A DNA stretch of 64,000 bases from an uncultured Spirochaetaceae bacterium (GTDB lineage: Bacteria > Spirochaetota > Spirochaetia > SZUA-6 > RPPD01). The DNA lies in contig CAZWYY010000013.1 of the NCBI GenBank assembly GCA_964638895.1, positions 2,522 to 66,521 on the forward strand, in the 5' to 3' direction. A model generated the notes under the pieces. It ran no database searches. It was not told the origin of the DNA and saw only the letters and a list, made by a program, of their open reading frames with translations. The translations under genes and the position numbers were made by a program. Below, piece after piece: positions 1-64,000 of this stretch; positions within the stretch are counted from its first letter, which is position 1; each line of letters opens with the position of its first letter.

Positions 1-42
1 AAGACGATATCCTGCGGGAGCCGATTTAAAGGAATTTGCCGT

Positions 43-1323
43 ATGCGGTCATGGAAAAGCATAAAAAGACTCATTCACACGGGAAAACATTTTTGCATAA
101 TTCCGTGGATTCACCTTCATATCACGGGTTTGGGGTATATGGGGTTATGCTGCGGAGAAAAAAAAGGGCCGTACGCCAGGGGTTACGGCAGTGTAAATAA
201 AAATACCTTCCGGGCCCTGTGGCAGGGGGAGGCAATCAGGGAACTGCGCTTGAAAATGTTGAATGATGAAGCGGACCCGCGCTGCCGGCTCTGTTACGAG
301 CAGGAAAACCTGGGGCAGACAAGTCTGCGTTTTTTACATAACCGTTCGTATGCTGAAAAATTTTTGGACTGGTTGTTGAATACGGATGAGTGGGGCTTCG
401 CCCCGGATGCCAAACCGGTGTATTGGGATATACGCTTTTCCAATTTATGTAATTTACGGTGCAGGTCATGCAGTTATACGGCAAGCTCCGCCTGGTTCGA
501 GGACGCCAAAGCCCTGGGACCGGTAAGAACACGGAAAACAGGCGCCGCTGTTATCCGCGTGCAGCATACGGCCAGGCTTTTAAAGGAGCTGGAACCATAT
601 TATTCCTCCCTGGAAAAGGTGATATTTGCCGGAGGTGAACCTCTGCTCATGGATGAAAATTACGATATCCTGGACAACCTGGAAAGGCTGCAAAAGTATG
701 AGACCGAGCTGCATTTCATTACGAATTTAACGACCCTGAATTACAAAGGCCGTGATATCTTAAAGATCTGGAATAAATTCAAAAACCTGTTTGTAACGGT
801 CAGCCTGGACGGCAGCGGGGACCGCTGCGAATACCTGCGTAAGGGTTTGAAGTGGAAAGCGGTATTAAAAAACCTGGAGTCCCTAAAGGAAAACTGCCCC
901 AATGCGCGGTTGAGTATTAATTGCACGGTCAGCGTTTTCAATATTCTGCATATAACGGATTTCCACCGGGAACTGGTGGAAAAAAATTTCATCTCCCCGG
1001 AAATGCTGCAACTATGCTTTCTTTATGAACCCTCATATTACAGCGTAAAAATCCTGCCGTCTGAGATGAAAAAACATGCCATTAAAAAAATAATCACCCA
1101 TATACACTGGTTAAAAACACGGGAGCCTTTTCATAATTTACAGGGATTTAATATGCACGCGGAGCGTTTTTTCCAGTGGGAAAACTGCATCAAATATATC
1201 AGGGAGGGCGACCGGACACATTTGATTCCCAAATTCATAGCCTTCACCGAAAAACTGGATGCGTTGCGGAATGAAAACTGCCTGGAAATTTTCCCGGAGC
1301 TTAAACCCCTGTACACCCTATGA
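43..1323 (+). CDS. Radical SAM enzyme, family A, with an N-terminal Cys-rich SPASM-like region (FCxxPW...GxxxxCC) before the CxxxCxxC core
   Basis: CNLRCRSC cluster with GGEPL downstream; N-terminal FCIIPWIHLHITGLGYMGLCC and CRLC; about 55 percent identical to ORF 3717-5003. Confidence 0.7.
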   Translation: MRSWKSIKRLIHTGKHFCIIPWIHLHITGLGYMGLCCGEKKGPYARGYGSVNKNTFRALWQGEAIRELRLKMLNDEADPRCRLCYEQENLGQTSLRFLHNRSYAEKFLDWLLNTDEWGFAPDAKPVYWDIRFSNLCNLRCRSCSYTASSAWFEDAKALGPVRTRKTGAAVIRVQHTARLLKELEPYYSSLEKVIFAGGEPLLMDENYDILDNLERLQKYETELHFITNLTTLNYKGRDILKIWNKFKNLFVTVSLDGSGDRCEYLRKGLKWKAVLKNLESLKENCPNARLSINCTVSVFNILHITDFHRELVEKNFISPEMLQLCFLYEPSYYSVKILPSEMKKHAIKKIITHIHWLKTREPFHNLQGFNMHAERFFQWENCIKYIREGDRTHLIPKFIAFTEKLDALRNENCLEIFPELKPLYTL

Positions 1324-2330
1324 TGTCTGATATGATTTTTCTGGATCACAGAGCTGAAGAACACAAAAAGAATTTTTTACTCGACTGGTACCTGGAAAAT
1401 CCTTATAACCTGAAAATGAAGGCCGGGAGCTCCTCCGGTTCCCCGACCGAACCCGATGTGGGCAGATATCTGGATGTAAGGGTTATCAGTGAATTTTGTG
1501 ATCGGGTTCTGTGTCATTACGCGGATAAACTCCGGCGTAAAGTGATTTTTGAGTTCAGCGGCGGCGAGCTGACCCCCGTACGTTATCTTCTGCAGATTCT
1601 GGGTTATCTGAAAAACCGTGCATGCAAGAGGTCTCTTGTGGTTAATCATGCCAGAAAGCAGCCATACTGGAAAAAACTCATTGATGAGGTGGATTTCGTT
1701 ACCCTTACCTACCCGTCGGGATATAATCAACCGGAAGCGTACATCGCGCTGATGGAGTACCTTCAGAATCATACGATACTGAGGGCGGCGATAGTAATGC
1801 AGAAAGAACGCTTTGCGGAGTGCCGGGACCTGGCGCAGACCATTATGCGTTCTTTTCAGAATGTTATGCTCAGCATTTTACCACCTGAAGAGGAAAAATA
1901 CCTGACGTACTCCGGGGAAAAGCGTGAACGGCTTTCGGCCCTGCTTGATCTCTGCCGCGCTCACAATGAAAAAAACGGGCTGACAAACAAGTGGTATCGT
2001 GGGGAAATGACCGCTTACACTACCGACGGCGGGACGGGTCATCTGACCCCTGAACAAATTTTGGCCCATCGGCAAAACAACTGGAAATCATGGATGTGCT
2101 GGTCCGGTCTGCATAAAATGGTCGTAGCGCCAGACGGAGACGTTTACCGGGCATGGTGCTTTAATGAACGGTTGGGCAATGTAGGCGGTGACGTCACTTT
2201 TCCGACGGTACCTATCAGCTGTCCGCTGAAACGCTGCGCCGATATAAGGGACATCGCCTTAAAAAGACAAAGCCTTGTGTTATTTAATCCGGGGAATATC
2301 CGGGAACTCGCCGAAATCGGAATTTTCTGA
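1320..2330 (+). CDS. Pseudo-radical-SAM protein (family B paralog lacking the CxxxCxxC triad)
   Basis: Colinear with 2333-3358 (KVIFEFSGGELT vs KILFEFTGGEVT; C-terminal WMCWSGL...RAWCFNERLGN vs WLCWTGL...RAWCMQEQLGN) but no Cys triad; ATGA overlap with upstream gene. Confidence 0.55.
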   Translation: MMSDMIFLDHRAEEHKKNFLLDWYLENPYNLKMKAGSSSGSPTEPDVGRYLDVRVISEFCDRVLCHYADKLRRKVIFEFSGGELTPVRYLLQILGYLKNRACKRSLVVNHARKQPYWKKLIDEVDFVTLTYPSGYNQPEAYIALMEYLQNHTILRAAIVMQKERFAECRDLAQTIMRSFQNVMLSILPPEEEKYLTYSGEKRERLSALLDLCRAHNEKNGLTNKWYRGEMTAYTTDGGTGHLTPEQILAHRQNNWKSWMCWSGLHKMVVAPDGDVYRAWCFNERLGNVGGDVTFPTVPISCPLKRCADIRDIALKRQSLVLFNPGNIRELAEIGIF

Positions 2331-2332
2331 AC

Positions 2333-3358
2333 ATGGAAATGCGAAAACCTTTATATAAAGATAAGACCGTTTTTATTGATCATGAACTGGACAAACATAA
2401 GGATGTGTTTGTGGTCAACTGGAACCTGGGCAACCGTTGTAATTATCGCTGCAGCTATTGCAATGAGACGCTGAACAGCGGGTCGGTCCCCTGGCTGGAC
2501 GCGGAGGCCGTGTTATGCTTCGCCGACAAGGTTATAGCGCATTACTCGGGGAAATTGCATAAAAAAATCCTGTTCGAGTTTACGGGCGGTGAGGTTACCC
2601 TCTATAAGGATTTATACAAGGTATTGAAATATTTAAAAGAAAACGGGTGTAAAACGGAAATCTTATCGAACGCCAGTCCCCGGCTGGCGTTCTGGGAGAA
2701 AATAAAAGACGTGCTGGATTACGCGATTCTCAGTTACCACGCGGAACACTGCGCCCCCGAGCATTTTTATGAGGTAGTGAAATCCGTAAACCGCAATATC
2801 AATGTGCACGTCAACATCATGATGAACAGGAATCGTTTTAACCTCTGCCGGGACCTCGGGGTATCGATTATGGACCTGGGCTCCGGTATTTCCTTAAGGT
2901 TCCAGCCCTTGTTGGAAAAATTGGCCGTAAACGCAAAACTGATCGGATACACCGAAGAGCAGCTGGCGTCCATAGGAATACTGAATGATCGGTGCAGCAC
3001 GGATTTTACCGGCCAAAACAGGTACCGCGGGCGCATGATCCATTACACCAGCGGGGGCGGTGAGTTCATCATGGATCCCCTGCAGTATGTAACGGAAAAG
3101 AAGAATCACTGGAGAGGCTGGTTATGCTGGACCGGATTGGAACAGATCGTTGTTTCACAATGGGGCGAGGTTTTTCGTGCCTGGTGTATGCAGGAACAGC
3201 TAGGGAATATCAGCGGACATATTGAGTTTCCGACAAAGCCGGTGGTCTGTACGAAAAAGACCTGCCATTGCAATATCGACATGCTGTGCAAAAAGCAGCT
3301 GCCGGTTTACCTGGATCCGGCAAACCTGAACCGGCTTAAAAAAATCGGCCTTGTGTAA
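2333..3358 (+). CDS. Radical SAM enzyme, family B, with a C-terminal Cys-containing twitch/SPASM-like region
   Basis: CNYRCSYC, FEFTGGEV, C-terminal CTKKTCHC; paralog of 21303-22325. Confidence 0.7.
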   Translation: MEMRKPLYKDKTVFIDHELDKHKDVFVVNWNLGNRCNYRCSYCNETLNSGSVPWLDAEAVLCFADKVIAHYSGKLHKKILFEFTGGEVTLYKDLYKVLKYLKENGCKTEILSNASPRLAFWEKIKDVLDYAILSYHAEHCAPEHFYEVVKSVNRNINVHVNIMMNRNRFNLCRDLGVSIMDLGSGISLRFQPLLEKLAVNAKLIGYTEEQLASIGILNDRCSTDFTGQNRYRGRMIHYTSGGGEFIMDPLQYVTEKKNHWRGWLCWTGLEQIVVSQWGEVFRAWCMQEQLGNISGHIEFPTKPVVCTKKTCHCNIDMLCKKQLPVYLDPANLNRLKKIGLV

Positions 3359-3422
3359 ATTCACCGTCAACCGCGAAGTGTTGATGTAACCTAATATCAA
3401 ACTTTTAAAGGAGAGAACAGCA

Positions 3423-3695
3423 ATGAGTAATAACGGAGACGTAAAGGCAAAGATAAAAGAGCTTTTGGCCGAAGTGACGGGTGACACCGCATTGTCGGGA
3501 AATCTAACGGACTCCTCCGATCTTATCAATGAGATCGGTCTGGACTCGATCCAGATGATCAATTTTATCCTTATGGTCGAGGATGAATTCGGGATCGAGA
3601 TTGATTTTGAGAACTTCGATTACACCAATTTCGAACGCTTTGACTCTTTCTGTCAATTTGTCTCGGAAACCGTGAAGTACCAGACGGTTTCATAA
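3423..3695 (+). CDS. Stand-alone acyl/peptidyl carrier protein (ACP-like)
   Basis: 90 aa, acidic, GLDSIQ phosphopantetheine-attachment-type motif; RBS AAAGGAGAGAA upstream. Confidence 0.65.
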   Translation: MSNNGDVKAKIKELLAEVTGDTALSGNLTDSSDLINEIGLDSIQMINFILMVEDEFGIEIDFENFDYTNFERFDSFCQFVSETVKYQTVS

Positions 3696-3716
3696 GCTTG
3701 CAATAAAGGGATTCTC

Positions 3717-5003
3717 TTGATGAGAACAAAACGCGACATTCAGCGGCTGTTAAAAAAGGGCAAACATTTTTGTCTGGCGCCGTGGGTGCACCTACATGTG
3801 ACGGGCTTGGGGATCATGGGGTTATGCGCCATGTCGGAGCAGGGTCCCTTTGATACGGGGTACGGCAGCCTGAATACCAATTCATTCCCCGAATTATGGC
3901 AGGGTGAGGCTATCAGGGAGTTCCGTTTGAAGATGCTGGAGGATCAGCCGGATTCCCGCTGCGTCAACTGTTATAAAAGTCGGCTGGGATATACCACGTT
4001 GCGGAATGAGATCAATTCCTATTATTGGGGACATCTTGACTGGGTGGCGCATACGGACGCCTCGGGATACGCCCCGCGGGCGAAACCCATATTCTGGGAT
4101 ATTCGTTTTTCCAACATATGCAATTTAAAGTGCCGTTCCTGTATTGATGTATCCAGCACCGGATGGTATGAGGATGCCAAGGCCATGGGATTTTTAAATG
4201 CACGCCATAACGGGGAACCCATCCAAGGCGTAAAAGACCCTGCCCGGTTGTTGCAGGATCTTGAGCCGTACCTGCCCCACCTGGAAGGCATACGTTTCGC
4301 GGGGGGGGAGCCTTTATTAATGGAAGAGAATTATTATCTCATGCAGAAACTTGACGCCCAGCGCAAATACAACATTCGCATTGAATACGAAACGAATATG
4401 ACGAAGCTGTATTACAAAAAAGACCTTTTATTATCTCTATGGAAAAAATTCAAAAATATCCTGGTATCCGTCAGCCTGGACGGATTAGAGGAGAGGTGCG
4501 AATACCTGCGTAAGGGGCTGAAATGGGAGAAGGTACTGGGGTATATAAATGACATTAAAGCACACTGCCCGGGGATCGGCCTGCGGATTAATTACACGGT
4601 GAGCGCCTATAATATCCTGCACGCCGCGGAGTTTCACCGCACCATGGTGGAAAAAAAGTATATCGGGCCTGAACAGATTCAACTCATCTTCCTTGTTGAA
4701 CCCAATTACCTGAGTATGAAAATACTCCCCCCGGCAATGAAAAAAGCCGCAACCAACAAGCTGATGAATCACATACGCTGGCTGCACAGGGAGTATCCAT
4801 TCCGTTCCACCTGCGGATTCAGGAACTGCGGCGGGCTTTTCATTCAATGGCTTACCTGTATTAAAAAACTGAATGAAGAGGATTGGTCGCACCTGATACC
4901 GCAATTTATCGATTACACCAACAAACTGGATACGCTGCGCAGGGAAAACTGCCTCTCAGTTTTCCCTGAAGTAAACGGGCTTTTCCGGTTGCGGGTCGGA
5001 TGA
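3717..5003 (+). CDS. Radical SAM enzyme, family A (paralog of 43-1323)
   Basis: CNLKCRSC, GGEPL, N-terminal FCLAPWVHLHVTGLGIMGLC; likely ATG at 3720. Confidence 0.7.
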   Translation: MMRTKRDIQRLLKKGKHFCLAPWVHLHVTGLGIMGLCAMSEQGPFDTGYGSLNTNSFPELWQGEAIREFRLKMLEDQPDSRCVNCYKSRLGYTTLRNEINSYYWGHLDWVAHTDASGYAPRAKPIFWDIRFSNICNLKCRSCIDVSSTGWYEDAKAMGFLNARHNGEPIQGVKDPARLLQDLEPYLPHLEGIRFAGGEPLLMEENYYLMQKLDAQRKYNIRIEYETNMTKLYYKKDLLLSLWKKFKNILVSVSLDGLEERCEYLRKGLKWEKVLGYINDIKAHCPGIGLRINYTVSAYNILHAAEFHRTMVEKKYIGPEQIQLIFLVEPNYLSMKILPPAMKKAATNKLMNHIRWLHREYPFRSTCGFRNCGGLFIQWLTCIKKLNEEDWSHLIPQFIDYTNKLDTLRRENCLSVFPEVNGLFRLRVG

Positions 5004-5006
5004 ATC

Positions 5007-6734
5007 ATGGAGCTTGTTAAAAGGAAATTAAAGCAAGGCATCACTTTTTTTATGCCCGTCACGGCCGCCCCCCTGATAAATGAGATCTGGGAAAAGGAGG
5101 TGTACAACCGGGCATACTCGCTGAAGGAAAACGATATTGTGCTTGATGTGGGCGCGAATATCGGTGTTTTTTCACTCTACGCCGCTTCCAGGGGGGCGAA
5201 GGTCTTCAGTTTTGAACCCAACCCCGAAGTCTTTGCTGTTTTACAAGAGAACATCAGGATCAATAACCTGGAAAACAGGGTCACACCTTTGAATATGGCC
5301 CTGGGCGATCATAAAGGTAAAGCGACCTTATTCATGGCGCTTTCGGAAAAGATATACGCGCCGGGTTCGGCTTCCATTATGAGGGATTTTATTGATGATC
5401 TGGATAAAAGGTACGGCAAGAATGATTATACCGCCTTCACGGTTTCCTGCCTGCGGTTGGATCAGGCATTGGATTTACTGCGCCTTAAGATGGTTGATTT
5501 TATGAAGGTGGACTGCGAGGGAGCGGAGTACGACATCATGCAAAGCGTTCCGCAGCACAGGCTGGGAGAAATCCGCCGTATCGCCATGGAGATCCATATC
5601 GCCTGTTACTCCCAAAAAGAGTTGTGCCGGATTTTGCGGCAAAAGGGATACGTAGTCAACGAGTTCGAAAAAGCGGATGAATCCTCCCTGACCGGTTTTT
5701 TGTACTGTACCCATTCCGCAATGGGGATAACCGCACCCGGCAAACCGGTCGCGGTTTTGTCGGTCAGGCAGGGGCAAGACATAGATAAAGATTATGTTTT
5801 TTGTAATCAAAGCGTTATTTTTGACGGCAGCCGGAGTTTTATCACAAACGGCGGAGAGCGGAAACCCGTTTTTAAATGGAGCATAGATGAAATTAATGCC
5901 CGCAGCCAAGCTGAAAAATGGAGTTACAGGTTTACGGAACCGGGTTATCACCGGGTGACGCTCTGCCTGCGCCATGACCGTAAATCGGATTCGGCCGAAA
6001 AAGAACTCATGGTTTTACAGGCTGATTATTTTCGGGGCGGCGTTGATCATTACCTTTCACCGCTTAGGGAAGATACGGGAAGGAGTGATGCGAAATGTGT
6101 GACCTTTCATGACGGAGTCAAATTCTCAATCCGGAGTGATCACCTGCCGGCAACCAGGTTCGGACAGCTCTTGATCGAACTTGAAATTAAAAGTTTCCCC
6201 GGTGAACCGCTCTCCGGATTACAGGAGCAGCTGCTCTTATTTGAAATGAACGGCCGGAAGATCGTCCTCGGTGAGCCGAACGAAAAAATACTTATGGATA
6301 CAATTCTTTACGGCATCGACGCCGTTTTTACCCTCACTCCTTATATTTACCGGGGTCAAAGGGAGATCAGCATCAAATGGGGAATACCGGACACGATTTC
6401 CAACATACAAGAGGGAAACAAACCGGACACGGCTCCGCCGGCCGGGGAGACCGGTTTGTATCTTTTCCGGGGCGAGAAGCTTTTTACCATCGGCGTGGAT
6501 ATGTTTCCCCCGGACTGGACCCCGCGGGAAATTGTTATCGATATCAAGCCTTCACAGTACCGGGGCAAAAAAACCGCTTTGTCCGGCTTTCTGTGTTACG
6601 GAAAGCGGGTTACGGCATTATCCGGCTGGAAAGATGGGGCGCGCATAAAAAAGGGCGAGTGGGAGGATGATTTCTCATTCTCGATCAACCTGCCCACGGA
6701 GAATTGTCTCAGGCTGACATGGTGGCCCGAATGA
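5007..6734 (+). CDS. FkbM-family SAM-dependent methyltransferase fused to a ~330-aa C-terminal domain of unknown function
   Basis: LDVGANIGVFSLYAA, FEPNPEVF; C-terminal domain ends TWWPE as in paralog 23308-25038. Confidence 0.65.
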   Translation: MELVKRKLKQGITFFMPVTAAPLINEIWEKEVYNRAYSLKENDIVLDVGANIGVFSLYAASRGAKVFSFEPNPEVFAVLQENIRINNLENRVTPLNMALGDHKGKATLFMALSEKIYAPGSASIMRDFIDDLDKRYGKNDYTAFTVSCLRLDQALDLLRLKMVDFMKVDCEGAEYDIMQSVPQHRLGEIRRIAMEIHIACYSQKELCRILRQKGYVVNEFEKADESSLTGFLYCTHSAMGITAPGKPVAVLSVRQGQDIDKDYVFCNQSVIFDGSRSFITNGGERKPVFKWSIDEINARSQAEKWSYRFTEPGYHRVTLCLRHDRKSDSAEKELMVLQADYFRGGVDHYLSPLREDTGRSDAKCVTFHDGVKFSIRSDHLPATRFGQLLIELEIKSFPGEPLSGLQEQLLLFEMNGRKIVLGEPNEKILMDTILYGIDAVFTLTPYIYRGQREISIKWGIPDTISNIQEGNKPDTAPPAGETGLYLFRGEKLFTIGVDMFPPDWTPREIVIDIKPSQYRGKKTALSGFLCYGKRVTALSGWKDGARIKKGEWEDDFSFSINLPTENCLRLTWWPE

Positions 6735-6752
6735 ATGGGAGGGAAATGAGCA

Positions 6753-8087
6753 TTGGCCGGTAAATTAGTATTAGGCACGTTCAACGCGGAAAAATATTGG
6801 CGGGAAGACGGATTGGCCTGTCTGCCCGAGTTGTATGACGCGGGCGCGGCAAAGATCGTGCGCGCCATGGACGAGCTGTTGTTTCCCCTTTGTGAAAGGG
6901 GTGATGTGTTACTTACCCGTTTTAAGATGGACCCTGCCTTTAAAGACTACCTTAACAGGCTGGGTTTTCAATTTGTGTCAAACAATTTTAACCTGGAGGA
7001 AATCACTGCGGCGGCCGCGGGGCCGGGCGGGGGCTGTATTGAGGAACTGCTGAACCGCAAACGCCGTGACCCGCGACTCTTGGAGTTTCTGGGACCGGTT
7101 AGCTCCTTACACCCGTACGCCGTGCTCCCCGGTACGACGGAGACCGTAAAAAACTTCGGCTGGGAGGAGTGCCACCCGCCTTACGAGGCCGTGAAAAAGG
7201 TAAATTCCAAGGAATATTCCAATGAACTGAACGAGCGGATCGGTGTAAAAAAGTACGGAAAAATAATTCACAGTACGGACGAATATCATGAGACGGCCGC
7301 CCGGATAGGCAACGGAAGGGGGTTCATCATCAAGGACCTGTACGGCGTATCCGGTAAGGGGAACCTGCTTGTCGCCGGGCCCTCACTGCAGAAAAGGATC
7401 GGAAAGCACCTTGCCGCGCAGGAAGAGAAGGGTCTGGCCGTCCGCTTTCTGATGGAACCGTATTTTGACAAGGTGTATGACTTTTCCTGCCAGCTTTACA
7501 TCGGCAGGACGGGGGATTCCCGCATAGTTTCGATACAGGAGATCAAGAATTATCTCTTTACCTACATCGGTTCCCTGAGCGCCGGAGATGATTTTATCTG
7601 TTTTCTTAAGGACCGGGGATACTTCGAACTAATGCAAAAGGTTGCGGAAGAACTTTACGGCGACGGATACTGCGGCGATGTCTGTATAGACTCCATGATC
7701 CTCAAGAACGATGAGCTGGTTCCGGTGGTTGAGATCAACGCGCGTAAATCCATGGGACTGATAAATTATTACATCGACCGCTTCCTGGCTGGATATTCCG
7801 CGCGCGGATATTTTGTTTTTTTTACCGCTGTTTGTGAAGGTCGGACCGGTTTTCACGACATCCTGGAAAAGCTGGAACATGAAGGCATCCTCTTCACCGC
7901 CGCGCGCGGTCGCGGCGTACTGCCGTTGTCGGCCAATGCCCTGTTCGTGAACCAGGACGAGGAGAAGAGTTACAAAGGAAGATTTTATTTTTCCGCGGCC
8001 GCGGGCACCCAGCATGAAAGGCAGGGGCTGGTGGACCGGACCGTCAATGCCTTTACCTCGATGGGATTCCGTGTTTATTACCGCTAA
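6753..8087 (+). CDS. ATP-grasp domain ligase (TTG start)
   Basis: GFIIKDLYGVSGKGNLLV glycine-rich loop, VVEINARKSMG C-terminal motif; RBS GGAGGG upstream of TTG. Confidence 0.5.
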   Translation: MAGKLVLGTFNAEKYWREDGLACLPELYDAGAAKIVRAMDELLFPLCERGDVLLTRFKMDPAFKDYLNRLGFQFVSNNFNLEEITAAAAGPGGGCIEELLNRKRRDPRLLEFLGPVSSLHPYAVLPGTTETVKNFGWEECHPPYEAVKKVNSKEYSNELNERIGVKKYGKIIHSTDEYHETAARIGNGRGFIIKDLYGVSGKGNLLVAGPSLQKRIGKHLAAQEEKGLAVRFLMEPYFDKVYDFSCQLYIGRTGDSRIVSIQEIKNYLFTYIGSLSAGDDFICFLKDRGYFELMQKVAEELYGDGYCGDVCIDSMILKNDELVPVVEINARKSMGLINYYIDRFLAGYSARGYFVFFTAVCEGRTGFHDILEKLEHEGILFTAARGRGVLPLSANALFVNQDEEKSYKGRFYFSAAAGTQHERQGLVDRTVNAFTSMGFRVYYR

Positions 8088-8098
8088 AGGAGACATAA

Positions 8099-9243
8099 TG
8101 AAAGAAGACAAGGTTACTATTTTGGCCTCGGGCGTGGCCTTGGGAGTATATATCCCGGCCCTGCTTGTCAATTATCAGCTGCGGCGGCGCGGTGTGGCGG
8201 CTGAGGTTGTTGTTCTGGAAAATCTTTTGCTGCCTGAAAAAAAGGCGAAGATACCCGCCAACAAGCAGGCCTTTCACAGGAGTTTCCGTGTCGCCCTAGC
8301 CGGACAAAAAATGGCTGTCGACCTTTGGCCTCATTATGATAAGAAGGCGCTGGCCGGGTTATTCGACGCTTGGCAGGGGGAGGGGAGGAGGAACTTTATT
8401 GTTTTTTCCGGGTTCTGGATGTCCGTGCTCCGTGAATATATCAACACGGTTCCCGGAAACGGAATGAACGTGGAGATTGTGCACATGGACGCGGATATAT
8501 CCGCCTCGTGGCGGCTTTTCAGGCGGGAGACTACGGGGTTTAATAATGTCTGGCTGTTTGACGGGCGGAATAAGAAGGTGGACTATGAACTCAGGATCGC
8601 GCAGCATCCCCCCGTGCCGTACCGAAGCAGGCCGGACCGTTACGTAATTCACGGTGGCGGTTGGGGAATGGGGAACTACCGGGAAAAAATCGCGGAATTG
8701 GAAGAAGGCGGACTGAAGCTTGATATCGTTGCCTATGAAGCGGAGGAAACCGAGAACCTTAAAGCGGGCCACAGGAGTTTCATGATTGATCCGTGCTGGT
8801 CACCCTGGATAAAGAATAATAACGATGAACACGAGTTTCCGCCCTTCGGTCAAATAACCGGCGGCCGGGCCCCTGTATTTAAAAACAAACAGGAGTATCA
8901 CGATCTTTTTGACGTGATCCGCCTGAGCAGGGCGATTATCAGCAAGCCCGGCGGCGCTACCCTGGCGGATTCCCTGGCTTCAGCCACGCCCCTGGTTATA
9001 CTGGAGTCTTTCGGGAATTATGAGCAACAAAACGCTGAACTATGGGAGCACCTTGGTTTCGGTATCCGGTATGATGATTGGAAAACGGCAGGTTTCTCAG
9101 GGGGTATTCTGGAAAAATTTCATTATAACCTTTTATCTGCCGCGGGTTTGGCCGTGGACTATGTCAGTGATTATATAGACAGGAATTGCGGCCGCGCGCC
9201 CGGGGTCTTGGGACCGGGAAGGTCGCTTCACGGCGTAAATTAA
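8099..9243 (+). CDS. GT-B glycosyltransferase, MurG/MGDG-synthase (GT28)-like
   Basis: VIHGGGWGMGNY and KPGGATLADSLASATPLV motifs; RBS AAGGAGACA; start moved from ORF-track 8014 to ATG 8099. Confidence 0.5.
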
Positions 9244-9269
9244 CCGCCGTCTTTGTAAGGAGGATTATT

Positions 9270-10442
9270 TTGCAGCCAAAAACAGCGGTCAGGTTTGACC
9301 GGAAATCGTTCGAACGTATTAAGCGGACCATACGCAATATGTCGGTGGGCAGGAGCTCCATCAGGCAGGATCCCGGGTTTGCCATGAGGCTTCCCGATGA
9401 AATCGGCATCCAGTTGACCAACAAATGCAATCTGCGCTGCCGCCATTGTTTTCAATGGAATGAGGAGGGTTTTTTCAACAGCTTTGACAAGGGAACACAG
9501 AAAGACGAGCTTGATTTCCCGCTGATAGAAAAAATTCTGGCTCAAACGGCGGGCGTCAAATCCAACCTGTATTTATGGGGCGGTGAACCGCTTTGTTACA
9601 CCCACTGGGATGAGCTTTCGTATGCCCTGGAAAAGGATCCGCGTTGGACGGTCTTCTGTACGAACGGCATCGATGTTGAGAAGAAACTCGAGTCCCTGCT
9701 GCGGGTGTCCTCATCACTCGCCATGCTTGTCAGCGTTGAGGGGTTCGAGGAAGAGCACGACGCGGTCAGGGGCCGGGGTACGTATAAGAAGGTGATGGAA
9801 AGTATCGATCTGTTATTGAAGCTGAAAAGACAAAACAAGTTCAAGGGAGAGGTGTCCGTCAACTGTGTGATAAACGAGAGTATGATCGGGAAGCTGTATC
9901 AGTTCGCCCGGATGTTCGAGGAAAATGGCATCAACACCCTGTATTTCTGTTTTCCGTGGTACATCCCCCGCTCGTCCGCGCTGCATATGGATGCGTTCTT
10001 TAAAAAGAACTTCGGCTGGCTGCGCACATTGGACAATGACCATGCCGCGAGTTGGCATTCCTATACATACCATCTTTCCCCCGACGTGACGCGCGCGCTG
10101 ACGGCCGATTTGGGCCGGGTAAGCGAAAAGGTTTGGAAAATAAGAATGCGTTACCAGCCCGCGCTTAAGCCCGGAGAGATTGAAGGTTTTATCAGGGGTG
10201 AGGAAACCACAGCCCAGAAAAGAAGCAAATGTATCGGTCTTACCAACCGCATGAATGTCATGCCGTCGGGAAAGGTCACCGTCTGTAAGCTATTCCCGGA
10301 ATTTGAAATAGGCGACCTTACGGGTTCGGGCGTTGAAGAGGTATGGAACAATGAGACCTTCAGGCGGGTGCGTGAAATCTTAAATCGGGGACTGACCCCG
10401 GTCTGTTCAAAATGCATTCTCCTTTATCTGCACGGGGTGTAG
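9270..10442 (+). CDS. Radical SAM/SPASM-domain enzyme (AtsB/PqqE-like architecture)
   Basis: LTNKCNLRCRHC, GGEPL, C-terminal CIGL...VCKLFPEFEIGDL...CSKC; TTG 9270 with AAGGAGG at 9257-9263. Confidence 0.7.
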   Translation: MQPKTAVRFDRKSFERIKRTIRNMSVGRSSIRQDPGFAMRLPDEIGIQLTNKCNLRCRHCFQWNEEGFFNSFDKGTQKDELDFPLIEKILAQTAGVKSNLYLWGGEPLCYTHWDELSYALEKDPRWTVFCTNGIDVEKKLESLLRVSSSLAMLVSVEGFEEEHDAVRGRGTYKKVMESIDLLLKLKRQNKFKGEVSVNCVINESMIGKLYQFARMFEENGINTLYFCFPWYIPRSSALHMDAFFKKNFGWLRTLDNDHAASWHSYTYHLSPDVTRALTADLGRVSEKVWKIRMRYQPALKPGEIEGFIRGEETTAQKRSKCIGLTNRMNVMPSGKVTVCKLFPEFEIGDLTGSGVEEVWNNETFRRVREILNRGLTPVCSKCILLYLHGV

Positions 10443-10451
10443 CGGATTACA

Positions 10452-11528
10452 ATGAAGACCTACAGCTTTGTTATTCCCACGTATAATAAAAAAGCACTCC
10501 TAAAGAACACGCTTGAAGCGCTGAACTACCAGCCGGGCTACGGCTACTATGAAGCGGTTGTGGTGGACGACGGCTCGGACGACGGCACCCGTGATTATAT
10601 CAAGGAAACGGCCAGGAATTACGAGCTGAAGTATCTCTACCTGGAAAGGGATATGAATTCGTGCCGGGCCAGAACAAGGAACCACGGATGGAAGAACGCC
10701 GGGGGCGAGGTGATTGTCTTCATCGATTCGGATATAATCATCAAGCCGGATTACCTGGCGGAGCTTGAGCGCTGCTTTGGGCTTGATGATGATATCGCGG
10801 TTATCGGCAACAGGCTGATGCTGCCGGAACCGTCGACATATAAAGAGGTGACCGGCCTGGAGATCTACCGGAAATACGGCTTCGGCGGGCATAAGGATCT
10901 GCGGGAGTTCCGGTACCTTTTATACGGAGATACCTCCTACAATATCAACGCCCATGCCTACCCCTGGACGCAGTTTTACAGTTGTAATGCGGCGCTGCCG
11001 AAGAAATGCCTGGAACAAACCGGCGGCTTTGATGAAAATTTCAAGGGCTGGGGCGTGGAGGACATTGAGCTTGGTTATGAGCTGTATAAAAGGAACATTC
11101 CTATTGTCATAAACCATAAACTGGAAGTGTTTCATCAGTATCACGGTCCGAGGAACGACCTGTCCATTAAGCCTGAGCTTGTTCCCGACTATGAAAGGAA
11201 TATCGCTTACTTTCTAAAGAAACATCCGCAGTCGCTACACATGCCCGACAAGTATAAGTATGATTTTTTAAAAGGCGAGTTAAAGGACGATTCGTTTTTT
11301 AGCGAAAACGGCAAGCGGTATATCGGCGTGGATTTCAGAGACCGGTCTCAATTGGGTAATCTGAAGAACCTGCTGCTCAAGTCGATATCCAGGGATAAAA
11401 CCGTCATAGTGGTTAATGACTACCTTGAAAATACGGACCTTGATATCTGGATTCAGCTTCCCAAAAAGCAGGGGCAGATCACGGCCCGCTATTTCCCAAT
11501 GTCAAAAAAGGCGGAACGGCACGGATGA
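10452..11528 (+). CDS. Family 2 glycosyltransferase with a conserved C-terminal extension
   Basis: FVIPTYNK, VVDDGSDDGT, FIDSDI; paralog of 14112-15290 including the tail VNDYLENTDLDIWI...YFPMSKK. Confidence 0.7.
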   Translation: MKTYSFVIPTYNKKALLKNTLEALNYQPGYGYYEAVVVDDGSDDGTRDYIKETARNYELKYLYLERDMNSCRARTRNHGWKNAGGEVIVFIDSDIIIKPDYLAELERCFGLDDDIAVIGNRLMLPEPSTYKEVTGLEIYRKYGFGGHKDLREFRYLLYGDTSYNINAHAYPWTQFYSCNAALPKKCLEQTGGFDENFKGWGVEDIELGYELYKRNIPIVINHKLEVFHQYHGPRNDLSIKPELVPDYERNIAYFLKKHPQSLHMPDKYKYDFLKGELKDDSFFSENGKRYIGVDFRDRSQLGNLKNLLLKSISRDKTVIVVNDYLENTDLDIWIQLPKKQGQITARYFPMSKKAERHG

Positions 11529-12328
11529 GAGTCTTTATCACGGTTATAAAACTCTACCTCAAGGTGATGATCCAATACCGCACAACCTTCATGCTTTCGC
11601 TCATCGGGGAGCCTGTGCTGTATCTGATCAATATCATTTATTTTTCCGCCATCTATGCCTACAATGGCAAGGACACGGTTTTGGGTTATAGCCTGACCCA
11701 GATGATATGGTATTTTGCCGGTATATCACTTGTCTGGCAGTGTATCTGGAACTCCACCGACAATAATATCTCTCAAAAGATTCTATCCGGCGACCTGGCG
11801 GTAGACCTGTTGAAGCCGTTTTCCACGTTAAAACTGGAACTGGCCTATGCCCTGTCGGCGAGAATCCTGGCCGTTATGCTGGAGTTTGTACCGGTTCTGG
11901 CCATATACATGCTGCTTTTTTTCCCCGGGTTTATCACCATTTTTGTGGTAATCAAATTTTTGATCGTCATGCCCCTGTCTTTTCTTATGTTTTTTCTGTT
12001 GAACTACCTGATCGGGCTGACGGCATTTTTTATTAAAAACAATACCTCCCTGCAGACCGTCAAGTACGTGCTTATTACCCTGACGGCCGGCGGGTTCATT
12101 CCCCTGGATTTTTTTCCGCAATGGGTGCAGCGCGTAACCGGAGTGCTGCCGTTTCAATACCTTTTTTACTGGCCAATTCAGATCCTTTTAAACCGGGAAA
12201 CGACAAAGGGGTGGGAAAATTTTACGCGAATCGTTTCCTGGCAGTTGTTATGGATAGCGGGCTTTTATCTTTTATCCAGGATTTTCTGGAAACGGGCAAT
12301 AAGAAAATATTGCGCCGTGGGGGGATAG
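11525..12328 (+). CDS. ABC-2 type transporter permease
   Basis: About six hydrophobic segments; C-terminal KRAIRKYCAVGG similar to the next permease; 4-nt overlap with upstream gene. Confidence 0.55.
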   Translation: MRVFITVIKLYLKVMIQYRTTFMLSLIGEPVLYLINIIYFSAIYAYNGKDTVLGYSLTQMIWYFAGISLVWQCIWNSTDNNISQKILSGDLAVDLLKPFSTLKLELAYALSARILAVMLEFVPVLAIYMLLFFPGFITIFVVIKFLIVMPLSFLMFFLLNYLIGLTAFFIKNNTSLQTVKYVLITLTAGGFIPLDFFPQWVQRVTGVLPFQYLFYWPIQILLNRETTKGWENFTRIVSWQLLWIAGFYLLSRIFWKRAIRKYCAVGG

Positions 12329-12377
12329 CGTAATATTAATCCTCAACCTGTTCAGATTTTTCTTACTCAACAGCAGA

Positions 12378-13124
12378 TTGAAACTGTTACGGGGAATGCA
12401 GTACAAGACCGACTTCTTCATGGGCATATTTCTGTCCATGAGCTTTTCCAGTCTGGGTCCCCTTTTCCAGTACCTTATCTTCAGCCAGACAAGGGGATAC
12501 CCGCGCTGGAACCTGAAGCAGATCATCCTATTCCAAGGTGTGGTACTCTTATGGCTGGGTATAAAAGACCTGCTTTTCGGAGAAATACGCGGTTACGTGG
12601 AGAGTATGGTAAAAGGAGGGAATTTCGACAGGCTGCTGCTTAAGCCGTATCCCCCTCTGGGCGTTATCCTGACCAGCGGCTTCTATTACCATGCCTTTGG
12701 CACGATTATCGCGGGAGCGGTAATCATTGCCGTTTCCCTTCAGCAGTTGGGACTGGTCTTAAGCTGGTGGCAACCGCTGCTTTTCGTGGGTTTCTTTGCC
12801 TGCGGCATTTTGCTGCATATGACCATAACCATATTGTACTGTATCATGATTATCAGGCTTACCCACATGGGACGGCTGGGAGAAATCATCGACAAACTGC
12901 TCCAGTTCTCCCAATATCCCCTGGATATCCTTTCCCCGGTTCTCCGCATGGCCCTGATGGTGTTTCTGCCGATCGCCATCTGGATCTATTTCCCCACGGA
13001 GATCCTGCTTGACAGGCTTGAGGTGAACGCTTTCATGGGAGTGGCGGTGGCTCTTGCACTCTTCTTTGCCAGTCTTTTTTTATGGAAGAGAAGCCTTAAG
13101 AGATATACCAGTGCGGGAGGGTAG
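12378..13124 (+). CDS. ABC-2 type transporter permease (second subunit)
   Basis: Polytopic hydrophobic protein; C-terminal KRSLKRYTSAGG. Confidence 0.55.
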   Translation: MKLLRGMQYKTDFFMGIFLSMSFSSLGPLFQYLIFSQTRGYPRWNLKQIILFQGVVLLWLGIKDLLFGEIRGYVESMVKGGNFDRLLLKPYPPLGVILTSGFYYHAFGTIIAGAVIIAVSLQQLGLVLSWWQPLLFVGFFACGILLHMTITILYCIMIIRLTHMGRLGEIIDKLLQFSQYPLDILSPVLRMALMVFLPIAIWIYFPTEILLDRLEVNAFMGVAVALALFFASLFLWKRSLKRYTSAGG

Positions 13125-13127
13125 GTT

Positions 13128-14111
13128 ATGAGTGATAACATTATCAAAATAAAAAACTTAAAGAAGGTCTTCAAGGTGCGGGTAAAAAGTAAAGAAGGCA
13201 TGTGGGCTTCGGTAAGGCTGCTGTTTAAAGGAGAGTACAAGCTGGTGACCGCGGTTGACGGATTGAGCATGAATGTGAAAAGGGGCGAGATAAAGGGGCT
13301 GATCGGTCCGAACGGTGCCGGAAAGTCCACCACCATCAAAATAATTTCTGGTATTCTTTTTCCCAGTGAGGGTACCGTGGATGTGCTGGGGTTTACGCCG
13401 TGGCTGCAGAGGAGGGAGTACGTCAGGCACATCGGCGTACTCTTCGGTCAAAAAACGCAGTTGTTTTGGGATTTACCCCCTATGGACACCTTTTTACTGC
13501 ACAGGGAAATGTATAAAATACCCGAAAAGCGCTTTCGGAAAAACGTGGCGTATTTTAAACAGGTGCTGCAGCTGGAAGAGGTGGTAAAAAGGCCCGTACG
13601 GAATCTCTCCCTGGGAGAGAGGATGAAGTGCGAGCTGGTGTGCGCCATGCTGCATGAGCCGGAGCTTGTCTACCTGGACGAGCCGACCATCGGGCTTGAC
13701 CTGTTTGCCAAAGAGTCCATCAGGAATTACATCAAGCGGATTAAGAAAGAGAAAAACACCACCTTTATCCTGACCACCCATGATCTGAATGAAATTGAAA
13801 ATATCTGTGAAAACGTCAGTATCATCAATAAGGGCAAAATCGTATATAACGGGGCGCTGGAGAATCTCAGCTCCTTTTTTACAAAACGGAAGATTATCGA
13901 GGTGAAGTTTACGCGGAAAACGGACACGACGGCGCTGGGTAATTTCAAGATTGTTTCCTCCAACCCCTTTTCCGTAAAGATCGAGGTGGACCTGACAAAA
14001 AACAAGATTCAGGACGTCGTGTACGGTATTTTTAACGTACTGCCGGTACAGGACATCAATATACAGGATGTCGGTATCGAGGATATCATAAAACAGATTT
14101 ATACACGGTAA
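13128..14111 (+). CDS. ABC transporter ATP-binding protein with a ~90-aa C-terminal extension
   Basis: GPNGAGKSTT Walker A, LSLGERMKCEL signature, LVYLDEPTIGLD Walker B. Confidence 0.8.
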   Translation: MSDNIIKIKNLKKVFKVRVKSKEGMWASVRLLFKGEYKLVTAVDGLSMNVKRGEIKGLIGPNGAGKSTTIKIISGILFPSEGTVDVLGFTPWLQRREYVRHIGVLFGQKTQLFWDLPPMDTFLLHREMYKIPEKRFRKNVAYFKQVLQLEEVVKRPVRNLSLGERMKCELVCAMLHEPELVYLDEPTIGLDLFAKESIRNYIKRIKKEKNTTFILTTHDLNEIENICENVSIINKGKIVYNGALENLSSFFTKRKIIEVKFTRKTDTTALGNFKIVSSNPFSVKIEVDLTKNKIQDVVYGIFNVLPVQDINIQDVGIEDIIKQIYTR

Positions 14112-15290
14112 ATGAAGTACAGTATTGTAATTCCCACCCATAACAATAAAATCCTCTTGAAAAATACGCTGGAAGCCTTAAACCGCCAAAATGGATTCGG
14201 GAAAGACGATTACGAGGTGATCGTGGTCGACGATGGTTCACAGGACGGTACGTGGCGCTTTATCCGTGGGGTAGGGAGAAACTACGAATTAAAATACCAC
14301 TACCTTGAAAGGTGCAAGGACTCTTGTCGCGCCAGAACCAGGAATTACGGGTGGCGGAACGCCGGCGGTGATATTGTGGCGTTTATCGATTCCGATATCC
14401 TGGTGGCGGATGACTATCTCTTACAGCTTGAACGTTGCTTTTCAATAAGCGAGGATATCTTGTTAATAGGCAACCGCCTCATGCTCAACAAGCCCGTCTC
14501 CCCGGGGAGTATTGCCGGCGGAAGGGTGTTCAGGGATTTTGGTTTTGACGGAAATGATTTCAGTATCCTGGAATTCCGTTATTTTCTGTACGAGGTAGCG
14601 TCTTATAACGCCAATGCCATCATGTGTCCCTGGATGCAGATTTACAGCTGCAATATGGCCGTTTCGCGGAACTGGCTGCACAAGGTCGGGGGTTTTGATG
14701 AGCGCTTCAAGTTTTGGGGCATGGAGGACCTTGAAATCGGTTTTGCCCTTTACGACGCCGGGATCCAGATCGTTATCAATCCCAAGTTGGAGGTTCTGCA
14801 TCAATACCACGGCAGGCGCAATGATCTGGTGGTGGAGCAGAGAAAAATCGCCGGGTATGAAAAAAATATCGATTATTTCCTGGACAAACATCCCCACGCG
14901 CTCCGCATGGGTAGAAAATTCGCCTACAAATTATTCAAGGGGGAAATATCCTCTGATAAAATGCTTATCGACAACAAATGGGAAAAGACCGTGCTGGATT
15001 TCAGGGACAGTACCAGGCTGAATGAGATCAAGGACGTGATTTTAAAATTAAGCGCCAAAGAAAAAATAAAGCCTATTGTCAATGATTATGTTGAGGATAC
15101 AGACCTGGATATCTGGATCAACCTGCTGGGCGTCACACCCAGCGTAGTGAAGTATTTTCCCATGTCGAAAAGGCTCCCTGCGGGCAAGATGCTGAGTTTT
15201 TTGAAAGAGGAGAAAGCACGACAGCTCGGCACCCCGCCGACCGGATCCTGCCGCGAATTTAATACCGATGGAATAAGAAATGCAAATTAG
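14112..15290 (+). CDS. Family 2 glycosyltransferase (paralog of 10452-11528)
   Basis: IVIPTHNN, VVDDGSQDGT, FIDSDI; conserved tail VNDYVEDTDLDIWI...YFPMSKR. Confidence 0.7.
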   Translation: MKYSIVIPTHNNKILLKNTLEALNRQNGFGKDDYEVIVVDDGSQDGTWRFIRGVGRNYELKYHYLERCKDSCRARTRNYGWRNAGGDIVAFIDSDILVADDYLLQLERCFSISEDILLIGNRLMLNKPVSPGSIAGGRVFRDFGFDGNDFSILEFRYFLYEVASYNANAIMCPWMQIYSCNMAVSRNWLHKVGGFDERFKFWGMEDLEIGFALYDAGIQIVINPKLEVLHQYHGRRNDLVVEQRKIAGYEKNIDYFLDKHPHALRMGRKFAYKLFKGEISSDKMLIDNKWEKTVLDFRDSTRLNEIKDVILKLSAKEKIKPIVNDYVEDTDLDIWINLLGVTPSVVKYFPMSKRLPAGKMLSFLKEEKARQLGTPPTGSCREFNTDGIRNAN

Positions 15291-16260
15291 TATCCAACTT
15301 GAGAGGGTTGCCTGCAATATGAAATGTAGGGCATGTTATAATCATGACGGAAACCTCAGGCAAACTTCTCACGGCGCCGAAACCCGAAAATTGTTTTATA
15401 AAATAGAATTTATCAGACAGTCCATGGAGATATTTAAGGATTTATCCGTGGAAATTTTCGGCGGGGAGCCTTTTGTCTCTAAGGAAGAGCTTTATTTTTT
15501 GCTGGAGTATCTGTTTAAAAAAAACATACCGGTTTTTATCGTTACCAATGGAATTTTGCTTAATGAAAAGACCGTAAAACGTATTGCCAAATACGGGAAT
15601 CTGCTGCTTTTGGTGTCTTTTCACAGCTACAGGGAAAGAGGGTACAATTTGTACACCAATTCAAAAGGTAATTACCCCATCCTTGCTAAAAATTTGAAGT
15701 TATTGGTGAAGTATAATATCGATTTTAAACTCACCACCGCATTAATGCGTTTGAATGAAAATTATATCGTGGATCAAATCAGCTTTTTTAAAGAGAGTTT
15801 CAACCGGCCGGTCTACTTGTCATTTATTAATCCCACCTTCAACAATACCGACTGGCTTAAACTGCAGATAATGGCGCCCGCGCAGATACAGGAAACACTG
15901 TTGAGTATCCGCAAAAACCATCCGGATGTGTTGAGTGATATTGATATGGAGTATGTCTTCGATTATTACGACGGGAGATGCAAGGGACAACCATGTGATT
16001 TTATGAGTAAAAACCTGATTTTAAATAATAACGGGGTTTTAAACCTGTGTTTTATCGGTGATACACTGCCCTTTGATTTTTTTGAACTTCCGGACTTAAG
16101 CTCGTATATGGAATACATATATCCAAAAAACCGGGAATTACAAACATCAAATTTTTGTAAAAACAACAGCTGCCAGATATTGCAGGTAACCTGCAGGGAA
16201 AAGTTTGTACCCCGATATAGTACCGCAGGTGAAAAGGAAACAAATTTATGCAAGCATTGA
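15280..16260 (+). CDS. Radical SAM enzyme with C-terminal Cys residues
   Basis: CNMKCRACY, FGGEPF; overlaps upstream gene by 11 nt. Confidence 0.6.
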   Translation: MQISIQLERVACNMKCRACYNHDGNLRQTSHGAETRKLFYKIEFIRQSMEIFKDLSVEIFGGEPFVSKEELYFLLEYLFKKNIPVFIVTNGILLNEKTVKRIAKYGNLLLLVSFHSYRERGYNLYTNSKGNYPILAKNLKLLVKYNIDFKLTTALMRLNENYIVDQISFFKESFNRPVYLSFINPTFNNTDWLKLQIMAPAQIQETLLSIRKNHPDVLSDIDMEYVFDYYDGRCKGQPCDFMSKNLILNNNGVLNLCFIGDTLPFDFFELPDLSSYMEYIYPKNRELQTSNFCKNNSCQILQVTCREKFVPRYSTAGEKETNLCKH

Positions 16261-17681
16261 AACATAAAAAACAGAAGACCAGGCTGTTGCTGCTTCGCCC
16301 TTTTTATGGGATCACGGTTCACGGTGACATGCACGGCGACCTGGGGATCTCCGATCACCATCCGCATATTTACCCGGATCTGTCCTTTATTTACGCGGCA
16401 ACCATCGCCAAACACTCCCGGGTTACAGACCTGCACGTTATCGACGCCAATTCCGGTGAGTTTATGCCGGCGGCCGTATGGACGCAGATGGAGGATTATT
16501 ATGATATCATTATAATAAAAACCGCGGCGCCTACCGTGCGGTATGACCTGATGCTCGCAAAAGAGATTTTGAAGCGTTATCCCTTTTCCAGGGTCATACT
16601 GGCGGGGCAGGCGGCGAATCTCGTCCGAGGCTGGATAGAACGTAATCTGCCGGGCATATATGACATAGCGCGCGTTCCTTTGGAGTATTACGTACATAAC
16701 ATGATTTACGGTAGCCAAGAAATCTGTATGAATGATCTGCCCAGTCCTGATTATTCCCTGTTTCCCTATGAGAAACTCAGGGATATGGACGGGAATTTAC
16801 GCGGCTCGCTGTATACAAGCCGCGGCTGCGCGGTAGGCTGTTCGTACTGCCCGTATTCGCATTTTTACGGGCGTAACATGGAGTTCCGCTCCCCTGAACT
16901 GGTGATAAATGATATCAAACATCTTCTGGCTTTGGGTTTCAAGAAAATTCTTTTTCGCGACCAGTATTTTTCAATCAATCCGAGAAGAACCGAAGAGATC
17001 TGCCGGATGATTCTAAAACAGGGACTCAGGTTCAACTGGGAGTGCGAAACGCGGCTTGAGTCGCTTACGCCGAAGCTCATTAACCTTATGACGACAGCCG
17101 GAATGGATATGGTGTGTTTCGGCGTGGAGACCGCCTCACCGCAAACCCTGGAAACATACAACAGGCCCCCGGTTGACGAGGAAAAACTGGTGAAACTGAT
17201 CAATCACCTGCACACCAGGAAGGTAATGACCATAGCCTTTTACATGATTGGTTTTCCCAGGGACACATGGAGCATAATCCGTCAGACCTATGAGCTTGCC
17301 GTGCGCCTGGCCAGCAACAGCGCAAAATTTTCAATCTTCTCACCCTGTACCCCCCTTGTATATCCCCACCTGGAGCTGACCCCCGCGGAATTCACGCCCC
17401 TTGAGAATACCATGACCACCAATCCCTGTAAAAACCTGAGCAGAAAGGAGCTTGAGTTTCTGGTGGACCATTTGAACAATCTTTACCACACGGACATTGT
17501 GCGAAAAGAATCACGCAAAAAAAACTACATTGAGGTTATCTATAGGTTTCACGTTATGCACCAGATGAGATATCACAGCCTGGTAAAATACCTTAAAAAA
17601 AAGCTTGCGGAAGATAAAATCTTCAATATTGCCGTAAAAAAAGTCCAAAGGAGAAGAGCAAATGCATACAAGAGGATTTGA
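16248..17681 (+). CDS. B12-binding-domain radical SAM enzyme (class B-like)
   Basis: N-terminal LLLLRPFYG Rossmann-like region, then YTSRGCAVGCSYCPY. Confidence 0.6.
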   Translation: MQALKHKKQKTRLLLLRPFYGITVHGDMHGDLGISDHHPHIYPDLSFIYAATIAKHSRVTDLHVIDANSGEFMPAAVWTQMEDYYDIIIIKTAAPTVRYDLMLAKEILKRYPFSRVILAGQAANLVRGWIERNLPGIYDIARVPLEYYVHNMIYGSQEICMNDLPSPDYSLFPYEKLRDMDGNLRGSLYTSRGCAVGCSYCPYSHFYGRNMEFRSPELVINDIKHLLALGFKKILFRDQYFSINPRRTEEICRMILKQGLRFNWECETRLESLTPKLINLMTTAGMDMVCFGVETASPQTLETYNRPPVDEEKLVKLINHLHTRKVMTIAFYMIGFPRDTWSIIRQTYELAVRLASNSAKFSIFSPCTPLVYPHLELTPAEFTPLENTMTTNPCKNLSRKELEFLVDHLNNLYHTDIVRKESRKKNYIEVIYRFHVMHQMRYHSLVKYLKKKLAEDKIFNIAVKKVQRRRANAYKRI

Positions 17682-18831
17682 AAGCAACAAGGGAACCATT
17701 AAAGGCCCCAAGAAGATGCAGGGCAGGTACTGCCTGCAGCCGTTTACCAATATTGATATTCACTCCAACCATGGGGTCCGCTGCTGCAGTGAGTCCTGGA
17801 TGCCGTCGTGGATCGGGGATTTTTCCACGCATAACCTGAAGCAAATTTGGAACGCGCCCGCCATCCAGGCCATACGGCAGAGTATTTTGGACGGAAGTTA
17901 TTCATTTTGTGATTGGCATCAATGTCCTTTTTATTGCAATGACTCCTATTACCTGTACTCGCGGGAGGAGTTGGAGAATCCGCAGGGCCTTGGAGGGGTG
18001 GACGCATACAGACTTGCGAAATACGCGCCATGGATCAGGTATATTCTGCAGGAAAAAACCGAACTCGACATCCTGCCCGCCAATTACAACCTGGCCTATG
18101 ATGAAACCTGTAACCTGGCCTGCCCCAGCTGCCGCAAAAAAAGGGTGGCTTTCAGGAAGGGGGCGGAGTATACCCTGCGCTTGGGGATTCATAACAAGCT
18201 GTTAAAGGAGGTTAAGGAGAACGGGTTTGAACATATCGGACGCTTTAACCTGACCGGCTCCGGTGAACCCTTTGTGTCTCGTATTTTCACTGATTTTCTC
18301 TATAACTTTGACGGCGGGAAGTATCCGCGCCTGGATATTAATATTCAATCCAACGGGGTTCTCTTTACTCCCGCGGCCTGGGCCAGGATGAAAAAAATCC
18401 ACGTTAATATCAATGAGGTTATTATTTCATTGGACGCCTGCTGTGCCGAGACCTATAAAAAAATCCGGGTAAACGGCTCCTATAAAAAACTCCTGGTCAA
18501 CATTGAATTCCTGGCCGCGCTGCGCGCACAGGGCAAGATCCGCCGTTTTATGCTGGCTTTTGTGGTACAGCAAAAGAATTACCGTGAAATGCCCCGGGCC
18601 GTAAAAATGGCGAAATACTACGGCGCGGATCTTTTTATCTTTAATCTGTTAAACGACTGGAAATCGTGGAGTCCCCGGGATTATGAGGCAAACGCTGTGT
18701 GGAAGAGTTTTCATCCGGAATTCGAGGAGTTTCTGGGGGTTTTAAGGGATCCCGTGTTCAATGACCCCATTGTTGACCTAGGTAACATGATCGAGTATCG
18801 CAATAGGGCCTATTCTTATGCCGGGGCTTAA
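17662..18831 (+). CDS. Radical SAM enzyme with an N-terminal Cys-rich region (related to family A)
   Basis: CLQPF...HGVRCCSESW...CDWHQCPFYC, then CNLACPSC and LTGSGEPF. Confidence 0.6.
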   Translation: MHTRGFESNKGTIKGPKKMQGRYCLQPFTNIDIHSNHGVRCCSESWMPSWIGDFSTHNLKQIWNAPAIQAIRQSILDGSYSFCDWHQCPFYCNDSYYLYSREELENPQGLGGVDAYRLAKYAPWIRYILQEKTELDILPANYNLAYDETCNLACPSCRKKRVAFRKGAEYTLRLGIHNKLLKEVKENGFEHIGRFNLTGSGEPFVSRIFTDFLYNFDGGKYPRLDINIQSNGVLFTPAAWARMKKIHVNINEVIISLDACCAETYKKIRVNGSYKKLLVNIEFLAALRAQGKIRRFMLAFVVQQKNYREMPRAVKMAKYYGADLFIFNLLNDWKSWSPRDYEANAVWKSFHPEFEEFLGVLRDPVFNDPIVDLGNMIEYRNRAYSYAGA

Positions 18832-18857
18832 AAAAACAGCACCAGGGGGGTGATACA

Positions 18858-20249
18858 ATGAATATATTTCCAAGCACGTTTCATCGAAAAAAGCCCATGC
18901 TCATAATGTCCAATGGAAGCGAGCGCGGGGAGTTTGTGCCGATCGGGCGTATTTTTTCATGCACGCAGAGAATACATGACGGTATCCAGGCCTTAAAGGC
19001 TTATTATCCGTACGAGGCCAACTGGTCACCGCATCATAAAATATCCGAGGTAAGCCGCCGGGAAGAGGTGGATTTTGCCTGGGGCTATGAGTATGAGGAT
19101 TACCATCCCTTCAACCTGAATGCACGGGGGGGTGACTGCCGGGGGCAGTTCGAGGATATTAAGCGTTACGGGTCGGATCTGCACCTGACATTGGCCATGG
19201 ACCTTTCGCTGGGCGACAGGGATATAGAAGAGGTGATACGATCTTTAGGGCCGTACGGGCGCATATTCTTAAGGATTAACCATGAATGTAACGGCAACTG
19301 GTTCCGCTTTAATAAATACCACAGTTACAAAGAGGTAAACGATTTTTTTGTCCGCTGCCACCGGATTGTGAAGGCCAATTCATCACAGATATTTACGGTC
19401 TTCAGTTTAAGCGGGGATTTTTTTGCCCGGGAAAAGGTGGTCAGCGACTTCTTTTTACGGATCGCACCGGATGAGATGAGAGAAGCGCTTGAGCTGGCCG
19501 ATTATTGGTCCCTGGACAGGTATTCTTCTCTGCACTACGGCTGGCCCTTTGAGCAGACCATAAACCCAGAAAGCACGAATTCGTATTTCAAGGGCACGGC
19601 GGATGACTGGTGGCATTTAATTGAAGAGTGCTACCTCAGCATGATCTGGCATAACGGTTTGAAAATGAAACCGCTGTTCATTAATGAGTTTAATGCGGAT
19701 TCCAACGTTGACGGCCTTCAGGTTCAGGCGGAAATCGTGGGCAGCGTTTATGATAGGCTGTCAAGGGGAGATTTCGCCTGGCTTGCCGGAATCGCCTTTT
19801 ATCAGTACCGCGACCTGGGAGGACTGGGCCTGGAGAAGGGAAACACGGATAAGTTCTCCGAGAACCCCGTACTGGAAGTGTATCGCCGGGCCGTGAACAC
19901 CATACGCTACCATACAAAAATCGAAGACTGGCAGGAATGGCCGCGGGGCGAGTACTATTTCTCCTGGTACAACTCCGATTCCATCCGTGGATTATGCGTT
20001 CGCGGCGCCGGGGAACAAAAACAGTTTACCAACATCCTTCCGGTTCCGGTATACCTTGTGCTTGAAGAACAGCAGTGGGTGCGGCTTGAATCCGGGCAGG
20101 CATGCGGTATAAACGGACAGGAGCAGTTTTTTATGCTTGTGCCTCCCTATGTGGATGCGGCTGATAGAATTCAATATTCATTTGAGGTGCGGGACATTAA
20201 ACAGGCTTTGGGCCGGATGATGGCGGTGAAAAGTGAAATCTGCAATTAA
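18858..20249 (+). CDS. Hypothetical protein, possibly a TIM-barrel glycoside-hydrolase-like fold
   Basis: 463 aa, no Cys cluster; weak motifs LRINHECNGNW and FINEFNADSN; RBS GGGGGG upstream. Confidence 0.25.
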   Translation: MNIFPSTFHRKKPMLIMSNGSERGEFVPIGRIFSCTQRIHDGIQALKAYYPYEANWSPHHKISEVSRREEVDFAWGYEYEDYHPFNLNARGGDCRGQFEDIKRYGSDLHLTLAMDLSLGDRDIEEVIRSLGPYGRIFLRINHECNGNWFRFNKYHSYKEVNDFFVRCHRIVKANSSQIFTVFSLSGDFFAREKVVSDFFLRIAPDEMREALELADYWSLDRYSSLHYGWPFEQTINPESTNSYFKGTADDWWHLIEECYLSMIWHNGLKMKPLFINEFNADSNVDGLQVQAEIVGSVYDRLSRGDFAWLAGIAFYQYRDLGGLGLEKGNTDKFSENPVLEVYRRAVNTIRYHTKIEDWQEWPRGEYYFSWYNSDSIRGLCVRGAGEQKQFTNILPVPVYLVLEEQQWVRLESGQACGINGQEQFFMLVPPYVDAADRIQYSFEVRDIKQALGRMMAVKSEICN

Positions 20250-21315
20250 TAATTATTTAGACGCGGAGCAAACCGAGGAAGAAATTAAGCGCGGGTTCGA
20301 GGAAAATATCTCCGCTTACCTGGACTGCCGCTATGCCGTCCCGGTTGTCAATGGCACGGTTGCGCTTGAGGTTGCCCTGCGCGGGCTGGGCCTCTCACGG
20401 GGAGACTGCGTTATTGTGCCTGATATCTCCTTCATCGCCACGGCCACGGCCGTGGCCAATTGCGGCCTGGTGCCGGTGTATGCGGATGTAAGTCCCACAT
20501 ACTTCGGACTTACCCTGGAAACACTGCAAAACAGGAATTGTTCCGGGGTAAAAGCCGTGGTGCTGGTACATTTTTCCGGGTTTGTCAACAGGGAGCTGTT
20601 TGAGATAATCGAATACTGTTACAGTAACGGCCTGGCCCTGGTGGAAGACTGCGCCCAGGCGTTTGCCTGTACGGCCCACGGTAGAAAGGTGGGCACCTTC
20701 GGCGACGCGGGCGCGTTCAGTTTTCAATCCTCCAAAAGTATAAGCGCCGGTGAAGGGGGGCTTGTCTGCACCGACAAGCGGCACCTGGCCGCGCAGTTCC
20801 AGGCCGTTTCCGACTGGGGGATGAGCCCCTTGTTTAAGCGCCGAAAACTTGCGCTTGCCAGCAGCAACTTCCGGCTCAGCGCCCTGCAGTGTTATGTTTT
20901 GGGCCGGAAACTCGAACATATCGACAGCACGGTAGCGGCAAGACGCGAACGCTGCGCCCGGTTGGAAGACGCCTGCCGCGAACTGGGCCTGGAACACTGT
21001 CTGCCTGCCCCCAGACCGGAATATTTTGACTGCCCCTTCTTTTTTCCGCTGAAAAGCGCGCGCAAACTTAACAGCATAGAGCCCCGGGAAGAGTCTCCCC
21101 TGCATAGATCCGCCATAGTAGTCGCCATTCTGGAACGCTTTTACCCGGATCTGCTGAAGCGGTATTATGAACTCAATCCTCCCGGGGTCATGTCGGAATT
21201 CGCCGGCAACAAGGTTATTACTGATATTGATTTTATCAACATCAGCCAAACATGGAATCTGCCCGCGGATCAGGTAGTGTCTGCGTACAAGGAGGCGGTG
21301 TTATGTCGGAAATAA
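20233..21315 (+). CDS. DegT/DnrJ/EryC1/StrS-family PLP-dependent (sugar) aminotransferase
   Basis: VNGTVALEVAL, GDCVIVPDISFIATA, FSFQSSKSISAGEGG (PLP Lys). Confidence 0.75.
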   Translation: MKSAINNYLDAEQTEEEIKRGFEENISAYLDCRYAVPVVNGTVALEVALRGLGLSRGDCVIVPDISFIATATAVANCGLVPVYADVSPTYFGLTLETLQNRNCSGVKAVVLVHFSGFVNRELFEIIEYCYSNGLALVEDCAQAFACTAHGRKVGTFGDAGAFSFQSSKSISAGEGGLVCTDKRHLAAQFQAVSDWGMSPLFKRRKLALASSNFRLSALQCYVLGRKLEHIDSTVAARRERCARLEDACRELGLEHCLPAPRPEYFDCPFFFPLKSARKLNSIEPREESPLHRSAIVVAILERFYPDLLKRYYELNPPGVMSEFAGNKVITDIDFINISQTWNLPADQVVSAYKEAVLCRK

Positions 21316-22325
21316 TGGCCCTGCGGCACCAGTTTGAAAAAACCGAAAATATTCTGCTTGTAGACTGGTGTGTCAGCAATATCTGTAATTTCGCCTGCTC
21401 GTATTGCCCGGAACATACCCACGCGGGTACGCATCCGTTTATGCCAATTAAAAATATCCTACTGTTTTCGGACCGGATTGTGGATCACTACGTAAAGAAA
21501 CTGCATAAAGAGGTCTATTTTCTTTACACGGGTGGCGAGGTGACCTTGTATAAGGATTTTATTCCCCTGATCCGCACTCAAAAAGAGAACGGCCACCGTG
21601 TGAGTATCAGTACCAATGGATCGCGCAGGTTGTCCTTCTGGCAGGAGGTTAAAAAATACCTGTTCCAGGTAAGCATGAGCTACCACGATGAGTATACGGA
21701 CCTGGATCATTTCATCAATGTAATAAACCTGATAAAGTCGGACACCTATACCCATGTTAATATCATGGTCCAGCCCGACCGCTTCCAGCAGTGTCTGGAC
21801 GCGGCCTACCGGGTGCTGCATGAAACCGATGATATCACCATCGATCTCCAGATTGTGTTGAGGGATTTCATCGAGCCTTACCCATATACAAATCAGCAGC
21901 GCAGGCTCATCATCGCGGTGGGTAAGGAAATCAACGGCAAACTGAAACTAAAACGCAAGCGGGACAGTTACCGCGGGCTGATGAAACTTGTGTTTCGTGA
22001 CGGCTCACACGAGTTGGTAAAACCCGGTGATCTTCTAACAAGAAATTTGCACGCCTGGCGGGGCTGGAGCTGTTACATTGGTCTTGAGATCCTGGTGGTT
22101 GATCTGAACGGTGATATCTACAGGAGCTGGTGCGGCGACGCCGGTAAAATCGGGAATATTAATGATGAACAGATACACTTTCCCACAAAACCGCATATCT
22201 GCGGCAGGGCCTATTGCAGCGGGGGGATCACCGACACCATGGTCACAAAAATCAAGGAGGCATGTAATGAGCAGCCGGACGACAGCCGGAGTGTTCTCGC
22301 CGTTTACAATCAGGGACGGGTTTGA
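21303..22325 (+). CDS. Radical SAM enzyme, family B (paralog of 2333-3358)
   Basis: CNFACSYC, YTGGEVTLYKDF, C-terminal WRGWSCYIGL...CGRAYC; AAGGAGG RBS before ATG 21303. Confidence 0.7.
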   Translation: MSEIMALRHQFEKTENILLVDWCVSNICNFACSYCPEHTHAGTHPFMPIKNILLFSDRIVDHYVKKLHKEVYFLYTGGEVTLYKDFIPLIRTQKENGHRVSISTNGSRRLSFWQEVKKYLFQVSMSYHDEYTDLDHFINVINLIKSDTYTHVNIMVQPDRFQQCLDAAYRVLHETDDITIDLQIVLRDFIEPYPYTNQQRRLIIAVGKEINGKLKLKRKRDSYRGLMKLVFRDGSHELVKPGDLLTRNLHAWRGWSCYIGLEILVVDLNGDIYRSWCGDAGKIGNINDEQIHFPTKPHICGRAYCSGGITDTMVTKIKEACNEQPDDSRSVLAVYNQGRV

Positions 22326-23292
22326 GCTGTCCAACCGGATAGTGTTCGCCCCCGTATACATAAACAGGGCAAACGAGTCCGCTGAGTTCAGGAATTTCTA
22401 CGCCGGGCGGGCCAAGGGCGGCGCCGGGCTGATAATCACGCCGGTTCAGACAATGGGGGGCTTTACCGATCTTTATACCCCGGCCTTCCGCAAGGCGGCA
22501 CGCATGCTTCTGGATGAATGCAGGGCGCACGGAGCCCGGGTTATCCCGCAGGTATTTTCCGGTGTGGGAGCCTGGGTAAACCGGATGAGTACGCGGGAGC
22601 TTTCCCGCCTGCCTGAGGCCTTCGCGCTCTGCGCACTTAAACTGCGTGAGGCCGGATACCCCGGCATGGAGATTCACGGTGCGCATCACAGCCTGTTCAT
22701 GCACCTGCTGTGCCCCGGTATTAATCAGCGTACCGACCGTTATAACGGCGGTTTGGAGGCAAGAGCCGCCCTTCAGGTTGAAACCGTAAAAGCCGTTAAA
22801 GCCGGGGCGGGACGGAATTTCAGCCTTTTTTACCGCTTGAGCGCCACGGACTTCACTGCGGGAGGTTTTGATATTATCCATGCCGTGGATGTTGCCCGGA
22901 TGCTTGAGCGGGCCGGCGCGGACTGTCTTGATATTTCGGCGGGAGGGACCTCAATCAGCCCCACGGGTTCCGAATGCCCGGACCATACACAGCCGGAGTC
23001 TTGTTTCCGTTCATATTTCAGTAAAGTGAAACGGGCCGTAAAGATTCCCGTAATCGGCGCGGGCAGAATCAACTCACGCGCGGCCGCCGAAAAAATTCTG
23101 GTACAGGGAAGGGCCGACCTGATCGCCCTAGGCAGGACGCTGGTGGCTGATCCCTTCTGGCCGCTTAAAGTCAGACAGGGGAGGGAGACGGAGATTCTGC
23201 CCATGAACGAATGGTATAAATATATGCCCGGGTACCGCTCGGCGGAGCAACATGCCGCGACAGGCGATGGCGCCCTTGGAACTAAAGTATAA
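22267..23292 (+). CDS. Old Yellow Enzyme family NADH:flavin oxidoreductase
   Basis: MEIHGAHHSLFMHLL, RTDRYNGGLEARA, GGFDIIHAVDVARMLERAGADCLDISAGG; start uncertain (ORF track 22111, first ATG 22267). Confidence 0.75.
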   Translation: MSSRTTAGVFSPFTIRDGFELSNRIVFAPVYINRANESAEFRNFYAGRAKGGAGLIITPVQTMGGFTDLYTPAFRKAARMLLDECRAHGARVIPQVFSGVGAWVNRMSTRELSRLPEAFALCALKLREAGYPGMEIHGAHHSLFMHLLCPGINQRTDRYNGGLEARAALQVETVKAVKAGAGRNFSLFYRLSATDFTAGGFDIIHAVDVARMLERAGADCLDISAGGTSISPTGSECPDHTQPESCFRSYFSKVKRAVKIPVIGAGRINSRAAAEKILVQGRADLIALGRTLVADPFWPLKVRQGRETEILPMNEWYKYMPGYRSAEQHAATGDGALGTKV

Positions 23293-23307
23293 AGGGAGGG
23301 TTTTCTG

Positions 23308-25038
23308 ATGAGGACCGTGACAAATAAACTGGACAATGGCTATGAGGTGGAGATGGACCCCGGTGCTGAGTTCATTGTGCATGAGATCTGGGACGATTTG
23401 TTTTATGACCGTGATTACCACATCGGACGCGGTGATATAGTCCTGGATATCGGGGCGAATATAGGCATATTTTCGCTTTTCGCCGCATACCGCGGGGCCC
23501 GGGTCTATGCCGTGGAACCGGATGAACATAACTACAATCTATTGTGCTCGAATATTGAAAGGAACGGACTCGGCCGCCGGATTCATCCCATTTTCTGCGC
23601 TGCCGCCAAAAATGACGGTACTATAGCGCTTTACATCCCCCCTGCGGAAAAATTATGCGCGTCCGGCATGATAACAACCTCGCTTGCCCAGATAGAGAAG
23701 CTTACAGGGCATGACACTTCCGGGGTCAGTGTAACCAGGGTGAAATCCGTCTCACTCCCCGGCCTGCTGAGGCAAATAGCGGAAGCGCACATCTCCCTAT
23801 TAAAACTGGATACCGAAGGCGCGGAACTGGATATTCTTCTCGGAACGGACGCGGACGATCTGCGATCCGTGGAGTGCATAGTCATGGAGACACACTCATC
23901 CTATACCGAGCGGGAGCTTTATCACCGGGTGCGCAGGCTGGGATTCGACGTTATCAGTTATGAAAAGCGCACCGGACCTTTCTTAACCGGCTATCTTTAC
24001 GCAAAGAAGGCCCGGGCGGGAAGGCCTGCCGGTCGTACCAGGCCCGTCGCCATCCTCACTGTTCCCGGGAGTGTGGATTCCCCGAACAGTGCCATCGCAG
24101 ACGCCGGACAGAGTTTTTCAACCGTAAACCCGGATTGCTGCGGTCTCGGTTACCGTTTCAGCGTGGATGGGAAGGAGGAACCATTTTCCACCGATCCTGT
24201 CCGGCATATACATTTTAAGAAACCGGGACTTCACCGCATTTCAGTTGATATTCTGGAAGGCGGTATTGACAACTGCAGGCAGAAAAACATGCCGGCCGGT
24301 TTCGGCAGCGACCGGGCCGAGAAAACAGTATGGGTTTTCACCGAGCACTACGGACCGTCCCCGCGCGCCCTGGCCCTGCCCGAACTGGGGAAAAAAAAGG
24401 AGTTTACCGTTTCCGCCCAAACAGAGTTTTTCATACCGGCAGAGAACATTCCCAAGCAATGGGATTATGACGCCCTGGGTATCGGTGTAGGTCTATTGGA
24501 CACGCCCGAAAACCCGGAAGAACCGCACATCAGCCTGCTACATAACGGGGTGCGGACCAAAATCACCTCAAGTTACCAGGAGGTCATTATTCCCGCTTTT
24601 CCCAGGGGGCGCGATCTTTGTTTTTCTTTCGAAAGCGCGTGCAATTTCCGGGTATGCCTGCATTGGTTTGCCAGAGTCGGGGCGGAGGCTCCCGTGCTTC
24701 CGGTGCTTGATTGCCGTAACAGCCGAGGACAGCTTCTTGGAGAAAAATCATCGGCGCATATCTGCCTGTTCGAAGGTGAGGGCCGTTTGGTGGTCGCGCG
24801 GGAGTTATTGCCGAAAACATGGAATCCGGTCTGTGTAAAGATCTGTTTTTCGGTGCACGAGCGGGATACCACAGGAAAGGAACTGGAGGGCGAACTGGTG
24901 TTCAAGGGGCGTTGTTTCACATTACTGGGTTGGTATAAGGAAATTAACTTCAGCGGGGAGGAGATCCGTAACAAAATGGAGTATATGGTGCGGGTGCCGT
25001 GCGCCCGTGTCTATCAGGTTACCTGGTGGCCCGAATAA
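23308..25038 (+). CDS. FkbM-family methyltransferase with C-terminal unknown domain (paralog of 5007-6734)
   Basis: LDIGANIGIFSLFAA, VEPDEHNY; C-terminus YQVTWWPE. Confidence 0.65.
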   Translation: MRTVTNKLDNGYEVEMDPGAEFIVHEIWDDLFYDRDYHIGRGDIVLDIGANIGIFSLFAAYRGARVYAVEPDEHNYNLLCSNIERNGLGRRIHPIFCAAAKNDGTIALYIPPAEKLCASGMITTSLAQIEKLTGHDTSGVSVTRVKSVSLPGLLRQIAEAHISLLKLDTEGAELDILLGTDADDLRSVECIVMETHSSYTERELYHRVRRLGFDVISYEKRTGPFLTGYLYAKKARAGRPAGRTRPVAILTVPGSVDSPNSAIADAGQSFSTVNPDCCGLGYRFSVDGKEEPFSTDPVRHIHFKKPGLHRISVDILEGGIDNCRQKNMPAGFGSDRAEKTVWVFTEHYGPSPRALALPELGKKKEFTVSAQTEFFIPAENIPKQWDYDALGIGVGLLDTPENPEEPHISLLHNGVRTKITSSYQEVIIPAFPRGRDLCFSFESACNFRVCLHWFARVGAEAPVLPVLDCRNSRGQLLGEKSSAHICLFEGEGRLVVARELLPKTWNPVCVKICFSVHERDTTGKELEGELVFKGRCFTLLGWYKEINFSGEEIRNKMEYMVRVPCARVYQVTWWPE

Positions 25039-25062
25039 CATGGATGATGATGGGAATATTAC

Positions 25063-26457
25063 ATGAGAATCGTACTGATAATCTTGCCCTGCTGGTCGGT
25101 CAATACGCCGCCCCTGGGCATATCTTACATTGCCGCTGCCTTAAGAAAGGCGGGGTATGACGTCACCGTATTTGATTTAAACACAAGGTTATGGAATGAG
25201 TTTAAAGCGGATGAGGACGACCTCTGGGAATCACGCAATCACACAAAATGGGAGTTCCATGATGATTTTATCGGATACGTGTTGCCGCATATTAAACACA
25301 GGCTTGATTATCATATAAAAAGAATAATCGACGGCGATTTTGACATTGTCGGATTTTCCGTTTTTATCACCTCCCTTAATACGACAAAATATTTTATAGA
25401 AGAAATAAAAAAAGAGAAACCGGAAACAAAAATTATTTTCGGCGGTCCGGGGGTGGATATCTATGAAATAAAAAACAGTCTGAAAAAAGGATTTGTCGAC
25501 GCCGCGATCGTCGGAGAAGGTGAGGAGGCAATCGTCGGTTTGCTTTCAAGATGGAAAACAGGCGATGATATATTGGGGATACCGGGCATTATTGCCAAAA
25601 GTAAAACCGGGAGGTTTGTTTTTTCGCAGGGTGCGCTTATTGAAATCCTTGATAATCTGCCCCCACCCGATTTTAGTGATTATAGGGACCTGACCTATTC
25701 CGACAAAAGGCTTCCGATAATGATGAGCCGCGGATGCATCGGTTCCTGCAGTTTCTGCTCCGAAGTTAAATATTGGAAGAAATTCCGCAGGCGGTCGGCT
25801 TTTCATATCTATGAGGAGATCGAAACGGACGTAAAAAAGTATGGGATATCAAAATTTATTTTTGCCGATTCGCTGATCAACGGAGATCATAAAATACTGG
25901 AAGAACTGGTGGATTTAATACTGGAAAACGGGTTGGAGATTACCTGGTTGGGAAACGCGAGAATTGACGGAAGATTAACCAAAAATTTACTGCAAAAAAT
26001 GGCTGCCGCCGGATGCGCCTGTTTGATGTATGGATTGGAGAGCGGCTCACCGAAGATCTTGAAATTGATGAAAAAGGGAATCAGACTCGAAGAAGCCCGG
26101 CGGGTTATCAGGGATACCTGTAATGCGGGAATTGAGGTGCAGATAAACATGATCGTCGGGTTCCCGGGTGAAACGGAGGAGGATTTTTGCAGCAGCCTTG
26201 ATTTTCTGTTTAAAAATCAGGTCTTCATTAATGTAGTGAATACCGGTGTTCCCTTAGGAATCGGCCCCAACATGGAACTATACGAACATCCCGAGAAATA
26301 CGGGATAATGACCAATAAATACGGGAAAGTATTTTATGATGAGAATGATTCATGGATGACTATCGACAAAAAAAATACGTATCCTGTGCGCTATAAGCGG
26401 TTATTACGCATGCGAGAATTTTTAGCGTATAATCATATAGACTATAATCCAAGGTAA
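25063..26457 (+). CDS. B12-binding-domain radical SAM enzyme
   Basis: MRIVLIILP...GISYIAAALRKAGYDV B12-like N-terminus; MMSRGCIGSCSFCSE. Confidence 0.7.
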   Translation: MRIVLIILPCWSVNTPPLGISYIAAALRKAGYDVTVFDLNTRLWNEFKADEDDLWESRNHTKWEFHDDFIGYVLPHIKHRLDYHIKRIIDGDFDIVGFSVFITSLNTTKYFIEEIKKEKPETKIIFGGPGVDIYEIKNSLKKGFVDAAIVGEGEEAIVGLLSRWKTGDDILGIPGIIAKSKTGRFVFSQGALIEILDNLPPPDFSDYRDLTYSDKRLPIMMSRGCIGSCSFCSEVKYWKKFRRRSAFHIYEEIETDVKKYGISKFIFADSLINGDHKILEELVDLILENGLEITWLGNARIDGRLTKNLLQKMAAAGCACLMYGLESGSPKILKLMKKGIRLEEARRVIRDTCNAGIEVQINMIVGFPGETEEDFCSSLDFLFKNQVFINVVNTGVPLGIGPNMELYEHPEKYGIMTNKYGKVFYDENDSWMTIDKKNTYPVRYKRLLRMREFLAYNHIDYNPR

Positions 26458-26477
26458 AAAACCGGCGGATCCTCGCA

Positions 26478-27722
26478 ATGATCCGCACAATGAACAAAAA
26501 AAGGCTTTCAATTCAGAAGAGAAGTATTCACATGGTAAAAGAACAGCCCGTATTCGTGATTCGTAATAAAATCCATACGTTTATCAGGCGGTTGGATTTT
26601 AAGGTGTATGTTCAGTATAAGGTATGCGGACGGGAAAAACAAAAACTCATGGCTGTGGGAACCGTTAACGGCGGGGACCTTGAGACTCTGCGGATAAACC
26701 TTTGTGCCTTTGGTTTCAAACTTACTATTATAGACACACCGCATTACCGGGGTCTTTACGGTCAGGCCCCTTCAGGGATATACGGGCTGTTTTTATCACC
26801 CAAGCGGGAAATCATCTCATTGAACCAGGATATCCTGAATCAAACCCTGCTTGAACAGCCCATATTCGAGCTGAATCGATTCGGTAAGGAGCACGGGATT
26901 GAGGACCTGGTGTTTCTGGAATATGAAGCCTGCCTTTCACTCTGGGCATGCCTGGATCGGGTATTTGCCGAACTGCTTGGAATCTCCTATCCTGAATTGC
27001 TTTTTACAAAATATAAAAACAGCCATAACCAATATATCAGAAACTACCTGAAACTTAAACGGAATGCGGAAATCTTTCATTATGATCCGGAATATGCCGG
27101 TAACAACATTGCCTTGTTTAGTTGGATATATTGCCTGGAAGTAAAAATAACCGAGGAACTGGTAAGAGGTGAAACGGTTTCCCTTCATGACACGGGCACA
27201 AGCCTGGCCCATTTTCCCCTGCTTTTAAGCGGATTATCCTGCGCTCAACTCTTTGGCTTGAAGATTGGCGCGATTTCAGCCTCGGACAAAGTCTGGACCG
27301 GGCAGGGGTATATAGAGAGAATACTCCGGGAGAATCCGCATTACAGAAAAATCGATTTCGTACGGGCCGATTTGACCAAAGACATGGAGCTGTTACCTGA
27401 ATCCGATGTAATCATTTTAAATGATGTTTTGGAGCACCTGCCGGATGACCGCACCGCATTCGCGGTCTTACACGGGCTTTGGAACAAGGCCGGCAGACTA
27501 CTGATTGCCCACGTGCCGTTGGAATCCGAACCGAACGCGGCCTGGGATCACCATATTTCGTTTACCCCCGAGAAGATCCGTGATTGGTCGCGTTCATTGC
27601 CGGGGGGGTGTGTGCGTTCCGACACCTATTCCGCCGGCGACATAAGCCTGACCGCTTTGGGTTTTTTCATCATAACAAAAAACAACTTATCATCATCAGC
27701 AGGACAGCGGCACCGGCACTGA
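26478..27722 (+). CDS. Class I SAM-dependent methyltransferase with an N-terminal unknown domain
   Basis: VIILNDVLEHLPDD motif in C-terminal half; last gene of the co-directional block. Confidence 0.45.
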   Translation: MIRTMNKKRLSIQKRSIHMVKEQPVFVIRNKIHTFIRRLDFKVYVQYKVCGREKQKLMAVGTVNGGDLETLRINLCAFGFKLTIIDTPHYRGLYGQAPSGIYGLFLSPKREIISLNQDILNQTLLEQPIFELNRFGKEHGIEDLVFLEYEACLSLWACLDRVFAELLGISYPELLFTKYKNSHNQYIRNYLKLKRNAEIFHYDPEYAGNNIALFSWIYCLEVKITEELVRGETVSLHDTGTSLAHFPLLLSGLSCAQLFGLKIGAISASDKVWTGQGYIERILRENPHYRKIDFVRADLTKDMELLPESDVIILNDVLEHLPDDRTAFAVLHGLWNKAGRLLIAHVPLESEPNAAWDHHISFTPEKIRDWSRSLPGGCVRSDTYSAGDISLTALGFFIITKNNLSSSAGQRHRH

Positions 27723-27935
27723 TCCCGCCCCGCCTTGATCTGTCCGGGTAAGGCGTACCGCATTTTTCTCCTCCCACCGCTTATGAGGCGAATATGCCGG
27801 GCCGCGTACGATGCTTTCGGCCTTCCGCGCCTTCCCGCACAGACAATCCCCCTCTTCCCCGAATTAATACTTAAGTATGATGGTAAAACACTCCCGGTAT
27901 GCTAAACTTGTAAACGTAACCATGGGGGTGCGTCG

Positions 27936-28589
27936 ATGAAACAAAAAAGCAAAATAGTTCCCTGTCTCCTCCTTTTACCGGTATTCGTTATGTCAGCGGC
28001 GTGTGTGAGTATAAAAAGTGAGGTCTGGGTGGAGGAAAACGGCGACGGCAGGGTGGAAATGCAGTACCGCATGCCGGTGAAGCTGATCGAGTGGCTTAAG
28101 CAATCAGATTATGGCGGGCAGGTGATTCTTGTCAATGGGATTGAGATTCCCGAAGGGCTGTCCGAACCATACATGCGCGGGGAAATTTCCGATGAACAGG
28201 ACTTGCGCCTGTCCGCGTATAAGGTGACCCAGGACGGAAACGATATCTTCGTCTCTTTTACAATTGAGTTCATGCAGGCCGATGATCTGTCCCGCATTTC
28301 ATTTATTCCGCCCATATCCATAGACCCCGGAGATGGAACCATGGAGTTCAGTCAGTCCGTATGCATGCAGGCGGATCTGGACACTTCGAACAGTGAGGCG
28401 GTCAGGGTGTATAAGGACTACAAAAACACGTTTATTGTGCACGCACCGCGGCCGATCACGGCGCATAACATGGGCCGGTTGGAAGAGGACGGACGCACTC
28501 TGGTTTTTGAATACGAACTATTGTCCTGTCCGGAATGTGAGAAGGCCATGCAGGACGGGGGGGATGGGCAGTTGACGGCATCATGGTAG
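27936..28589 (+). CDS. Secreted protein / putative lipoprotein
   Basis: N-terminal signal-like LLLLPVFVMSAAC. Confidence 0.4.
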   Translation: MKQKSKIVPCLLLLPVFVMSAACVSIKSEVWVEENGDGRVEMQYRMPVKLIEWLKQSDYGGQVILVNGIEIPEGLSEPYMRGEISDEQDLRLSAYKVTQDGNDIFVSFTIEFMQADDLSRISFIPPISIDPGDGTMEFSQSVCMQADLDTSNSEAVRVYKDYKNTFIVHAPRPITAHNMGRLEEDGRTLVFEYELLSCPECEKAMQDGGDGQLTASW

Positions 28590-28598
28590 GCGGATGAA

Positions 28599-29309
28599 TC
28601 AGGCAAACAAATCCACCCGGCTTCCGGGGTCGGATATTTTGACGGTTCGGGTAGTGCCGCCCGCGATGTACGGCTGGCCGGTCCTGGGGTCATACCGTAC
28701 CCTATAGGAAACGGTCACCAGGATGCGTTCACCCTTGAGTGCGGCCTCGCTCACTCTTCTGCCCACGTGTTCCGCTTCATGGGCGGGAACGGCCAGAAAG
28801 GACTGGGGGCCGGTCAGGGTGGAGGGATAGGTGAACGACACGCCGGCATCATTGGAAACATCCTTATAAGTGTGCTTCACCTGTTCCGGCGTTTGTAAGG
28901 CAGGCTGCGGGGCCGGTTTTTCAGGCGGATTTGCCTCTGCTGCCCCAAGCGGAGGCATACGGCTTTTTTCGGATGGCGGGCCGGGTGGTGTGGCGCCGGA
29001 CTGCAGAGGCGGTGCGCCGGTTTCTTTTCCCGGGCTGAGGATCCGAACCGCCTTCTGCGCGAAATTCTCAGCCGCGGCTGTATTCCCGTTTTTCAGCGCG
29101 GTCTGGGCCATGAACATAAGATTCAATACCCTGGGATCAACAGCGCCGAATGTTGACCTAAAAAGTAATGCCCTGGCCTTACGCAGGGTCTCGCCCGCCT
29201 GACCCGGGGAGACCCGGGGACGAGCCGGTAAAATCGCTGACATGTTGGTATAATACCCGGCCGCACCTGTTACGAACGCACTTCTCATACTATTAATAAT
29301 ACTATACAC
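28599..29309 (-). CDS. Hypothetical protein with Pro-rich linker and an HExxH motif (possible metallopeptidase)
   Basis: AHEAEHV motif; immediately downstream of the hybrid kinase gene on the same strand. Confidence 0.3.
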   Translation of the reverse strand: MYSIINSMRSAFVTGAAGYYTNMSAILPARPRVSPGQAGETLRKARALLFRSTFGAVDPRVLNLMFMAQTALKNGNTAAAENFAQKAVRILSPGKETGAPPLQSGATPPGPPSEKSRMPPLGAAEANPPEKPAPQPALQTPEQVKHTYKDVSNDAGVSFTYPSTLTGPQSFLAVPAHEAEHVGRRVSEAALKGERILVTVSYRVRYDPRTGQPYIAGGTTRTVKISDPGSRVDLFA

Positions 29310-29330
29310 GTTACGGATTTGAAAAATGAA

Positions 29331-32300
29331 TTATTCCATTTCCTGAAGTTCCGTAAAACCAACTGTTTTATTTTTTCCGGTTTTTTTGGCATGGCTCATT
29401 GCACGTTGTGCCATTTCCAAAAGCAGGTTTTTAATATCCTGTTTTATTTTTTGAATACCACGCCAATCCGTACTTTCCTCAAGGTTCATTTCAAAGACGG
29501 CCTTAAGATCTTCTATGTTAAGCTTCGAGCAAATATAGCCGCCGTTGTCTATCAATGATGAAATTCCCAGGCTGGCACTCAAGGTGATTTTTTTTCCTCT
29601 TGCGGTGATTTGTGTGCTTTCAATGGTATGCCGAAGCTTTTCAGCATATGAATGCGCCTGTTCGAGTGTGGTCTCGGGCAGTATGATCAAAAACTCCTGT
29701 GCGTTGTAGCGCCCGGCCCGGTAGTATCCCCGAAGCGAATCCTTGATTATTCTTCCTGCGTCGGCAAGAATCGCGTCACCGGAACGGTATCCGAACTCCT
29801 TGTTTAAAGCGGTAAAATCATCAAGATCAAACAGGATTACCGAAAGGTGCCGGTATACGCGCAGCATAAGCAGGTCTTCCAGTGAAACCATGATTGTGGT
29901 CCTGTTGGCAAGCCCGGTCAGGCTGTCGAGGGGTGCCTGGTTAAGCAGCTGCAGGTACTCCATATGCCTCCGCATATGGATATCGACACTTACCAGGAAC
30001 TCCTTTTCGTCAATCGGTTTGGTGAGAAAGGTCAGCACGCCTTTTTCCTTTCGTTCCTGGATGATGCGTTTGTCGGTCATCACGGTCAGGAAAAGCACGG
30101 GTGTCTGTTTTAAATACGGATTTGAGGCGATTATATCTTGCATTTCATCCCCGCGCATCTTGGGCATATTATAATCCGAGATGATCAGGTCGACGCCGTA
30201 TTTATACACGGCATCGATCGCGTCCCTGCCGTTGGTGGCGGTGATAAAATTCATATACCCGGCCTTTTCCAGATACTCCTTGACAATGGCCCGGATGGGC
30301 TCGTCGTCATCCACGATGAGGATTACCCCTTTTTTGGGATCATACTCGTTTTCCCTGTTTCGCTCGGGGAAAAAGGTCTGAATCTCCTCTTTTTGCAGGC
30401 TGTCCTTGATATTTGATTTGATAATTTTTTTCAATTGAGAACGCTTTGAGAGATCCGACGGTTCATTTGCGTTTTGGCTGTCAATACTCAAATCATAAAA
30501 GGCCTCCGTACCTTTTTTAAACTCCAGAATAAAACAGGCTCCCTTTCCGGGGCCCTCGGACTCGGCCCGGATTGAACCCCGTAGGTAGCGGGTAAGCTCT
30601 TTCGCGAAGGCCAGCCCGATACCCGTGCCCGCGTACCTGTTATTGTGATGTTCATCCAACTGCTCGAACCTGCCGAAGATTATTTCAAGCTTATCCCGGG
30701 GAATTCCTATGCCATTGTCGCGGACCCTGATTTCCACCGTAGTTGCTTTATTGAGTAATGAGATGGTGATTATCCCTTTGCGCGGGTCAACAAACTTCAG
30801 TGCATTGGATACCAGGTTATGCAGAATCTCTTCCAGTTTATCCACATCGGTATAAAAATCTTCTATTTCATGTTCGGGCAGGCGACTTTGAATGGTTACC
30901 CCGGACGAGGCCGTGGCCGATTTATAGAAATTGATTATATTTTCAATATAGGCCTTGAGTCCTAGCTTTTGAATCCGTAGTTTGATGCCCAGGGCGTCCA
31001 TCTTTGCCAGGTCCAACAGCCTGTCTATGGTTTGTTTAAGTTTCACGGACGCTTCATAGATGATATTATACCGGTCTATGACCTCATTAAAATGCTCCTT
31101 AGTATCGGACATAAGGCCGAGCCGGGCGGAGTTGAGAATTACCGTCAGGTGGGACCGAAAATCGTGCGTAATATTGGCTATAAAATCGTTTTTTAAGCGG
31201 TCCAGGTCGGACAGCTTTTTATCTTTTTCTATAATCTCCTGCATCATCATGGAAGCCTTAAGTGAGCTTCTAATCAGCTCACTTAAGGCCAGGCTGGATA
31301 TCTCCTCCAGTGGGTTAAACTCCAGGCCCACAAAACCCATCTGTTCCTGCCTGAAGATAAGGGGCTGGAAGATGATATTGTAGCGGCGCTTCAGTTTTAC
31401 AACTTCTTTAGGGAGTAAATGCCTGGCCGTGTACATATACCCTGTTTTCCCCAAGGGAATCCGGCCGTTTTCATTATAGGCAAGCAATAGACAAGCTATT
31501 TTATAAATTTTTTCCGCGGCCGTATGCACCGAAAGATAACAGCTTTTTATCCCGATCCGGGGAAGCTCAACGGCAAGGTTATCCATGAGTGTGGGTACAT
31601 CAAAAGACCCGATAAAGGTATCGATTACATACTGCAGGGTTTTGGTGGTGTCAGCAAGCCTCAGTCTCTTGTCGGATTCGAAGTGTTTGGCCATATCTTT
31701 GATCATAATCCTGGCCTGGTGCAGCATGTTTTCGGCTTTTATCAGTTGATCGGGGTTGGTGCGGAGATAAGGCAGCATGATTTTCCGCAGACTCGAGATA
31801 GTATTTCCCCAGACCATATCATCCATACCCGCGGGCCAGGATCTGTGCAAAGCCTTATCGAGTCTGGGCAGGAATATATTCGATTGTGTATCGATACTTA
31901 ATTCAGTCTGAAAAGCGTCGATCACATCCTCAACAAACGGGGTGATGAAATTTTGGGATATGGGCCCATTATGTTCGTTCAGTTCATGCAGCAAAGAGGT
32001 TTTAATGCTGTCAAAACCGGGCTTAGAGGCGTTTTTGGGCGTGTCCTTCCCGGACGGGGCCACCCTCCCCGTTTCGTGCGAAAGGCAACCGCATGAGCGC
32101 CTGATTATTACCTTGGTCTTGAACAGTTCCAAATCAGGCACCGGCTCTCCCCTTATTTTTTGCAGCAGGATCTCGGCGGCACGTTTGGACATTTCAAAGG
32201 TCGGCTGACGCACCGTGGTGAGCGGCAGAAAAAGGTGGCGGGCGCTCCGGATATCATCAAAACCGGTAACGGCCACCTGGTCTGGAATAATGATATTACG

Positions 32301-32987
32301 GTCTCGTAATGCTTTCATGGCGGCTATGGCCATTCCGTCATTGGCGGAAACTACCGCTTCAAACTCCCGTTTCTTGTTTAAGGCGTCAAGCACAATCCTG
32401 TAAGCCGCATCCGTATAAAAATCGGCTTGTGTTATCAACGCGGGATCGGGCATAATATTATGTGCCTGCAGAGCGGATTCAAAAATGCGCTGTCTTTCCG
32501 CCGCGTCCTGGTTTGTTTTGGGCCCGCCGATATAAAGGAATTTGCGGTACCCGTGATCTTCAATAAGGTGGTTCATGATTGATCTGAAACCCAGTTGGTT
32601 TTCGGCCTGGACATTGGTAATGCCCTGAAGTTGAAATCCGATGCTGACCATAGGCAGGGGCTGAAATCTTTTGCAGTATTCGCTTAACCGTTCATTCCCT
32701 ATAAACGTTGCCAAAACGGTGGAGGCCACGATCAGGCCGTTCAGTGAAAAAGGGGAGATGAGTTTGAATATTTCGTTATGCAGGCGCGCCGATTTATCCT
32801 CAGGCTTAAAATCACCGCTTAGAAAACAGACTACATTGACATCGGCCTCCTTGGCGGTCTGTTCCACTCCGGCCCAGATAATCCGCTGGTAGTCATCATC
32901 CACGTTATCCAAAAGCAGACCGATGGTAAGGCGTAAATCCTTTTTATCCGTGTTCTTTTTATTCGCTGTCTTCTTCCGCATTTTCAT
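29331..32987 (-). CDS. Hybrid sensor histidine kinase / response regulator with LacI-type (PBP type-1) ligand-binding domain and degenerate GGDEF domain
   Basis: N-terminal PBP1 sugar-binding-like region; H-box ITHDFRSHL; HATPase GTGIGLAFAKEL; REC ILIVDDDEPIR...DLIISDYNMP; GGDEF-like region with RYNAQEF. Confidence 0.8.
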   Translation of the reverse strand: MKMRKKTANKKNTDKKDLRLTIGLLLDNVDDDYQRIIWAGVEQTAKEADVNVVCFLSGDFKPEDKSARLHNEIFKLISPFSLNGLIVASTVLATFIGNERLSEYCKRFQPLPMVSIGFQLQGITNVQAENQLGFRSIMNHLIEDHGYRKFLYIGGPKTNQDAAERQRIFESALQAHNIMPDPALITQADFYTDAAYRIVLDALNKKREFEAVVSANDGMAIAAMKALRDRNIIIPDQVAVTGFDDIRSARHLFLPLTTVRQPTFEMSKRAAEILLQKIRGEPVPDLELFKTKVIIRRSCGCLSHETGRVAPSGKDTPKNASKPGFDSIKTSLLHELNEHNGPISQNFITPFVEDVIDAFQTELSIDTQSNIFLPRLDKALHRSWPAGMDDMVWGNTISSLRKIMLPYLRTNPDQLIKAENMLHQARIMIKDMAKHFESDKRLRLADTTKTLQYVIDTFIGSFDVPTLMDNLAVELPRIGIKSCYLSVHTAAEKIYKIACLLLAYNENGRIPLGKTGYMYTARHLLPKEVVKLKRRYNIIFQPLIFRQEQMGFVGLEFNPLEEISSLALSELIRSSLKASMMMQEIIEKDKKLSDLDRLKNDFIANITHDFRSHLTVILNSARLGLMSDTKEHFNEVIDRYNIIYEASVKLKQTIDRLLDLAKMDALGIKLRIQKLGLKAYIENIINFYKSATASSGVTIQSRLPEHEIEDFYTDVDKLEEILHNLVSNALKFVDPRKGIITISLLNKATTVEIRVRDNGIGIPRDKLEIIFGRFEQLDEHHNNRYAGTGIGLAFAKELTRYLRGSIRAESEGPGKGACFILEFKKGTEAFYDLSIDSQNANEPSDLSKRSQLKKIIKSNIKDSLQKEEIQTFFPERNRENEYDPKKGVILIVDDDEPIRAIVKEYLEKAGYMNFITATNGRDAIDAVYKYGVDLIISDYNMPKMRGDEMQDIIASNPYLKQTPVLFLTVMTDKRIIQERKEKGVLTFLTKPIDEKEFLVSVDIHMRRHMEYLQLLNQAPLDSLTGLANRTTIMVSLEDLLMLRVYRHLSVILFDLDDFTALNKEFGYRSGDAILADAGRIIKDSLRGYYRAGRYNAQEFLIILPETTLEQAHSYAEKLRHTIESTQITARGKKITLSASLGISSLIDNGGYICSKLNIEDLKAVFEMNLEESTDWRGIQKIKQDIKNLLLEMAQRAMSHAKKTGKNKTVGFTELQEME

Positions 32988-33153
32988 AATTTATATGTAA
33001 TTTATTTTTATCCTCTTATATATATTTTAAATGGAAAACGGATGAATATCAACACAAGATACGGGAGAGTGCGGGTAAAAAAGTCTTACCGCCGTCTGAA
33101 ACAATGATTTTTTTCTTGAAGAAAACCATTCTACATTATAGTGTAAGAACCAA
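32988..33153. promoter_or_regulatory. AT-rich divergent intergenic region between the kinase (-) and SDR (+) genes; probable promoters
   Basis: ATAATTTATATGTAATTTATTTTTATCCTCTTATATATATTTTAAATGG between two divergently oriented starts. Confidence 0.3.
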
Positions 33154-33999
33154 ATGGCGGAAGGCCCCGTTGGAACACATGTTATGAAAGATTCATTCTT
33201 AATGCGCTACGGGCCCTGGGCTGTGGTGGCCGGGGCTTCGGAGGGATTGGGAAGGGCCTTTGCACAGGCTTTGGCCGGTAAGGGACTGGATCTTATCCTT
33301 ATGGCCAGGAGACGGTCACCGCTGCAGGCGCTTGCCGCTGAATTAAAAGCGAAATTTGCAGTCCGTGTTCGTGTTTTAATAATGGACCTGGGCCGTGTCG
33401 ATCTTTCGGTGTACCTGAAGCGCGCACTACGGGGCATCGACATCGGGTTAGTGGTCTATAATGCCGCCTTTTCCAATATCGGAGGATTTCTGGAGAGGTC
33501 CCTGGAAGATCATAGAAGGCTTGTATCGGTCAACTGCCTGGGGCCGCTTATCTTCTGTCATGTAGTCGCTGGGCGGATGAGAAGCAGGGGAAGCGGCGGA
33601 ATCATCCTGATGTCTTCCCTGAGCGGAATGGTGGGCAGTGCCAAGCTGGTCCATTATGCGGCCAGTAAGGCCTACCTGAGGATTTTGGCCGAGGGCCTGT
33701 GGTATGAGTTTAAGCGGTGCGGGGTGGATGTCCTGGCCTGCTGCGCAGGCGCGGTCGACACGCCCAACTATCGCCGCAGCCTGACCACTGCGCAGACCGG
33801 GGCCGGAGTTCCGGTGACGCGGGCCGAGACGGTGGTGGCAAAGACCCTTGCTGCGCTGGGCAGAAAAATAATAATTGTTCCGGGTTTTTTAAACAAACTG
33901 AATTATTTCTTGATACAGAGGATTCTTTCCAGAAAAGGCGCGGTCTCTCTGATCTGTAAGGTAACCGAGAGGTTGTATAAAGGCGACTCCCGAAAGTAA
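33154..33999 (+). CDS. Short-chain dehydrogenase/reductase (SDR)
   Basis: AVVAGASEGLGRAFA cofactor-binding motif; YAASKAY catalytic motif. Confidence 0.8.
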   Translation: MAEGPVGTHVMKDSFLMRYGPWAVVAGASEGLGRAFAQALAGKGLDLILMARRRSPLQALAAELKAKFAVRVRVLIMDLGRVDLSVYLKRALRGIDIGLVVYNAAFSNIGGFLERSLEDHRRLVSVNCLGPLIFCHVVAGRMRSRGSGGIILMSSLSGMVGSAKLVHYAASKAYLRILAEGLWYEFKRCGVDVLACCAGAVDTPNYRRSLTTAQTGAGVPVTRAETVVAKTLAALGRKIIIVPGFLNKLNYFLIQRILSRKGAVSLICKVTERLYKGDSRK

Positions 34000-34015
34000 G
34001 TTTCCAGGGGAAAAA

Positions 34016-34029
34016 GCCGCTTAAGCGGC
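34016..34029. terminator. Palindromic hairpin (GCCGCTTAAGCGGC) between convergent genes
   Basis: Perfect 14-nt palindrome after the SDR stop; no T-run, so weak. Confidence 0.25.
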
Positions 34030-34065
34030 CGCGCGCAAGCTAATATGATATCCGTACGGCCGCGC

Positions 34066-34785
34066 TTACGCCTCCGTATGTAGGAAGAACGGCCAGGCTG
34101 ACCTCCGCCCCGCCTTGTTTTTGACTATGGTCTGATCCCTTTTCCACGCCTTGTATGAACCGTACTCATTTTCAGCAGAGGATTTAATACTCAGCCGCAA
34201 AATACGAAGACCACAGTGTAATATACCTTGGTAGAGAAACGTATCATGCGCATAAGCTAAATTTGTGTTGCTGTCCGGTGGAACGAACAGGTAAAAAGCC
34301 AACTCGGCCAACCCGGTGGCGATCAATACTCCGCCCCCAATATACCTGTCGCTTTCCGTCTCGTGCGCCAGTTTTTCCAGGTATATTTCGCCTGTATTGA
34401 TCTTTTTACGCATATTCTCCGGAGTGTCCTGGGGAAGCTCCTTAAACCGTTCCGGGAGGGTCTCAAAATCCGTCGGCAGGCATAAGACCAGCACCCCGCC
34501 GATAACGGCCGCGCCGACGCTGGCCGCAAAAATTATATCATACATCAGGCGGTCATCAGATGGTACATCAGGTATTGTCTCGGCTAATATCACCCCGCCC
34601 GCGCCGATAAGTACCCCCGAACCTATGAGGGCCCAGCCTCCTATATTTCTTCCCAGCCTGGCCACCTCCTGAATCAAGGAAAGATGAGTTTCCAGTCGAT
34701 CCAACTGCCGATGCTCGTATTCCTGGCTGAAACCACTGAACCCCAGGCAGATCGTAAGAATCGTAACCATAATTATTTTCTTCAT
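34066..34785 (-). CDS. Membrane/exported hypothetical protein
   Basis: N-terminal signal-like MKKIIMVTILTICLGFSGFS plus internal hydrophobic segments. Confidence 0.4.
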   Translation of the reverse strand: MKKIIMVTILTICLGFSGFSQEYEHRQLDRLETHLSLIQEVARLGRNIGGWALIGSGVLIGAGGVILAETIPDVPSDDRLMYDIIFAASVGAAVIGGVLVLCLPTDFETLPERFKELPQDTPENMRKKINTGEIYLEKLAHETESDRYIGGGVLIATGLAELAFYLFVPPDSNTNLAYAHDTFLYQGILHCGLRILRLSIKSSAENEYGSYKAWKRDQTIVKNKAGRRSAWPFFLHTEA

Positions 34786-34914
34786 TTTTTATCCAATCCG
34801 CTTCTACATATTAAGAGCAATAAATAGCAGTGATTTTAAAAAAACAATACCTGTAGGATACATTCAAAAAATAGATTCTGGTTGTTTTTGAAATAATTCT
34901 CTATACTACGAAAC

Positions 34915-37900
34915 ATGAGTGCGCTTGAGCTTTTCCATCCCGTAATTCGGGAATGGTTTTTACGCAGGTTTGGGTCTCCTACCGAGGTGCAGGAGCGCTC
35001 CTGGCCCGAAATCAGCGCCGGCAGGCATGTGCTGGTTACGGCGCCTACGGGCAGCGGAAAGACTTTGACGGCCTTCCTCTGGGCCTTGGACCGGTTCATA
35101 CGCGGAGCGCTCCCGCGGGGAGGCATGCGCGTGCTTTATATCTCGCCGCTGAAGGCCCTGAATAACGATATGAAGCAGAACCTCCTTTCGCCCCTGGAAG
35201 AATTGGAGGGTGTGTTTGCCGGAAAGGGACTGGAGTTTCCCCGACTTACGGTCGCGGTACGCAGCGGGGATACTCCACAGGCCGAGCGGCGGGCACTGCT
35301 TCACCACCAGCCCGAAATATTCATTACCACACCGGAAAGCCTGAATATTCTGCTTACCTCGATTCACGGCCGGCGGTTGTTTGCGGGCCTGACTGTGGTA
35401 ATCCTCGACGAGATTCACGCATTGGTTTCTCAGAAGCGAGGTACGCACCTGATTACCGCGGTGGAAAGGCTTGTGCCGATATGCGGTGAGTTCCAGCGCA
35501 TCGCGCTTTCGGCCACCGTGCGTCCGCTTGAGGTTGTGGCCGAGTTTGTGGGCGGTTACAGCATGCGTTCGGAGGACAAGACCGCCCTGTACAACAAACG
35601 CCCGGTTACTATAATAGAGGTTCCGCAGGGCAAGCGATATGAATTGGCCGTATGCCTGGCCGAAGAGGAAGGGCTGGAGGCCGTGCCGCGGATCCAAGAG
35701 CAGGGGCCGCGGGCGGGAGAGAATGGGGAGCCGGGGGATACGACGCGGGCGCCTGCGTCCACGGCGTCCCAGGTGATGGATTCCCTCGCGGGGCGGGACG
35801 CGGACATGGTATGGGACCTGCACGCCGCGGAGTTCCTGAAGCGGATTTCCGCGCACAACTCCACCCTGCTTTTTGTAAACAGCCGCAAAACAAGCGAAAG
35901 GGTCGCCCACCTCATAAACCAACAGGCCGGGGGGCTGGTTGCGTACTCACACCACGGCTCTCTTTCCCGGGAAATCCGCCTGGCGGTGGAGGAAAAGCTT
36001 AAATACGGGGAACTGAAGGCGATCGTGGCCACCAGTTCGCTTGAGTTGGGTATCGACATCGGCGAGCTGGACCAGGTGATTCTGGTCCAGACCCCGCCGT
36101 CACTCTCCTCGGCCGTGCAGCGCATCGGCAGGGCCGGTCATAAAGTAGGGGAAGTAAGCAGGGGCCTGTTTTACCCGCTGTTCGGCAGGGAGTTTGTTCT
36201 GGCCGCCGTGGCCGGCAGGTGCATCGTGAGACATGAGATCGAGGAGGTGCGCCCGGTAACAGGAGCGCTGGACATACTGGCCCAGGTTATTCTCTCCATG
36301 ACCGCGGTCGAGACCTGGGACCGGGATGAGCTTTATAATTTTATACGCTGCAGTTATCCGTATCATACACTCTCGCGCAGGCAGTTTGAGCTGGTCCTGG
36401 CCATGCTGGCCGGACGTTATGCCGATACCCCGCTGCGGGAGTTAAAGCCACGTCTGTCGCTGGACAAACTGGATAATTCCCTGCGGGCCAAAAAGGGGGC
36501 GCCGCTTCTGCTTTACCTCTCCGGCGGCACCATACCAGACCGCGGTTATTATAATCTTCGCCTTGGGTCCGGCGGGGAAAAAATCGGCGAACTGGACGAG
36601 GAGTTCGTCTGGGAGCGCAACATCGGTGATACCTTTGCCTTCGGGGTTCAGGCCTGGCGCATCCAACGCATCACCCATAATGACGTGGAGGTGGCGCCCG
36701 CTGACCGGGGCAGGGGCATGATCCCCTTCTGGCGGGCCGACCCCCGGAACAGGGACTTCTATTTTTCCGAGCGGATTCTGCTATTTCTACGGAAGGCGGA
36801 CGCCGAACTGGAAACGGCCGCGTTTGCGGATTATCTGCAGGATGAATGTTTTATGGAGCAGGAAGCCGCCGGCGAGCTCATCCATTATCTAACGCGACAG
36901 AAGCAGGTCCTGCAGACCGCTTTACCGCACCGGTACCATATCGTGATCGAGCATTACAACGATCCTTTTAATACCTCGGGCGGCAAACAGGTGATACTGC
37001 ATACATTCTGGGGGGGCAGGATCAACAGGCCCTTTGCCCTGGCCCTGGCCCAGGCCTGGGAAGAAGAATACAAATACCCACTGGAGGTTTTTGCGGATGA
37101 CGACTGCATTCTTTTAAACCTCCCCCATGATTTTCATGCCGAAGAACTGCTGCGGCTTGTACCCACCGATAAACTTGAGCTGCTGCTTAAAAAAAAGCTC
37201 CCAGGCTCGGCTTATTTCGGCGCCCTGTTCCGCGAGAACGCCGGCCGCGCGCTGCTTTTACCCCGGGCCTCCTTCGCCAGGCGCATGCCCTTGTGGCTCA
37301 ACCGCCTACGCGCGCAAAAGCTGCTGAAAGCGGTATCGCGCTATGACGATTTTCCCCTGGTTGTGGAAACCTGGAGGCAGTGCCTGCAGGACGAGTTTGA
37401 CCTTTCTTCACTCCAGATGCTGCTTGCGGAAATCGGCGGTGGTGAGATTACAGTCTCCGAGGCTGTCACCACCGTCCCTTCCCCCTTCGCGGGTAATATC
37501 ATCTGGAGGCAGACCAATAAATACATGTACGCGGACGACACCCCGTCCGCGGACGCCGTCTCATCCCTGGCCCAGGACCTCTATAAGGAGGTGGTGTCCT
37601 CGGCGCTTCTGCGGCCGCGCATCCCCCCTGAGCTGATCGAAGAACTTGAGCGCAAGCTGCAGCGGACTGCGCCGGGGTATGTGCCCGCGGACGCCCGGGA
37701 TATGCTGGACTGGGTTATTGAACGGCTGGTTATTCCGGAAAAAGAATGGCCGGCCCTGGCCGGCGCGTTCGAAAGGGATACGGGCAGGAGTTTCGGTGAG
37801 TTGCACCCGGAGCTATCTCTAAAACTGGTCCTGCTCTGTTTTCCGGGGGCGGCGGAGCGGATGGTTGCCGCGGCGGAGAACCTGCCCAGGATTACCAGGG

Positions 37901-39546
37901 GCTTTGGAATCCCGCCGCAGATGCTTATAGTCTCGCTCTTTTCTGCCCCCGATTCCGCGGCTGTTGGTGAAAATGCGCAAAAATTGTTCCCGGCGGCGAG
38001 TCCCCGGCCGGTGGAACTCAAGGCGGGACGGCCGGCCGCGGCGATAACCTCACCACCGGCGGAAAAATCGGCGCATGACGCACCGATTCAGGAAACGCCT
38101 GGGGCCACGGAGCTTGTGGAACAGTTTCTGGCTTATTACGGACCGCTTGACCCGCGGAGACTGAAGAGCTGGTTCGGTTTTTCAGACGGCGTACTGGCCG
38201 AGCTTATCCGCGGACTCAGGCAAAACGACGTGGTGTTGTACGAACCCCTCAGTGAAGGGGCCCGTGACCCGGAGCTGTGCCTGACCGAGAATGTAGAGCG
38301 TCTGCTGCGCATGTACCGCCGGCAGAGAAGGCCGTCATTCACCGCGCTGCCTATCCGGCACCTGGTCCTTTTTCTGGCCCGGCACCAGGGGGTGATAGGG
38401 GCGGGCGTAAAACAGGCCGATCTTGAGGGTGTCCTGGAAAAGCTCTTCGGTTATGTAACACCTGCCGCGGCCTGGGAGGAGTACATCTTCCCCGTGCGCC
38501 TTAAACCCTATTACCCGGCATGGCTGGACAGCATCATGCAGCAGAGTGATCTGATCTGGCTGGGATGCGGAAAAGAGCGGCTGACATTCTGTTTTCCCGA
38601 GGACGCTTCCCTATTCGGTCAGGCGAGGGCGGGAGCCGCCGCCCTGCTGCCCTCGCTTAAGGGCAGATACAGCCTTTCGGAGATCGCAGACCACGGCATG
38701 TTGGACAGCCTGCGGGCCACGGAGCTGGTATGGAAGCAAACCTGGCAGGGGGCATTGACCAATGATACCTTCGAGGTGGTGCGCAGGGCTGTATTAAACA
38801 GCTTTACGCCGCAGCGCCTACAGGGCCCCGGCTCAAGATCAGCGCGCCATGGATACTCCCGCTGGCGGTCCACGCGCGCCCTGCGCGGAAGCTGGTACGC
38901 GGTTGCGTATGAAGAGCAGGAGGAACCGGACCCGGTCATGGGCCTGGAGCTGCAGCGCCGGCGGGTAAGGCAGGTTCTGTCTCGCTACGGTATCGTATTC
39001 AGGGAACTTCTGCTGCGTGAGAGCAAACCGCTGAGGTGGCCGGACCTGTTCCGCACCCTGCGCCTGATGGAGCTTGCGGGTGAGGTGTACAGCGGGTATT
39101 TCTTTGAGAATATTCCGGGGTTGCAGTTCGCCTCGGCCGAGGCCCTACACATGCTGCGGCAGGAATTCCCGCTTGACGCGGTTTACTGGCTGAACGCCGC
39201 CGACCCCGCCTCCCCATGCGGTCTGGGACTTGATGCGCTGACGGGTACGCTGCCCAGGCGTGTGGCCACCACCTCCCTTGTCTACCATGGGGTGCGCCTG
39301 GTACTGATTGTATTGCGTAACGGCCGGGCGCTGGAGATCCGGGTTCCGCCGGATCATGCCCGCCTGCTTGAATATTATGGGGTTTTGAATGAGCTGGTGA
39401 CCAGGGAGTTCAATCCGTTACCCGCGGTCAAGGTGGAGATCGTGAACGGAAAAGCCGCGGCGCGCAGCCCGTACAAGGAAAGCCTTTTGGAGTTCGGCCT
39501 GCGGGAGGATTACAAGGCCCTGGTCTTAAGGAAACGATACGTGTAA
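34915..39546 (+). CDS. lhr: Lhr-family large ATP-dependent helicase (superfamily 2)
   Basis: 1543 aa; VLVTAPTGSGKTLTAF Walker A, ILDEIHAL DEAH box, helicase C motifs (HHGSLSRE, VATSSLELGIDIG). Confidence 0.8.
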   Translation: MSALELFHPVIREWFLRRFGSPTEVQERSWPEISAGRHVLVTAPTGSGKTLTAFLWALDRFIRGALPRGGMRVLYISPLKALNNDMKQNLLSPLEELEGVFAGKGLEFPRLTVAVRSGDTPQAERRALLHHQPEIFITTPESLNILLTSIHGRRLFAGLTVVILDEIHALVSQKRGTHLITAVERLVPICGEFQRIALSATVRPLEVVAEFVGGYSMRSEDKTALYNKRPVTIIEVPQGKRYELAVCLAEEEGLEAVPRIQEQGPRAGENGEPGDTTRAPASTASQVMDSLAGRDADMVWDLHAAEFLKRISAHNSTLLFVNSRKTSERVAHLINQQAGGLVAYSHHGSLSREIRLAVEEKLKYGELKAIVATSSLELGIDIGELDQVILVQTPPSLSSAVQRIGRAGHKVGEVSRGLFYPLFGREFVLAAVAGRCIVRHEIEEVRPVTGALDILAQVILSMTAVETWDRDELYNFIRCSYPYHTLSRRQFELVLAMLAGRYADTPLRELKPRLSLDKLDNSLRAKKGAPLLLYLSGGTIPDRGYYNLRLGSGGEKIGELDEEFVWERNIGDTFAFGVQAWRIQRITHNDVEVAPADRGRGMIPFWRADPRNRDFYFSERILLFLRKADAELETAAFADYLQDECFMEQEAAGELIHYLTRQKQVLQTALPHRYHIVIEHYNDPFNTSGGKQVILHTFWGGRINRPFALALAQAWEEEYKYPLEVFADDDCILLNLPHDFHAEELLRLVPTDKLELLLKKKLPGSAYFGALFRENAGRALLLPRASFARRMPLWLNRLRAQKLLKAVSRYDDFPLVVETWRQCLQDEFDLSSLQMLLAEIGGGEITVSEAVTTVPSPFAGNIIWRQTNKYMYADDTPSADAVSSLAQDLYKEVVSSALLRPRIPPELIEELERKLQRTAPGYVPADARDMLDWVIERLVIPEKEWPALAGAFERDTGRSFGELHPELSLKLVLLCFPGAAERMVAAAENLPRITRGFGIPPQMLIVSLFSAPDSAAVGENAQKLFPAASPRPVELKAGRPAAAITSPPAEKSAHDAPIQETPGATELVEQFLAYYGPLDPRRLKSWFGFSDGVLAELIRGLRQNDVVLYEPLSEGARDPELCLTENVERLLRMYRRQRRPSFTALPIRHLVLFLARHQGVIGAGVKQADLEGVLEKLFGYVTPAAAWEEYIFPVRLKPYYPAWLDSIMQQSDLIWLGCGKERLTFCFPEDASLFGQARAGAAALLPSLKGRYSLSEIADHGMLDSLRATELVWKQTWQGALTNDTFEVVRRAVLNSFTPQRLQGPGSRSARHGYSRWRSTRALRGSWYAVAYEEQEEPDPVMGLELQRRRVRQVLSRYGIVFRELLLRESKPLRWPDLFRTLRLMELAGEVYSGYFFENIPGLQFASAEALHMLRQEFPLDAVYWLNAADPASPCGLGLDALTGTLPRRVATTSLVYHGVRLVLIVLRNGRALEIRVPPDHARLLEYYGVLNELVTREFNPLPAVKVEIVNGKAAARSPYKESLLEFGLREDYKALVLRKRYV

Positions 39547-39673
39547 GCATTTTCCGTCAACTTTGCTTGTTCCGGCCTCACGATTGTTTTAAAATAAGTA
39601 TAGAAAGCGGAGGCGTTCCGGCGGGTTTTTCCCACATTCGGATTTTATTGAGTTGCAAGAGAGGATCTAACAG

Positions 39674-39865
39674 GTGTCCAAGAAGGTAAGCTCATTCAAG
39701 GAACTGGCGGAGTTCGTGCAGTCCTTCGGCATCAGCGAGAGTGAGGCCATTCACATTGCCGAAAGCTTTATGGACAGGAATAAGATCGATTTCGACGCGG
39801 ACGGGAACTTCACCCCGCTTGACGTGGATTTTTCCAAAGACAGCAATGAAATAAAAAAAGCCTGA
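39674..39865 (+). CDS. Small hypothetical protein
   Basis: 63-aa ORF with RBS-like GAGAGGA upstream; no recognisable motif. Confidence 0.25.
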   Translation: MSKKVSSFKELAEFVQSFGISESEAIHIAESFMDRNKIDFDADGNFTPLDVDFSKDSNEIKKA

Positions 39866-39869
39866 TACC

Positions 39870-40802
39870 ATGAAGTTTTTTCGAGCCGGCCTGCTGCCGT
39901 GCATCATTATTTTTTTTACCTGCGCCCCGTCTAATCAGTCTTCCCATGTCCCGGTGTATATCCAGGACTACCACACCGGCAGTTTTTACTGGCTGGCACG
40001 GCACCTTGACTGGTACAAAGAGTACCGGCTTATCCTCTTTGACGCGCACAGCGATGCGTTTGCCGTCTACCACTCCCAGACCTTAAAACAGGATCTAAGG
40101 CACGCCGTGGAGCAGGGGCGGCTGAATGAGCTGCTGGAGGCACTGCGCAGCCATAACATCATCCAGTGCTATAACTGGCTGGAGCCCCTCCTGCCGCGGC
40201 CGATCAACAGTGTGATCTGGGTCCCGCCCACGTATGTGGACGCTGAAGCGGAAAAACGCTTTCGCGCGCAGGTGAAACGGGAACTATGCGCAAGAGATCC
40301 CTCGTGCCCGGCCGGAGCATGTCCTCTGGGGAATATATTCAGCATTATGGATTTTGAAAAGTTGCTCTCAACTAATCAGACCGATACCCCCTGCGTAGTG
40401 AGCATCGATCTTGATTATTTTGCCTGCATGACCGCGGAACGGGCGGAAAAGAAACTTGAACAGGTACTCGATTTTGTGTTTCGCCTGCCCGGGCTTACGG
40501 CTGTGACCGTAGCCGTTTCCAACATATATCTGAAGGACGCGGCCCAGGGCCACCTGCTGTTGTTTTTTCTTTTGTGCTCACTTGTGGAAAAGCGCAGCCT
40601 GACCGTATTTTTTGAACCGTTCATGGACAACGGGAAGGACCTAAGCAGGGAAGCAAGAGAGTTTCTACAAAGGGGTGAGGTTCTGCCCGCCTATGATATT
40701 GAAACGGCGCCCGATTTTTTACGGCGGTTTTTCACCAGGCATCGGGAGAGTATAATTGTAAATCATGAAAACCGGCGCTGGCGGGAGCTGCTTGACCATT
40801 AG
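39870..40802 (+). CDS. Hypothetical lipoprotein with arginase/deacetylase-fold-like motifs
   Basis: Lipobox-like IIIFFTCAP; FDAHSDA and SIDLDYFA resemble ureohydrolase-fold metal-binding motifs. Confidence 0.3.
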   Translation: MKFFRAGLLPCIIIFFTCAPSNQSSHVPVYIQDYHTGSFYWLARHLDWYKEYRLILFDAHSDAFAVYHSQTLKQDLRHAVEQGRLNELLEALRSHNIIQCYNWLEPLLPRPINSVIWVPPTYVDAEAEKRFRAQVKRELCARDPSCPAGACPLGNIFSIMDFEKLLSTNQTDTPCVVSIDLDYFACMTAERAEKKLEQVLDFVFRLPGLTAVTVAVSNIYLKDAAQGHLLLFFLLCSLVEKRSLTVFFEPFMDNGKDLSREAREFLQRGEVLPAYDIETAPDFLRRFFTRHRESIIVNHENRRWRELLDH

Positions 40803-40868
40803 AAAAATAATAATTGACAACTGTTCCAGGCGTTTTATAATAAATACTGTTTAAAGGAGGGCGTGAAT

Positions 40869-43619
40869 ATGAAGTATCTTCAAATAGTTTTTGCGATAGC
40901 AGTCATGGCAGTGGTTGTTCCGGCCTGCAGTCCGGAACAGGGGCAAAGTCAGGATACCGCAGCGGGAAATACGGGTTTCGAAGATGAGGAGACTAAAAAA
41001 CTGGAACAGTCGTTGATCGGGGATGTAAAGGTAGATACGAAAAGCATCGATCAACTTCTTGACAATATTTCCGCAACGGACTTTAAACTGCCGGACAGAA
41101 ACATAAAACAGCCTTCCTATAACATGCTGGCCTTATATCTGGATGATCAACTTGTCTTTAAAAGCCTCGATTACGGCACATGGGAGGGAAAACGCATTGC
41201 CGTAGTGGGCAAGAGTAATGTGTTTATCTATGAAGATATTATTGCCGGCGGTTCCACGGATTTTTCCGGCCTTGAGAAAAAAAAGATTATAGAAGTTCCC
41301 AAGGGCACGATTGTTCCGCTTGAGAAAAAATATACAAACAAGGAAGGCGAATACAGCGACCTTTTTACCTATAACAACTACATGAACTACTGGTTTAAGA
41401 CCACCTATAAAGGGAAAAGGGGGATAATCTTCGGTGCCTACCTGGCAGGGCTCGATTACAGCGCAGAGCCCCGGGACGCGGCGGAAATCGTACGCACAAG
41501 TTATTATTATACCAAACCGGAAAAGGAAACGGTTTTTTATGACCATGTAGGAAGCCGACGCTTAAGTGATCAGATAAAAACCTGTCTGGTTGCGGATAAG
41601 CTGGCATTTGAAAAGGTAAAACAGAATGAGTATTACCTCAGTATTGATAACCCGGATGACCTGCTTGCACTTTATAAAAGGCTTTCGAATGACAAAACCT
41701 CAACTATATTCATTACCACCGATATGCTGACGCACTGCCTGCACCTGCTTTTTGACCGCATGCTGGAGTACGTGGAGCAGGAGAAATTCCTCCCCATCCT
41801 TACCTCGCTGGTGGATGATTATCTCCTTGAACTGGAGGCTTTGAAAACCGATACCGATGCTTCATCCAAGGTAATGCTTGCGTCCATAGAAACCATGAAA
41901 AATTATTTTAAGGTGGCCCAGGCCCTGTTAAAGGTTGCTTCTGCGGCAAAGCAGATCAAATCACAGAATGAGTCCCAGCCATGGGAAGATGAAAAAAAAC
42001 CGGCCGTTGATATCAAGACCATCAACGCATCATATCCTGAAATTGTAAAAAGTGAGCTGTCACTTATTTATAAAGCGGAAGGATTCGCCATATCCCCTAT
42101 CTTTAAATACAAGGAGGATTACACTCAGTTCAAACCGCGTGGGCATTATACCCGCAGTGTGGAGCTGGAGGCCTACTTTCGTACTATGATGTGGTTCGGA
42201 CGCATACACATGTATATCGATCCTAGTAAGGCGACGGTAAAAGGAGACGGAACACGTTTTGAAAAATCAATCGAACATGTGCCCTATATTCTTATACTGA
42301 CCAAGATCAGCAAAGAGAATAAAGACATCTTCAATAAATGGGTATCGTTATTCAAACCCATTAATTATGTGGTGGGTGAGCCCGATGATCTAAGCTTTTA
42401 CGATATCTATACTGTCCTGGACAAGGTTGATATGGACAATCTTGGGCCCTGGCTGGAAAAAAAGCAGAACATAGAAAACTTTATCAAACAAGCAGCACCG
42501 CTGCTGCGAGGAGCGCTTATACAGGGAAACACCGATGTGGTGTCCGGTCCCGGAGACACTGGACAGGTACCACCGCCACCCACAGGTTTCCGCTTTTTCG
42601 GCCAGCGTTTTACAATTGATTCGTTTATCCACAACCAGTTGAGCGGTGCCAGGGTAGATACCCGTAACATGGTAAAGGGGCTGGATATTATGGCGGTTTT
42701 CGGCAACAGTACCGCTTTGTCCCTACTGAAGGATGATTTTGCACATGTTAAAAATTTTAAAGAACAGTTTGCGAAGATGAAAACATTGATCCGGGGCTTT
42801 GATAATACAAGCTGGCGCAAGACCTTTTATAACGGCTATCTCAAGCTGGTACAGGAGATCACCACCTTTCAGAAGGGCAGCGGGTTTTATTTTACCCAGA
42901 GTAATAAATGGGATAAGAAGGCCCTGCTTACCTCTCATGCCTCGTGGGCCGAGCTGCGCCATGATACCATTCTGTACGTAAAACAGAGTTATGCCGAGCG
43001 GGCCGGGGGAGGGGGGGATGAGCCCATGTATGATCTTGACCCTATACCGGAGCCGATAAATTATGTGGAACCCAACCTGGGATTCTTTTACTGGCTGCAG
43101 GTGCTGTTACAGGATGGTATAGATATTATGGGTAATACCGGATTTATGGATGATAATTTCAAGACCAAATTCGCTGATTTCAACGAGATTGTTGATAAGC
43201 TTACGGCGATTGTGGAGCAGGAGGTAGCGGACAAACCGATCAGTAAAATGCAGAACGAGTTTATCCGCGGAATACCGGCCAAACTGGCCCGTATCATTCT
43301 TCCCCCCAAGGCCACCTTCGGCGGAAGCGGGGATGTCGATACCTTCAGGATGGCCCTGGTGGCCGACGTGCACACAGATGCGCTTGCCGGAGAGGTATTG
43401 GAAGTAGCCACCGGGATTCCCTACAGGATATACCTGGCCTTGAACGACGGCCAGGGAGGGAAACGCATCGCCATTGGGTATTCATACAGTTACTATGAGT
43501 TCCACCAGCCTATGGACAACCGACTGAACGACGACCAGTGGAAAAAGGTGGTGTATAAACAAACTGGAACACTCGACAAATATTTGCCGCCATGGGCCGA
43601 AGATATTATCTGCCGCTGA
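40869..43619 (+). CDS. Large (916 aa) hypothetical lipoprotein
   Basis: Signal plus lipobox MAVVVPACSP; AAAGGAGGG RBS before ATG 40869; no catalytic motif recognised. Confidence 0.45.
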   Translation: MKYLQIVFAIAVMAVVVPACSPEQGQSQDTAAGNTGFEDEETKKLEQSLIGDVKVDTKSIDQLLDNISATDFKLPDRNIKQPSYNMLALYLDDQLVFKSLDYGTWEGKRIAVVGKSNVFIYEDIIAGGSTDFSGLEKKKIIEVPKGTIVPLEKKYTNKEGEYSDLFTYNNYMNYWFKTTYKGKRGIIFGAYLAGLDYSAEPRDAAEIVRTSYYYTKPEKETVFYDHVGSRRLSDQIKTCLVADKLAFEKVKQNEYYLSIDNPDDLLALYKRLSNDKTSTIFITTDMLTHCLHLLFDRMLEYVEQEKFLPILTSLVDDYLLELEALKTDTDASSKVMLASIETMKNYFKVAQALLKVASAAKQIKSQNESQPWEDEKKPAVDIKTINASYPEIVKSELSLIYKAEGFAISPIFKYKEDYTQFKPRGHYTRSVELEAYFRTMMWFGRIHMYIDPSKATVKGDGTRFEKSIEHVPYILILTKISKENKDIFNKWVSLFKPINYVVGEPDDLSFYDIYTVLDKVDMDNLGPWLEKKQNIENFIKQAAPLLRGALIQGNTDVVSGPGDTGQVPPPPTGFRFFGQRFTIDSFIHNQLSGARVDTRNMVKGLDIMAVFGNSTALSLLKDDFAHVKNFKEQFAKMKTLIRGFDNTSWRKTFYNGYLKLVQEITTFQKGSGFYFTQSNKWDKKALLTSHASWAELRHDTILYVKQSYAERAGGGGDEPMYDLDPIPEPINYVEPNLGFFYWLQVLLQDGIDIMGNTGFMDDNFKTKFADFNEIVDKLTAIVEQEVADKPISKMQNEFIRGIPAKLARIILPPKATFGGSGDVDTFRMALVADVHTDALAGEVLEVATGIPYRIYLALNDGQGGKRIAIGYSYSYYEFHQPMDNRLNDDQWKKVVYKQTGTLDKYLPPWAEDIICR

Positions 43620-44497
43620 TCGCGGCGGCAGTGCTTTGCGCGTGCAGCGGCCGCGGGCATGGGGCCGATTCCGGTTACCCGTATAAGGTCCATCCCACCA
43701 CCGCCATGCTGGATAAGGATGTGCTGCGGGATATTCTAGAGCGGCGGCGGATTCCGCGGCATATAACAGTTCATGCGCTTCCGGCACATATGTTCCCGGT
43801 TGCCGGTTCGGTAAGCCATCACCTGTTGGTGGCTCCGCTGATCAATTTTTGGTTTACGGAGCTGGCACGGCTGCGCCCCGTAAATACATTTATCATCATA
43901 AGCCCGCGCCACTTTGAGCAGGGCAGGGAGTATATCTCGCTTTCGTCTCTTGCCTGGGACGCAGGTATTGGCGTGGTTAAACCGGATATCGAGTGCATCG
44001 CATTTTTGAAGAACCGCCTGGGGCTGGCCGAAGACCCGGAGGCCATGCACCTGGAACATGGGGTGGGTGCCCTGCTGCCTTACATAAAGCGTTATTTCCC
44101 GGCGGCACGGATCGTCCCGATTGTTATTGATCAAAAAAACTCGAAGGCCGGCAGGATAGACCTGCTGGCCGGGGCAATATTAAATTTGATAAGCAGCAGA
44201 AAAAATATATTTTTGTTAATTTCCACGGATTTTTCTCATCATGCCGACCCTGCAACAACCGTACAGCGGGACGAAAAAACGGTGCGGTTTTTGGACCGGC
44301 CGGCACCGGCCACGCTTCCCCTGGTGTACTCGGACAACAACAGGGGCCTGCGGATACTGGCTGAGTTGTATGTGGGGTTGGATCTGAACAGCGGCGCTCT
44401 GCTTTGCCATACGGATTCCTTTGCCTATACGGGTAAGGAGTCGGACGATATTACCAGTTATTTTTTTTACATGTGGGGCCGGACCGCAGGGGAATAA
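43592..44497 (+). CDS. MEMO1-family (AmmeMemoRadiSam system protein B-like) protein with N-terminal signal-like sequence
   Basis: IIISPRHFEQG, HGVGALLPYIKRYFP, LISTDFSHH motifs; N-terminal LPLIAAAVLCACSG. Confidence 0.5.
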   Translation: MGRRYYLPLIAAAVLCACSGRGHGADSGYPYKVHPTTAMLDKDVLRDILERRRIPRHITVHALPAHMFPVAGSVSHHLLVAPLINFWFTELARLRPVNTFIIISPRHFEQGREYISLSSLAWDAGIGVVKPDIECIAFLKNRLGLAEDPEAMHLEHGVGALLPYIKRYFPAARIVPIVIDQKNSKAGRIDLLAGAILNLISSRKNIFLLISTDFSHHADPATTVQRDEKTVRFLDRPAPATLPLVYSDNNRGLRILAELYVGLDLNSGALLCHTDSFAYTGKESDDITSYFFYMWGRTAGE

Positions 44498-44522
44498 TGC
44501 TGAAGCACCCGCGGGCGCGGAA

Positions 44523-45161
44523 CTAATGTAATTCCGCCCAGGGCTTACGCAGGTGTACGGACACCGCCTTGTAGAGACGGGCGTTTGGGTTAAGAAAAGC
44601 ATTCCTGTCCAGTCCCGCCTTGCGGCAGAGGGCGCCTAAAAAGGCCCGCTTGTCATACCCATGCTCTCCTGCGATCTGCGGCTGCAGCATGGCTTCGTGA
44701 TGATCCAGCTCTATACGCAGCATATGGATTTCCAGGTCGAAATCCATGGGATCCGTGATAGGAATCAGCCTGCCGATTACGGTTACTTCAAACTCGCATA
44801 GAGGAAGCTCCTCCTGTCGCAGCGGAGGATAACGGCCGTCGAAGAACGCGGCATCGATGACCGCGGCGCACACAGCCTGTTCCGGGGACCCGACACCTTG
44901 GTAGAACCCGATACAGCCCCGATCTTCCCCGTGATTGATAATTCGTAGGAAAACCCCCAAGTCATTTTCCGTATAGGGAATTTCTTTAAAGCCCAAAGAC
45001 GCGTGTGTGTCAAACTCTTCCCGGATGGCTGTCTTGGCCAGGATCAATAGACTGCGCAGCGTACGGTTATTATATGTCCGTCTCAATGAATCAGGGGAGT
45101 CGGCGACACAGGAAACCAGAAGCAGAATAAGCAGACCGTGAAATATGAAGGTGCGTCTCAC
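44523..45161 (-). CDS. AMMECR1-domain protein with lipoprotein-type signal
   Basis: DRGCIGFYQG hallmark motif, AVIDAAFFDGRYPPL; N-terminal LLILLLVSC lipobox; ATGA-coupled to upstream gene. Confidence 0.6.
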   Translation of the reverse strand: MRRTFIFHGLLILLLVSCVADSPDSLRRTYNNRTLRSLLILAKTAIREEFDTHASLGFKEIPYTENDLGVFLRIINHGEDRGCIGFYQGVGSPEQAVCAAVIDAAFFDGRYPPLRQEELPLCEFEVTVIGRLIPITDPMDFDLEIHMLRIELDHHEAMLQPQIAGEHGYDKRAFLGALCRKAGLDRNAFLNPNARLYKAVSVHLRKPWAELH

Positions 45162-46237
45162 GATGAACCTTCAACCTCGGCCAAGAGGCTTTCGGCGTCC
45201 GTGTAAAACGGGTTTATTTCCAGGGCCTTGCGCAACTCGATGCGCGCTTCATCCGGCCGGTGCCGGACGAGTGCCACCCGGGCACGGTAATACCAGGCCT
45301 CCTCGGAAAAGGGGTTGCGCCTGAGGATGCGTCCGGCAATGCCCAAAATCTGATCATAATCAGCGTCCCGGAAGAATATTTCATACATCGAGGTGTCGTA
45401 CCACGGCAGCCTCCAGGGCAGACCGGCCTTATATGCGTTTTTCAAGGCGGCGGCCGCCTCAGGATATCGGCCGGTGAGCAGCAGGTAGCGGGCCACGTTA
45501 TACCAGGCGAATCCGGATGTGGGATGCGCGGCAAGATCACCGTATACACGCCGCTGAAGCCGGATATGGTACAGGGAATTATCCCGACAGGTATTAATGA
45601 TCTCCCTGATCTTTTTTTGTTTTTGCCGTGGGGCGATCAGTACATAGGTCCACATAAAATGAGACCAAAGTGCATTCAGTTTTTCATACGAATAGAAGAC
45701 CGCGGGGCCGTACAGCGCGTCCATGACGATATAACCGGCCCTTTTATCCGAATACCCGGTGATGATGATATAATGGCACATCCAATTCCCGGGCTCCGGT
45801 TCAAGTCCGATCTTGAGCATCACCGGAATGTTGTTTGTGAGCAGTTCTTTTACCATTTGGCCGCTGCCGTCAGTGTTCCGCACGGCGTACAGTCCCAGGC
45901 CGTGCGCGTAGGCCATAAGCTCGCGTATGCCGGTGTGTTTATCATCCGGATCGGGACGCACCATCTGTCTGATTTCCTCCTGTGACTTATCAATTCCATA
46001 GGCGCTCAACAGCATTGAAAGCGAGGCGGGGCCGCAGTTGTTCCAGGTCTGGTAGTAATGCTTCAGGTTTTTTATAACGTATTCGGCCGGAAGCGCGGCA
46101 GCGTGGTCGTACGCGTGACGCCCCCGGCATTCTACCTGCATATCCTTAATGCGCGACTGCGCGCTGTGGGAACTACAGGATGGTATCGCGGCAAATAGCG
46201 GGATGCAGATACAGCCGAGCAATAATATTCTGTTCAC
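45158..46237 (-). CDS. Peptidase C39-like (papain-fold) domain protein with C-terminal TPR repeats, exported
   Basis: WNNCGPASLSMLLSAYG Cys motif, HYIIITGY His region; TPR-like C-terminal repeats; signal-like N-terminus. Confidence 0.5.
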   Translation of the reverse strand: MNRILLLGCICIPLFAAIPSCSSHSAQSRIKDMQVECRGRHAYDHAAALPAEYVIKNLKHYYQTWNNCGPASLSMLLSAYGIDKSQEEIRQMVRPDPDDKHTGIRELMAYAHGLGLYAVRNTDGSGQMVKELLTNNIPVMLKIGLEPEPGNWMCHYIIITGYSDKRAGYIVMDALYGPAVFYSYEKLNALWSHFMWTYVLIAPRQKQKKIREIINTCRDNSLYHIRLQRRVYGDLAAHPTSGFAWYNVARYLLLTGRYPEAAAALKNAYKAGLPWRLPWYDTSMYEIFFRDADYDQILGIAGRILRRNPFSEEAWYYRARVALVRHRPDEARIELRKALEINPFYTDAESLLAEVEGSS

Positions 46238-46286
46238 GCATAAAGCCTATCATACGGCGGTGGGCTGTGCAAGACGCCGAGGACCG

Positions 46287-47594
46287 CTATAACCTGCGCC
46301 TGTCAATTACGCGCCTGCTTTTACCTTCGCCCTGCTGCAGGAGGGATTTGGGCTCAGCCAGGGTTACCTTGGCCTCGAGCCCCAACTGTTCTTCCAGTTT
46401 GCCGGCGATGGTGCGGCGCAGGCTTTCCAAGGTCTTAAGCTCGTCAATGGAAGGCAATTTCTGTGAGAGCTCGACCCTGATCTCGATGGTTTCCTCACCC
46501 CCCTCTCGATCAAGGACGATCTGGTAGTGGGGGGCCGTGCCCTCGATACCATGGAGTATTTCCTCGATCTGGGAAGGGAAGATCTTCAGCTCTTTATAGA
46601 AGATACAGTCGTCGGTGCGGTCCGTGACCCGGTGCATGCGCACCAGGGTGCGGCCGCAGGAACACGGCTCCGGGATCAGCCTGCTTAGATCCCCGGTGCG
46701 GTAGCGGATAAGGGGGAACCCTTCTTTGGTAATGGTGGTAAACACAAGCTCGCCCTCCTCTGAGGGCCCAACCGGCTCTAGGGTCTTGGGATTGATGACC
46801 TCCACGATAAAATGATCCTCGTTTACATGCAGGCCGCTGCGCTGGTCGCACTCACCGGCCACGCCCGGCCCCACTATCTCCGTCAGGCCGTAATTATCGT
46901 AACACACGACATGCAGCCTTTCCTCCAGGTATGCGCGGAGTTTTTCGCTCCACGGCTCGGCGCCCAGAAGCCCGGTCTTTAAAAACAGGGATTCCGGGTG
47001 CACCCCGCCTTCCTCCAGGGCGTATGCCAACTGCAGGGCGTAGCCGGGCGAACAGACCAGCGCCGTGGTTTTAAAATCCCTCATCACGGTGATTTGCCGT
47101 TCGGGCATTTTGGCGAACGAGGCCGGGATCACGGACGCGCCGATCTGCTCCGCTCCCTGGTGAAACCCGAATCCGCCGGTAAAAAGACCGTAATTATAGG
47201 CGATCTGCACCACATCGTGCTCCGTGATGCCCGCGGCGTTCAACACACGCGCCGTGCACTCGCTCCACATTTTAAGATCGTTCCTGGTATAGCCCACGAT
47301 TACGGCCTTGCCGGTGGTGCCGGAGGTGGCGTGAATCCTGATGATGTCGCGCAGAGGCACGGCGAACATATCGTAGGGATAGCTTTTGCGCAGGTCCTCC
47401 TTGGTGGTGAAGGGCAGGAAGCGCAGGTCGCCGATCGATTTTATCTTTTCGATATTTATATTTTGCCGGTTAAAAAGCTGTCTGTAAAAGGCCACATTGC
47501 GGTATACCCTGTTTAGGGTGGACTGCAGCCGTTCGATCTGGAGCTGATCCAGGTCGCGGCGTTCCATACTCTCCATGTCCTTGTTATACAACAT
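46287..47594 (-). CDS. Phenylacetate-CoA ligase family (PaaK/F390 synthetase-like) adenylate-forming enzyme
   Basis: HATSGTTGKAVIVGYTRNDLKMW; ~40-50 percent identical to paralogs 52764-54062 and 56270-57619. Confidence 0.75.
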   Translation of the reverse strand: MLYNKDMESMERRDLDQLQIERLQSTLNRVYRNVAFYRQLFNRQNINIEKIKSIGDLRFLPFTTKEDLRKSYPYDMFAVPLRDIIRIHATSGTTGKAVIVGYTRNDLKMWSECTARVLNAAGITEHDVVQIAYNYGLFTGGFGFHQGAEQIGASVIPASFAKMPERQITVMRDFKTTALVCSPGYALQLAYALEEGGVHPESLFLKTGLLGAEPWSEKLRAYLEERLHVVCYDNYGLTEIVGPGVAGECDQRSGLHVNEDHFIVEVINPKTLEPVGPSEEGELVFTTITKEGFPLIRYRTGDLSRLIPEPCSCGRTLVRMHRVTDRTDDCIFYKELKIFPSQIEEILHGIEGTAPHYQIVLDREGGEETIEIRVELSQKLPSIDELKTLESLRRTIAGKLEEQLGLEAKVTLAEPKSLLQQGEGKSRRVIDRRRL

Positions 47595-47606
47595 GCTATA
47601 ACCTCC

Positions 47607-48341
47607 CTACTCATTGATCTTTTTGTATTCCTTGCCCAAATAAGCCCGCTGTACGTCGCGGTTATCAAGCAACTCACCGGATGTGCCCTCCAGCACAACC
47701 TGGCCGGTTTCCAACACATAGCCACGATCCGCCACGGCTAGGGCCGCCCTGGCGTTTTGCTCGACCAGGAGAATTGTCACCCCCCGCTTCCGCAGGATGG
47801 TGATTGTATGAAAAATCTGCCGCACCACCAGCGGGGCTATGCCCATGGACGGCTCATCCATCATCAAAAGCCCGGGCCCGGCCATCAGCGCCCGGCCCAT
47901 GGCCAGCATCTGTTGTTCACCGCCGGAGAGCGTCCCGGCCAGCTGCCGCCTGCGTTCCTGCAGCACGGGAAACATAGCGTACACCTCCTCAAGGCGCTCG
48001 GCCGTTTGGCGTGCCCGCCCCTGCCGGAGATGCCGGTACGCGCCCAGGGTAAGGTTTTCCGCTACGCTCATAGGACTGAACACCAGACGCCCCTCGGGTA
48101 CCAGCGCGCACCCCAATCCGATTATCTTTTCCGGAGGTTTGTTTTCGATATGTTCATCGTGCAGCAGTATTTCACCCTGTTGTGTCTTCACTACACCGGC
48201 GATGGTGTTAAGCAGCGTGGATTTTCCCGCGCCATTGGCGCCGATGATGGTGACGATCTCACCACGGTTCACATGCAAAGAAATACCCTTCAACACACGC
48301 AGCTGCCCGTAGCCCGATTCCAGGTTCCGTACCTTAAGCAT
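47607..48341 (-). CDS. livF: Branched-chain amino acid (HAAT) ABC transporter ATP-binding protein LivF-like
   Basis: MLKVRNLESGYG..., IIGANGAGKSTLLNTIAG; start trimmed to Met 48341. Confidence 0.75.
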   Translation of the reverse strand: MLKVRNLESGYGQLRVLKGISLHVNRGEIVTIIGANGAGKSTLLNTIAGVVKTQQGEILLHDEHIENKPPEKIIGLGCALVPEGRLVFSPMSVAENLTLGAYRHLRQGRARQTAERLEEVYAMFPVLQERRRQLAGTLSGGEQQMLAMGRALMAGPGLLMMDEPSMGIAPLVVRQIFHTITILRKRGVTILLVEQNARAALAVADRGYVLETGQVVLEGTSGELLDNRDVQRAYLGKEYKKINE

Positions 48342-49107
48342 ACTCCTCCCCCAAATACACGCGGATGACCTCGGGGTTCTTTTGAATTTCCCTGGGCTTG
48401 CCCTGAGTAAGGAGCCGACCCTGATCCAGGACCACGATATGATCGGAAATGTCCATAATAAGCGACATGTCGTGCTCAACCACCAGCAGCGTTATCCCCG
48501 ATTTTTTTAGGCATGTAATATACGAGGAAAGCTCCGCGGTTTCATGCATATTCAGTCCCGCGGCCGGTTCGTCGAGCAGCATAAGTGCGGGCTTCGCGGC
48601 CAGGGCGCGCGCGAACTCCACCAGACGCTGCTTGCCGAAGGGTAGGCCCCCGGCGAACTCATTAGCGTAAGGCAGCAGGTCGAACCGCCGCAGGAGTTCC
48701 AGTGCCATGCGCCGGAGCTCCCGCTCATCCCTCCAGGAGCCGGGCAGGGCCATAATACAGGAGAAGAAGCCGGCGCGGGAGCGGATGTGGCACCCGGCCA
48801 TGACGTTTTCAAGTACGGTCATGTTCTGAAACAACCTTGTGGTCTGAAAGGTCGAGGTGATTCCCAGGCGGGCGATCTCGTGCGGTCTTAATCCATGAAT
48901 GGATTTCCCCCTGTACCATACGCCGCCGCTGTCCGCCTGCAGCCTGCCGGAGATCAGATTGAACAGCGTGCTTTTGCCCGCGCCGTTGGGGCCGATCACC
49001 GCCTGGATAACCCCGGACGGTACCGTGAAGCTGACATCATGCACGGCCTTAAGGCCGCCGAAAGAGCGGCAGAGGTTTTTTATCTCAAGCAGAATTTCTT
49101 TTGGCAT
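48334..49107 (-). CDS. livG: HAAT ABC transporter ATP-binding protein LivG-like
   Basis: VIGPNGAGKSTLFNLISG, LLDEPAAGL. Confidence 0.75.
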   Translation of the reverse strand: MPKEILLEIKNLCRSFGGLKAVHDVSFTVPSGVIQAVIGPNGAGKSTLFNLISGRLQADSGGVWYRGKSIHGLRPHEIARLGITSTFQTTRLFQNMTVLENVMAGCHIRSRAGFFSCIMALPGSWRDERELRRMALELLRRFDLLPYANEFAGGLPFGKQRLVEFARALAAKPALMLLDEPAAGLNMHETAELSSYITCLKKSGITLLVVEHDMSLIMDISDHIVVLDQGRLLTQGKPREIQKNPEVIRVYLGEEYA

Positions 49108-50176
49108 ATTTTCCGATCTTTTCCACGAGTTTTTCTTTCCAGCGGGCGAGCCGTACCAGGTTCAAAAGCCCGCGCGGGGCGAACAGCATGATCAAAATAA
49201 GGATGGCTCCAAAAACGATATCGTCGAACGAGCCGAATACGCCGCGTAGGGATAAAAAGTTAAGCAGGGCGCTCATCAACACGCAGCCCCAAAGGTTGGC
49301 CATGCCGCCCACGGCCACAATGGCAACGTAGCGTACGGATTTCATCACCGAGGCCTCGGACGGGCCGATCGAGCCGTTATAATGGGTCAGCAGCGCTCCG
49401 GCCACGGCCGCGAACACCGCGCTTAAAATGAAGGTATACAGCTTGTAGCGCGTGGTGTGGATGCCCAGTGAGTTGGCGGCCGTCTCATCCCCATGAACGG
49501 AGCGCAGGGCCCTACCCGCGCGCGAATGGATGAGATTGATGCAGATAAGCAGGGCGATGAAAACAACCCCCCAGGCAATATAATAGTTTGATACGCGCAG
49601 GGGCACGCCGGAACTCACCTCGGTAAGCCCGAAAAATGAGAAGGGCGGGACCCCGGTGATGGGATCGTGCGCCCCCAGAACCGGTGTTGCGTCTATAAGC
49701 GTCTTGATGATCACGCCGAAACCCAGGGTGGCCATGGCCAGGTAATGGCCGCGCAGCCTGATAACCGGAATCCCGATAATCAGCGCCACCAGGACCGCCA
49801 GGAATATGGCCAGCACAAATGCCGCCGCCGGGGCAAAGGAAAGCAGCCGCGCTCCGTACAGGTCCTGCCGCGTAACCAGCAGTCCGGCGGCACGCAGCAA
49901 CCGGATAAAGGGCGACGAGGCAAAAACCGTGAGATCAAAGGTGGTAAGCACGGCGGACGTGTACCCGCCGATGGCGAAAAAGGCCGCGTGGCCCAGGGAG
50001 ATCTGGCCGGCGTACCCGATGAGCATACTCAGGCCTACTACCACGACCGTGTAGTAAGCGGCCTGGGTAAACTCTTTCAGGTAAAAGGAAAGCCCGGCGG
50101 CTGAGAGGATAAGCTGGAGCACAATAATGATTCCTAAAAGTACGCCCAAGGGGAGGTAGCGCCTAAGATCCATCAA
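49085..50176 (-). CDS. livM: HAAT ABC transporter permease LivM-like
   Basis: Polytopic membrane protein in liv gene order. Confidence 0.65.
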   Translation of the reverse strand: MMDLRRYLPLGVLLGIIIVLQLILSAAGLSFYLKEFTQAAYYTVVVVGLSMLIGYAGQISLGHAAFFAIGGYTSAVLTTFDLTVFASSPFIRLLRAAGLLVTRQDLYGARLLSFAPAAAFVLAIFLAVLVALIIGIPVIRLRGHYLAMATLGFGVIIKTLIDATPVLGAHDPITGVPPFSFFGLTEVSSGVPLRVSNYYIAWGVVFIALLICINLIHSRAGRALRSVHGDETAANSLGIHTTRYKLYTFILSAVFAAVAGALLTHYNGSIGPSEASVMKSVRYVAIVAVGGMANLWGCVLMSALLNFLSLRGVFGSFDDIVFGAILILIMLFAPRGLLNLVRLARWKEKLVEKIGKYAKRNSA

Positions 50177-51084
50177 AACTCCTTAAGCGCGTTTTCCTCG
50201 GCACTGCCGAAAAGCCCGCTTGGTTTTATGGTCAGAATAAGCAAAAGAATGCCCACCGAGACCGCGTCGCGATAGGCCATGGGCAGGACACTGACGCTGA
50301 AGCTTTCGATCATGCCCAGCATGATCCCGCCGGCCACGGCCGCCATGCTGTTGCCCAGCCCCCCGATGATGGCCACGGTAAACCCTTTGATCGCAAAGCC
50401 CGAGCCCATATCGTAACTGGTTTTTGCCAGGGGTGAGATGGCGCAGCCGGCCAGGGCCCCCAGGGCCGCTGAGATCATGAAGGAAAGCGTGACCATGAGT
50501 TTGACATTGATGCCGCACAGCCCGGCCGCTGTTTTATTGGCCGCGCAGGCCCGCATGGCCTTGCCCGTAAGCGTGTACCGGAAAAACAGATACAGGGCGC
50601 CCACCAGCAGGGCGCAGATGCCGATGATCCACAGGTCCTGGGGAGAGATGTTCGCGCCCAGGATACCGAGAGAACTCCCCTCCGTGCCGCTGAAAAAGGG
50701 CAGGGCGTAGGTTTTTATACCCCAGATGTAGGACATGCCCTCGCGCATCACGATAGACAATCCGATGGTGATCACGATCAGGCGCAGCACCGCCGGATTT
50801 TGGGGCCAGCCGATAAACAAAAACTCTATGGCCGCGCCGATAGCCGTGGTGATGGCCACGGCCACCAGGATGGCCAGGACCAGGGCCAGGCCGGTGGGCA
50901 GGGCCAACGCGGTAAAAAGCGCGTGTAGGCTGACGGCAAGGAGAGCCCCCACAATGAGGAACTCTCCCTGTGCAAAGTTGATTACTCCGGTTGTGTTATA
51001 GATTATATTAAAACCGATGGCCACGATGGCGTAGATGCTGCCCACGCGCAGCCCGGCAAAAAAGTACTGGAGTATGATATCCAT
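50173..51084 (-). CDS. livH: HAAT ABC transporter permease LivH-like
   Basis: Polytopic membrane protein; ATGA-type overlap. Confidence 0.65.
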   Translation of the reverse strand: MDIILQYFFAGLRVGSIYAIVAIGFNIIYNTTGVINFAQGEFLIVGALLAVSLHALFTALALPTGLALVLAILVAVAITTAIGAAIEFLFIGWPQNPAVLRLIVITIGLSIVMREGMSYIWGIKTYALPFFSGTEGSSLGILGANISPQDLWIIGICALLVGALYLFFRYTLTGKAMRACAANKTAAGLCGINVKLMVTLSFMISAALGALAGCAISPLAKTSYDMGSGFAIKGFTVAIIGGLGNSMAAVAGGIMLGMIESFSVSVLPMAYRDAVSVGILLLILTIKPSGLFGSAEENALKEF

Positions 51085-51093
51085 AACGTCCGG

Positions 51094-52263
51094 TTATTCC
51101 TTATATAAAACGAATTTTCCGTCCTTTACCACGTACATGACCAGCGAGTCCATGCCCAGGCCGTTGTGATCGGTGGGTGAATAATTATAAATACCGCCCG
51201 TGCCCGGGTGATTTTTAAGGTTCTCGATATACTCACGCACTTTTTCCTTGTCCGTTCCCACGGCCTTGATGGCCTCCACCAGGATCATTAATGCGTCATA
51301 AGCATGTCCGCCGAAGGTGCTGACGTCTTCCTTGTAAGTGTCTTCGTACATCTTTTTGTATGCCACCAGCAGCGCCTTCTGGGGGTTGCTGTCCGGTAGT
51401 TGTTCGGCTGCAAGCAGCCTTCCACAGGGGAAGAGGATCCCCTCGGCGGCGTCCTTGCCGATGGCCTCCACGTACTTGATGTTGCCGAAACCGTGACTGT
51501 GGAACAACGGAACGTTAAAGCCGATCTGTTTCATGTTCTGCGGGATGATGGACTGGGCCGGAAACACGGACCAGTTTACCACAGCGTCCACATTGCTGGC
51601 CTTTACCTTGTTGAGTAGGGCCGTGAAATCGCTGTCCTTTACGCTGTACTCCTCCGAGATTACGATCTCCACCCCGTACTGTGACGCGTATTTCTCGAAC
51701 TGCTCCTTGCCGGATTTGCCGAACCCGGTGGCGCCCACAACCAGTCCGATACGCTTGATGCCCTTGTCCTGCATGGTTTTCAGGACCCACTGGGCCGCGT
51801 AACGGTCCTGCTGCGGGGTGGTGAACACCCATTTGGCGACCGGATTGGAAATGGACTCGGCCGCGGCGCATGACATATTGATAGTCCGGCCCTTTTCACA
51901 GATGTCCTTTATGGCCATTGAGGTGCCGCTTGAGGTGGGCCCGATAATGGCGAACACCTGGTCCTCTTCTATCAGTTGGTTGGCAAAACCGATGGCCTTT
52001 TCCGAACTGGCCTGCGAATCTTTGAGAATGAGTTCGATCTTGTGGCCGTTGACGCCTCCTTTGGCGTTGATCTCATCGACAAGCATCTGCGCGGTTTTTA
52101 CCTCGGGATCCCCCAGGAAGGAGATGGGCCCGGTTTGCGCGAAGATCGCTCCGATCTTTATGCTCTCACCGCCCCCCTGGGCGCAGGCGGATAAAAAATA
52201 CGCGAGACTTAGGGCAATAGTGAGAAGCATGGAAAGTCTGAACCAAAGCCGAAATTTTTTCAT
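51094..52263 (-). CDS. livK: Branched-chain/aromatic amino acid ABC substrate-binding protein (LivK-type)
   Basis: Signal peptide, type I PBP features (GPTSSG...). Confidence 0.65.
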   Translation of the reverse strand: MKKFRLWFRLSMLLTIALSLAYFLSACAQGGGESIKIGAIFAQTGPISFLGDPEVKTAQMLVDEINAKGGVNGHKIELILKDSQASSEKAIGFANQLIEEDQVFAIIGPTSSGTSMAIKDICEKGRTINMSCAAAESISNPVAKWVFTTPQQDRYAAQWVLKTMQDKGIKRIGLVVGATGFGKSGKEQFEKYASQYGVEIVISEEYSVKDSDFTALLNKVKASNVDAVVNWSVFPAQSIIPQNMKQIGFNVPLFHSHGFGNIKYVEAIGKDAAEGILFPCGRLLAAEQLPDSNPQKALLVAYKKMYEDTYKEDVSTFGGHAYDALMILVEAIKAVGTDKEKVREYIENLKNHPGTGGIYNYSPTDHNGLGMDSLVMYVVKDGKFVLYKE

Positions 52264-52319
52264 ACCGTGATACCTCCTTTTTTTGCACGTATGATAATAC
52301 TTTTTATCTGATCTTCCAA

Positions 52320-52751
52320 TTATAAATCTTTGAGTCCTGCGTCAGTGACTACCGAGATATTATTGTCCCGCAGCACTTTAATGGCCGCGGAGGCGTCCTC
52401 GATCCTGAATACCAGGATGGCATTGTCCACCCGTTTTTCCACGAACGCGTACATGTACTCGATGTTGATGTTGTTTTTCAGGAATATCTCCAGGATGCGG
52501 TGCAGGCCTCCGGGCCGGTCCTCAACCTCGACCGCGATCACGTCCGTCTCCTGGGCCACGAAATGATGCTCCTTTAACACCTTCAGGCACGCGGCAGGAT
52601 CGTCCACTATCAGGCGCAGAACTCCGAACTCCGCGGTCTCGGCCAGGGCCAGAGTGCGGATGTTTATCCCGGCGTCCGCCAATAGCCCGGTCACCTCGGC
52701 CAGCCTGCCGATCTTGTTCTCCAGAAAAATTGATATCTGTTTTATCTTCAT
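52320..52751 (-). CDS. ACT domain-containing protein (tandem ACT)
   Basis: ISIFLENKIGRLAEVTGLLADAGINIRTL. Confidence 0.6.
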   Translation of the reverse strand: MKIKQISIFLENKIGRLAEVTGLLADAGINIRTLALAETAEFGVLRLIVDDPAACLKVLKEHHFVAQETDVIAVEVEDRPGGLHRILEIFLKNNINIEYMYAFVEKRVDNAILVFRIEDASAAIKVLRDNNISVVTDAGLKDL

Positions 52752-52763
52752 GTTTGACTCCTT

Positions 52764-54062
52764 TTATAACTGACGTTTGTCTATGACCCGCTTGGCCTTG
52801 CCTTCGCTGCGCGGGATTGTGCCGGGCTCCACCAGTTTGACCCTGGCGTGAACGTTCAGCGCGGAATAAAGCTCCTCCTCCATGCGTTTCTCGTTGGCAT
52901 TGAGGTTCTTGATTTCGTCCGAAAAAAGATTTTCGGTCATCTCCACCTGGACCTCGATGCTGTCGAGCTGTTCCTTGCGGTCCACCAGAATCTGGTAGTG
53001 GGGTTCCACCCCCTCCACGCGCAGGAGTACCTCCTCCACCTGGGAGGGAAACACGTTCACCCCGCGCACGATGAGCATGTCGTCCGTACGCCCCAGCAGG
53101 CGGTGCATGCGCACCAGGCTGCGGCCGCAGGCGCATGTTTCGCGCGTAAGAAAGGTGATGTCGCGGGTGCGGTAACGCAGCACGGGCGTGCCCTCCTTGG
53201 TCAGGGTGGTAAACACCAGTTCCCCCCTTTGCCCTTCCGGTAGCGTCTCGCCCGTGGCCGGGTCTATGATCTCGGCGTAGAAATGGTCTTCGAAGATGTG
53301 CAGGCCGTCCTGCTCGAGACACTCGGCCGATACCCCCGGCCCGATAATCTCGGTCAGCCCGTAAATATCCAGGGCCTTTAAAAAAAGTTTGGCCTCGATC
53401 TCCCTGCGCATGCCGTCACTCCAGGGCTCGGCGCCGAACAGCCCCACCCGCAGCGGCAGATCGTTGAAGTCCACTCCTTCGCTTTTGCCGATCTCGGCCA
53501 GCAGCAGCGAGTAGGAGGGGGTGCAGGTAAGTACGGTGGACCCGAAGTCACGCATGATCTGGAGCTGGCGCTTGGTGTTGCCGCCCGAGATGGGAATCAC
53601 ATTGGCGCCCAGTTTGCGCGCTCCGTAATGAACGCCCAGGCCCCCGGTAAACAGCCCGTATCCGTACGCATTCTGCACGGTGTCATCCGCCGTCGTGTCG
53701 CCCATGGCCAGGGTGCGGGCCATGACCTCGGACCAGATTTCAATATCGCCCCTTGTATAGGCATCCACAACGGGCTTGCCGGTGGTGCCGGAAGAGGTGT
53801 GTATTTCTACTATATCGCGCTTGTCCGCGGCCAAAAGGCCCAGGGGATATACATCGCGCATATCGTCCTTGGTGGTAAAGGGCAGCTTGACGATATCCGA
53901 AATATCCTTGATATCGGACGGTTTCACGCGCAGTGCGTCCATCTTTTCCCTATAGAAGGGCACGCGTTTGTACAGCCGGGCCGTAAGCTCGCACAGGCGC
54001 CTGCTTTGCAGCTTCCGCAGCCCGGCCGGTTCCATGGCCTCGTATTCCCGGTTCCAGATCAT
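52764..54062 (-). CDS. Phenylacetate-CoA ligase family protein (PaaK-like), paralog 2
   Basis: [23 protein letters not shown]. Confidence 0.75.
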
Positions 54063-54655
54063 GTGGTTACCTCCTTCGTGAATGTCTTATAATAATCGCC
54101 GCCCTCTGCAAAGGCGGCCAGGTTTTGTTCCAGGAAGCGCCACGGCACCACTCCGGCGACGGCCTGTTCCCAGGCCGTGTTCGGGATTTCCAAGAGCGGG
54201 GCTATAAATCCCAGCAGGGCCGTGTTAAAGAACCTTTTGTCCGCGATACGCCCGGACAGGCGTTCCGGATCAATCAGGAGGAGTTCGGGGCAGGCTTTCT
54301 GCAGCTCATCCTCTATCTGCGCCGGGTACTCTTTCGCGGCCGCGGGTCTGATCCTGAAGCGGCAGACGGCGACCACGGTTTTCCTGTTGGCGTACGCCAG
54401 CCAGCGCAGGGTCTCCATCTCCTCCAGGGAGAGCAGAATGTCGGCCTCTCCCCGTGAGATTACCGGAGAATACACACTGGGGCCGAAGCGAACGTGGCTC
54501 GACACCGAACCGCCCCGCTGGCTCATGCCGTGAATTTCGCTTTTTTTGACATCCAACCCGTGGATCATGGCGGCCGTGCTCAGGATGTTGCTTGCCGTAA
54601 TGATACCCTGCCCGCCCACGCCCACCATCAGGATGTTGAAGTTTTTCCGCCGCAT
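54059..54655 (-). CDS. iorB: Indolepyruvate ferredoxin oxidoreductase subunit beta
   Basis: [19 protein letters not shown]...[16 protein letters not shown]. Confidence 0.7.
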
Positions 54656-54659
54656 GCGC

Positions 54660-56273
54660 CTACTCTTTCTTTGCCTTTTTTTTCAGAATTACGCACTGCC
54701 CCTGCGCCACCACCAGGGAAAGCTCGCGTTTTTCCAGGGCCGCGCTAATGGTCTGTTCCAGTTCCCGGCGCGCGTAGGCGTCAACCAGGTGAATGTTTTG
54801 TTCAGGTATGCCCACGGCCTGGGCAAGTTTCACATAATTGAGCCTTACGGTCTGTTCCCTGTTGATCCGCTCTCCGGACAGTGGATTGGGCTGCATGCCG
54901 GTCATGGCGGTTGTGCCGTTGTCCAGCACGATGATCACCGAATGCCGCTTGTTGTAGGCCGCGTTGATCAGGCCCGTGACCCCGGAATGGGCGAAGGTAG
55001 AGTCCCCGATCACGGCCACGGCGCCCCCCGCGTATTCCCGTCCCATGGCCGCCTCCATGCCTTGGACCATGCCGATGCTGCCGCCCATCTCCACGCAGGT
55101 GTCCATGGCGCTGAAGGGGGGCAGGACCCCCAGGGTATAACAGCCGATATCGCCGGATACAATGACGTTCAGTTTGTTCAGGATGGTAAACACGGCGCGG
55201 TGGGGGCAGCCCGGGCAGAGCGTGGGTGGTCGCGGGGGCAGCGCGAACCCCGCAGCGGGCAGGACCTGTCCGGCGGAAGGGTCGGGAGCCGTAAGCTCCG
55301 GCGGAATAATATCCTTAAACGCCCCGCGGATAATATCCGGGGAAAGCTCCCCTACGGTGGGCAGGTATTGCTTGCCGCGTACCTCCAGGCCCATGGCCCG
55401 GATGCGCATCTCGAAGAAGGGGTCCAACTCTTCCACAACCAGAAGCGTGTCCACGCCTCCGGCAAAACCGCGGATCAGGTCCTCGGGCAGGGGGTGGGAC
55501 ATGCCCAGTTTTAAGACCGAGACCCCCGGGTAAAGTTCTTTCACGTAGGTATAGGCTACTCCGGCGGTGATGATTCCCACGCGCGGATCGCCCTTTTCGA
55601 CGCGGTTTATCTCCAGCGTGCCGCAGTCATGGCGGAGCCGCTGCATGCGCTCCTCCACCACGCCGTGGCGCACGCGGGCGTGCGCCGGGATCATCACGTA
55701 TTTCGGCCTGTCGCGGTAAAAGCCCGCCGGCTTCGGCGGCCGTGCCGTGGTCTCCTCCTTTTGCACCACGGACAGCGAATGGGAGACGCGGGTGGTGGTG
55801 CGCAGCAGCACCGGCGTATCGTAACGCTCACTTATGGAATAGGCCAGGGCGGTGAAATCCCGGGCCTCCTGGGAATCCGCCGGCTCCAGCATGGGCAGTT
55901 TGGCCGCTTCCGCGTAATGGCGGTTGTCCTGCTCGTTCTGCGACGAGTGGATCCCGGGATCGTCCGCGGTTACGATAACAAGCCCCGCGGCAACGCCGGT
56001 GTACGCGGCGATAAAAAGGGGGTCCGCGGCCACGTTAAGTCCCACGTGCTTCATTGTCACCAGGGTGCGCGCGCCGCTTAAAGACGCGCCCAGCCCCACC
56101 TCCAGCGCCACCTTTTCGTTCACCGACCATTCGGTGTACACATCGGGATATTCGGTCAGCGCTTCCAGTATCTCCGAGGAGGGGGTGCCGGGATATCCCG
56201 TTCCCACCGTAACCCCGGCCTGGAAGGCCCCTAAAGCGATGGCCTGGTTTCCGGAGAGCAGCGCTTTTTTCAT
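54660..56273 (-). CDS. iorA: Indolepyruvate ferredoxin oxidoreductase subunit alpha (TPP-dependent)
   Basis: CPGCPH motif, TPP-binding GDSTFAHSG; adjacent to iorB. Confidence 0.7.
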   Translation of the reverse strand: MKKALLSGNQAIALGAFQAGVTVGTGYPGTPSSEILEALTEYPDVYTEWSVNEKVALEVGLGASLSGARTLVTMKHVGLNVAADPLFIAAYTGVAAGLVIVTADDPGIHSSQNEQDNRHYAEAAKLPMLEPADSQEARDFTALAYSISERYDTPVLLRTTTRVSHSLSVVQKEETTARPPKPAGFYRDRPKYVMIPAHARVRHGVVEERMQRLRHDCGTLEINRVEKGDPRVGIITAGVAYTYVKELYPGVSVLKLGMSHPLPEDLIRGFAGGVDTLLVVEELDPFFEMRIRAMGLEVRGKQYLPTVGELSPDIIRGAFKDIIPPELTAPDPSAGQVLPAAGFALPPRPPTLCPGCPHRAVFTILNKLNVIVSGDIGCYTLGVLPPFSAMDTCVEMGGSIGMVQGMEAAMGREYAGGAVAVIGDSTFAHSGVTGLINAAYNKRHSVIIVLDNGTTAMTGMQPNPLSGERINREQTVRLNYVKLAQAVGIPEQNIHLVDAYARRELEQTISAALEKRELSLVVAQGQCVILKKKAKKE

Positions 56274-57619
56274 CCTGTTGTTTCACTCCCCATCTTACTC
56301 CCCACCTCGCTCCCGTCGTTCCTGTGATCGAACACCCTGACCGCCTTTCCCTCGTGCGCCCGCAGGCTGCGGGCCTCCACCAGGTTTACCACCGGGTTCA
56401 CGGTGATCTCGGCGGCCAGTTCCTCCTCAAGCCGTTTCTGCAGGTGCTCAATGCCGGACAGGGAATCCGTAAACCCCGCCTCGTCCAGCTCCACTTTGAT
56501 ATGCAGTTTGTCCATGAAATTTTCTTTGTAGATATGGATCTCGTAATTGGTTCCTACCTGGGGCACGCGCATCAGCACCTGCTCCACCTGGATGGGAAAC
56601 AGGTTGACGCCGTTGATGATCAGCATGTCATCGGTCCTGCCGCGGATGCGCTCAATGCGCCGGTGCGTCCGCCCGCAGGAGCAGGTCCCGGGCAGGATGC
56701 GCGTCAGGTCTCCGGTGCGATAGCGCAAGAGGGGCATGGCCTCCCTGTTCAGGCTGGTGAGCACCAGCTCGCCCTGTTCGCCGTCCGGCAGGGTTTCCCC
56801 TGTGCCCGGATCGATAATTTCGGCCAGGACCTGGTCCTCCCAGATGTGGAGCCCGTTTTGCGCTTCGCACTCGAAGGCCACGCCCGGCCCGCAGATTTCG
56901 GACAGGCCGTATGAATTATAGGCCTTGAGGCCCAAAAGATCCTGGATTTTAACGCGGACCTCCTGGCTGTGGGGCTCGGCGCCGATAAACGCCAGGCGCA
57001 GGGCCAGGTCCTCCCGCGGGTTAACGCCCGTTTCGGCCAGAAGCCCCGCCAGGCGCAGGGCGTAGCTGGGCAGGATGTGCAGGGCCGTTGTCCTGAACTG
57101 ATTCATAAACCAAAGCTGGCGTTTGCTGTTGCCCGGACCGATGGGGATGGTGAGCATGCCCAGTTTTTCCGCGCCGTAATGCAGGCCCAGGCCGCCGGTG
57201 AACAGGCCGTACCCCATCATGTTCTGGAACACGTCACGCGGCCGCGCGCCTGCCGCAAAAAGGCAGCGGGCCATGACATTGCTCCACTCCTCTATATCAC
57301 GGCGCGTATGGTAGACCACGGTGGGGTTCCCCGTTGTTCCGGAGGAAGAGTGCAGGCGCACCACCTGTTCCAGGGGCACGGCCAAAAAGCCGTAGGGGAA
57401 GTTGTCGCGCAGGTCCTGTTTGCCGGTCAATGGCAGGTCCCGTATCCCGTCCATGCCGCGGACACCCGGTTTTTGTTTTTCCAGGAGGTTTTTGTAAAAT
57501 GGCGCCTTGGCGGCCCGCTCAAGCACGGCCGCAAAACGTGAAGACTGAAGCTTGGAAAGCTCCGGGCGGGTGAGACATTCAAGGTGTTCTTCCCAGTAAG
57601 GGCCGCCGGCCATTATCAT
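56270..57619 (-). CDS. Phenylacetate-CoA ligase family protein (PaaK-like), paralog 3
   Basis: HSSSGTTGNPTVVYHTRRDIEEW; start trimmed to Met at 57619. Confidence 0.7.
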   Translation of the reverse strand: MIMAGGPYWEEHLECLTRPELSKLQSSRFAAVLERAAKAPFYKNLLEKQKPGVRGMDGIRDLPLTGKQDLRDNFPYGFLAVPLEQVVRLHSSSGTTGNPTVVYHTRRDIEEWSNVMARCLFAAGARPRDVFQNMMGYGLFTGGLGLHYGAEKLGMLTIPIGPGNSKRQLWFMNQFRTTALHILPSYALRLAGLLAETGVNPREDLALRLAFIGAEPHSQEVRVKIQDLLGLKAYNSYGLSEICGPGVAFECEAQNGLHIWEDQVLAEIIDPGTGETLPDGEQGELVLTSLNREAMPLLRYRTGDLTRILPGTCSCGRTHRRIERIRGRTDDMLIINGVNLFPIQVEQVLMRVPQVGTNYEIHIYKENFMDKLHIKVELDEAGFTDSLSGIEHLQKRLEEELAAEITVNPVVNLVEARSLRAHEGKAVRVFDHRNDGSEVGSKMGSETTG

Positions 57620-57704
57620 GATCTTATTCGAAACAGTACGACATGTAAAGGCCGTTGCCAGAATAATAATTACCTGATACCCTGCGTACGAAAGGGGTGT
57701 TGCC

Positions 57705-58886
57705 ATGGCTGTTGCAGTGAAAATAAAGAGAATGATGGAAGAATCCTCTTGGATACGCAGAATGTTTGAGGCCGGCGCCCAGCTTAAGGAGCGGCATGGG
57801 GAGGATAAGGTGTGTGATTTCAGCCTGGGAAATCCCATCCTCGAGCCGCCGCAGGCTTTCCGGGAGACCCTGCGCGGGCTGGCCGCCGAGGATATGCCTC
57901 TGAAGCACGCCTACATGCCCAACGCCGGCTATCGCTTTGCGCGGGAGGCCGTCTCCGGGTACGTAGGCAGGGAGTACGGCGTGGAGCCCGGCTGGACCAA
58001 TGTAATCATGACCTGCGGGGCCGGGGGCGCCCTGAACGTGATCCTCAAGACCATCCTTAATCCCGGGGACAAGATCCTGGTCCCAACCCCGTGTTTTGTG
58101 GAGTACAGGTTCTATGTGGAGAACCACGGCGGTGTGCCGGAGTTCGTGCCGGGCACGGAGGATTTTAATATTGATGTCGGGGCCCTGGAACGCAGCATCG
58201 ACGCGCATACCGCCGGCATCATCATCAACTCACCCAACAATCCTTCGGGCAGGGTGTATGACGGAGACACGCTCGAAAGACTCTGCCGTATGCTTGAACA
58301 AAAAAGCCGCGACACGGGACGGTCCCTTTACCTGGTAAGCGATGAGCCCTACCGCCGGGTGACGTATGACGGGGTCCGCGTGCCGTCGCTGCCCAAGCTT
58401 TACCGCAATACCGTTATCGCCACCTCGTTCTCCAAGGACCTGTCCATTCCCGGAGAAAGGATCGGCTGGCTGGCCGTGCACCCGGAGGCTGATGACGCCG
58501 CCGCCTTGGTAAACGGATGCATTCTCTGCAACCGCATCCTGGGATATGTAAACGCCCCGGCCCTGATGCAGCGGGCCGTATCAGGGCTGTTGGACGTCAC
58601 CATAGACGCCGGTATATATCGTAAAAAAAGGGATCTGCTGTATGACAACCTGACGCGTTTGGGTTACAGCGCGCGCCGGCCCGAGGGGGCGTTTTATCTC
58701 TTCCCGCGCGCGCCCGGCGGGGACGATCTGAAATTCACGGCCCTGCTGCAGGACCAACTGATTCTGGCCGTACCGGGCACGGGCTTTGCTTTTCCGGGAT
58801 ATTTCCGCCTGGCCTACTGCGTGGAGGATGAGGTGATCGAAAGGTCGCTGGAAGGTTTCGCGCGGGCCCTGGCCGCGGCCGGCTAA
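57705..58886 (+). CDS. Class I/II PLP-dependent aminotransferase (aromatic/aspartate type)
   Basis: SLGNP N-terminal motif, SFSKDLSIPGERIGW with PLP Lys; divergent from the ior/paaK operon. Confidence 0.75.
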   Translation: MAVAVKIKRMMEESSWIRRMFEAGAQLKERHGEDKVCDFSLGNPILEPPQAFRETLRGLAAEDMPLKHAYMPNAGYRFAREAVSGYVGREYGVEPGWTNVIMTCGAGGALNVILKTILNPGDKILVPTPCFVEYRFYVENHGGVPEFVPGTEDFNIDVGALERSIDAHTAGIIINSPNNPSGRVYDGDTLERLCRMLEQKSRDTGRSLYLVSDEPYRRVTYDGVRVPSLPKLYRNTVIATSFSKDLSIPGERIGWLAVHPEADDAAALVNGCILCNRILGYVNAPALMQRAVSGLLDVTIDAGIYRKKRDLLYDNLTRLGYSARRPEGAFYLFPRAPGGDDLKFTALLQDQLILAVPGTGFAFPGYFRLAYCVEDEVIERSLEGFARALAAAG

Positions 58887-58965
58887 AACGGCGCAAAGAC
58901 GGCGCAAACCGCGGCTGTTACGCGAGGCGCACGGCGGGGAACGGCGCGTGCGGACGTCGACCGCC

Positions 58966-59982
58966 TTACAGATCCGTGCTTCCCGGAGGGAAAAACACAA
59001 AGGTCAGCGCGATGTACAGGGCGTAAAGCGCCAGCAGCACGACAGCCTTCCATTTTGTCAGCCTGTATCCCATTCTGGCGAATAACAACAGGACCAGGTT
59101 TATCAGGATCATGAAGGGAAACATGAATATGATCTCCCTGTGATCGATGGCCAGGGGTTTGGCCAGGGCGGCGGTGCCGATAATCCAGAGGAGGTTCAAG
59201 ATATTCGCCCCGATAATGTCCCCGACCGCGATGTCGCCGTGACCCTTTCTGCAGGCCACGATACAGGTGGCTATCTCGGGCAGGGAGGTGCCCACGGCGA
59301 TGATCGTAAGTCCGATAAATATCTCCGGTATCTTGATTACGTGGGCGATGTTCACCGCGCCCTCGATCAGGATCTTGCTGGAGATGACCACCCCCGCCAC
59401 CCCAAGCAGGAACAGGAAAAGCTGCCTGGGAAGCGAACCGGGCCGCTCATGTTCCTGTATCTCCTCCGTCATCTCGCCCATGATGCTCTGCCTGTGTTTT
59501 TTTTGATACCGGATAAGCACGATAAAGTAAACAATCAGCACGGCGATCAGGATCAGGCCTTCCAGCCGCGTGATGTCGCTGCCCAGGATGCTCAGGCCGA
59601 AGGTCAGAAAGGAAACCGCGATCAGAAACAGGCCGATGCCCTTCAAGAGTTTGGAGGGAACCTTGACCGCGGCAGGCGCCATGAGCACACCCAGGGCCAG
59701 GGCCAGCGCATTGTCCGCGATCACCGAGCCCACCGCGTTGCCCAAAGCGATCTTGTTGCGTCCCATGAGTGAGGAGAGCAGCGAGACGGTGAACTCGGGC
59801 ATGGTGGTGGCAAAGCTTACCAGCACAATACCGATGATGATCTTGGGGATGTTTAAAAAACGGGCCACTCCCACGGCTCCGTCCACCAGCCAGTCAGCTG
59901 TTTTGGCGATAACGATGAAACACAGCACCAGCACGGCCGCGTTTAAGGGGATGCTGTCGGGGAAGGGGATTATCTGTAACAT
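58966..59982 (-). CDS. Sodium/calcium exchanger (CaCA family, YrbG-like) membrane protein
   Basis: Two alpha-repeat-like regions (GNAVGSVIADN, GDIIGANILN). Confidence 0.65.
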   Translation of the reverse strand: MLQIIPFPDSIPLNAAVLVLCFIVIAKTADWLVDGAVGVARFLNIPKIIIGIVLVSFATTMPEFTVSLLSSLMGRNKIALGNAVGSVIADNALALALGVLMAPAAVKVPSKLLKGIGLFLIAVSFLTFGLSILGSDITRLEGLILIAVLIVYFIVLIRYQKKHRQSIMGEMTEEIQEHERPGSLPRQLFLFLLGVAGVVISSKILIEGAVNIAHVIKIPEIFIGLTIIAVGTSLPEIATCIVACRKGHGDIAVGDIIGANILNLLWIIGTAALAKPLAIDHREIIFMFPFMILINLVLLLFARMGYRLTKWKAVVLLALYALYIALTFVFFPPGSTDL

Positions 59983-60149
59983 GTTATGGCTCTTTTCATA
60001 TCCTTCTTTCAGGAGTAGCCGCAGTGCATGTGCTCATTTATAGTATATTTTTTTTTCTATGGCAATCGCCGGTATTTAAATATGTATTGAAATATACACA
60101 AAAAGATGGTATGCATAGAGAAGTCGTATCTAAAAAAAAGGAGGAAGGC

Positions 60150-60617
60150 ATGAAGGGCAATGATAAATTACTCGAAAAATTAAACGATCTGCTCGCGGAC
60201 GAACTGACCGCGATCAACCAGTACATTGTGCACGCGGAGATGTGCGATGATTGGGGTTACGAAGAGCTGCACAAGGCAATCGAAAAAAGAGCCATAACCG
60301 AGATGAAGCACGCGGAAAAACTTATCGGCAGAATTCTTTTTCTGGAAGGAAAGCCCATAGTGAGCAAGTTGAATCCCATCCACATCGGCGAAGATGTTGA
60401 AAAGCAGTTTGCCAATGACTGGGCCGCGGAAGAAGGAGCCATAAAATCATACAACCACGGGATCAAGCTGGCCGCCGAGGTGGGGGACAACGGAACCCGA
60501 GATATGCTGGTGGACATCCTCAAGGACGAGGAAGACCATATCGACGAGATTGAAAAACATCAAGGCCAGATTGAAAGAATAGGACTCAAGAGCTACCTGA
60601 TGGAGCTGATGGAATAG
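60150..60617 (+). CDS. bfr: Bacterioferritin
   Basis: LNDLLADELTAINQY, ferritin-like di-iron Glu/His pattern; AGGAGG RBS before ATG 60150. Confidence 0.8.
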   Translation: MKGNDKLLEKLNDLLADELTAINQYIVHAEMCDDWGYEELHKAIEKRAITEMKHAEKLIGRILFLEGKPIVSKLNPIHIGEDVEKQFANDWAAEEGAIKSYNHGIKLAAEVGDNGTRDMLVDILKDEEDHIDEIEKHQGQIERIGLKSYLMELME

Positions 60618-60618
60618 C

Positions 60619-60665
60619 CCTGACAGCCGGGTCCGGGTGTCAGGCCCGGACCGGCCGGGTTTTTC
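60619..60665 (+). terminator. Rho-independent terminator after bfr (two GC hairpins, then TTTTT)
   Basis: CCTGACA-loop-TGTCAGG, then CCCGG-ACCGG-CCGGG followed by TTTTT at 60660-60664. Confidence 0.55.
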
Positions 60666-60761
60666 CTTTGGCATTGCTTTCTGTCCGAACGGGCTGTTTC
60701 TCCGGCATTGCTTCCGGCCCGGACGGGCTTTCCGTTTTCCCTGTTCGCGTCATTCGTCCTG

Positions 60762-61493
60762 TCAGGCCAGGTTTTTCAGGTAACGCCTGAAGAGCAAGAC
60801 CAAAGGCAGTGCGTGGAGCGCAACCGCAGCTCCTGCCGCCAGGGCAAGATACCAGCCGGGCCCGCGGTTCATGGAAGCGAACAAAAACTCCGCGCTCCAG
60901 AACGGGGGGAATATGGCCCCCAGGTATTTGAGCGGGGAAGGCAGGATTCCGGAAGCCACCGGTCCCAAAAGAATTACTCCCAATGCCTTGCCCAGGGCCA
61001 GGCCCTCCACCTTGTTATGGGCCAACGCGGCCAGGGCAAAGAAGAATATCAGGCTTAAGACCGAGCTAAAAACAGCAAATACCATTATCTGCCACAAGGT
61101 GAAGACCACCAGGCCGTTTGTTGCGGCAAGCAGCACCGTAAAGGCGAAGGAAAATACAAGCGGAAAACTCAGGCGATAGGCCAGGTAACCGCTTTTACGA
61201 AGGGGCGTGATAAAAAAATAGGCGGTAAGGCCGTTGTCCTTTTCATCCAGGTACAAAAAGGCGGTTGTCAGCCCCCACAGCATGGCGGGAAGCAGGGAGA
61301 AAAAAACCGCGATCAACGGGTAAAACTGCGCAAGATCAAACGGTAAATAAGCGGCAAGGAGGTCGCGCGCCGCGGGAACACCCAGCCGCATCAGCGCCAG
61401 CAGCAGCAGCGGGGCGCCGGACGCGAACAACAGCATGGGATCACGTCCCATGTTCTTAATATCCGCCCCCAGAAGCATCAGGTATTTTTTCAT
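60762..61493 (-). CDS. ABC-2 type transporter permease
   Basis: Polytopic; ATGA overlap with the upstream permease stop at 61490-61493. Confidence 0.5.
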   Translation of the reverse strand: MKKYLMLLGADIKNMGRDPMLLFASGAPLLLLALMRLGVPAARDLLAAYLPFDLAQFYPLIAVFFSLLPAMLWGLTTAFLYLDEKDNGLTAYFFITPLRKSGYLAYRLSFPLVFSFAFTVLLAATNGLVVFTLWQIMVFAVFSSVLSLIFFFALAALAHNKVEGLALGKALGVILLGPVASGILPSPLKYLGAIFPPFWSAEFLFASMNRGPGWYLALAAGAAVALHALPLVLLFRRYLKNLA

Positions 61494-62215
61494 GAGGGCC
61501 TCCCCATCCGCCGGCGTCCCAAAATACGGCGCAGGCTCCCGTATATATATCGATACAGTACAAGATAACATACACCAAAGAATATAATGTTCCACAACAA
61601 AAGCCCGGCCATGCTCCACAGCGAAAGAGGGGCGGGGGTCAGGGCGGATTGAAACAGGAGATACGCGGCTGTAAGCGGAAAGGCAGTGAATATGGTCTGG
61701 GGTGTGAGCTGCAGGATGTAGGTTGCGCTGGGAATGAAGAAAACCAGAAACCCCATGCTCAGGGCAAAGTACTGGTTCAGGCTCTTGGCCAGGGTTCCGA
61801 GCATCAGGCCGAACAGGGTGTAGAGTGTGCCGGAGAGCACCACGGCATACACAAACAGGGCCGGATTCTCCGGAATCAAACCCGTGCAGGCCTGGACAGC
61901 CAGGCTTGAGCCCGTGATCAGGATAAGAAACGACAGGCATTTGGACGCAATGTACTCACTGATGGAGAGCGGGGTAACCGCCACATTGGTAAGCAGCGAT
62001 TGTCTTTTCTCCAGCAACACCACCCCGCCGATAAAGAAGAACCCCAGCACCGAGGTGTCGGAGAGAATCAGGAACAGGGCCGTAACCTGTCTGTACGCGG
62101 TTGGTAAAAACATGATGATGACGCCGTAGAACACGGTGATGAAAATATAGGCATAGTAGAAGCCTTGTCGGAATTGGAACAATATATCCATTTTGATCTG
62201 CCGCGCCAGTCTCAT
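61490..62215 (-). CDS. ABC-2 type transporter permease
   Basis: Six hydrophobic segments; overlaps ATPase gene by 4 nt. Confidence 0.55.
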   Translation of the reverse strand: MRLARQIKMDILFQFRQGFYYAYIFITVFYGVIIMFLPTAYRQVTALFLILSDTSVLGFFFIGGVVLLEKRQSLLTNVAVTPLSISEYIASKCLSFLILITGSSLAVQACTGLIPENPALFVYAVVLSGTLYTLFGLMLGTLAKSLNQYFALSMGFLVFFIPSATYILQLTPQTIFTAFPLTAAYLLFQSALTPAPLSLWSMAGLLLWNIIFFGVCYLVLYRYIYGSLRRILGRRRMGRPS

Positions 62216-63066
62216 ACCAGCCTCCGTCCGGTTACCTGGATAAACACATCGTCCAGCCGCGCCTCCTGGGTATGCATGGTTTCGATGGTGCGGGCGGCCA
62301 GGATGTCCAGATAGGCTTTGTTTTCGGCCAGTCCGTCCAGCTCAAACGATTCACGCTCCGGAGCGCCGTTTTTATTAAACTCAACAATCAGGATTTTTTT
62401 CCCGTAGCGCAACTTCAGGTTGCGGGGCGAATCGATGAGGTTGATCCTGCCGTCCACCAGAAAGGCAAGCTTGTCGCACAGGGTTTCGGCCACGTTCATG
62501 TTATGGGTGGAGAGAAAGATTGTCTTTCCCTGCCTTTTCAGGTCAAGGATAATTTCGATAATGGTTTTGGTATTGGCCGGGTCCAGTCCGCTGGTGGGTT
62601 CGTCCAGAAAGATCAGATCCGGGTTATTGATCAGGGCGCGGATAAAGTTGAGGCGGACCTTCATACCCTTGGAATACTTTTCCACGCGCACGTCGGCGTG
62701 CTGCCGCAGCCCGACCATGGAAAGCAGCGTAAGCGGCTCCATGCCCGTGCGCTTGTAAAGACCCCTGAAAAAAACCAGGTTTTCCATGGCCGTAAATTTT
62801 TCAAATAGGTTGGGCACTTCAAAGGCCGCGCCCAGGTGTTCGTAGAACTCCTTGCCCGCGGCCCCGGCCGGTTGCCTGAGGACTGTGACCTCACCCTTGT
62901 AATCCTTTAACAGGCCGATGAGCACCTTTACGGTAGTACTCTTGCCCGCACCGCTCGGTCCGATAAACCCGAAGATCTCCCCCCTGCCCACACCGAAGGT
63001 AATGTCATGCAGGGTATCTTCATGGTTTTTGGGATAGCGGAAACATAATCCTGAAACCTTAATCAT
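62212..63066 (-). CDS. ABC transporter ATP-binding protein
   Basis: FIGPSGAGKSTT, IFLDEPTSGLD. Confidence 0.8.
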   Translation of the reverse strand: MIKVSGLCFRYPKNHEDTLHDITFGVGRGEIFGFIGPSGAGKSTTVKVLIGLLKDYKGEVTVLRQPAGAAGKEFYEHLGAAFEVPNLFEKFTAMENLVFFRGLYKRTGMEPLTLLSMVGLRQHADVRVEKYSKGMKVRLNFIRALINNPDLIFLDEPTSGLDPANTKTIIEIILDLKRQGKTIFLSTHNMNVAETLCDKLAFLVDGRINLIDSPRNLKLRYGKKILIVEFNKNGAPERESFELDGLAENKAYLDILAARTIETMHTQEARLDDVFIQVTGRRLV

Positions 63067-63709
63067 GCGCGGCCTCCTTGGCGTTTTTTCTCCCTGCCGT
63101 ATCCGTCGGCCGATCCTTGATCAGCCCTTCGGCCAGAAGCTCTATCAACAGCTCCATCTGCTTATAGAAGTCCGGGCCGATCTCTTTTTTATGGATGGCC
63201 AGAAAAAAGATGGTCTGCAGCAGGGCGCCCGCGGTATTAATATCCTCGGTCCAAAGCTTGCCCCGGCGCGCAAGCCCCTCAAGAAAGGCCAGGAAAAAAC
63301 GGTTGTGTTCGCGTATGTGCCCGGACAGGGCGTCCGGCGGCAGATTCCTTGTCAGATAGGCGATCTCCTCAGGATTGAAAAGGGTCTCCACAATAGGATT
63401 CTCCCTTACCGATTCCAACTGCATCCGCAGCACCTGCTTCAGCCGCTGCTTGGGGTTTTTATCCTCATCCTCAAGAATTTTCTTGAACAGTGGTTGGGCT
63501 TCCGCCTCCAACTCGTCCATGGCCGCCAGAAGCAGGGCTTCCTTGGAAGGAAAAAACGAATAAAAGGTCCCCTTGGCAATCCCCACGCGGCGCGTAATGT
63601 CCTCAATCCTTGTTTTTTTCAGGCCGAACTCGGAAAATACCTTGCGCCCTTCTTCCATCAATTTTTTTTGCAACAGCTCGCGCTGCTCCTGGGTAAAAAT
63701 CCTGGGCAT
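63059..63709 (-). CDS. TetR/AcrR-family transcriptional regulator
   Basis: N-terminal HTH RIEDITRRVGIAKGTFYSFFPSKEALL. Confidence 0.75.
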   Translation of the reverse strand: MPRIFTQEQRELLQKKLMEEGRKVFSEFGLKKTRIEDITRRVGIAKGTFYSFFPSKEALLLAAMDELEAEAQPLFKKILEDEDKNPKQRLKQVLRMQLESVRENPIVETLFNPEEIAYLTRNLPPDALSGHIREHNRFFLAFLEGLARRGKLWTEDINTAGALLQTIFFLAIHKKEIGPDFYKQMELLIELLAEGLIKDRPTDTAGRKNAKEAAHD

Positions 63710-63727
63710 ATCCTGTTCCTTAAAAAA

Positions 63728-63760
63728 CTAAATGACCAAATAAATAATTTAGTCATTTAG
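63728..63760. promoter_or_regulatory. Inverted repeat CTAAATGAC-N15-GTCATTTAG upstream of the TetR gene; candidate TetR operator
   Basis: Perfect 9-bp arms 19-52 nt upstream of the tetR start codon, within an AT-rich promoter region. Confidence 0.4.
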
Positions 63761-64000
63761 ATTATAATAATATATTATCATGCTGTCAAGTTAAAAGACG
63801 GATTCCACAAATTATTAGAAAAACATAAAACCGCAGATTACGCTGATTATAAAGGATTATACAGATTAAACTAGAAAAAGCAAAATCTGTGAAATCTTAT
63901 AAAATCTACGTAATCCTTGTTCCCGTGTTACTACGTGCGCATCCGTGAGCCATACATTGTTCATAACACTTCTTTACAGGATGTGCGGTTTCGGCCTATG

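Follow-up and report, generated by a model that had tools for sequence, protein, structure and literature searches.

The stretch of DNA analysed here (64,000 nucleotides, hereafter the window) encodes two methyltransferases with long C-terminal tails, and it raises the question of what these tails are and what they could do for a methyltransferase. The current annotation of such proteins stops at "FkbM family methyltransferase" and leaves more than half of each protein hidden. Gene A (5007..6734, forward strand, 575 aa), delineated from its open reading frame, Pfam/NCBIfam matches and the family alignment, is predicted to encode an FkbM-family methyltransferase followed by a PKD domain and two beta-sandwich repeats. 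Gene B (23308..25038, forward strand, 576 aa; open reading frame and Pfam/NCBIfam) would encode a paralogue of it, an FkbM-family methyltransferase whose tail likewise consists of PKD and two repeats.

A and B as FkbM-family methyltransferases

The methyltransferase domain of A, assigned as class I, SAM-dependent and of the FkbM type, spans aa 1-240 (5007..5726, forward strand) and carries two invariant motifs, D47-x-G49-A-N51-x-G53 and K167-x-D169-x-E171-G172-x-E174. Both proteins have the class I Rossmann-type methyltransferase fold with its glycine-rich SAM-binding motif. Pfam Methyltransf_21 (PF05050, cutoff 22.7 bits) matches A with 66.6 bits (aa 47-216) and B with 65.5 bits (aa 47-210), and it also matches every one of the 38 family members; TIGR01444 (fkbM_fam, cutoff 37.7 bits) gives 101.6 bits for A and 83.6 bits for B. 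With both models above their curated cutoffs, the assignment of the two open reading frames to FkbM (Methyltransf_21) in the initial annotation holds, and by sequence A and B belong to the FkbM-family SAM-dependent methyltransferases. Their methyl acceptor may be a sugar hydroxyl. The family of Vibrio cholerae RfbT (PF05575) scores 15.9 and 16.0 bits against A and B, below its gathering threshold of 27.9; similarity to it, likewise sub-threshold, reaches E≤0.01 in 13 of the 38 family members (best 2.3e-7). Relatives P0003-P0007 are 40-66% identical to B.

A search of both sequences for a signal peptide or an amphipathic or hydrophobic segment found none; the maximum 19-aa hydropathy is 1.2-1.5, and this maximum lies in the SAM-binding strand. 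Since a hydrophobic segment is absent and the N-terminus is conserved, A and B are probably soluble proteins of the cytoplasm.

The C-terminal tails of A and B are homologous

Over their full length A and B are 25% identical (BLASTP, E=2e-48), and their C-terminal ~331 aa can be aligned over the whole length (BLASTP, E=1e-9). Identity across the tails is only 19%, which might suggest that their resemblance reflects chance or composition and no common domain. This reading, to which we attach practically no probability, is already refuted by the tests that were run. In addition to the BLASTP alignment across the whole tail, an independent profile built from B and its relatives, with A left out, matched the post-PKD region of A with 34.4 bits (E=1.8e-9), while the best of 2000 shuffled versions of that region reached 4.4 bits. 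The same architecture recurs in ~40 family clusters, and the AF2 model obtained from the family alignment is confident. Both proteins terminate in TWWPE, and this motif, like SxSF... and PGxHR(V/I)(T/S), falls in aligned columns, so that the termini and motif blocks quoted in the initial annotation are borne out. A recent duplication as the origin of A and B was rejected, given that the pair shares 25% identity and that closer orthologues of each gene are found at separate loci. The two genes are, as far as their sequences tell, old paralogues. What had been proposed as one shared domain of ~330 aa is indeed a homologous extension, but it resolves into three domains, a PKD domain and two tandem repeats.

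A PKD-like domain at the start of the tail

The first part of the tail corresponds to a PKD-like domain, predicted at aa 246-338 of A (5742..6020, forward strand) from profile comparison with the PDB and domain HMM boundaries, and at aa 246-345 of B (24043..24342, forward strand) from a domain HMM (80.3 bits) and PKD profile matches. Against the PDB, the family profile retrieved the PKD domain of ColH (4jgu, E=0.003) and that of 2c26 (E=0.009). In an exhaustive search, dozens of long multi-repeat proteins matched several times each, down to E=1e-21, and most of the non-family matches listed were proteins of this sort, confined to profile positions ~1-85. The family consensus L.Y.W.IDG ... G.H.I.L.V resembles the PKD signature. 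With single sequences the signal is weaker: A stays below the Pfam gathering threshold (PKD_4, 13 bits, E=0.11, cutoff 27), and a Pfam PKD scan of B (PF00801 / PF18911) gave no match. PKD_4 reaches E≤0.01 in 9 of the 38 family members, one of which (P0045) exceeds both Pfam PKD thresholds (PKD_4, 29.5 vs 27; PKD, 24 vs 23.5). The full-length model is all-beta over aa 247-338, at a pLDDT of only 48-71. Taken at the profile level, at which it is detectable, the first ~90 aa of the tail may be classed as a PKD domain.

A candidate beta-sandwich domain, present twice

For the ~240 aa that follow, no described family matches by sequence; a match to a well-known domain, which the initial annotation counted as refuting its idea, applies to the PKD part of the extension and not to the rest. 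At E≤1 the post-PKD regions of the 38 members had no Pfam family in common, a PDB sequence search with the repeats gave no meaningful match (best E=0.34, spurious), an NCBIfam scan of A and B returned nothing beyond the fkbM domain, and no catalytic family was found for the repeats by sequence in Pfam or the PDB. The region is predicted to consist of two beta-sandwich repeats of ~100-115 aa each. In A, repeat 1 covers aa 345-461 (6039..6389, forward strand; ending ...ISIKWG) and repeat 2 aa 477-575 (6435..6731, forward strand; ending ...LRLTWWPE), as delimited by AF2, hhalign and domain HMMs. In B, where boundaries come from domain HMMs, they cover aa 354-455 (24367..24672, forward strand; ending ...RVCLHWF) and aa 479-576 (24742..25035, forward strand; ending ...YQVTWWPE). 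Compared by hhalign, repeat 1 matched repeat 2 with 99.2% probability (E=1.4e-19), against 1.9% for a reversed-sequence control, and comparison of the PKD domain with either repeat gave nothing. The repeat-1 HMM also matches aa 482-575 of A, which is repeat 2 (5.5e-11), and the repeat-2 HMM matches aa 359-453 of B, which is repeat 1 (3.1e-11).

The AF2 model of A aa 338-575 (pLDDT 90.5) is all-beta and forms two domains, each with the jelly-roll beta-sandwich fold at a size of ~100 aa. The nearest folds are the collagen-binding domain, GOLD, CBMs, the SID1 ectodomain, PirA and CUB. Because the repeats are all-beta and these nearest folds are ligand-binding beta-sandwiches, the tail has the likely character of a binding module. 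Judged from sequence and model together, the post-PKD repeat appears to be a previously undescribed jelly-roll beta-sandwich domain.

Conserved tail residues include Y341, F373, P381, N415-G416, D438, F441, W458, P501, W504, P506 and W572/W573. The last pair, WW, occurs without exception in the 38 family representatives examined; 34 of these stop exactly two residues past it, and 27 have E as their last residue. A terminus kept so constant, together with the ABC exporters encoded beside the genes in the clusters, could mean that the tail serves as a structural spacer, in oligomerisation or close to the membrane, for instance as a ruler or as an anchor whose terminal WWxE acts at the membrane interface, and so positions the methyltransferase relative to a membrane-bound machine for assembly and export. 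We give this reading little credence. Repeat 1 ends at the same W(W) position as the terminal WW of repeat 2, where a free terminus is impossible; in the model the pair closes a long beta-strand whose last blocks have a pLDDT of 96-98, and it thus looks like part of the fold and not like a flexible anchor; and an amphipathic or hydrophobic segment is absent. A C-terminal sorting or anchoring tag was rejected on the same two grounds, the WW of the internal repeat and the confident strand. In the alignment and the model, TWWPE would simply be the end of the second repeat.

Spread of the module among enzyme types

The family was revealed by an exhaustive HMM search, in which the architecture of methyltransferase, PKD and repeats was found in ~40 clusters (50% identity) out of a set of 1.8 billion representatives; since it also occurs in several cluster types, the suggestion that the extension is specific to the system in the window did not survive. 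Word-index searches with the tail of A, which returned A itself alone, and with the alignment of 38 post-PKD sequences, which returned nothing, have low sensitivity and are not evidence of absence. In a genome scan, 78 of the best 80 loci matched the methyltransferase part only. A six-frame HMM search of the window found the module in A and B alone, with no third copy. The named sources of family members and relatives are Spirochaetes/Spirochaetales MAGs.

Writing b for one beta repeat, the methyltransferases occur as FkbM-PKD-b-b, FkbM-PKD-b and FkbM-(PKD-b)x3. The module or its repeats are also found on other enzymes: P0041 and P0132 are N-twitch radical SAM enzymes carrying two repeats (N-twitch rSAM-b-b), a deacetylase-like protein bears PKD-b-b (CE4-like-PKD-b-b), and in P0055 a whole methyltransferase is fused to an N-twitch radical SAM enzyme (FkbM-PKD-b-b-N-twitch rSAM). 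As these architectures are read from sequence, the PKD/beta-repeat module appears to be mobile among enzyme types.

That methyltransferases and radical SAM enzymes both carry the module would fit just as well if the modules bind each other. In that case the methyltransferase tail and that of the N-twitch radical SAM enzyme would dock onto one another or onto a common scaffold protein, forming a multi-enzyme complex that couples radical SAM chemistry and methylation. The P0055 fusion, a link of the Rosetta-stone type, the radical SAM genes ('322-type' and N-twitch) that flank family members in most loci, and the fact that some of the nearest folds (GOLD, CUB) mediate protein-protein contacts all speak for docking. 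Against it, the radical SAM enzymes of the window are without repeats, and consequently homotypic tail-tail docking cannot work there; moreover, the module on a CE4-like enzyme can be explained by a shared substrate just as well as by a shared complex. We consider docking rather unlikely.

Gene neighbourhoods

The gene found most regularly beside family members encodes a '322-type' radical SAM enzyme, represented in the window at 2333..3358 (forward strand; Pfam, Cys motif CNYRCSYC) and again at 21252..22325 (forward strand; Pfam), two genes upstream of gene B. Orthologues of the latter in loci L001 and L002 are 77-79% identical and occupy the same position, and '322-type' homologues adjoin family members in L001, L002, L005, L007, L092 and L094. 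A paralogue of 2333-3358 at 1320-2330 is without the Cys motif. Directly upstream of gene A lies a predicted N-terminal-twitch (SPASM) radical SAM enzyme (3717..5003, forward strand; SPASM at aa 19-86 plus Radical_SAM), with paralogues at 43-1323 and 17662-18831. Similarity to NF033640 (N_Twi_rSAM), in a scan that covered the paralogue 17662-18831, is 64.1 bits vs a cutoff of 170. N-twitch radical SAM genes are located near family members in the window, L001/2, L007, L090, L092 and L093.

The window further encodes a DegT aminotransferase and an AprD4/PhpK-like radical SAM enzyme, and the module of gene A includes two GT2 glycosyltransferases flanking an ABC-2 exporter (10452..15290, forward strand; Pfam), the exporter consisting of two ABC2_membrane_6 proteins and an ATPase. 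This block is colinear with L092 at 55-68% identity. On a larger scale, positions 43-14111 of the window are colinear with L092 and L007, and positions 16248-25038 with L001 and L002. From this gene order, A and B would each serve their own conserved, radical-SAM-rich gene module (A, 43-15290; B, 16248-~28589), the two modules apparently being joined in one large biosynthetic operon.

The module of gene A also contains a putative 90-aa carrier protein with a GLDSIQ motif (3423..3695, forward strand), recognised from its open reading frame and its PP-binding orthologues, which are 66-71% identical and immediately follow the A-type family member in L005, L007 and L092. The tail could bind this acyl or peptidyl carrier protein, or else a substrate of NRPS or peptide nature, so that the tethered intermediate is offered to the methyltransferase; the location of P0012 (L094) inside an NRPS cluster, on a contig of ~17 kb with no obvious glycosyltransferases, is in line with this. 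We judge such recognition improbable: no carrier protein is listed in module B or its orthologous loci L001-L004, yet B has the same tail, and L088 and L093 are rich in glycosyltransferases and without a carrier protein. L088 encodes a GT7+Laminin_G_3 protein and an ABC exporter, and L093 two GT7-like transferases, a carbamoyltransferase, a CE4 protein and an ABC-2 system. P0022 (L091) has no biosynthetic neighbours; together with P0012 in its NRPS cluster, this suggests that in some cases the target may be something other than a glycan.

Proposed role of the tail

We propose, with a probability of about one half, that the tail is a non-catalytic targeting or binding module on a cytoplasmic methyltransferase, its target being probably carbohydrate-derived. 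A targeting or binding function is suggested by the occurrence of the beta-sandwich on other enzymes of similar clusters, and a substrate- or carbohydrate-binding, non-catalytic role seems the most plausible. That the tail binds at all, and what it binds, are points that we infer. The carbohydrate context cited for a glycan target comprises the GT2 glycosyltransferases, the ABC-2 exporter and DegT of the window, the L093 and L088 loci and the RfbT similarity. The tail would keep the methyltransferase at the substrate or biosynthetic complex that the whole cluster acts upon. Most probably, this substrate would be a glycan chain or a carbohydrate-derived intermediate that the sugar-modifying enzymes of the cluster produce together with the GT2 glycosyltransferases and that the ABC transporters export; the module on N-twitch radical SAM and deacetylase-like enzymes would bring these to the same target. 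Carbohydrate binding in the cytoplasm would be an unusual role, given that PKD and jelly-roll domains typically belong to secreted proteins.

A broader version of this proposal, which we put forward tentatively, is that the WW-ending repeat represents a new binding-domain family of the cytoplasm that recruits chemically different tailoring enzymes to one shared intermediate and marks uncharacterised radical-SAM-rich clusters making an exported product. The enzymes recruited would be the O-methyltransferase, the N-twitch radical SAM enzymes and the deacetylase-like enzyme; the clusters would be those of Spirochaetota and other uncultured anaerobes; and the product might be a heavily modified, exported glycoconjugate or be aminoglycoside-like.

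Accessory beta-sandwiches on tailoring enzymes are familiar, and a PKD and beta-sandwich tail is therefore no surprise in kind. Its main value would lie in the new domain family and in a lead into unknown chemistry. The tail offers a sequence signature for a coherent, rare set of radical-SAM-rich clusters in uncultured bacteria, and, given the modules they share and the naturally occurring fusion, it may link the methyltransferase functionally to uncharacterised N-twitch radical SAM enzymes. The isolated module could serve as a handle for fishing out the substrate or partner.

Comparison with known systems

The clostridial collagenases ColG and ColH have an accessory segment of comparable layout, in which one or more PKD domains precede a single collagen-binding domain or a pair of them (s2, s3a-s3b). 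These collagenases are secreted, whereas A and B are without a signal peptide and need cytoplasmic SAM. The repeats of A and B have no detectable sequence relation to collagen-binding or PPC domains, and their fold similarity to the collagen-binding domain is not singular, being of the same size to the GOLD, SID1, PirA and CBM folds. Compared with the CBMs of carbohydrate-active enzymes, the repeats belong by sequence to no Pfam CBM family. In ABC-transporter-dependent O-antigen export, the Wzt ATPase carries a jelly-roll glycan-binding domain; the ABC ATPase of the window shows no such Wzt-type domain.

The nearest known system is the FkbM family itself (PF05050, TIGR01444), which A and B resemble over aa 1-240, in the DxGANxG SAM motif and in scores above the curated cutoffs. 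RfbT of V. cholerae methylates the terminal sugar of the O1 O-antigen. A and B fall below the RfbT cutoff (~16 bits vs 27.9), but the weak RfbT similarity in 13 of 38 family members and a genomic context that includes glycosyltransferases and ABC exporters count as likeness to the glycan-modifying FkbM enzymes (RfbT/WbeT). The literature searched described no FkbM member with a PKD and tandem-repeat tail. Ordinary FkbM proteins are single-domain enzymes of ~250-300 aa, and it is to this enzyme that A and B add a tail composed of a predicted PKD domain and tandem repeats.

The tails of A and B combine a PKD domain with two homologous beta-sandwiches

The + strand of the window encodes two FkbM-family methyltransferases, A (5007..6734, 575 aa) and B (23308..25038, 576 aa). 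Their assignment in the initial annotation is borne out by Pfam Methyltransf_21 (66.6 and 65.5 bits, respectively; cutoff 22.7) and by TIGR01444 (101.6 and 83.6 bits; cutoff 37.7), and both proteins indeed end in TWWPE. Full-length A and B are 25% identical (E=2e-48), and the C-terminal ~331 residues alone, as had been suspected, align significantly, from end to end (19% identity, E=1e-9). Using a profile made independently of A, from B and five B relatives only, we obtained a match to A residues 339-575 of 34.4 bits (E=1.8e-9); the best of 2000 shuffles scored 4.4 bits. Since the profile score lies far above the shuffles, the likeness of the tails is real and not due to chance. The nearest relatives of A are P0015, P0017 and P0025, whose methyltransferase domains are 49-52% identical to that of A, and those of B are P0003-P0007. 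Because each has its own closest relatives, A and B are old paralogues, and a recent duplication is ruled out as their origin.

The tail had been taken for one domain of ~330 aa; it resolves into three. The first, bounded by domain HMMs at residues ~246-338 of A and ~246-345 of B, is a PKD domain; the other two are beta-sandwich repeats, which in A span ~345-461 and ~477-575. The tail profile matches the PKD domains of ColH (4jgu, E=0.003) and of 2c26 (E=0.009). Searched exhaustively as an HMM against 1.84 billion representatives, it found 582 proteins at E<=1e-3; the non-family matches listed are mostly long proteins that align to profile positions ~1-85 only, in 4-11 stretches each, the pattern expected of PKD-repeat proteins. 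Pfam PKD_4 is found at E<=0.01 in 9 of the 38 aligned family representatives, and P0045, a truncated relative, scores above the thresholds of both Pfam PKD models. The Pfam PKD match in A itself reaches E=0.11 only, and the same scan of B gave no match.

Profile-profile comparison aligned repeat 1 with repeat 2 over 96 columns (99.2% probability, E=1.4e-19); a reversed repeat 2 gave only 1.9%, and the PKD domain matched neither repeat. The HMM of each repeat cross-matches the other within both A and B, and the two have the pattern F.IP...P..W...I.I.I ... (F)NG....L...Y.EI ... D..F ... I.WW in common. Given this homology, TWWPE is simply the end of repeat 2, with repeat 1 closing at the equivalent W(W). 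The protein ends exactly two residues past WW in 34/38 representatives, and the terminal residue is E in 27/38.

An AlphaFold2 model of the repeats from the 38-sequence alignment (pLDDT 90.5) comprises two all-beta domains, whose predicted fold is a generic jelly-roll sandwich. Tandem-sandwich proteins occupy the top Foldseek ranks (the SID1 family, ColG s3a-s3b with E=1.2e-7, and CUB pairs). In a further fold comparison, several carbohydrate-binding modules (CBMs) score about 7, and all matches there have at most about 12% identity over ~90 residues. Even with the cutoff relaxed to E<=1, the 38 regions after the PKD domain had no Pfam family in common; a PDB sequence search with the repeats returned no real match; and an NCBIfam scan of A and B found nothing besides the fkbM domain. 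A match to a well-known domain, which the early suggestion had named as counting against it, is seen for the PKD part of the tail; the two repeats match no described sequence family. There is nothing unusual about the methyltransferase domain, and PKD domains are familiar. Judged by sequence, the duplicated sandwich that ends in WW is absent from Pfam (2025 copy), NCBIfam r20 and PDB, and a literature search for it found no paper. A and B are best classed as tailoring enzymes with an accessory, putative binding module that is itself an undescribed domain family.

Distribution of the family

Clustered at 50% identity, proteins with the full architecture number about 40 representatives, with lengths of 553-578 aa. 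Methyltransf_21 and an unvarying WW are present in every one of the 38 that were aligned. In A numbering, the tail positions S277, F278, G313, D328, Y341, F373, P381, N415, G416, D438, F441, W458, P501, W504, P506, G527, W572 and W573 are conserved. A scan covering 185,579 species-representative genomes gave at least two loci with a full-length member, both in Spirochaetes/Spirochaetales MAGs; among the best 80 loci these were the only two, and the other 78 matched in the methyltransferase part only. The source of P0006 is likewise named as a Spirochaetales MAG. No hydrophobic segment or signal peptide was found in family proteins, and their N-termini are conserved; they are therefore cytoplasmic, as expected of a SAM-dependent enzyme.

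A composite operon rich in radical SAM genes

A single + strand operon (43..~28589, about 28 kb) contains both A and B. Its density of radical SAM genes is unusual, with CxxxCxxC present in nine (starts 43, 2333, 3717, 9186, 15280, 16248, 17662, 21252 and 25063) and absent from one paralogue. Other genes encode two GT2s, an ABC-2 exporter, an ATP-grasp-like protein, a DegT aminotransferase, an old-yellow-enzyme-type reductase and two class-B-like radical SAM enzymes. The operon is a composite of two modules found separately elsewhere. The gene order of window 43-14111 recurs in L092 and L007 (38-68% identity), in L092 including the GT2 and the ABC-2 exporter, and 16248-25038 is colinear with L001/L002 (61-81%), where the first gene is of NDP-sugar epimerase/dehydratase type and the last two are ABC exporter genes.

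A "322-type" radical SAM gene (2333-3358, 21252-22325 and the degenerate 1320-2330 in the window) adjoins the family member in L001, L002, L005, L007, L092 and L094. N-twitch radical SAM enzymes occur in three copies in the window and in L001/2, L007, L090, L092 and L093. The 336-aa product of 1320-2330, a paralogue of the other two "322-type" enzymes without CxxxCxxC, has no Pfam match and 24-39% identity to homologues in other loci; it is conserved beside its active paralogue in L005, L007 and L092, and is possibly a degenerate radical SAM partner with no catalytic role.

An apparent intergenic gap holds a 90-aa carrier protein ORF with a GLDSIQ motif (3423-3695), whose orthologues (PP-binding, 66-71% identity) come directly after the methyltransferase gene of the A type in L005, L007 and L092. 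With the ATP-grasp-like gene 6753-8087, this ORF is reminiscent of the butirosin carrier-protein/ATP-grasp side-chain pathway. The listed starts of 22111-23292, 8014-9243 and 9186-10442 lie 215, 74 and 58 nt inside the upstream genes, and orthologue alignments start only at residues ~45-56, ~26 and ~28, respectively; given these late starts and the length of the orthologous reductase (325-329 aa), the true starts are probably downstream. Two module B proteins belong to no Pfam family: that of 18858-20249 (463 aa) is 71-79% identical in L001/L002, always between N-twitch radical SAM and DegT genes, and that of 26478-27722 (414 aa) has only a weak, sub-threshold MftM-like match.

Just downstream of the operon, 29331-32987 (-) encodes a 1217-aa hybrid sensor (periplasmic-binding-protein domain, HisKA/HATPase, receiver, GGDEF); L001 has a protein with this domain set at the equivalent relative position, and the sensor may regulate or sense something cluster-related. 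Region 34915-43619 holds an Lhr helicase and a 918-aa DUF3160 protein. The rest of the window, 44523-64000, resembles an ordinary metabolic stretch of an anaerobe's chromosome; it encodes AMMECR1, a C39-like peptidase with TPR repeats, two phenylacetate-CoA-ligase-like enzymes, a TPP-dependent ferredoxin oxidoreductase and a Liv-type ABC importer.

Mobility and proposed role of the module

Domain HMMs and Pfam assigned the canonical FkbM-PKD-b-b architecture (b, one sandwich repeat) to the ~40 clusters. Examples of FkbM-PKD-b are P0016, P0045, P0052, P0060, P0126 and P0140, and P0058 is FkbM-(PKD-b)x3. Two repeats without PKD follow N-twitch radical SAM domains in P0041 and P0132, both in L090; P0054 is polysaccharide-deacetylase-like-PKD-b-b; and P0055, from a Spirochaetales MAG, is a 913-aa FkbM-PKD-b-b-N-twitch radical SAM fusion. 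The tail module is thus mobile among enzyme types, and we hold this structural and evolutionary description with high confidence.

Locus L090 (Logan SRR22302365 contig) encodes paralogous 660-aa N-twitch radical SAM enzymes (80-2062 and 10001-11986), each with two repeats and no PKD domain, beside a large GT2 and further genes for methyltransferases and radical SAM enzymes. The locus also encodes a TonB Plug protein and a Por_Secre_tail protein and is possibly from Bacteroidota. Adjoining family members, L088 5834-7267 and L093 12427-13917 encode Glyco_transf_7N/7C + Laminin_G_3 glycosyltransferases, a further lectin-like beta-sandwich on a presumably cytoplasmic enzyme of such clusters.

By sequence the tail resembles no catalytic family, the folds nearest to it are sandwiches that bind ligands, and the module is shuffled among chemically unrelated enzymes of the same kinds of cluster. 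We infer from this that it may be a non-catalytic module bringing the methyltransferase to a shared substrate or complex (probability about 0.45-0.5); in other clusters the same module would bring radical SAM or deacetylase-like enzymes to that target. The main rival, protein-protein docking of the methyltransferase with its radical SAM partners, draws on the natural P0055 fusion; it is weakened by the window's radical SAM enzymes, which have no repeats (A and B carry the only module copies in the 64 kb), and we consider it distinctly less probable, at roughly one chance in four.

For the targeting role, the enzymes encoded in the clusters (glycosyltransferases, a sugar aminotransferase, deacetylase and carbamoyltransferase) and the ABC-2 exporters speak for a target derived from carbohydrate, as does a weak RfbT-like similarity in 13/38 members. 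In V. cholerae, RfbT is the enzyme that methylates the terminal sugar of the O1 antigen. The contexts of other family members vary: L093 combines two GT7-like transferases with a CE4 deacetylase, a carbamoyltransferase and an ABC-2 system; L088 encodes, besides the CE4-like-PKD-b-b protein, another FkbM, an ABC exporter and the GT7+Laminin_G_3 protein; L094 belongs to the NRPS clusters, and L091 has no obvious biosynthetic neighbours. That the tail recognises a carrier protein or peptide seems improbable to us, as does, to the same degree, a role as spacer or anchor.

An accessory, putative binding module on a tailoring enzyme is not surprising in principle; the tail module is a useful marker of, and handle on, an uncharacterised group of radical-SAM-rich clusters. 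Its shuffling among cluster enzymes is similar to that of CBMs among carbohydrate-active enzymes. The order catalytic domain, PKD, tandem sandwich in A and B mirrors the accessory segment of clostridial collagenases, a resemblance and not membership.

Follow-up and report, generated by a model that had tools for sequence, protein, structure and literature searches.

To our knowledge, ATP-grasp pathways that depend on a carrier protein have been characterised in only two cases, butirosin and closthioamide. The ATP-grasp enzymes of these pathways, BtrJ and CtaD, charge carrier proteins with Glu or Asp and also lengthen the chain held there (PMC7183216). Approximately 400 uncharacterised clusters pair a CtaD homologue with a carrier protein, many of them together with KAS III or glycosyltransferases, and hundreds of related clusters are without known products (PMC7183216). 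In pactamycin biosynthesis, PtmJ glycosylates an intermediate while it is attached to the carrier protein PtmI (PMC9092360). The solved structures closest to the enzyme described here are those of the pheganomycin peptide ligase PGM1 (3WVQ/3WVR), the L-propargylglycine--L-glutamate ligase BesA (8YI6) and a Streptomyces peptide ligase (8YND), the substrates of which are free acids and amines, or ribosomal peptides.

We analysed a stretch of 64,000 nt from an uncultured Spirochaetaceae bacterium, hereafter the window, in which a putative ATP-grasp ligase gene belongs to a long co-directional cluster (Table 1). A preliminary description of this DNA had placed the gene between a methyltransferase and a glycosyltransferase, in the company of a carrier protein and many radical SAM enzymes, and each of these neighbours was recovered: an FkbM-family methyltransferase gene directly upstream, a predicted GT-B glycosyltransferase gene immediately downstream, a stand-alone phosphopantetheine carrier protein gene, and nine radical SAM genes with CxxxCxxC motifs. 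The cluster also encodes a DegT-type sugar aminotransferase, an OYE-like reductase, a class-I methyltransferase-like protein and several proteins that match no family.

Table 1. Positions of the ligase gene, its motifs and the surrounding features in the window
Feature	Position	Strand	Description
Co-directional gene cluster	43..27722	+	Nine radical SAM genes, two FkbM methyltransferases, others
Stand-alone phosphopantetheine carrier protein, 90 aa	3423..3695	+	Pfam PP-binding, E 6.9e-11; GLDS attachment serine
Radical SAM protein, N-terminal twitch domain	3717..5003	+	NCBIfam NF033640, 334.9 bits against a cut-off of 170
FkbM-family methyltransferase domain protein, 575 aa	5007..6734	+	Pfam and NCBIfam FkbM; directly upstream of the ATP-grasp gene
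Ribosome-binding site GGGAGGG	6737..6743	+	Nine bases 5′ of TTG; read from the sequence
Predicted ATP-grasp ligase gene	6753..8087	+	444 aa; TTG start; 0 internal stops
Motif 1, GFIIKDLYGVSGKGNLLV	7320..7373 (residues 190-207)	+	Predicted ATP-binding K194 and glycine-rich loop GVSGKG
Motif 2, VVEINARKSMG	7725..7757 (residues 325-335)	+	E327-x-N329-x-R331, predicted Mg2+-binding/catalytic
Predicted GT-B-fold glycosyltransferase, 381 aa	8098..9243	+	Predicted structure; immediately downstream of the ATP-grasp gene
Radical SAM/SPASM enzyme	9339..10442	+	Pfam Radical_SAM and SPASM; CNLRCRHC motif
Accessory block: GT2, two ABC-2 permeases, ABC ATPase, second GT2	10452..15290	+	Pfam

Some of the neighbouring genes were only partly classified. 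The C-terminal half of the FkbM-domain protein (~345 aa) had no match in a family search; FkbM genes are present in many related loci. The radical SAM/SPASM enzyme reached no NCBIfam model above cut-off, and its gene, listed as an open reading frame from TTG 9186, is likely to start at ATG 9339 instead. The accessory block downstream may serve as a glycan-extension and export module, as its gene content suggests, and the ABC-2 permease and ATPase families recur in 44-46 of 80 related loci.

The reading frame and start site of the ligase gene were examined against its homologues. As a TGA codon lies in the same frame at 6747-6749, a start earlier than TTG is excluded. The first in-frame Met after TTG is residue 39, and initiation there would cut off G8, E13, L24 and P25, all invariant among 52 homologues. 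Because of this loss, and because the N-termini of the homologues begin in the same alignment column as the TTG-started protein, the TTG start is supported; the start and the GGAGGG ribosome-binding site proposed earlier are retained, the latter as GGGAGGG. The product has more than 311 homologues, with best E-values of 1e-141, and a profile search with the ATP-grasp family collected 356 clusters (50% identity) at E<=1e-30, so the frame did not arise by chance. The closest relatives in genomes are from Spirochaetota and Bacillota MAGs (47-49% identity), and the names of ten distant family representatives are all hypothetical or metagenomic.

Standard protein family models scored this product poorly. 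No Pfam model was above its cut-off, the scores being 14.5 bits for PreAtp-grasp (cut-off 27.5), 13.6 for ATP-grasp_3 (23.2) and 12.4 for PGM1_C (22.5). Likewise, no NCBIfam model was above cut-off, and the only match was to PRK06524, 'biotin carboxylase' (31.5 bits against 684, E 4.8e-8). The 52 family members gave only weak matches to CPSase_L_D2, ATP-grasp_3, GARS_A and similar models. The HMM search suggested in the preliminary description thus returned ATP-grasp models, all below threshold, and since every Pfam and NCBIfam score fell short, we regard this as an ATP-grasp family without a curated model. As neither database could classify this protein or its GT-B neighbour, structure prediction was required for both.

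The AlphaFold2 model of the ligase is confident (mean pLDDT 94.5, pTM 0.93) and displays a three-domain alpha/beta fold with the ATP site between the central and C-terminal domains. Its architecture is PGM1/BesA-like, with a pre-ATP-grasp N-domain and a PGM1-type C-terminal domain. Both motifs quoted in the preliminary description are present. In the model, motif 1 forms a beta-hairpin (E191-199/E202-207), and the two motifs map onto the predicted ATP loop and the predicted Mg2+/catalytic motif, respectively. K194, G198, V199, G201, G203 and E235 are invariant across the 52 homologues, as are D313, E327, N329 and R331. In HMMER alignments, K194, the glycine-rich loop and E235 were aligned with K...GGGGKG...E of the biotin-carboxylase domain of 3-methylcrotonyl-CoA carboxylase alpha, and VVEINARKSMG with HEINARWSGG of 8YND, which the family profile matched at E 4.5e-8. 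The model and these alignments to solved enzymes bear out the ATP-grasp fold that had been proposed. These results indicate that the product is an ATP-grasp enzyme of a very divergent branch, and that the conserved residues are its putative ATP and Mg2+ motifs.

An alternative is that the enzyme is a carboxylase-type ATP-grasp protein (biotin carboxylase/PurK-like), which would form carboxyphosphate and carboxylate a carrier-bound substrate. The sole NCBIfam match, the weak CPSase_L_D2 matches of 19 of the 52 family members, and the ranking of PurK and biotin carboxylases after the PGM1 group in fold searches are in its favor. The PRK06524 score is far from that required for this family, and the cluster contains no biotin carrier protein, carboxyltransferase or purine-pathway partner. 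We consider carboxylation very improbable.

The preliminary description had offered two functions for the enzyme, ligation of an amino acid to a carrier-bound substrate and formation of a peptide macrocycle. In the latter case it would be a graspetide macrocyclase, or a ligase of the PGM1 type with a ribosomal peptide as substrate, in partnership with the SPASM radical SAM enzyme. Pairing of ATP-grasp and SPASM radical SAM enzymes is a known RiPP association (PMC8939145), and PGM1, one of the top structural matches, takes a ribosomal peptide as nucleophile. The graspetide (microviridin-type) macrocyclases MdnC, CdnC and PsnB also belong to the same superfamily and have the ATP-binding core in common with the present enzyme, but neither they nor MdnB show close structural or HMM similarity to it. 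No RiPP ATP-grasp model was matched in Pfam or NCBIfam, and no conserved precursor-peptide gene was found in the core of the window, where genes are tightly packed, or among the non-carrier open reading frames of at least 70 aa across the 80 related loci. On the lack of a RiPP ATP-grasp model match and of a conserved precursor-peptide gene, we rejected the RiPP macrocyclase, which is hardly credible for this locus. The proposed carrier-bound ligation, on the other hand, fits the gene content of the related loci.

Those 80 loci were sampled from phyla and groups including Bacillota, Spirochaetota, Cyanobacteria, Margulisbacteria, Gammaproteobacteria, Chlorobiaceae and Anaerolineales, and the linkage of four genes is near-universal among them. 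The full cassette, with genes for the carrier protein, the ATP-grasp ligase, the GT-B enzyme and the radical SAM/SPASM enzyme, is present in 73 loci from at least eight phyla, in organisms as different as Paenibacillus, Clostridium, Nostoc, Spirochaetota and methanotrophs; relatives of the ligase itself occur in ~480 species. Taken singly, the PP-binding gene is found in 78 of the 80 loci (on the same strand in all, and directly adjacent to the ATP-grasp gene in 60), the GT-B gene in 79, where in almost every genome it directly follows the ATP-grasp gene, and the radical SAM/SPASM gene in 75. Nearly always, the carrier gene directly precedes the ATP-grasp gene, and the two frequently overlap at the start of the latter. 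At the present locus, two genes (3717..6734) part the carrier protein gene from the ATP-grasp gene.

The type of carrier was deduced from 60 orthologues, all of which keep GLDS whereas the C-terminus is not conserved. The invariant GLDS serine and the variable C-terminus identify the carrier as the phosphopantetheine type, and an amino-group carrier of the LysW type, with ligation to the C-terminal carboxylate, was ruled out on the same grounds.

The position of the carrier gene bears on a further explanation, in which the enzyme is an amide ligase that, like BesA or PGM1, works on free substrates and couples two soluble molecules while the carrier serves another step of the pathway. Such an enzyme could add a gamma-glutamyl group or another amino acid to an intermediate, or amidate the uronic-acid carboxylate of a sugar. 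PGM1, BesA and 8YND, which match the structure best, do use free acids and amines, and nucleotide-sugar dehydrogenases, Gfo/Idh/MocA oxidoreductases and sugar aminotransferases, which are encoded in many related loci, could supply amino-uronic acids; the window itself has the DegT-type aminotransferase. The glucuronamide of the Campylobacter jejuni capsule is made by an ATP-dependent amidoligase. However, the sugar-nucleotide genes are outside the conserved core and missing from minimal clostridial loci, and the near-constant placement of the carrier gene is hard to reconcile with a ligase that ignores it, as are the Paenibacillus polymyxa-group loci, where paralogous ATP-grasp genes are also flanked by carrier proteins of their own. 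Sequence identity to PGM1, BesA and 8YND is only 16-21%, and those enzymes are not encoded beside a carrier protein whereas the present family nearly always is. The carrier gene in 78 of 80 loci argues for a substrate that is different from those of PGM1 and BesA, or additional to them, and bound to the carrier. We judge the free-substrate ligase to be rather unlikely. The four-gene linkage would, however, also be expected if the ATP-grasp enzyme merely supplied or modified a free building block of the same pathway.

Carrier-linked ligation has its closest counterparts in BtrJ and CtaD, which are likewise encoded with a dedicated stand-alone phosphopantetheine carrier, a likeness in gene context. 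Similar to the CtaD-homologue clusters of the published survey, the related loci often encode BtrH_N-like proteins or KAS III. Weak, sub-threshold similarity to BtrH_N, the butirosin carrier-protein transacylase, was detected in 38 of 80 loci, mostly from Paenibacillus (E 1e-5 to 6e-4), and KAS III is encoded in 10 of 80, among them clostridial versions of the cassette, which in minimal form comprise KAS III, carrier protein, ATP-grasp, GT-B and radical SAM genes; within the window, neither a BtrH-like nor a KAS III gene was found. Unlike in the BtrJ and CtaD systems, the invariant partners here are the GT-B glycosyltransferase and the radical SAM/SPASM enzyme. A PLP decarboxylase of the BtrK/CtaF type was found neither among the cluster open reading frames nor among the frequent neighbour families, and a papain-like transacylase of the BtrH/CtaG type neither in the window nor in the conserved core. 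The absence from window and core of these two enzymes, which define the butirosin and closthioamide pathways, speaks against the carrier-linked model, as do the two genes that part the carrier and ligase genes in the window and the nearest solved structures, PGM1 and BesA, which take free and not carrier-bound substrates.

The GT-B partner was classified by its predicted structure. Its AlphaFold2 model (pLDDT 90.7) was matched by Foldseek to GT1 natural-product glycosyltransferases, MurG and MGD1, while the protein had no match in Pfam and only a weak match to the UgtP C-terminal model. It has more than 634 homologues, and its predicted structure shows it to be a GT-B-fold glycosyltransferase. 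A natural fusion of the GT-B protein to a carrier-protein domain was encountered once (P0231), its sole source being one 2.4-kb metagenomic contig, and at one further locus (L059) the GT-B gene has a separate carrier protein gene of its own upstream.

Because the four-gene set is fixed and combines a carrier with a glycosyltransferase and a radical SAM enzyme, the cassette most likely builds a sugar-decorated small molecule on the carrier protein, not a cyclised ribosomal peptide. We favor a model, to which we assign a probability of roughly 55%, in which a thiotemplated ligase comparable to BtrJ and CtaD acts on the carrier, its product is glycosylated there, and radical modification and export follow. 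The ATP-grasp enzyme would use ATP to convert the carboxylate of an amino acid or another acid into an acyl-phosphate, and would pass the acyl group to one of two acceptors, the phosphopantetheine thiol of the carrier or the amine of a carrier-bound substrate, for which BtrJ in butirosin biosynthesis and CtaD in closthioamide biosynthesis are precedents. The GT-B enzyme would then glycosylate the carrier-bound intermediate, a step known from PtmJ in the pactamycin pathway, and the radical SAM/SPASM enzyme would subsequently modify the glycosylated intermediate. In the window, the other radical SAM enzymes, the methyltransferases and the GT2 enzymes may tailor the product, and the ABC-2 exporter may export it. 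Of these elements, the ATP-grasp fold with its catalytic motifs, the GT-B fold and the linkage of the four genes are shown by the present data, and the dependence on the carrier, the order of steps and the nature of substrate and product are inferred.

In its pathway logic, this model resembles the PtmI/PtmJ/PtmK system, in which a carrier, a loading enzyme and a GT-B glycosyltransferase acting on a tethered intermediate are combined with radical SAM enzymes suspected of sugar remodelling. The two differ in the loading step, which is carried out by an adenylate-forming ligase in pactamycin biosynthesis and would be carried out by an ATP-grasp enzyme here. The radical SAM enzymes of pactamycin biosynthesis are of the HpnJ type with a B12-binding domain, whereas the conserved partner here is of the SPASM type.

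The window represents a member of a large, sharply bounded subgroup, the ATP-grasp and GT-B families of which are without curated HMMs. The cassette offers a compact four-protein test system for what the ligase loads and for possible glycosylation and radical chemistry on the carrier, and a means of mining genomes for clusters that standard tools would probably overlook or wrongly label as RiPP. More broadly, and only tentatively, it may represent a widespread thiotemplated route, as yet undescribed, to small glycosylated molecules derived from amino acids, with loading by an ATP-grasp enzyme, sugar addition on the carrier and radical remodelling. If so, the carrier would be loaded by an ATP-grasp rather than an adenylating enzyme, radical chemistry would remodel the sugar or aglycone, which is also suspected in the case of the pactamycin cyclopentitol, and the products would constitute a new class of natural product or cofactor that current genome-mining tools have missed.

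The preliminary description had placed a TTG-initiated ATP-grasp gene with a GGAGGG ribosome-binding site between a methyltransferase and a glycosyltransferase, in a cluster with a carrier protein and many radical SAM enzymes, and this arrangement held in every part. The sequence GGGAGGG lies at 6737-6743, nine bases 5′ of the TTG, and an in-frame TGA at 6747-6749 excludes a start further 5′. The TTG start is supported by homologues, which begin at the same alignment column, and by the family-invariant residues G8, E13, L24 and P25, which lie N-terminal to Met39, the earliest internal methionine. The ORF is genuine and has >311 homologues with E-values as low as 1e-141; when 1.84 billion representatives were searched with a profile, 356 clusters passed E<=1e-30 and 2211 passed E<=1e-3.

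The gene lies in a co-directional cluster of ~28 kb (43..27722), in which nine radical SAM proteins contain CxxxCxxC. No PLP decarboxylase, papain-like transacylase, NRPS or PKS was found among the cluster genes in the window.

Features of the cluster and adjoining regions
Coordinates	Strand	Product	Remarks
43..1323		Radical SAM, N-terminal twitch domain	NF033640, 366 bits (cut-off 170)
1320..2330		Radical SAM paralogue, possibly degenerate	336 aa; no CxxxCxxC motif, no Pfam Radical_SAM match
2333..3358		Radical SAM protein	
3423..3695		PP-binding carrier protein	
3717..5003		Radical SAM, second N-twitch	NF033640, 335 bits (cut-off 170)
5007..6734		FkbM methyltransferase	Directly before ATP-grasp gene
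6753..8087	+	ATP-grasp protein	444 codons, TTG start
8098..9243		GT-B-fold protein	381 aa, no Pfam match; next after ATP-grasp gene
9339 (probable start)..10442		Radical SAM/SPASM enzyme	
		GT2, two ABC-2 permeases, ABC ATPase, second GT2	In this order after radical SAM/SPASM gene
		Four more radical SAM genes, DegT-type aminotransferase, OYE-like reductase	Downstream of second GT2
		Second FkbM methyltransferase, B12-binding radical SAM protein, class-I methyltransferase-like protein	Further downstream
29331..32987	-	Large hybrid sensor adjoining cluster	Periplasmic sugar-binding, histidine kinase, receiver, GGDEF domains
34915..39546		Lhr-type large helicase	1543 aa (DEAD, WH_Lhr, DEAD_assoc); unconnected with cluster

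In the products of 43..1323, 3717..5003 and 17662..18831, a twitch/SPASM-like cluster domain is located N-terminally, ahead of the radical SAM core (NF033640 is the 'twitch domain-containing radical SAM protein' model). The products of 1320..2330, 2333..3358 and 21252..22325 are paralogues that all match the same homologue in locus L008, and the first may be a non-catalytic relative. The 5007..6734 and 23308..25038 genes encode paralogous ~575-aa proteins, each with an N-terminal FkbM domain; no family matched the C-terminal half (~345 aa) of the former. As listed, the radical SAM ORF 21252..22325 and the OYE-like ORF 22111..23292 overlap by ~214 bases, and the Oxidored_FMN match of the latter is limited to profile positions 140-342, so the reductase may start later than listed or be truncated. 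The G+C content is 0.49 in the cluster (1..28000) against 0.547 in the remainder of the window (28001..64000), which is compatible with horizontal acquisition. Like the present cluster with its hybrid sensor (29331..32987), the homologous cluster in Spirochaetota (L001) is flanked by Peripla_BP-containing regulators, a location that hints at sugar-responsive control.

The two motifs taken to indicate an ATP-grasp fold are found at residues 190-207 (the K194/glycine-rich loop) and 325-335 (VVEINARKSMG). Pfam models matched the protein only below threshold, in the order of PGM1 (PreAtp-grasp 46-73, ATP-grasp_3 191-331, PGM1_C 369-390), and the sole NCBIfam match was PRK06524 'biotin carboxylase' (31.5 bits, cut-off 684). 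Among 52 aligned family members, several ATP-grasp models matched weakly and none above threshold. The suggested HMM check thus gave sub-threshold matches and no hit above cut-off; the latter weighs only narrowly against the assignment because no curated model covers the remote branch holding this protein. From 52 homologues, AlphaFold2 gave a model with mean pLDDT 94.5 and pTM 0.93, for which the first Foldseek matches in the PDB were 8YND (a Streptomyces ATP-grasp peptide ligase; E 5e-20), BesA (8YI6) and PGM1 (3WVQ/3WVR). PurK, biotin carboxylases and GAR synthetase followed this group, and a carboxylase-type reaction, to which these carboxylases and PRK06524 might point, is highly improbable. 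In HMMER alignments, K194 and the GVSGKG loop fall on the Lys/GGGGKG loop of a biotin-carboxylase domain, whose Glu in contact with the nucleotide is matched by E235, and EINAR falls on EINAR of 8YND; all these residues and D313 are invariant in the family. The motifs do align with the ATP loop, and the fold assignment stands. The model and alignments show a PGM1/BesA-like ligase architecture with an ATP-grasp catalytic core. The modeled fold makes the protein a distant relation within the PGM1/BesA ligase clade, with only 16-21% identity.

The downstream gene product is correctly called a glycosyltransferase at the fold level. Its family matches no Pfam model and no NCBIfam model above threshold; a weak NCBIfam match spans the C-terminal nucleotide-sugar region of UgtP. 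The AlphaFold2 model (pLDDT 90.7) adopts a GT-B fold, and the best Foldseek matches were natural-product GT1 enzymes (elaiophylin GT, CalG3, LanGT2, OleD), MurG and MGD1. The invariant motifs HGGGWG.GT and SKPGG.TL.DS presumably resemble the G-loop and nucleotide-sugar motif of the GT28/GT1 families. There are >634 homologues (43-59% identity among 120 matches listed). Judged by sequence identity, this family is better conserved than the ATP-grasp family, the closest homologues among matches listed being 57-59% and ~50% identical, respectively.

Genomic context was sampled by six individual homologue look-ups and by scanning GTDB with one genome for each species; the scan covered 185,579 species and gave 480 ATP-grasp relatives. 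Among the hosts are Paenibacillus, Cohnella, Clostridium, Lachnospiraceae, Nostoc and other cyanobacteria, Spirochaetota, Margulisbacteria, Methylococcaceae, Thiothrix, Chlorobiaceae and Anaerolineales. The gene order is the same throughout: carrier protein, ATP-grasp, GT-B and radical SAM/SPASM. In the 80 loci fetched, the carrier protein gene is present in 78 (directly adjacent in 60), GT-B in 79 (adjacent in 71) and radical SAM/SPASM in 75; 73 of the 80 harbor the complete cassette, and the loci short of a gene include contigs ending inside or beside it. These counts show obligate linkage of the ATP-grasp gene to those for the phosphopantetheine carrier protein, the GT-B enzyme and the SPASM radical SAM enzyme. 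A rival reading, in which the enzyme joins free substrates by amide bonds as BesA and PGM1 do, for example in gamma-glutamylation or uronic-acid amidation, would suit the fold and is plausible, with a lower probability than the carrier-dependent reading proposed below.

Accessory genes encode an ABC-2 exporter (44-46/80 loci), proteins weakly similar to BtrH_N (38/80), an AMP-binding ligase (20/80) and, mainly in Clostridia, KAS III (10/80); Gfo/Idh/MocA and nucleotide-sugar enzymes, and FkbM and class-I methyltransferases, are also frequent. The smallest clostridial version consists of KAS III, carrier protein, ATP-grasp, GT-B and radical SAM/SPASM. In loci of the Paenibacillus polymyxa group and relatives (L055, L060, L064, L069, L071, L079, L081 and L083), the ATP-grasp/GT-B pair is preceded, at a distance of a few kb, by a sub-cluster with a paralogue of the ATP-grasp gene; its genes encode a carrier protein, radical SAM/SPASM, the paralogous ATP-grasp, another carrier protein and a BtrH_N-like protein.

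The GLDS motif with the phosphopantetheine attachment serine is invariant in 60 carrier protein orthologues. Their C-termini are unconserved, which argues against a LysW-type carrier using its C-terminal carboxylate. The suggested macrocyclization of a RiPP grasp-type peptide is disfavored, as the conserved small ORFs (70 aa or more) of the loci searched for precursor peptides were only further carrier proteins or antisense artefacts. One GT-B homologue (P0231, L089:720-2180, encoded on just one 2.4-kb metagenomic contig) has a PP-binding domain fused to its N-terminus, and in the Thiothrix locus L059 (3577-4979) a second carrier protein gene lies immediately 5′ of the GT-B gene; both cases hint at a carrier protein partner for the glycosyltransferase as well.

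Two thiotemplated ATP-grasp enzymes have been characterized: BtrJ charges BtrI with Glu and afterwards attaches another Glu, and CtaD, which works iteratively, charges CtaE with Asp (PMC7183216). About 400 uncharacterized clusters pair a CtaD homologue with a carrier protein, most belonging to a KAS III or a glycosyltransferase group (PMC7183216). This grouping resembles the gene content of the present loci, and our family may belong, uncharacterized, to the published network. From gene context and published descriptions, BtrJ and CtaD are the nearest functional likeness; however, their systems include a decarboxylase and a papain-like transacylase, both absent from the window, whereas the present ligase has GT-B and radical SAM/SPASM enzymes as invariant partners. 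In pactamycin biosynthesis, PtmJ adds GlcNAc to a β-ketoacyl intermediate on the carrier protein PtmI, and more sugar remodeling is thought to precede release (PMC9092360), a precedent for on-carrier glycosylation.

Based on these precedents, we propose a carrier protein-dependent ligase (probability about 0.55). It would activate an amino acid or another acid as the acyl-phosphate and pass the acyl group either to the thiol of the carrier or to a carrier-tethered amine. With less confidence, the GT-B enzyme would then glycosylate the intermediate on the carrier, and radical SAM chemistry, tailoring by methylation and GT2 extension, and finally export would follow. Our literature search found no paper describing the four-gene cassette. 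Thiotemplated ATP-grasp chemistry is already known; what is new is the widely conserved enzymatic setting around the ligase.

Follow-up and report, generated by a model that had tools for sequence, protein, structure and literature searches.

Closest described systems

Radical SAM and DegT-type enzymes tailor non-nucleotide glycosides in the biosynthesis of aminoglycosides (BtrN/BtrS, AprD4/AprD3) and of blasticidin (BlsE/BlsH), and the PtmJ step of the pactamycin pathway is homologous to the ACP-dependent glycosylation of the mitomycin pathway. In the latter, MitB glycosylates ACP-bound AHBA (PMC8621148). CtaD couples aspartate to a PCP, and Dunbar et al. 2020 reported a large uncharacterised family of CtaD plus PCP loci with a glycosyltransferase, named as PF13528 (PMC7183216). 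The sugar-to-pyrrole set of the pyrrolamides contains a GH-like dehydratase (Man15), a DegT enzyme (Man16) and a GT-like hydrolase (Man18) (PMC12983305).

Organization of the locus

The window (the whole 64-kb stretch of DNA analysed) carries a long operon whose first gene begins at base 43 and in which the intergenic gaps do not exceed approximately 65 nt, except for one of 213 nt (27723–27935) near its end. Flanking the operon is a sensor kinase that has a domain of periplasmic sugar-binding type and a GGDEF domain. A preliminary description had gathered four of its genes, specifying a GT28-like enzyme, two GT2 paralogs and a DegT aminotransferase, into a single sugar-handling set. ORF translation places all four on the + strand, each with its quoted motifs. 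The four genes are nevertheless split between two separately inherited modules, A and B, within one operon, and a gene for a GH-A-like protein (18858–20249), lying in the same interval, had been overlooked. The features are:

3423–3695, + strand: stand-alone acyl carrier protein (ACP), module A (PF00550 PP-binding, E 6.9e-11)
6753–8087, + strand: BtrJ/CtaD/PGM1-type ATP-grasp ligase, module A (by way of a Pfam-positive homolog)
8098–9243, + strand: member of a new GT-B glycosyltransferase-like family, earlier called GT28-like (GT-B fold, family alignment)
9270–10442, + strand: radical SAM/SPASM enzyme, module A (PF04055 and PF13186)
10452–11528, + strand: GT2 protein with a family-specific C-terminal tail, GT2a (PF00535, E 1.2e-25)
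11525–14111, + strand: ABC-2 exporter, module A (Pfam; PF06182 permeases at 11525–12328 and 12378–13124, ATPase at 13128–14111)
14112–15290, + strand: GT2 protein with the same tail, GT2b, paralog of GT2a (PF00535, E 3.4e-22)
15280–16260, + strand: radical SAM enzyme linking modules A and B (PF04055, E 5.2e-17)
16248–17681, + strand: B12-class-like radical SAM enzyme, PhpK/HpnJ/AprD4-like, module B (NCBIfam, all below family cut-offs)
17662–18831, + strand: radical SAM enzyme with an N-terminal SPASM/twitch-type domain, module B (SPASM 24–88, Radical_SAM 149–287)
18858–20249, + strand: unannotated TIM-barrel protein resembling clan GH-A glycoside hydrolases, followed by a C-terminal beta-sandwich, module B (AF2 and Foldseek)
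20233–21315, + strand: DegT/DnrJ/EryC1/StrS aminotransferase, module B (PF01041, E 5.7e-60)
21252–22325, + strand: radical SAM enzyme, module B (PF04055, E 4.8e-11)
22111–23292, + strand: OYE-type flavin oxidoreductase, module B (PF00724, E 2.9e-44, residues 157–361 only)
23308–25038, + strand: FkbM methyltransferase extended at its C terminus by about 340 aa, a member of module B in the closest relatives (PF05050)

We give a probability of roughly one half to the reading that two independently conserved modules meet in this interval and are co-transcribed as one long operon, with module A glycosylating on a carrier protein and module B tailoring a sugar. By its coordinates, the radical SAM gene at 15280–16260 overlaps both of its neighbours, one at each end.

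The GT-B family and its cassette

The GT-B gene occupies an ORF span of 8014–9243, and its first in-frame ATG after the upstream stop (8087) is at 8098. The protein is real, but its start had been put one base off, at 8099, in a frame that contains 12 stop codons. The two motifs first quoted for it, HGGGWGMGNY and KPGGATLADSLASATPLV, are both present and form invariant columns in an alignment of 21 family members. Its resemblance to GT28 stands at the level of sequence, since among solved structures and curated models it is related to UgtP/MGDG-synthase-type GT28 enzymes alone; the fold, however, matches GT1 and GT28 about equally well. The similarity to UgtP-type enzymes is restricted to some 80 residues of the nucleotide-binding half, and for the N-terminal (acceptor) domain no sequence relative was found among the solved structures and curated models searched. 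Its KPGGxTxxD and E..N motifs have aligned counterparts in UgtP, a UDP-glucose enzyme. No Pfam or NCBIfam model is matched above threshold by the family; five of the 21 members match PF04101 weakly and none matches PF13528. The family was found in at least 410 species genomes, ranging over Spirochaetota, Bacillota, Cyanobacteria, Bacteroidota and Margulisbacteria.

Module A is a widespread uncharacterised cassette that links this new family of glycosyltransferases with an acyl carrier protein. Eighty loci were fetched around GT-B homologs, 57 of which had full flanks and served for counts of immediate neighbours. An ATP-grasp gene is present in 61/80 loci and lies immediately upstream of the GT-B gene in 29/57; a radical SAM/SPASM gene is present in 53/80 and lies directly downstream in 26/57. 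The ACP was found in 56 of the 80, to which a diverged ACP cluster across 20 loci is added, and its homologs adjoin the GT-B gene in most related loci. ABC-2 transporter genes occur in 31–38 of the 80. The ACP of the window carries the phosphopantetheine-site motif GLDSI. In cyanobacterial loci an AMP-binding ligase stands beside the ACP instead of the ATP-grasp gene.

The ATP-grasp protein's own matches to PreATP-grasp, ATP-grasp_3 and PGM1_C are sub-threshold, with a weak biotin-carboxylase match, and its assignment therefore rests on a relative from R. hungatei (26% identity over the full length, E 9e-31) that passes the thresholds of those models. It is the probable ACP loader. For the adjacent radical SAM/SPASM gene the mechanical ORF start is 9186, the identical gene on a JGI contig being called at 390 aa; the best PDB relative of the cassette enzyme is SkfB (E 5e-6).

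Related module A loci also encode predicted BtrH_N transacylases, an Orn/DAP-type PLP decarboxylase, a thioesterase and a luciferase-like monooxygenase, that is, the butirosin/closthioamide toolkit. A profile scan of the window ORFs revealed no decarboxylase, BtrH-type transacylase or thioesterase, which leaves chain processing and release from the ACP unaccounted for.

The ACP, ATP-grasp, radical SAM/SPASM and ABC-2 neighbours, together with one ACP::GT-B fusion (P0098, with a DSLS motif), make a carrier-protein-tethered molecule a more likely acceptor of the GT-B enzyme than a membrane lipid. The conserved partnership with an ACP and an ATP-grasp ligase thus tells against the lipid glycosylation proposed at first.

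The GT2 paralogs

The unusual C-terminal segment shared by the two GT2 proteins (approximately residues 240–358) is conserved among relatives and has no Pfam match. Searched among 1.84 billion representatives, it fell into 53 clusters. To judge from sequence, it is a genuine, rare, family-specific and unannotated domain, as had been suspected, but it is part of a whole-length paralogy, since GT2a and GT2b share 53% identity across 353 aligned residues (E 6e-136). Homologs that extend over the full length, tail included, are present in 15/80 GT-B loci. GT2a is nearest to the "upstream" GT2 copy of Spirochaetota loci (62% identity) and GT2b to the "downstream" copy of related loci (60%). One GT2-plus-tail protein is fused to a radical SAM/SPASM enzyme directly after an NRPS (P0274).

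Module B

The DegT protein is a genuine sugar-type aminotransferase, as described: it scores 203.9 bits against the PF01041 cut-off of 19.8, its Schiff-base lysine lines up with the one in perosamine synthetase, and among solved structures it matches perosamine synthetase (1.3e-35) and glutamine:2-deoxy-scyllo-inosose aminotransferase (1.6e-33) best. It belongs to module B and was not inherited with the glycosyltransferases. DegT co-occurs with the GT-B family in 1/80 loci and is locked to the radical SAM/GH-like/OYE module, and the single sugar-handling set is thereby dissolved.

Module B stands alone in other genomes, including minimal loci, without any glycosyltransferase. In locus L086 its gene order is kept at 55–76% identity, without ACP or GT; [Clostridium] polysaccharolyticum, L168 and L169 carry variants of the module. 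The radical SAM enzyme with the N-terminal twitch-type domain is found in every module B locus examined (76% identity in L086, 65% in L087). Homologs of the radical SAM enzyme at 21252–22325 are 73%, 60% and 77% identical in L086, L087 and L091. The B12-like enzyme has syntenic homologs in L086 and L087, and in L037 a pair comprising DegT and the B12-like enzyme lies beside a module A locus with a tailed GT2. The NCBIfam matches of this enzyme fall short of every cut-off: PhpK (2e-28), HpnJ (5e-25) and the AprD4 family of diol dehydratases (1.7e-22), against which it reaches 80 bits, the cut-off being 500. DegT adjoins or lies near the GH-like gene in L086, L087, L168 and L169.

The protein specified by 18858–20249 has no Pfam, NCBIfam or PDB sequence match. 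Its AF2 model (mean pLDDT 91.5) gave a Foldseek match to a GH26 lichenase (E 3.5e-12), followed by GH79, GH39, GH53 and GH5. N141-H142-E143 and E277 are invariant and lie at the ends of model strands 136–140 and 273–278. On this model it is a clan GH-A glycoside-hydrolase-like protein. The OYE homologs are 306–322 aa long, and the OYE gene probably starts later than 22111. The FkbM gene is syntenic in L086 and L091, and its product is 25% identical over the full length to a paralog at 5007–6734.

With its radical SAM enzymes, hydrolase-like protein and aminotransferase, module B probably produces an amino sugar with no recourse to enzymes that tailor nucleotide sugars. A scan of the large ORFs of the window revealed neither a nucleotide-sugar dehydratase nor a nucleotidyltransferase, in agreement with the preliminary description; the first gene of the operon begins at base 43, at the window edge, and such genes may lie further upstream. 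The further claim that synthesis of the amino-sugar donor must be elsewhere does not follow, as the keto intermediate could come from the radical SAM enzymes of module B itself. Two stand-alone module B loci encode an SDR epimerase/dehydratase, and in these DegT may act on an NDP-keto-sugar.

Proposed pathway and alternatives

We favour a noncanonical thiotemplated pathway to a glycoconjugate in which amination follows glycosylation. This reading is built on the genes present, their co-occurrence and fusions, and on the folds and conserved motifs of the proteins, from which we infer all substrates, the order of steps and the product. The ATP-grasp enzyme would load an acceptor, presumably an amino acid by analogy with BtrJ and CtaD, as a thioester onto holo-ACP. 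The GT-B enzyme would then move a sugar from a common UDP-sugar to the intermediate on the ACP, in the manner of MitB in the mitomycin pathway; the tailed GT2 pair would attach further sugars, the SPASM radical SAM enzyme would modify the product, and the ABC-2 pump would export it. The radical SAM enzymes of module B could generate a keto-sugar, by dehydrogenation or diol dehydration, on the assembled glycoside or on a free sugar, for DegT to transaminate, and the OYE protein would reduce an enone. By such a route an NDP-sugar dehydratase or nucleotidyltransferase would not be needed.

An unlikely alternative is the glycolipid first envisaged, in which the GT28-like enzyme would glycosylate a membrane lipid, the GT2 proteins extend the head group and DegT feed an amino-sugar nucleotide donor, with the remaining genes for that donor located elsewhere. 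The only sequence-level relatives of the GT-B protein are indeed UgtP-type diacylglycerol glucosyltransferases, the weak PF04101 matches (5/21) point the same way, the cyanobacterial AMP-binding ligase beside the ACP could be a fatty-acyl ligase, and an ACP-bound acyl chain could act as the lipid acceptor. The UgtP likeness, however, leaves out the acceptor domain, and GT1 natural-product transferases fit the fold equally to GT28; the conserved partners are an ACP, in one homolog fused to the GT, and an amino-acid-type ATP-grasp ligase rather than lipid-synthesis genes; and DegT and the glycosyltransferases are not co-inherited. We also doubt that the operon makes a cell-surface glycopolymer or glycoconjugate of the capsule or O-antigen type, exported via ABC-2 and decorated by radical SAM and FkbM enzymes, with the ACP delivering a substituent other than a sugar, for instance an aminoacyl group. 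GT2, FkbM, DegT and ABC-2 genes are usual in polysaccharide loci, the exopolysaccharide protein EpsD is the best NCBIfam match of both GT2s (E about 1e-32, below cut-off), and the flanking sensor kinase would suit such a product. Against this, the window yielded no initiating phosphoglycosyltransferase, no Wzx/Wzy, no polymerase and no NDP-sugar genes, the permeases are of PF06182 and not of the Wzm-type ABC2_membrane family, and related loci carry secondary-metabolite enzymes (BtrH_N, thioesterase, decarboxylase, NRPS).

It is likewise improbable that the GT-like and GH-like proteins perform no sugar transfer or hydrolysis and, with DegT and the radical SAM enzymes, turn a sugar into a non-sugar skeleton such as a pyrrole or aminocyclitol. 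The two catalytic glutamates canonical for clan GH-A are both invariant, in keeping with genuine chemistry of the glycosidase or transglycosidase kind, and the nucleotidyltransferase and sugar dehydrogenases of the pyrrolamide pathway are absent from the window; Man15, moreover, is GH42-like, in contrast to the protein found here. Precedents exist in the pyrrolamide (Man15/Man18), pactamycin, mitomycin and hopanoid cyclitol-ether pathways: the pyrrolamide GH-like enzyme beside DegT is a dehydratase and the GT-like one a hydrolase (PMC12983305), and the mitomycin set of ACP, ligase, GT and radical SAM enzyme makes the mitosane core from GlcNAc (PMC8621148). The sub-threshold HpnJ match of the B12-like enzyme and the absence of a GT from minimal module B loci are in keeping with them. 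Maturation of a ribosomal peptide by the SPASM radical SAM enzymes, followed by glycosylation, is very improbable. Such enzymes are often RiPP maturases, which figure among the top NCBIfam matches (all below cut-off), and SkfB is the closest solved relative; yet no precursor ORF was noted among the listed ORFs (at least 80 aa), the operon being tightly spaced apart from 27723–27935, the conserved small protein is a PP-binding ACP and not a precursor peptide, and the conserved partners are ATP-grasp or AMP ligases.

Comparison with known systems

The noncanonical thiotemplated pathways of butirosin (BtrI/BtrJ/BtrK/BtrH) and closthioamide (CtaD/CtaE/CtaF/CtaG) share with this locus a stand-alone carrier protein beside a PGM1/CtaD-type ATP-grasp enzyme, the latter likened to CtaD and BtrJ by way of Pfam models. 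Related loci add the PLP decarboxylase, BtrH_N transacylase, thioesterase and luciferase-like monooxygenase, whereas the window is without decarboxylase, transacylase and thioamide synthetase; radical SAM/SPASM and an ABC-2 exporter are core partners here. Unlike that of the CtaD plus PCP family, the glycosyltransferase of the window matches no Pfam model, PF13528 being matched by 0/21 relatives.

With mitomycin MitE-MmcB-MitB-MitD the common logic is a ligase, an ACP, a GT acting on an ACP-bound substrate and a radical SAM enzyme (PMC8621148), and the cyanobacterial cassette variant (radical SAM, AMP-binding ligase, ACP, GT-B) matches this set gene for gene. MitB, however, is a protein of about 33 kDa with ACP-bound AHBA as acceptor, the probable loader in the window is an ATP-grasp enzyme, so that an amino acid is presumably the acceptor, and the window has no deacetylase or AHBA genes; the likeness of MitB and PtmJ to the GT-B and GT2 proteins is one of pathway logic. 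GT28 (MurG, MGDG synthase, UgtP) and GT1 enzymes share the glycine-rich loop HGGGWG that opens the C-terminal domain, and KPGGxTxxD and E..N have counterparts in UgtP, but identity is 10–15%, no Pfam or NCBIfam model is reached at threshold, and the gene here lies with those for an ACP and an ATP-grasp protein, not with cell-wall, lipid or aglycone genes.

Aminoglycoside and blasticidin tailoring resembles module B in that DegT is locked to SPASM/twitch-type and B12-class-like radical SAM enzymes, in that glutamine:2-deoxy-scyllo-inosose aminotransferases are among its close solved relatives, and in that the window is likewise without an NDP-sugar 4,6-dehydratase. The radical SAM matches here are far below family cut-offs, however, the OYE reductase and GH-A-like protein are extra core members, and 2-deoxy-scyllo-inosose synthase and nucleoside genes are absent. 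The pyrrolamide set differs in its GH42-like Man15, the window protein having no GH Pfam match and a fold nearest to GH26/GH79, and in its nucleotidyltransferase and sugar dehydrogenases, which the window does not have. Radical SAM enzymes dominate in the window; common to both sets is a clan GH-A-like protein beside DegT in a biosynthetic operon that also encodes GT-like enzymes.

Operon anatomy

The operon is an enlarged member of a widespread, carrier-protein-linked glycosylation cassette (module A), joined to a second set of genes (module B). According to the ORF map of the window it occupies 43–27722 of the + strand as one dense run of about 24 genes, many of them overlapping, and a Pfam and NCBIfam scan assigned eleven of its products to the radical SAM proteins. 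Its components include:

43–1323 and 3717–5003, + strand, a pair of N_Twi_rSAM proteins, bona fide members of NF033640
3423–3695, + strand, carrier protein (ACP; PF00550)
5007–6734 and 23308–25038, + strand, two FkbM methyltransferases (Pfam/NCBIfam)
6753–8087, + strand, ATP-grasp-like ligase
8098–9243, + strand, GT-B protein
10452–11528 and 14112–15290, + strand, two GT2 glycosyltransferases (GT2a and GT2b)
11525–14111, + strand, ABC-2 exporter (Pfam/NCBIfam)
18858–20249, + strand, glycoside hydrolase (GH)-like protein
20233–21315, + strand, DegT aminotransferase (PF01041)
22111–23292 (mechanical ORF), + strand, OYE-type reductase (Pfam)

The two NF033640 proteins are paralogs (54% identity) and full-length members of the family, scoring 366 and 335 bits (cut-off 170). 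This radical SAM family has an N-terminal twitch/SPASM domain, and in both proteins the auxiliary-cluster domain lies ahead of the radical SAM core. The two FkbM methyltransferases, 25% identical over their full length, each carry a C-terminal extension of ~340 aa which can be aligned between the copies; FkbM with this extension has a syntenic homolog in the related loci L086 and L091, the latter being the closest metagenomic relative. As called mechanically, the OYE ORF shares 215 nt with the radical SAM gene before it (21252–22325), its Pfam match spans residues 157–361 only and its homologs measure 306–322 aa, so that the true start is probably near 22320.

In or beside the interval first described (8099–21315), three proteins had no family match in Pfam or NCBIfam: 6753–8087, 8014/8098–9243 and 18858–20249. 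The sole match of 1320–2330 was a weak one to YpsA/SLOG (E=0.04), while 26478–27722 gave a weak methyltransferase match (E=0.008) and its homologs in Spirochaetota cassettes are far larger proteins. A promoter and terminator scan performed no better than on shuffled sequence and gave no information on sub-operons. A RiPP reading was dropped, since the intergenic gaps are at most ~65 nt save one of 213 nt (27723–27935), and no precursor ORF was noted in the operon among the listed ORFs of at least 80 aa. The 217 aa protein encoded just beyond this gap (27936–28589) lacks a family match; a 48%-identical homolog is found downstream of module B in L091, and the gene may be part of the operon.

Two modules

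The preliminary description took the glycosyltransferase and aminotransferase genes for a single sugar-handling set. Comparison across genomes instead reveals a composite of two modules.

Homologs of operon proteins at GT-B loci (every window protein against the ORFs of 80 loci)
ATP-grasp-like protein (6753–8087): 61 of 80
ACP: 56 of 80, plus a diverged ACP cluster across 20 loci
rSAM/SPASM protein: 53 of 80
ABC-2 transporter genes: 31–38 of 80
GT2 with tail: 15 of 80
DegT: 1 of 80
18858–20249 protein: 0 of 80

Homologs of the GT-B protein number more than 634, and relatives occur in at least 410 species-level genomes of the Spirochaetota, Bacillota (Paenibacillus, Cohnella, Ruminiclostridium hungatei, Clostridium zeae), Cyanobacteria, Bacteroidota and Margulisbacteria. 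The nearest are in Spirochaetota and Bacillota MAGs (57–59% identity). Where the flanks are complete (57 loci), 29 loci have the ATP-grasp gene directly 5' of the GT-B gene and 26 have the rSAM/SPASM gene directly 3' of it. One 486 aa homolog (P0098) is a natural ACP::GT-B fusion with an N-terminal ACP bearing a DSLS motif. The ligase of 6753–8087 shows only sub-threshold Pfam matches of its own (PreATP-grasp, ATP-grasp_3 and PGM1_C), and is homologous along its whole length (26% identity, E=9e-31) to the ligase of R. hungatei-type loci, which is Pfam-positive for these same domains. Loci of that type add two BtrH_N proteins, an AMP ligase, a thioesterase and an Orn/DAP-type PLP decarboxylase; those of Paenibacillus add a luciferase-like monooxygenase, a BtrH_N protein and a GFO/IDH/MocA oxidoreductase; and in cyanobacterial loci an AMP-binding ligase stands in for the ATP-grasp gene. 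The cassette rSAM matched a single PDB sequence, SkfB. A literature search found no published characterisation of the module A cassette, and none after PMC7183216.

Module B is a mobile, putative radical-SAM sugar-tailoring module, distinct from module A; it emerges as a repeatedly found operon from the surroundings of the nearer homologs of the GH-like protein. In L086 a B12-like rSAM, N-twitch rSAM, GH-like protein, DegT, rSAM, OYE and FkbM follow one another in the order of window 16248–25038, with 47–76% identity, and ACP and glycosyltransferase are absent. The same set in [Clostridium] polysaccharolyticum is accompanied by an SDR epimerase/dehydratase, a GH94 enzyme and an ABC-2 transporter; L169 resembles it, with a GH116 enzyme in addition, and L168 has a minimal set of rSAM-SPASM, GH-like protein, rSAM and DegT. 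Stand-alone module B loci that include an SDR dehydratase may use NDP-sugars. The sole GT-B locus with a DegT gene is L037, where a B12-like rSAM adjoins it. The N-twitch rSAM had no PDB sequence match.

The DegT assignment itself is unambiguous: PF01041 scores 203.9 bits (cut-off 19.8), and the Schiff-base position is lysine, not histidine (perosamine synthetase 3bn1 has FSFFGNKIITTGEGG where the window protein has FSFQSSKSISAGEGG). Its N-terminus is short, a length common to the module relatives (341–366 aa). All specific NCBIfam equivalogs fall below cut-off, the best being LegC-family (139 versus 420 bits), and inosose aminotransferases score nearly as high as NDP-sugar enzymes. The large ORFs of the window include no nucleotide-sugar dehydratase or nucleotidyltransferase, as had been noted at the outset. 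Inheritance does not link the DegT enzyme to the glycosyltransferases. Adjacent genes of a long operon can come from modules with separate inheritance, and this alters the reading of DegT.

The GT-B protein and its acceptor

The product of 8098–9243 had been described as GT28-like, resembling enzymes that glycosylate lipids. The motifs then quoted are all in the sequence and the gene is real, but position 8099 is out of frame (12 stop codons); the ATG lies at 8098, eleven bases past the upstream stop. The AlphaFold model (21 homologs, mean pLDDT 87.8) has a GT-B fold of two Rossmann-like domains nearest to GT1 structures, Foldseek ranking GT1 natural-product transferases first and MurG and MGD1 after them. 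By sequence the protein has no Pfam match even at E ≤ 10. None of 21 family members matched a GT1 model (PF00201, PF13528, PF03033 and others) at E ≤ 10, and the family profile reached SnogD with E=0.3 at best. The GT28 models (PF04101 and the N-terminal MGDG_synth) were not reached at threshold; five of the 21 relatives matched PF04101 below it (best E=0.012), and the NCBIfam UgtP models gave 19 bits, their cut-offs being 500 or more. The only relative detectable by sequence is the UgtP-type diacylglycerol glucosyltransferase, which the family profile matches at E=4.6e-5 across the final 82 residues of the donor-binding half. In this half KPGGATLAD and E..N, the UDP-sugar motifs, pair with TKPGGITLTE and QEKEN in UgtP, and these residues are invariant across the family. 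With UgtP as the sole sequence relative, sub-threshold PF04101 matches in five family members and none to a GT1 model, "GT28-like" is fair for the nucleotide-sugar half. The acceptor domain has no known relative, and the family is unclassified and without a Pfam model.

A lipid acceptor, as first proposed, would agree with the UgtP-like motifs of the donor half. With the ACP, the ATP-grasp gene and the ACP::GT fusion, the genomic context points to an acceptor bound to a carrier protein, and the lipid acceptor is the weaker reading.

The GT2 paralogs and their tail

Both GT2 proteins match PF00535 (Glycos_transf_2; 90.8 and 79.6 bits for GT2a and GT2b, cut-off 23.3), and their best solved relative is the chondroitin synthase K4CP (E=4e-20). 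Each has VVDDGS and, as its DxD motif, the DSD of FIDSDI, the first and last D of which are kept in at least 90% of sequences in a 17-sequence alignment. They had been described as sharing an unusual C-terminal segment; the segment is indeed real and unusual, but the likeness is not confined to it, the proteins being paralogous over their whole length (53% identity over 353 residues). In the same alignment the tail shows the conserved motif D..E..D.D.W.Q...Y.P.S. A profile built from both window tails found, with HMMER, only 53 clusters among 1.84 billion cluster representatives. Most full-length matches are of 350–400 aa with the tail at ~245–355, and both such proteins scanned (n=2) have an N-terminal GT2 domain. 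These comparisons show the tail to be real, rare and family-specific. One match of the scan, P0291, a eukaryotic insect-allergen repeat protein, was rejected as spurious.

In the nearest loci, from Spirochaetota, two GT2-tail copies flank the GT-B and rSAM genes. GT2a and GT2b are each nearest a different one of these copies (62% and 60% identity), so the duplication is old. At L170, P0274 (8001–10202) is a GT2 with tail fused to a radical SAM/SPASM protein directly after a multi-module NRPS, which connects this GT2 subfamily with carrier-protein machinery a second time; next in the locus come DUF6365 and NTP_transferase proteins. Docking of the tail to a carrier protein is speculation.

The GH-like protein

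The AF2 model of the 18858–20249 product (mean pLDDT 91.5) is a clan GH-A (beta/alpha)8 barrel with a C-terminal beta-sandwich. Foldseek gave GH26 lichenase (E=3.5e-12), then GH79, GH39, GH53 and GH5 (to 1e-6). Residues N141-H142-E143 and E277, invariant in 27 sequences, follow model strands 136–140 and 273–278, the canonical positions after strands 4 and 7, and are predicted to supply the catalytic glutamate pair of clan GH-A type. By sequence the protein joins no existing CAZy GH family, as judged by Pfam, NCBIfam and PDB searches, none of which gave a match. It has 141 homologs; more distant relatives (31–37% identity) comprise at least 575 metagenomic matches, many in human-gut and termite-gut assemblies, and the distant gut and termite loci are without module B neighbours. 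Most metagenome loci of the family are of this kind and were of no use in delimiting the module.

Flanking genes

Beside the operon, 29331–32987 (− strand) encodes a 1218 aa hybrid sensor with a periplasmic sugar-binding-type domain, HisKA, HATPase, REC and GGDEF. In the Spirochaetota relative L002 a Peripla_BP plus sigma-54 activator (1–2155) stands just upstream of the cassette. Together these suggest that a small-molecule or sugar ligand regulates it. About 17 kb from the operon, 45158–46237 (− strand) specifies a Peptidase_C39_2 (papain-like, BtrH_N-related) and TPR protein near AMP-binding (phenylacetate-CoA-ligase-like) genes, and a putative tie to the ACP pathway is possible. An anaerobe-type housekeeping block (46287–57838, − strand) holds three AMP-binding_C_2 ligases, an indolepyruvate/pyruvate:ferredoxin oxidoreductase pair and a branched-chain amino-acid ABC importer; GC content rises from ~0.48 in the operon to 0.55–0.62 there. 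Elsewhere in the window are an Lhr helicase (34915–39546) and a DUF3160 protein (40863–43619).

Proposed pathway

In module A, the ATP-grasp enzyme would charge the ACP with an amino acid, and the GT-B protein would glycosylate the tethered intermediate with a housekeeping UDP-sugar as donor, the precedent being MitB, which acts on MmcB-bound AHBA in the mitomycin pathway (PMC8621148). Further sugars could come from the GT2-with-tail enzymes; the rSAM/SPASM enzyme would modify the product and the ABC-2 pump export it. No enzyme for release from the ACP was identified in the window. In module B, the radical SAM enzymes may produce a keto or enone sugar for reduction by OYE and amination by DegT, in which case an NDP-sugar dehydratase would not be needed; the GH-like protein might supply, trim or transglycosylate the sugar.

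The most far-reaching form of this reading is that an unclassified GT-B family in at least 410 species of at least five phyla glycosylates carrier-bound aminoacyl intermediates, that module B makes amino or deoxy sugars by a new radical-SAM route, bypassing nucleotide-sugar tailoring and using a new clan GH-A family, and that the GT2 tail serves ACP docking. We consider it tentative, with a probability of roughly three in ten. If true, thiotemplated glycoconjugate natural products would gain a new class, founded by module A. The carrier-protein hypothesis is open to a direct in vitro test through ACP mass shifts, and hundreds of species carry the cassette, among them the culturable Paenibacillus, Cohnella, R. 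hungatei and Pedobacter. Annotation models are missing for three families: the GT-B protein, the GT2 tail and the GH-A-like protein with its metagenomic relatives.

Comparison with thiotemplated pathways

To our knowledge, only two products of ATP-grasp/carrier-protein noncanonical thiotemplated (NCT) loci have been characterised, butirosin and closthioamide, and carrier-protein-dependent glycosylation is known from only a few actinomycete pathways, e.g. those of mitomycin and pactamycin. The butirosin side-chain and closthioamide pathways use the same enzyme vocabulary as module A and its related loci. In the latter pathway the ATP-grasp enzyme CtaD joins an amino acid to the carrier protein (PMC7183216). 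Of the NCT traits, the stand-alone phosphopantetheine carrier protein is present in the window (PF00550, 3423–3695); the CtaD/BtrJ-type ligase may have its counterpart in 6753–8087, sub-threshold itself, homologous to a Pfam-passing relative and compared with CtaD/BtrJ by models only. The PLP decarboxylase and BtrH/CtaG-type transacylase are absent from the window operon but present in related GT-B loci; a published survey found them in 65% and 45% of loci, respectively, so both are optional (PMC7183216). A caveat to the proposed pathway comes from pyrrolamides, where GT-like and GH-like proteins beside a DegT have non-canonical roles (PMC12983305). Genome mining has also revealed a large uncharacterised group of CtaD and PCP loci with a glycosyltransferase (PMC7183216). 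These were labelled GT1 PF13528, a model that matches none of 21 members of the window GT-B family, and are likened to the present cassette by description. The glycosyltransferase-bearing NCT branch would be marked by a distinct, Pfam-less GT-B family with the ACP, ATP-grasp ligase, SPASM radical SAM and ABC-2 exporter as fixed partners.
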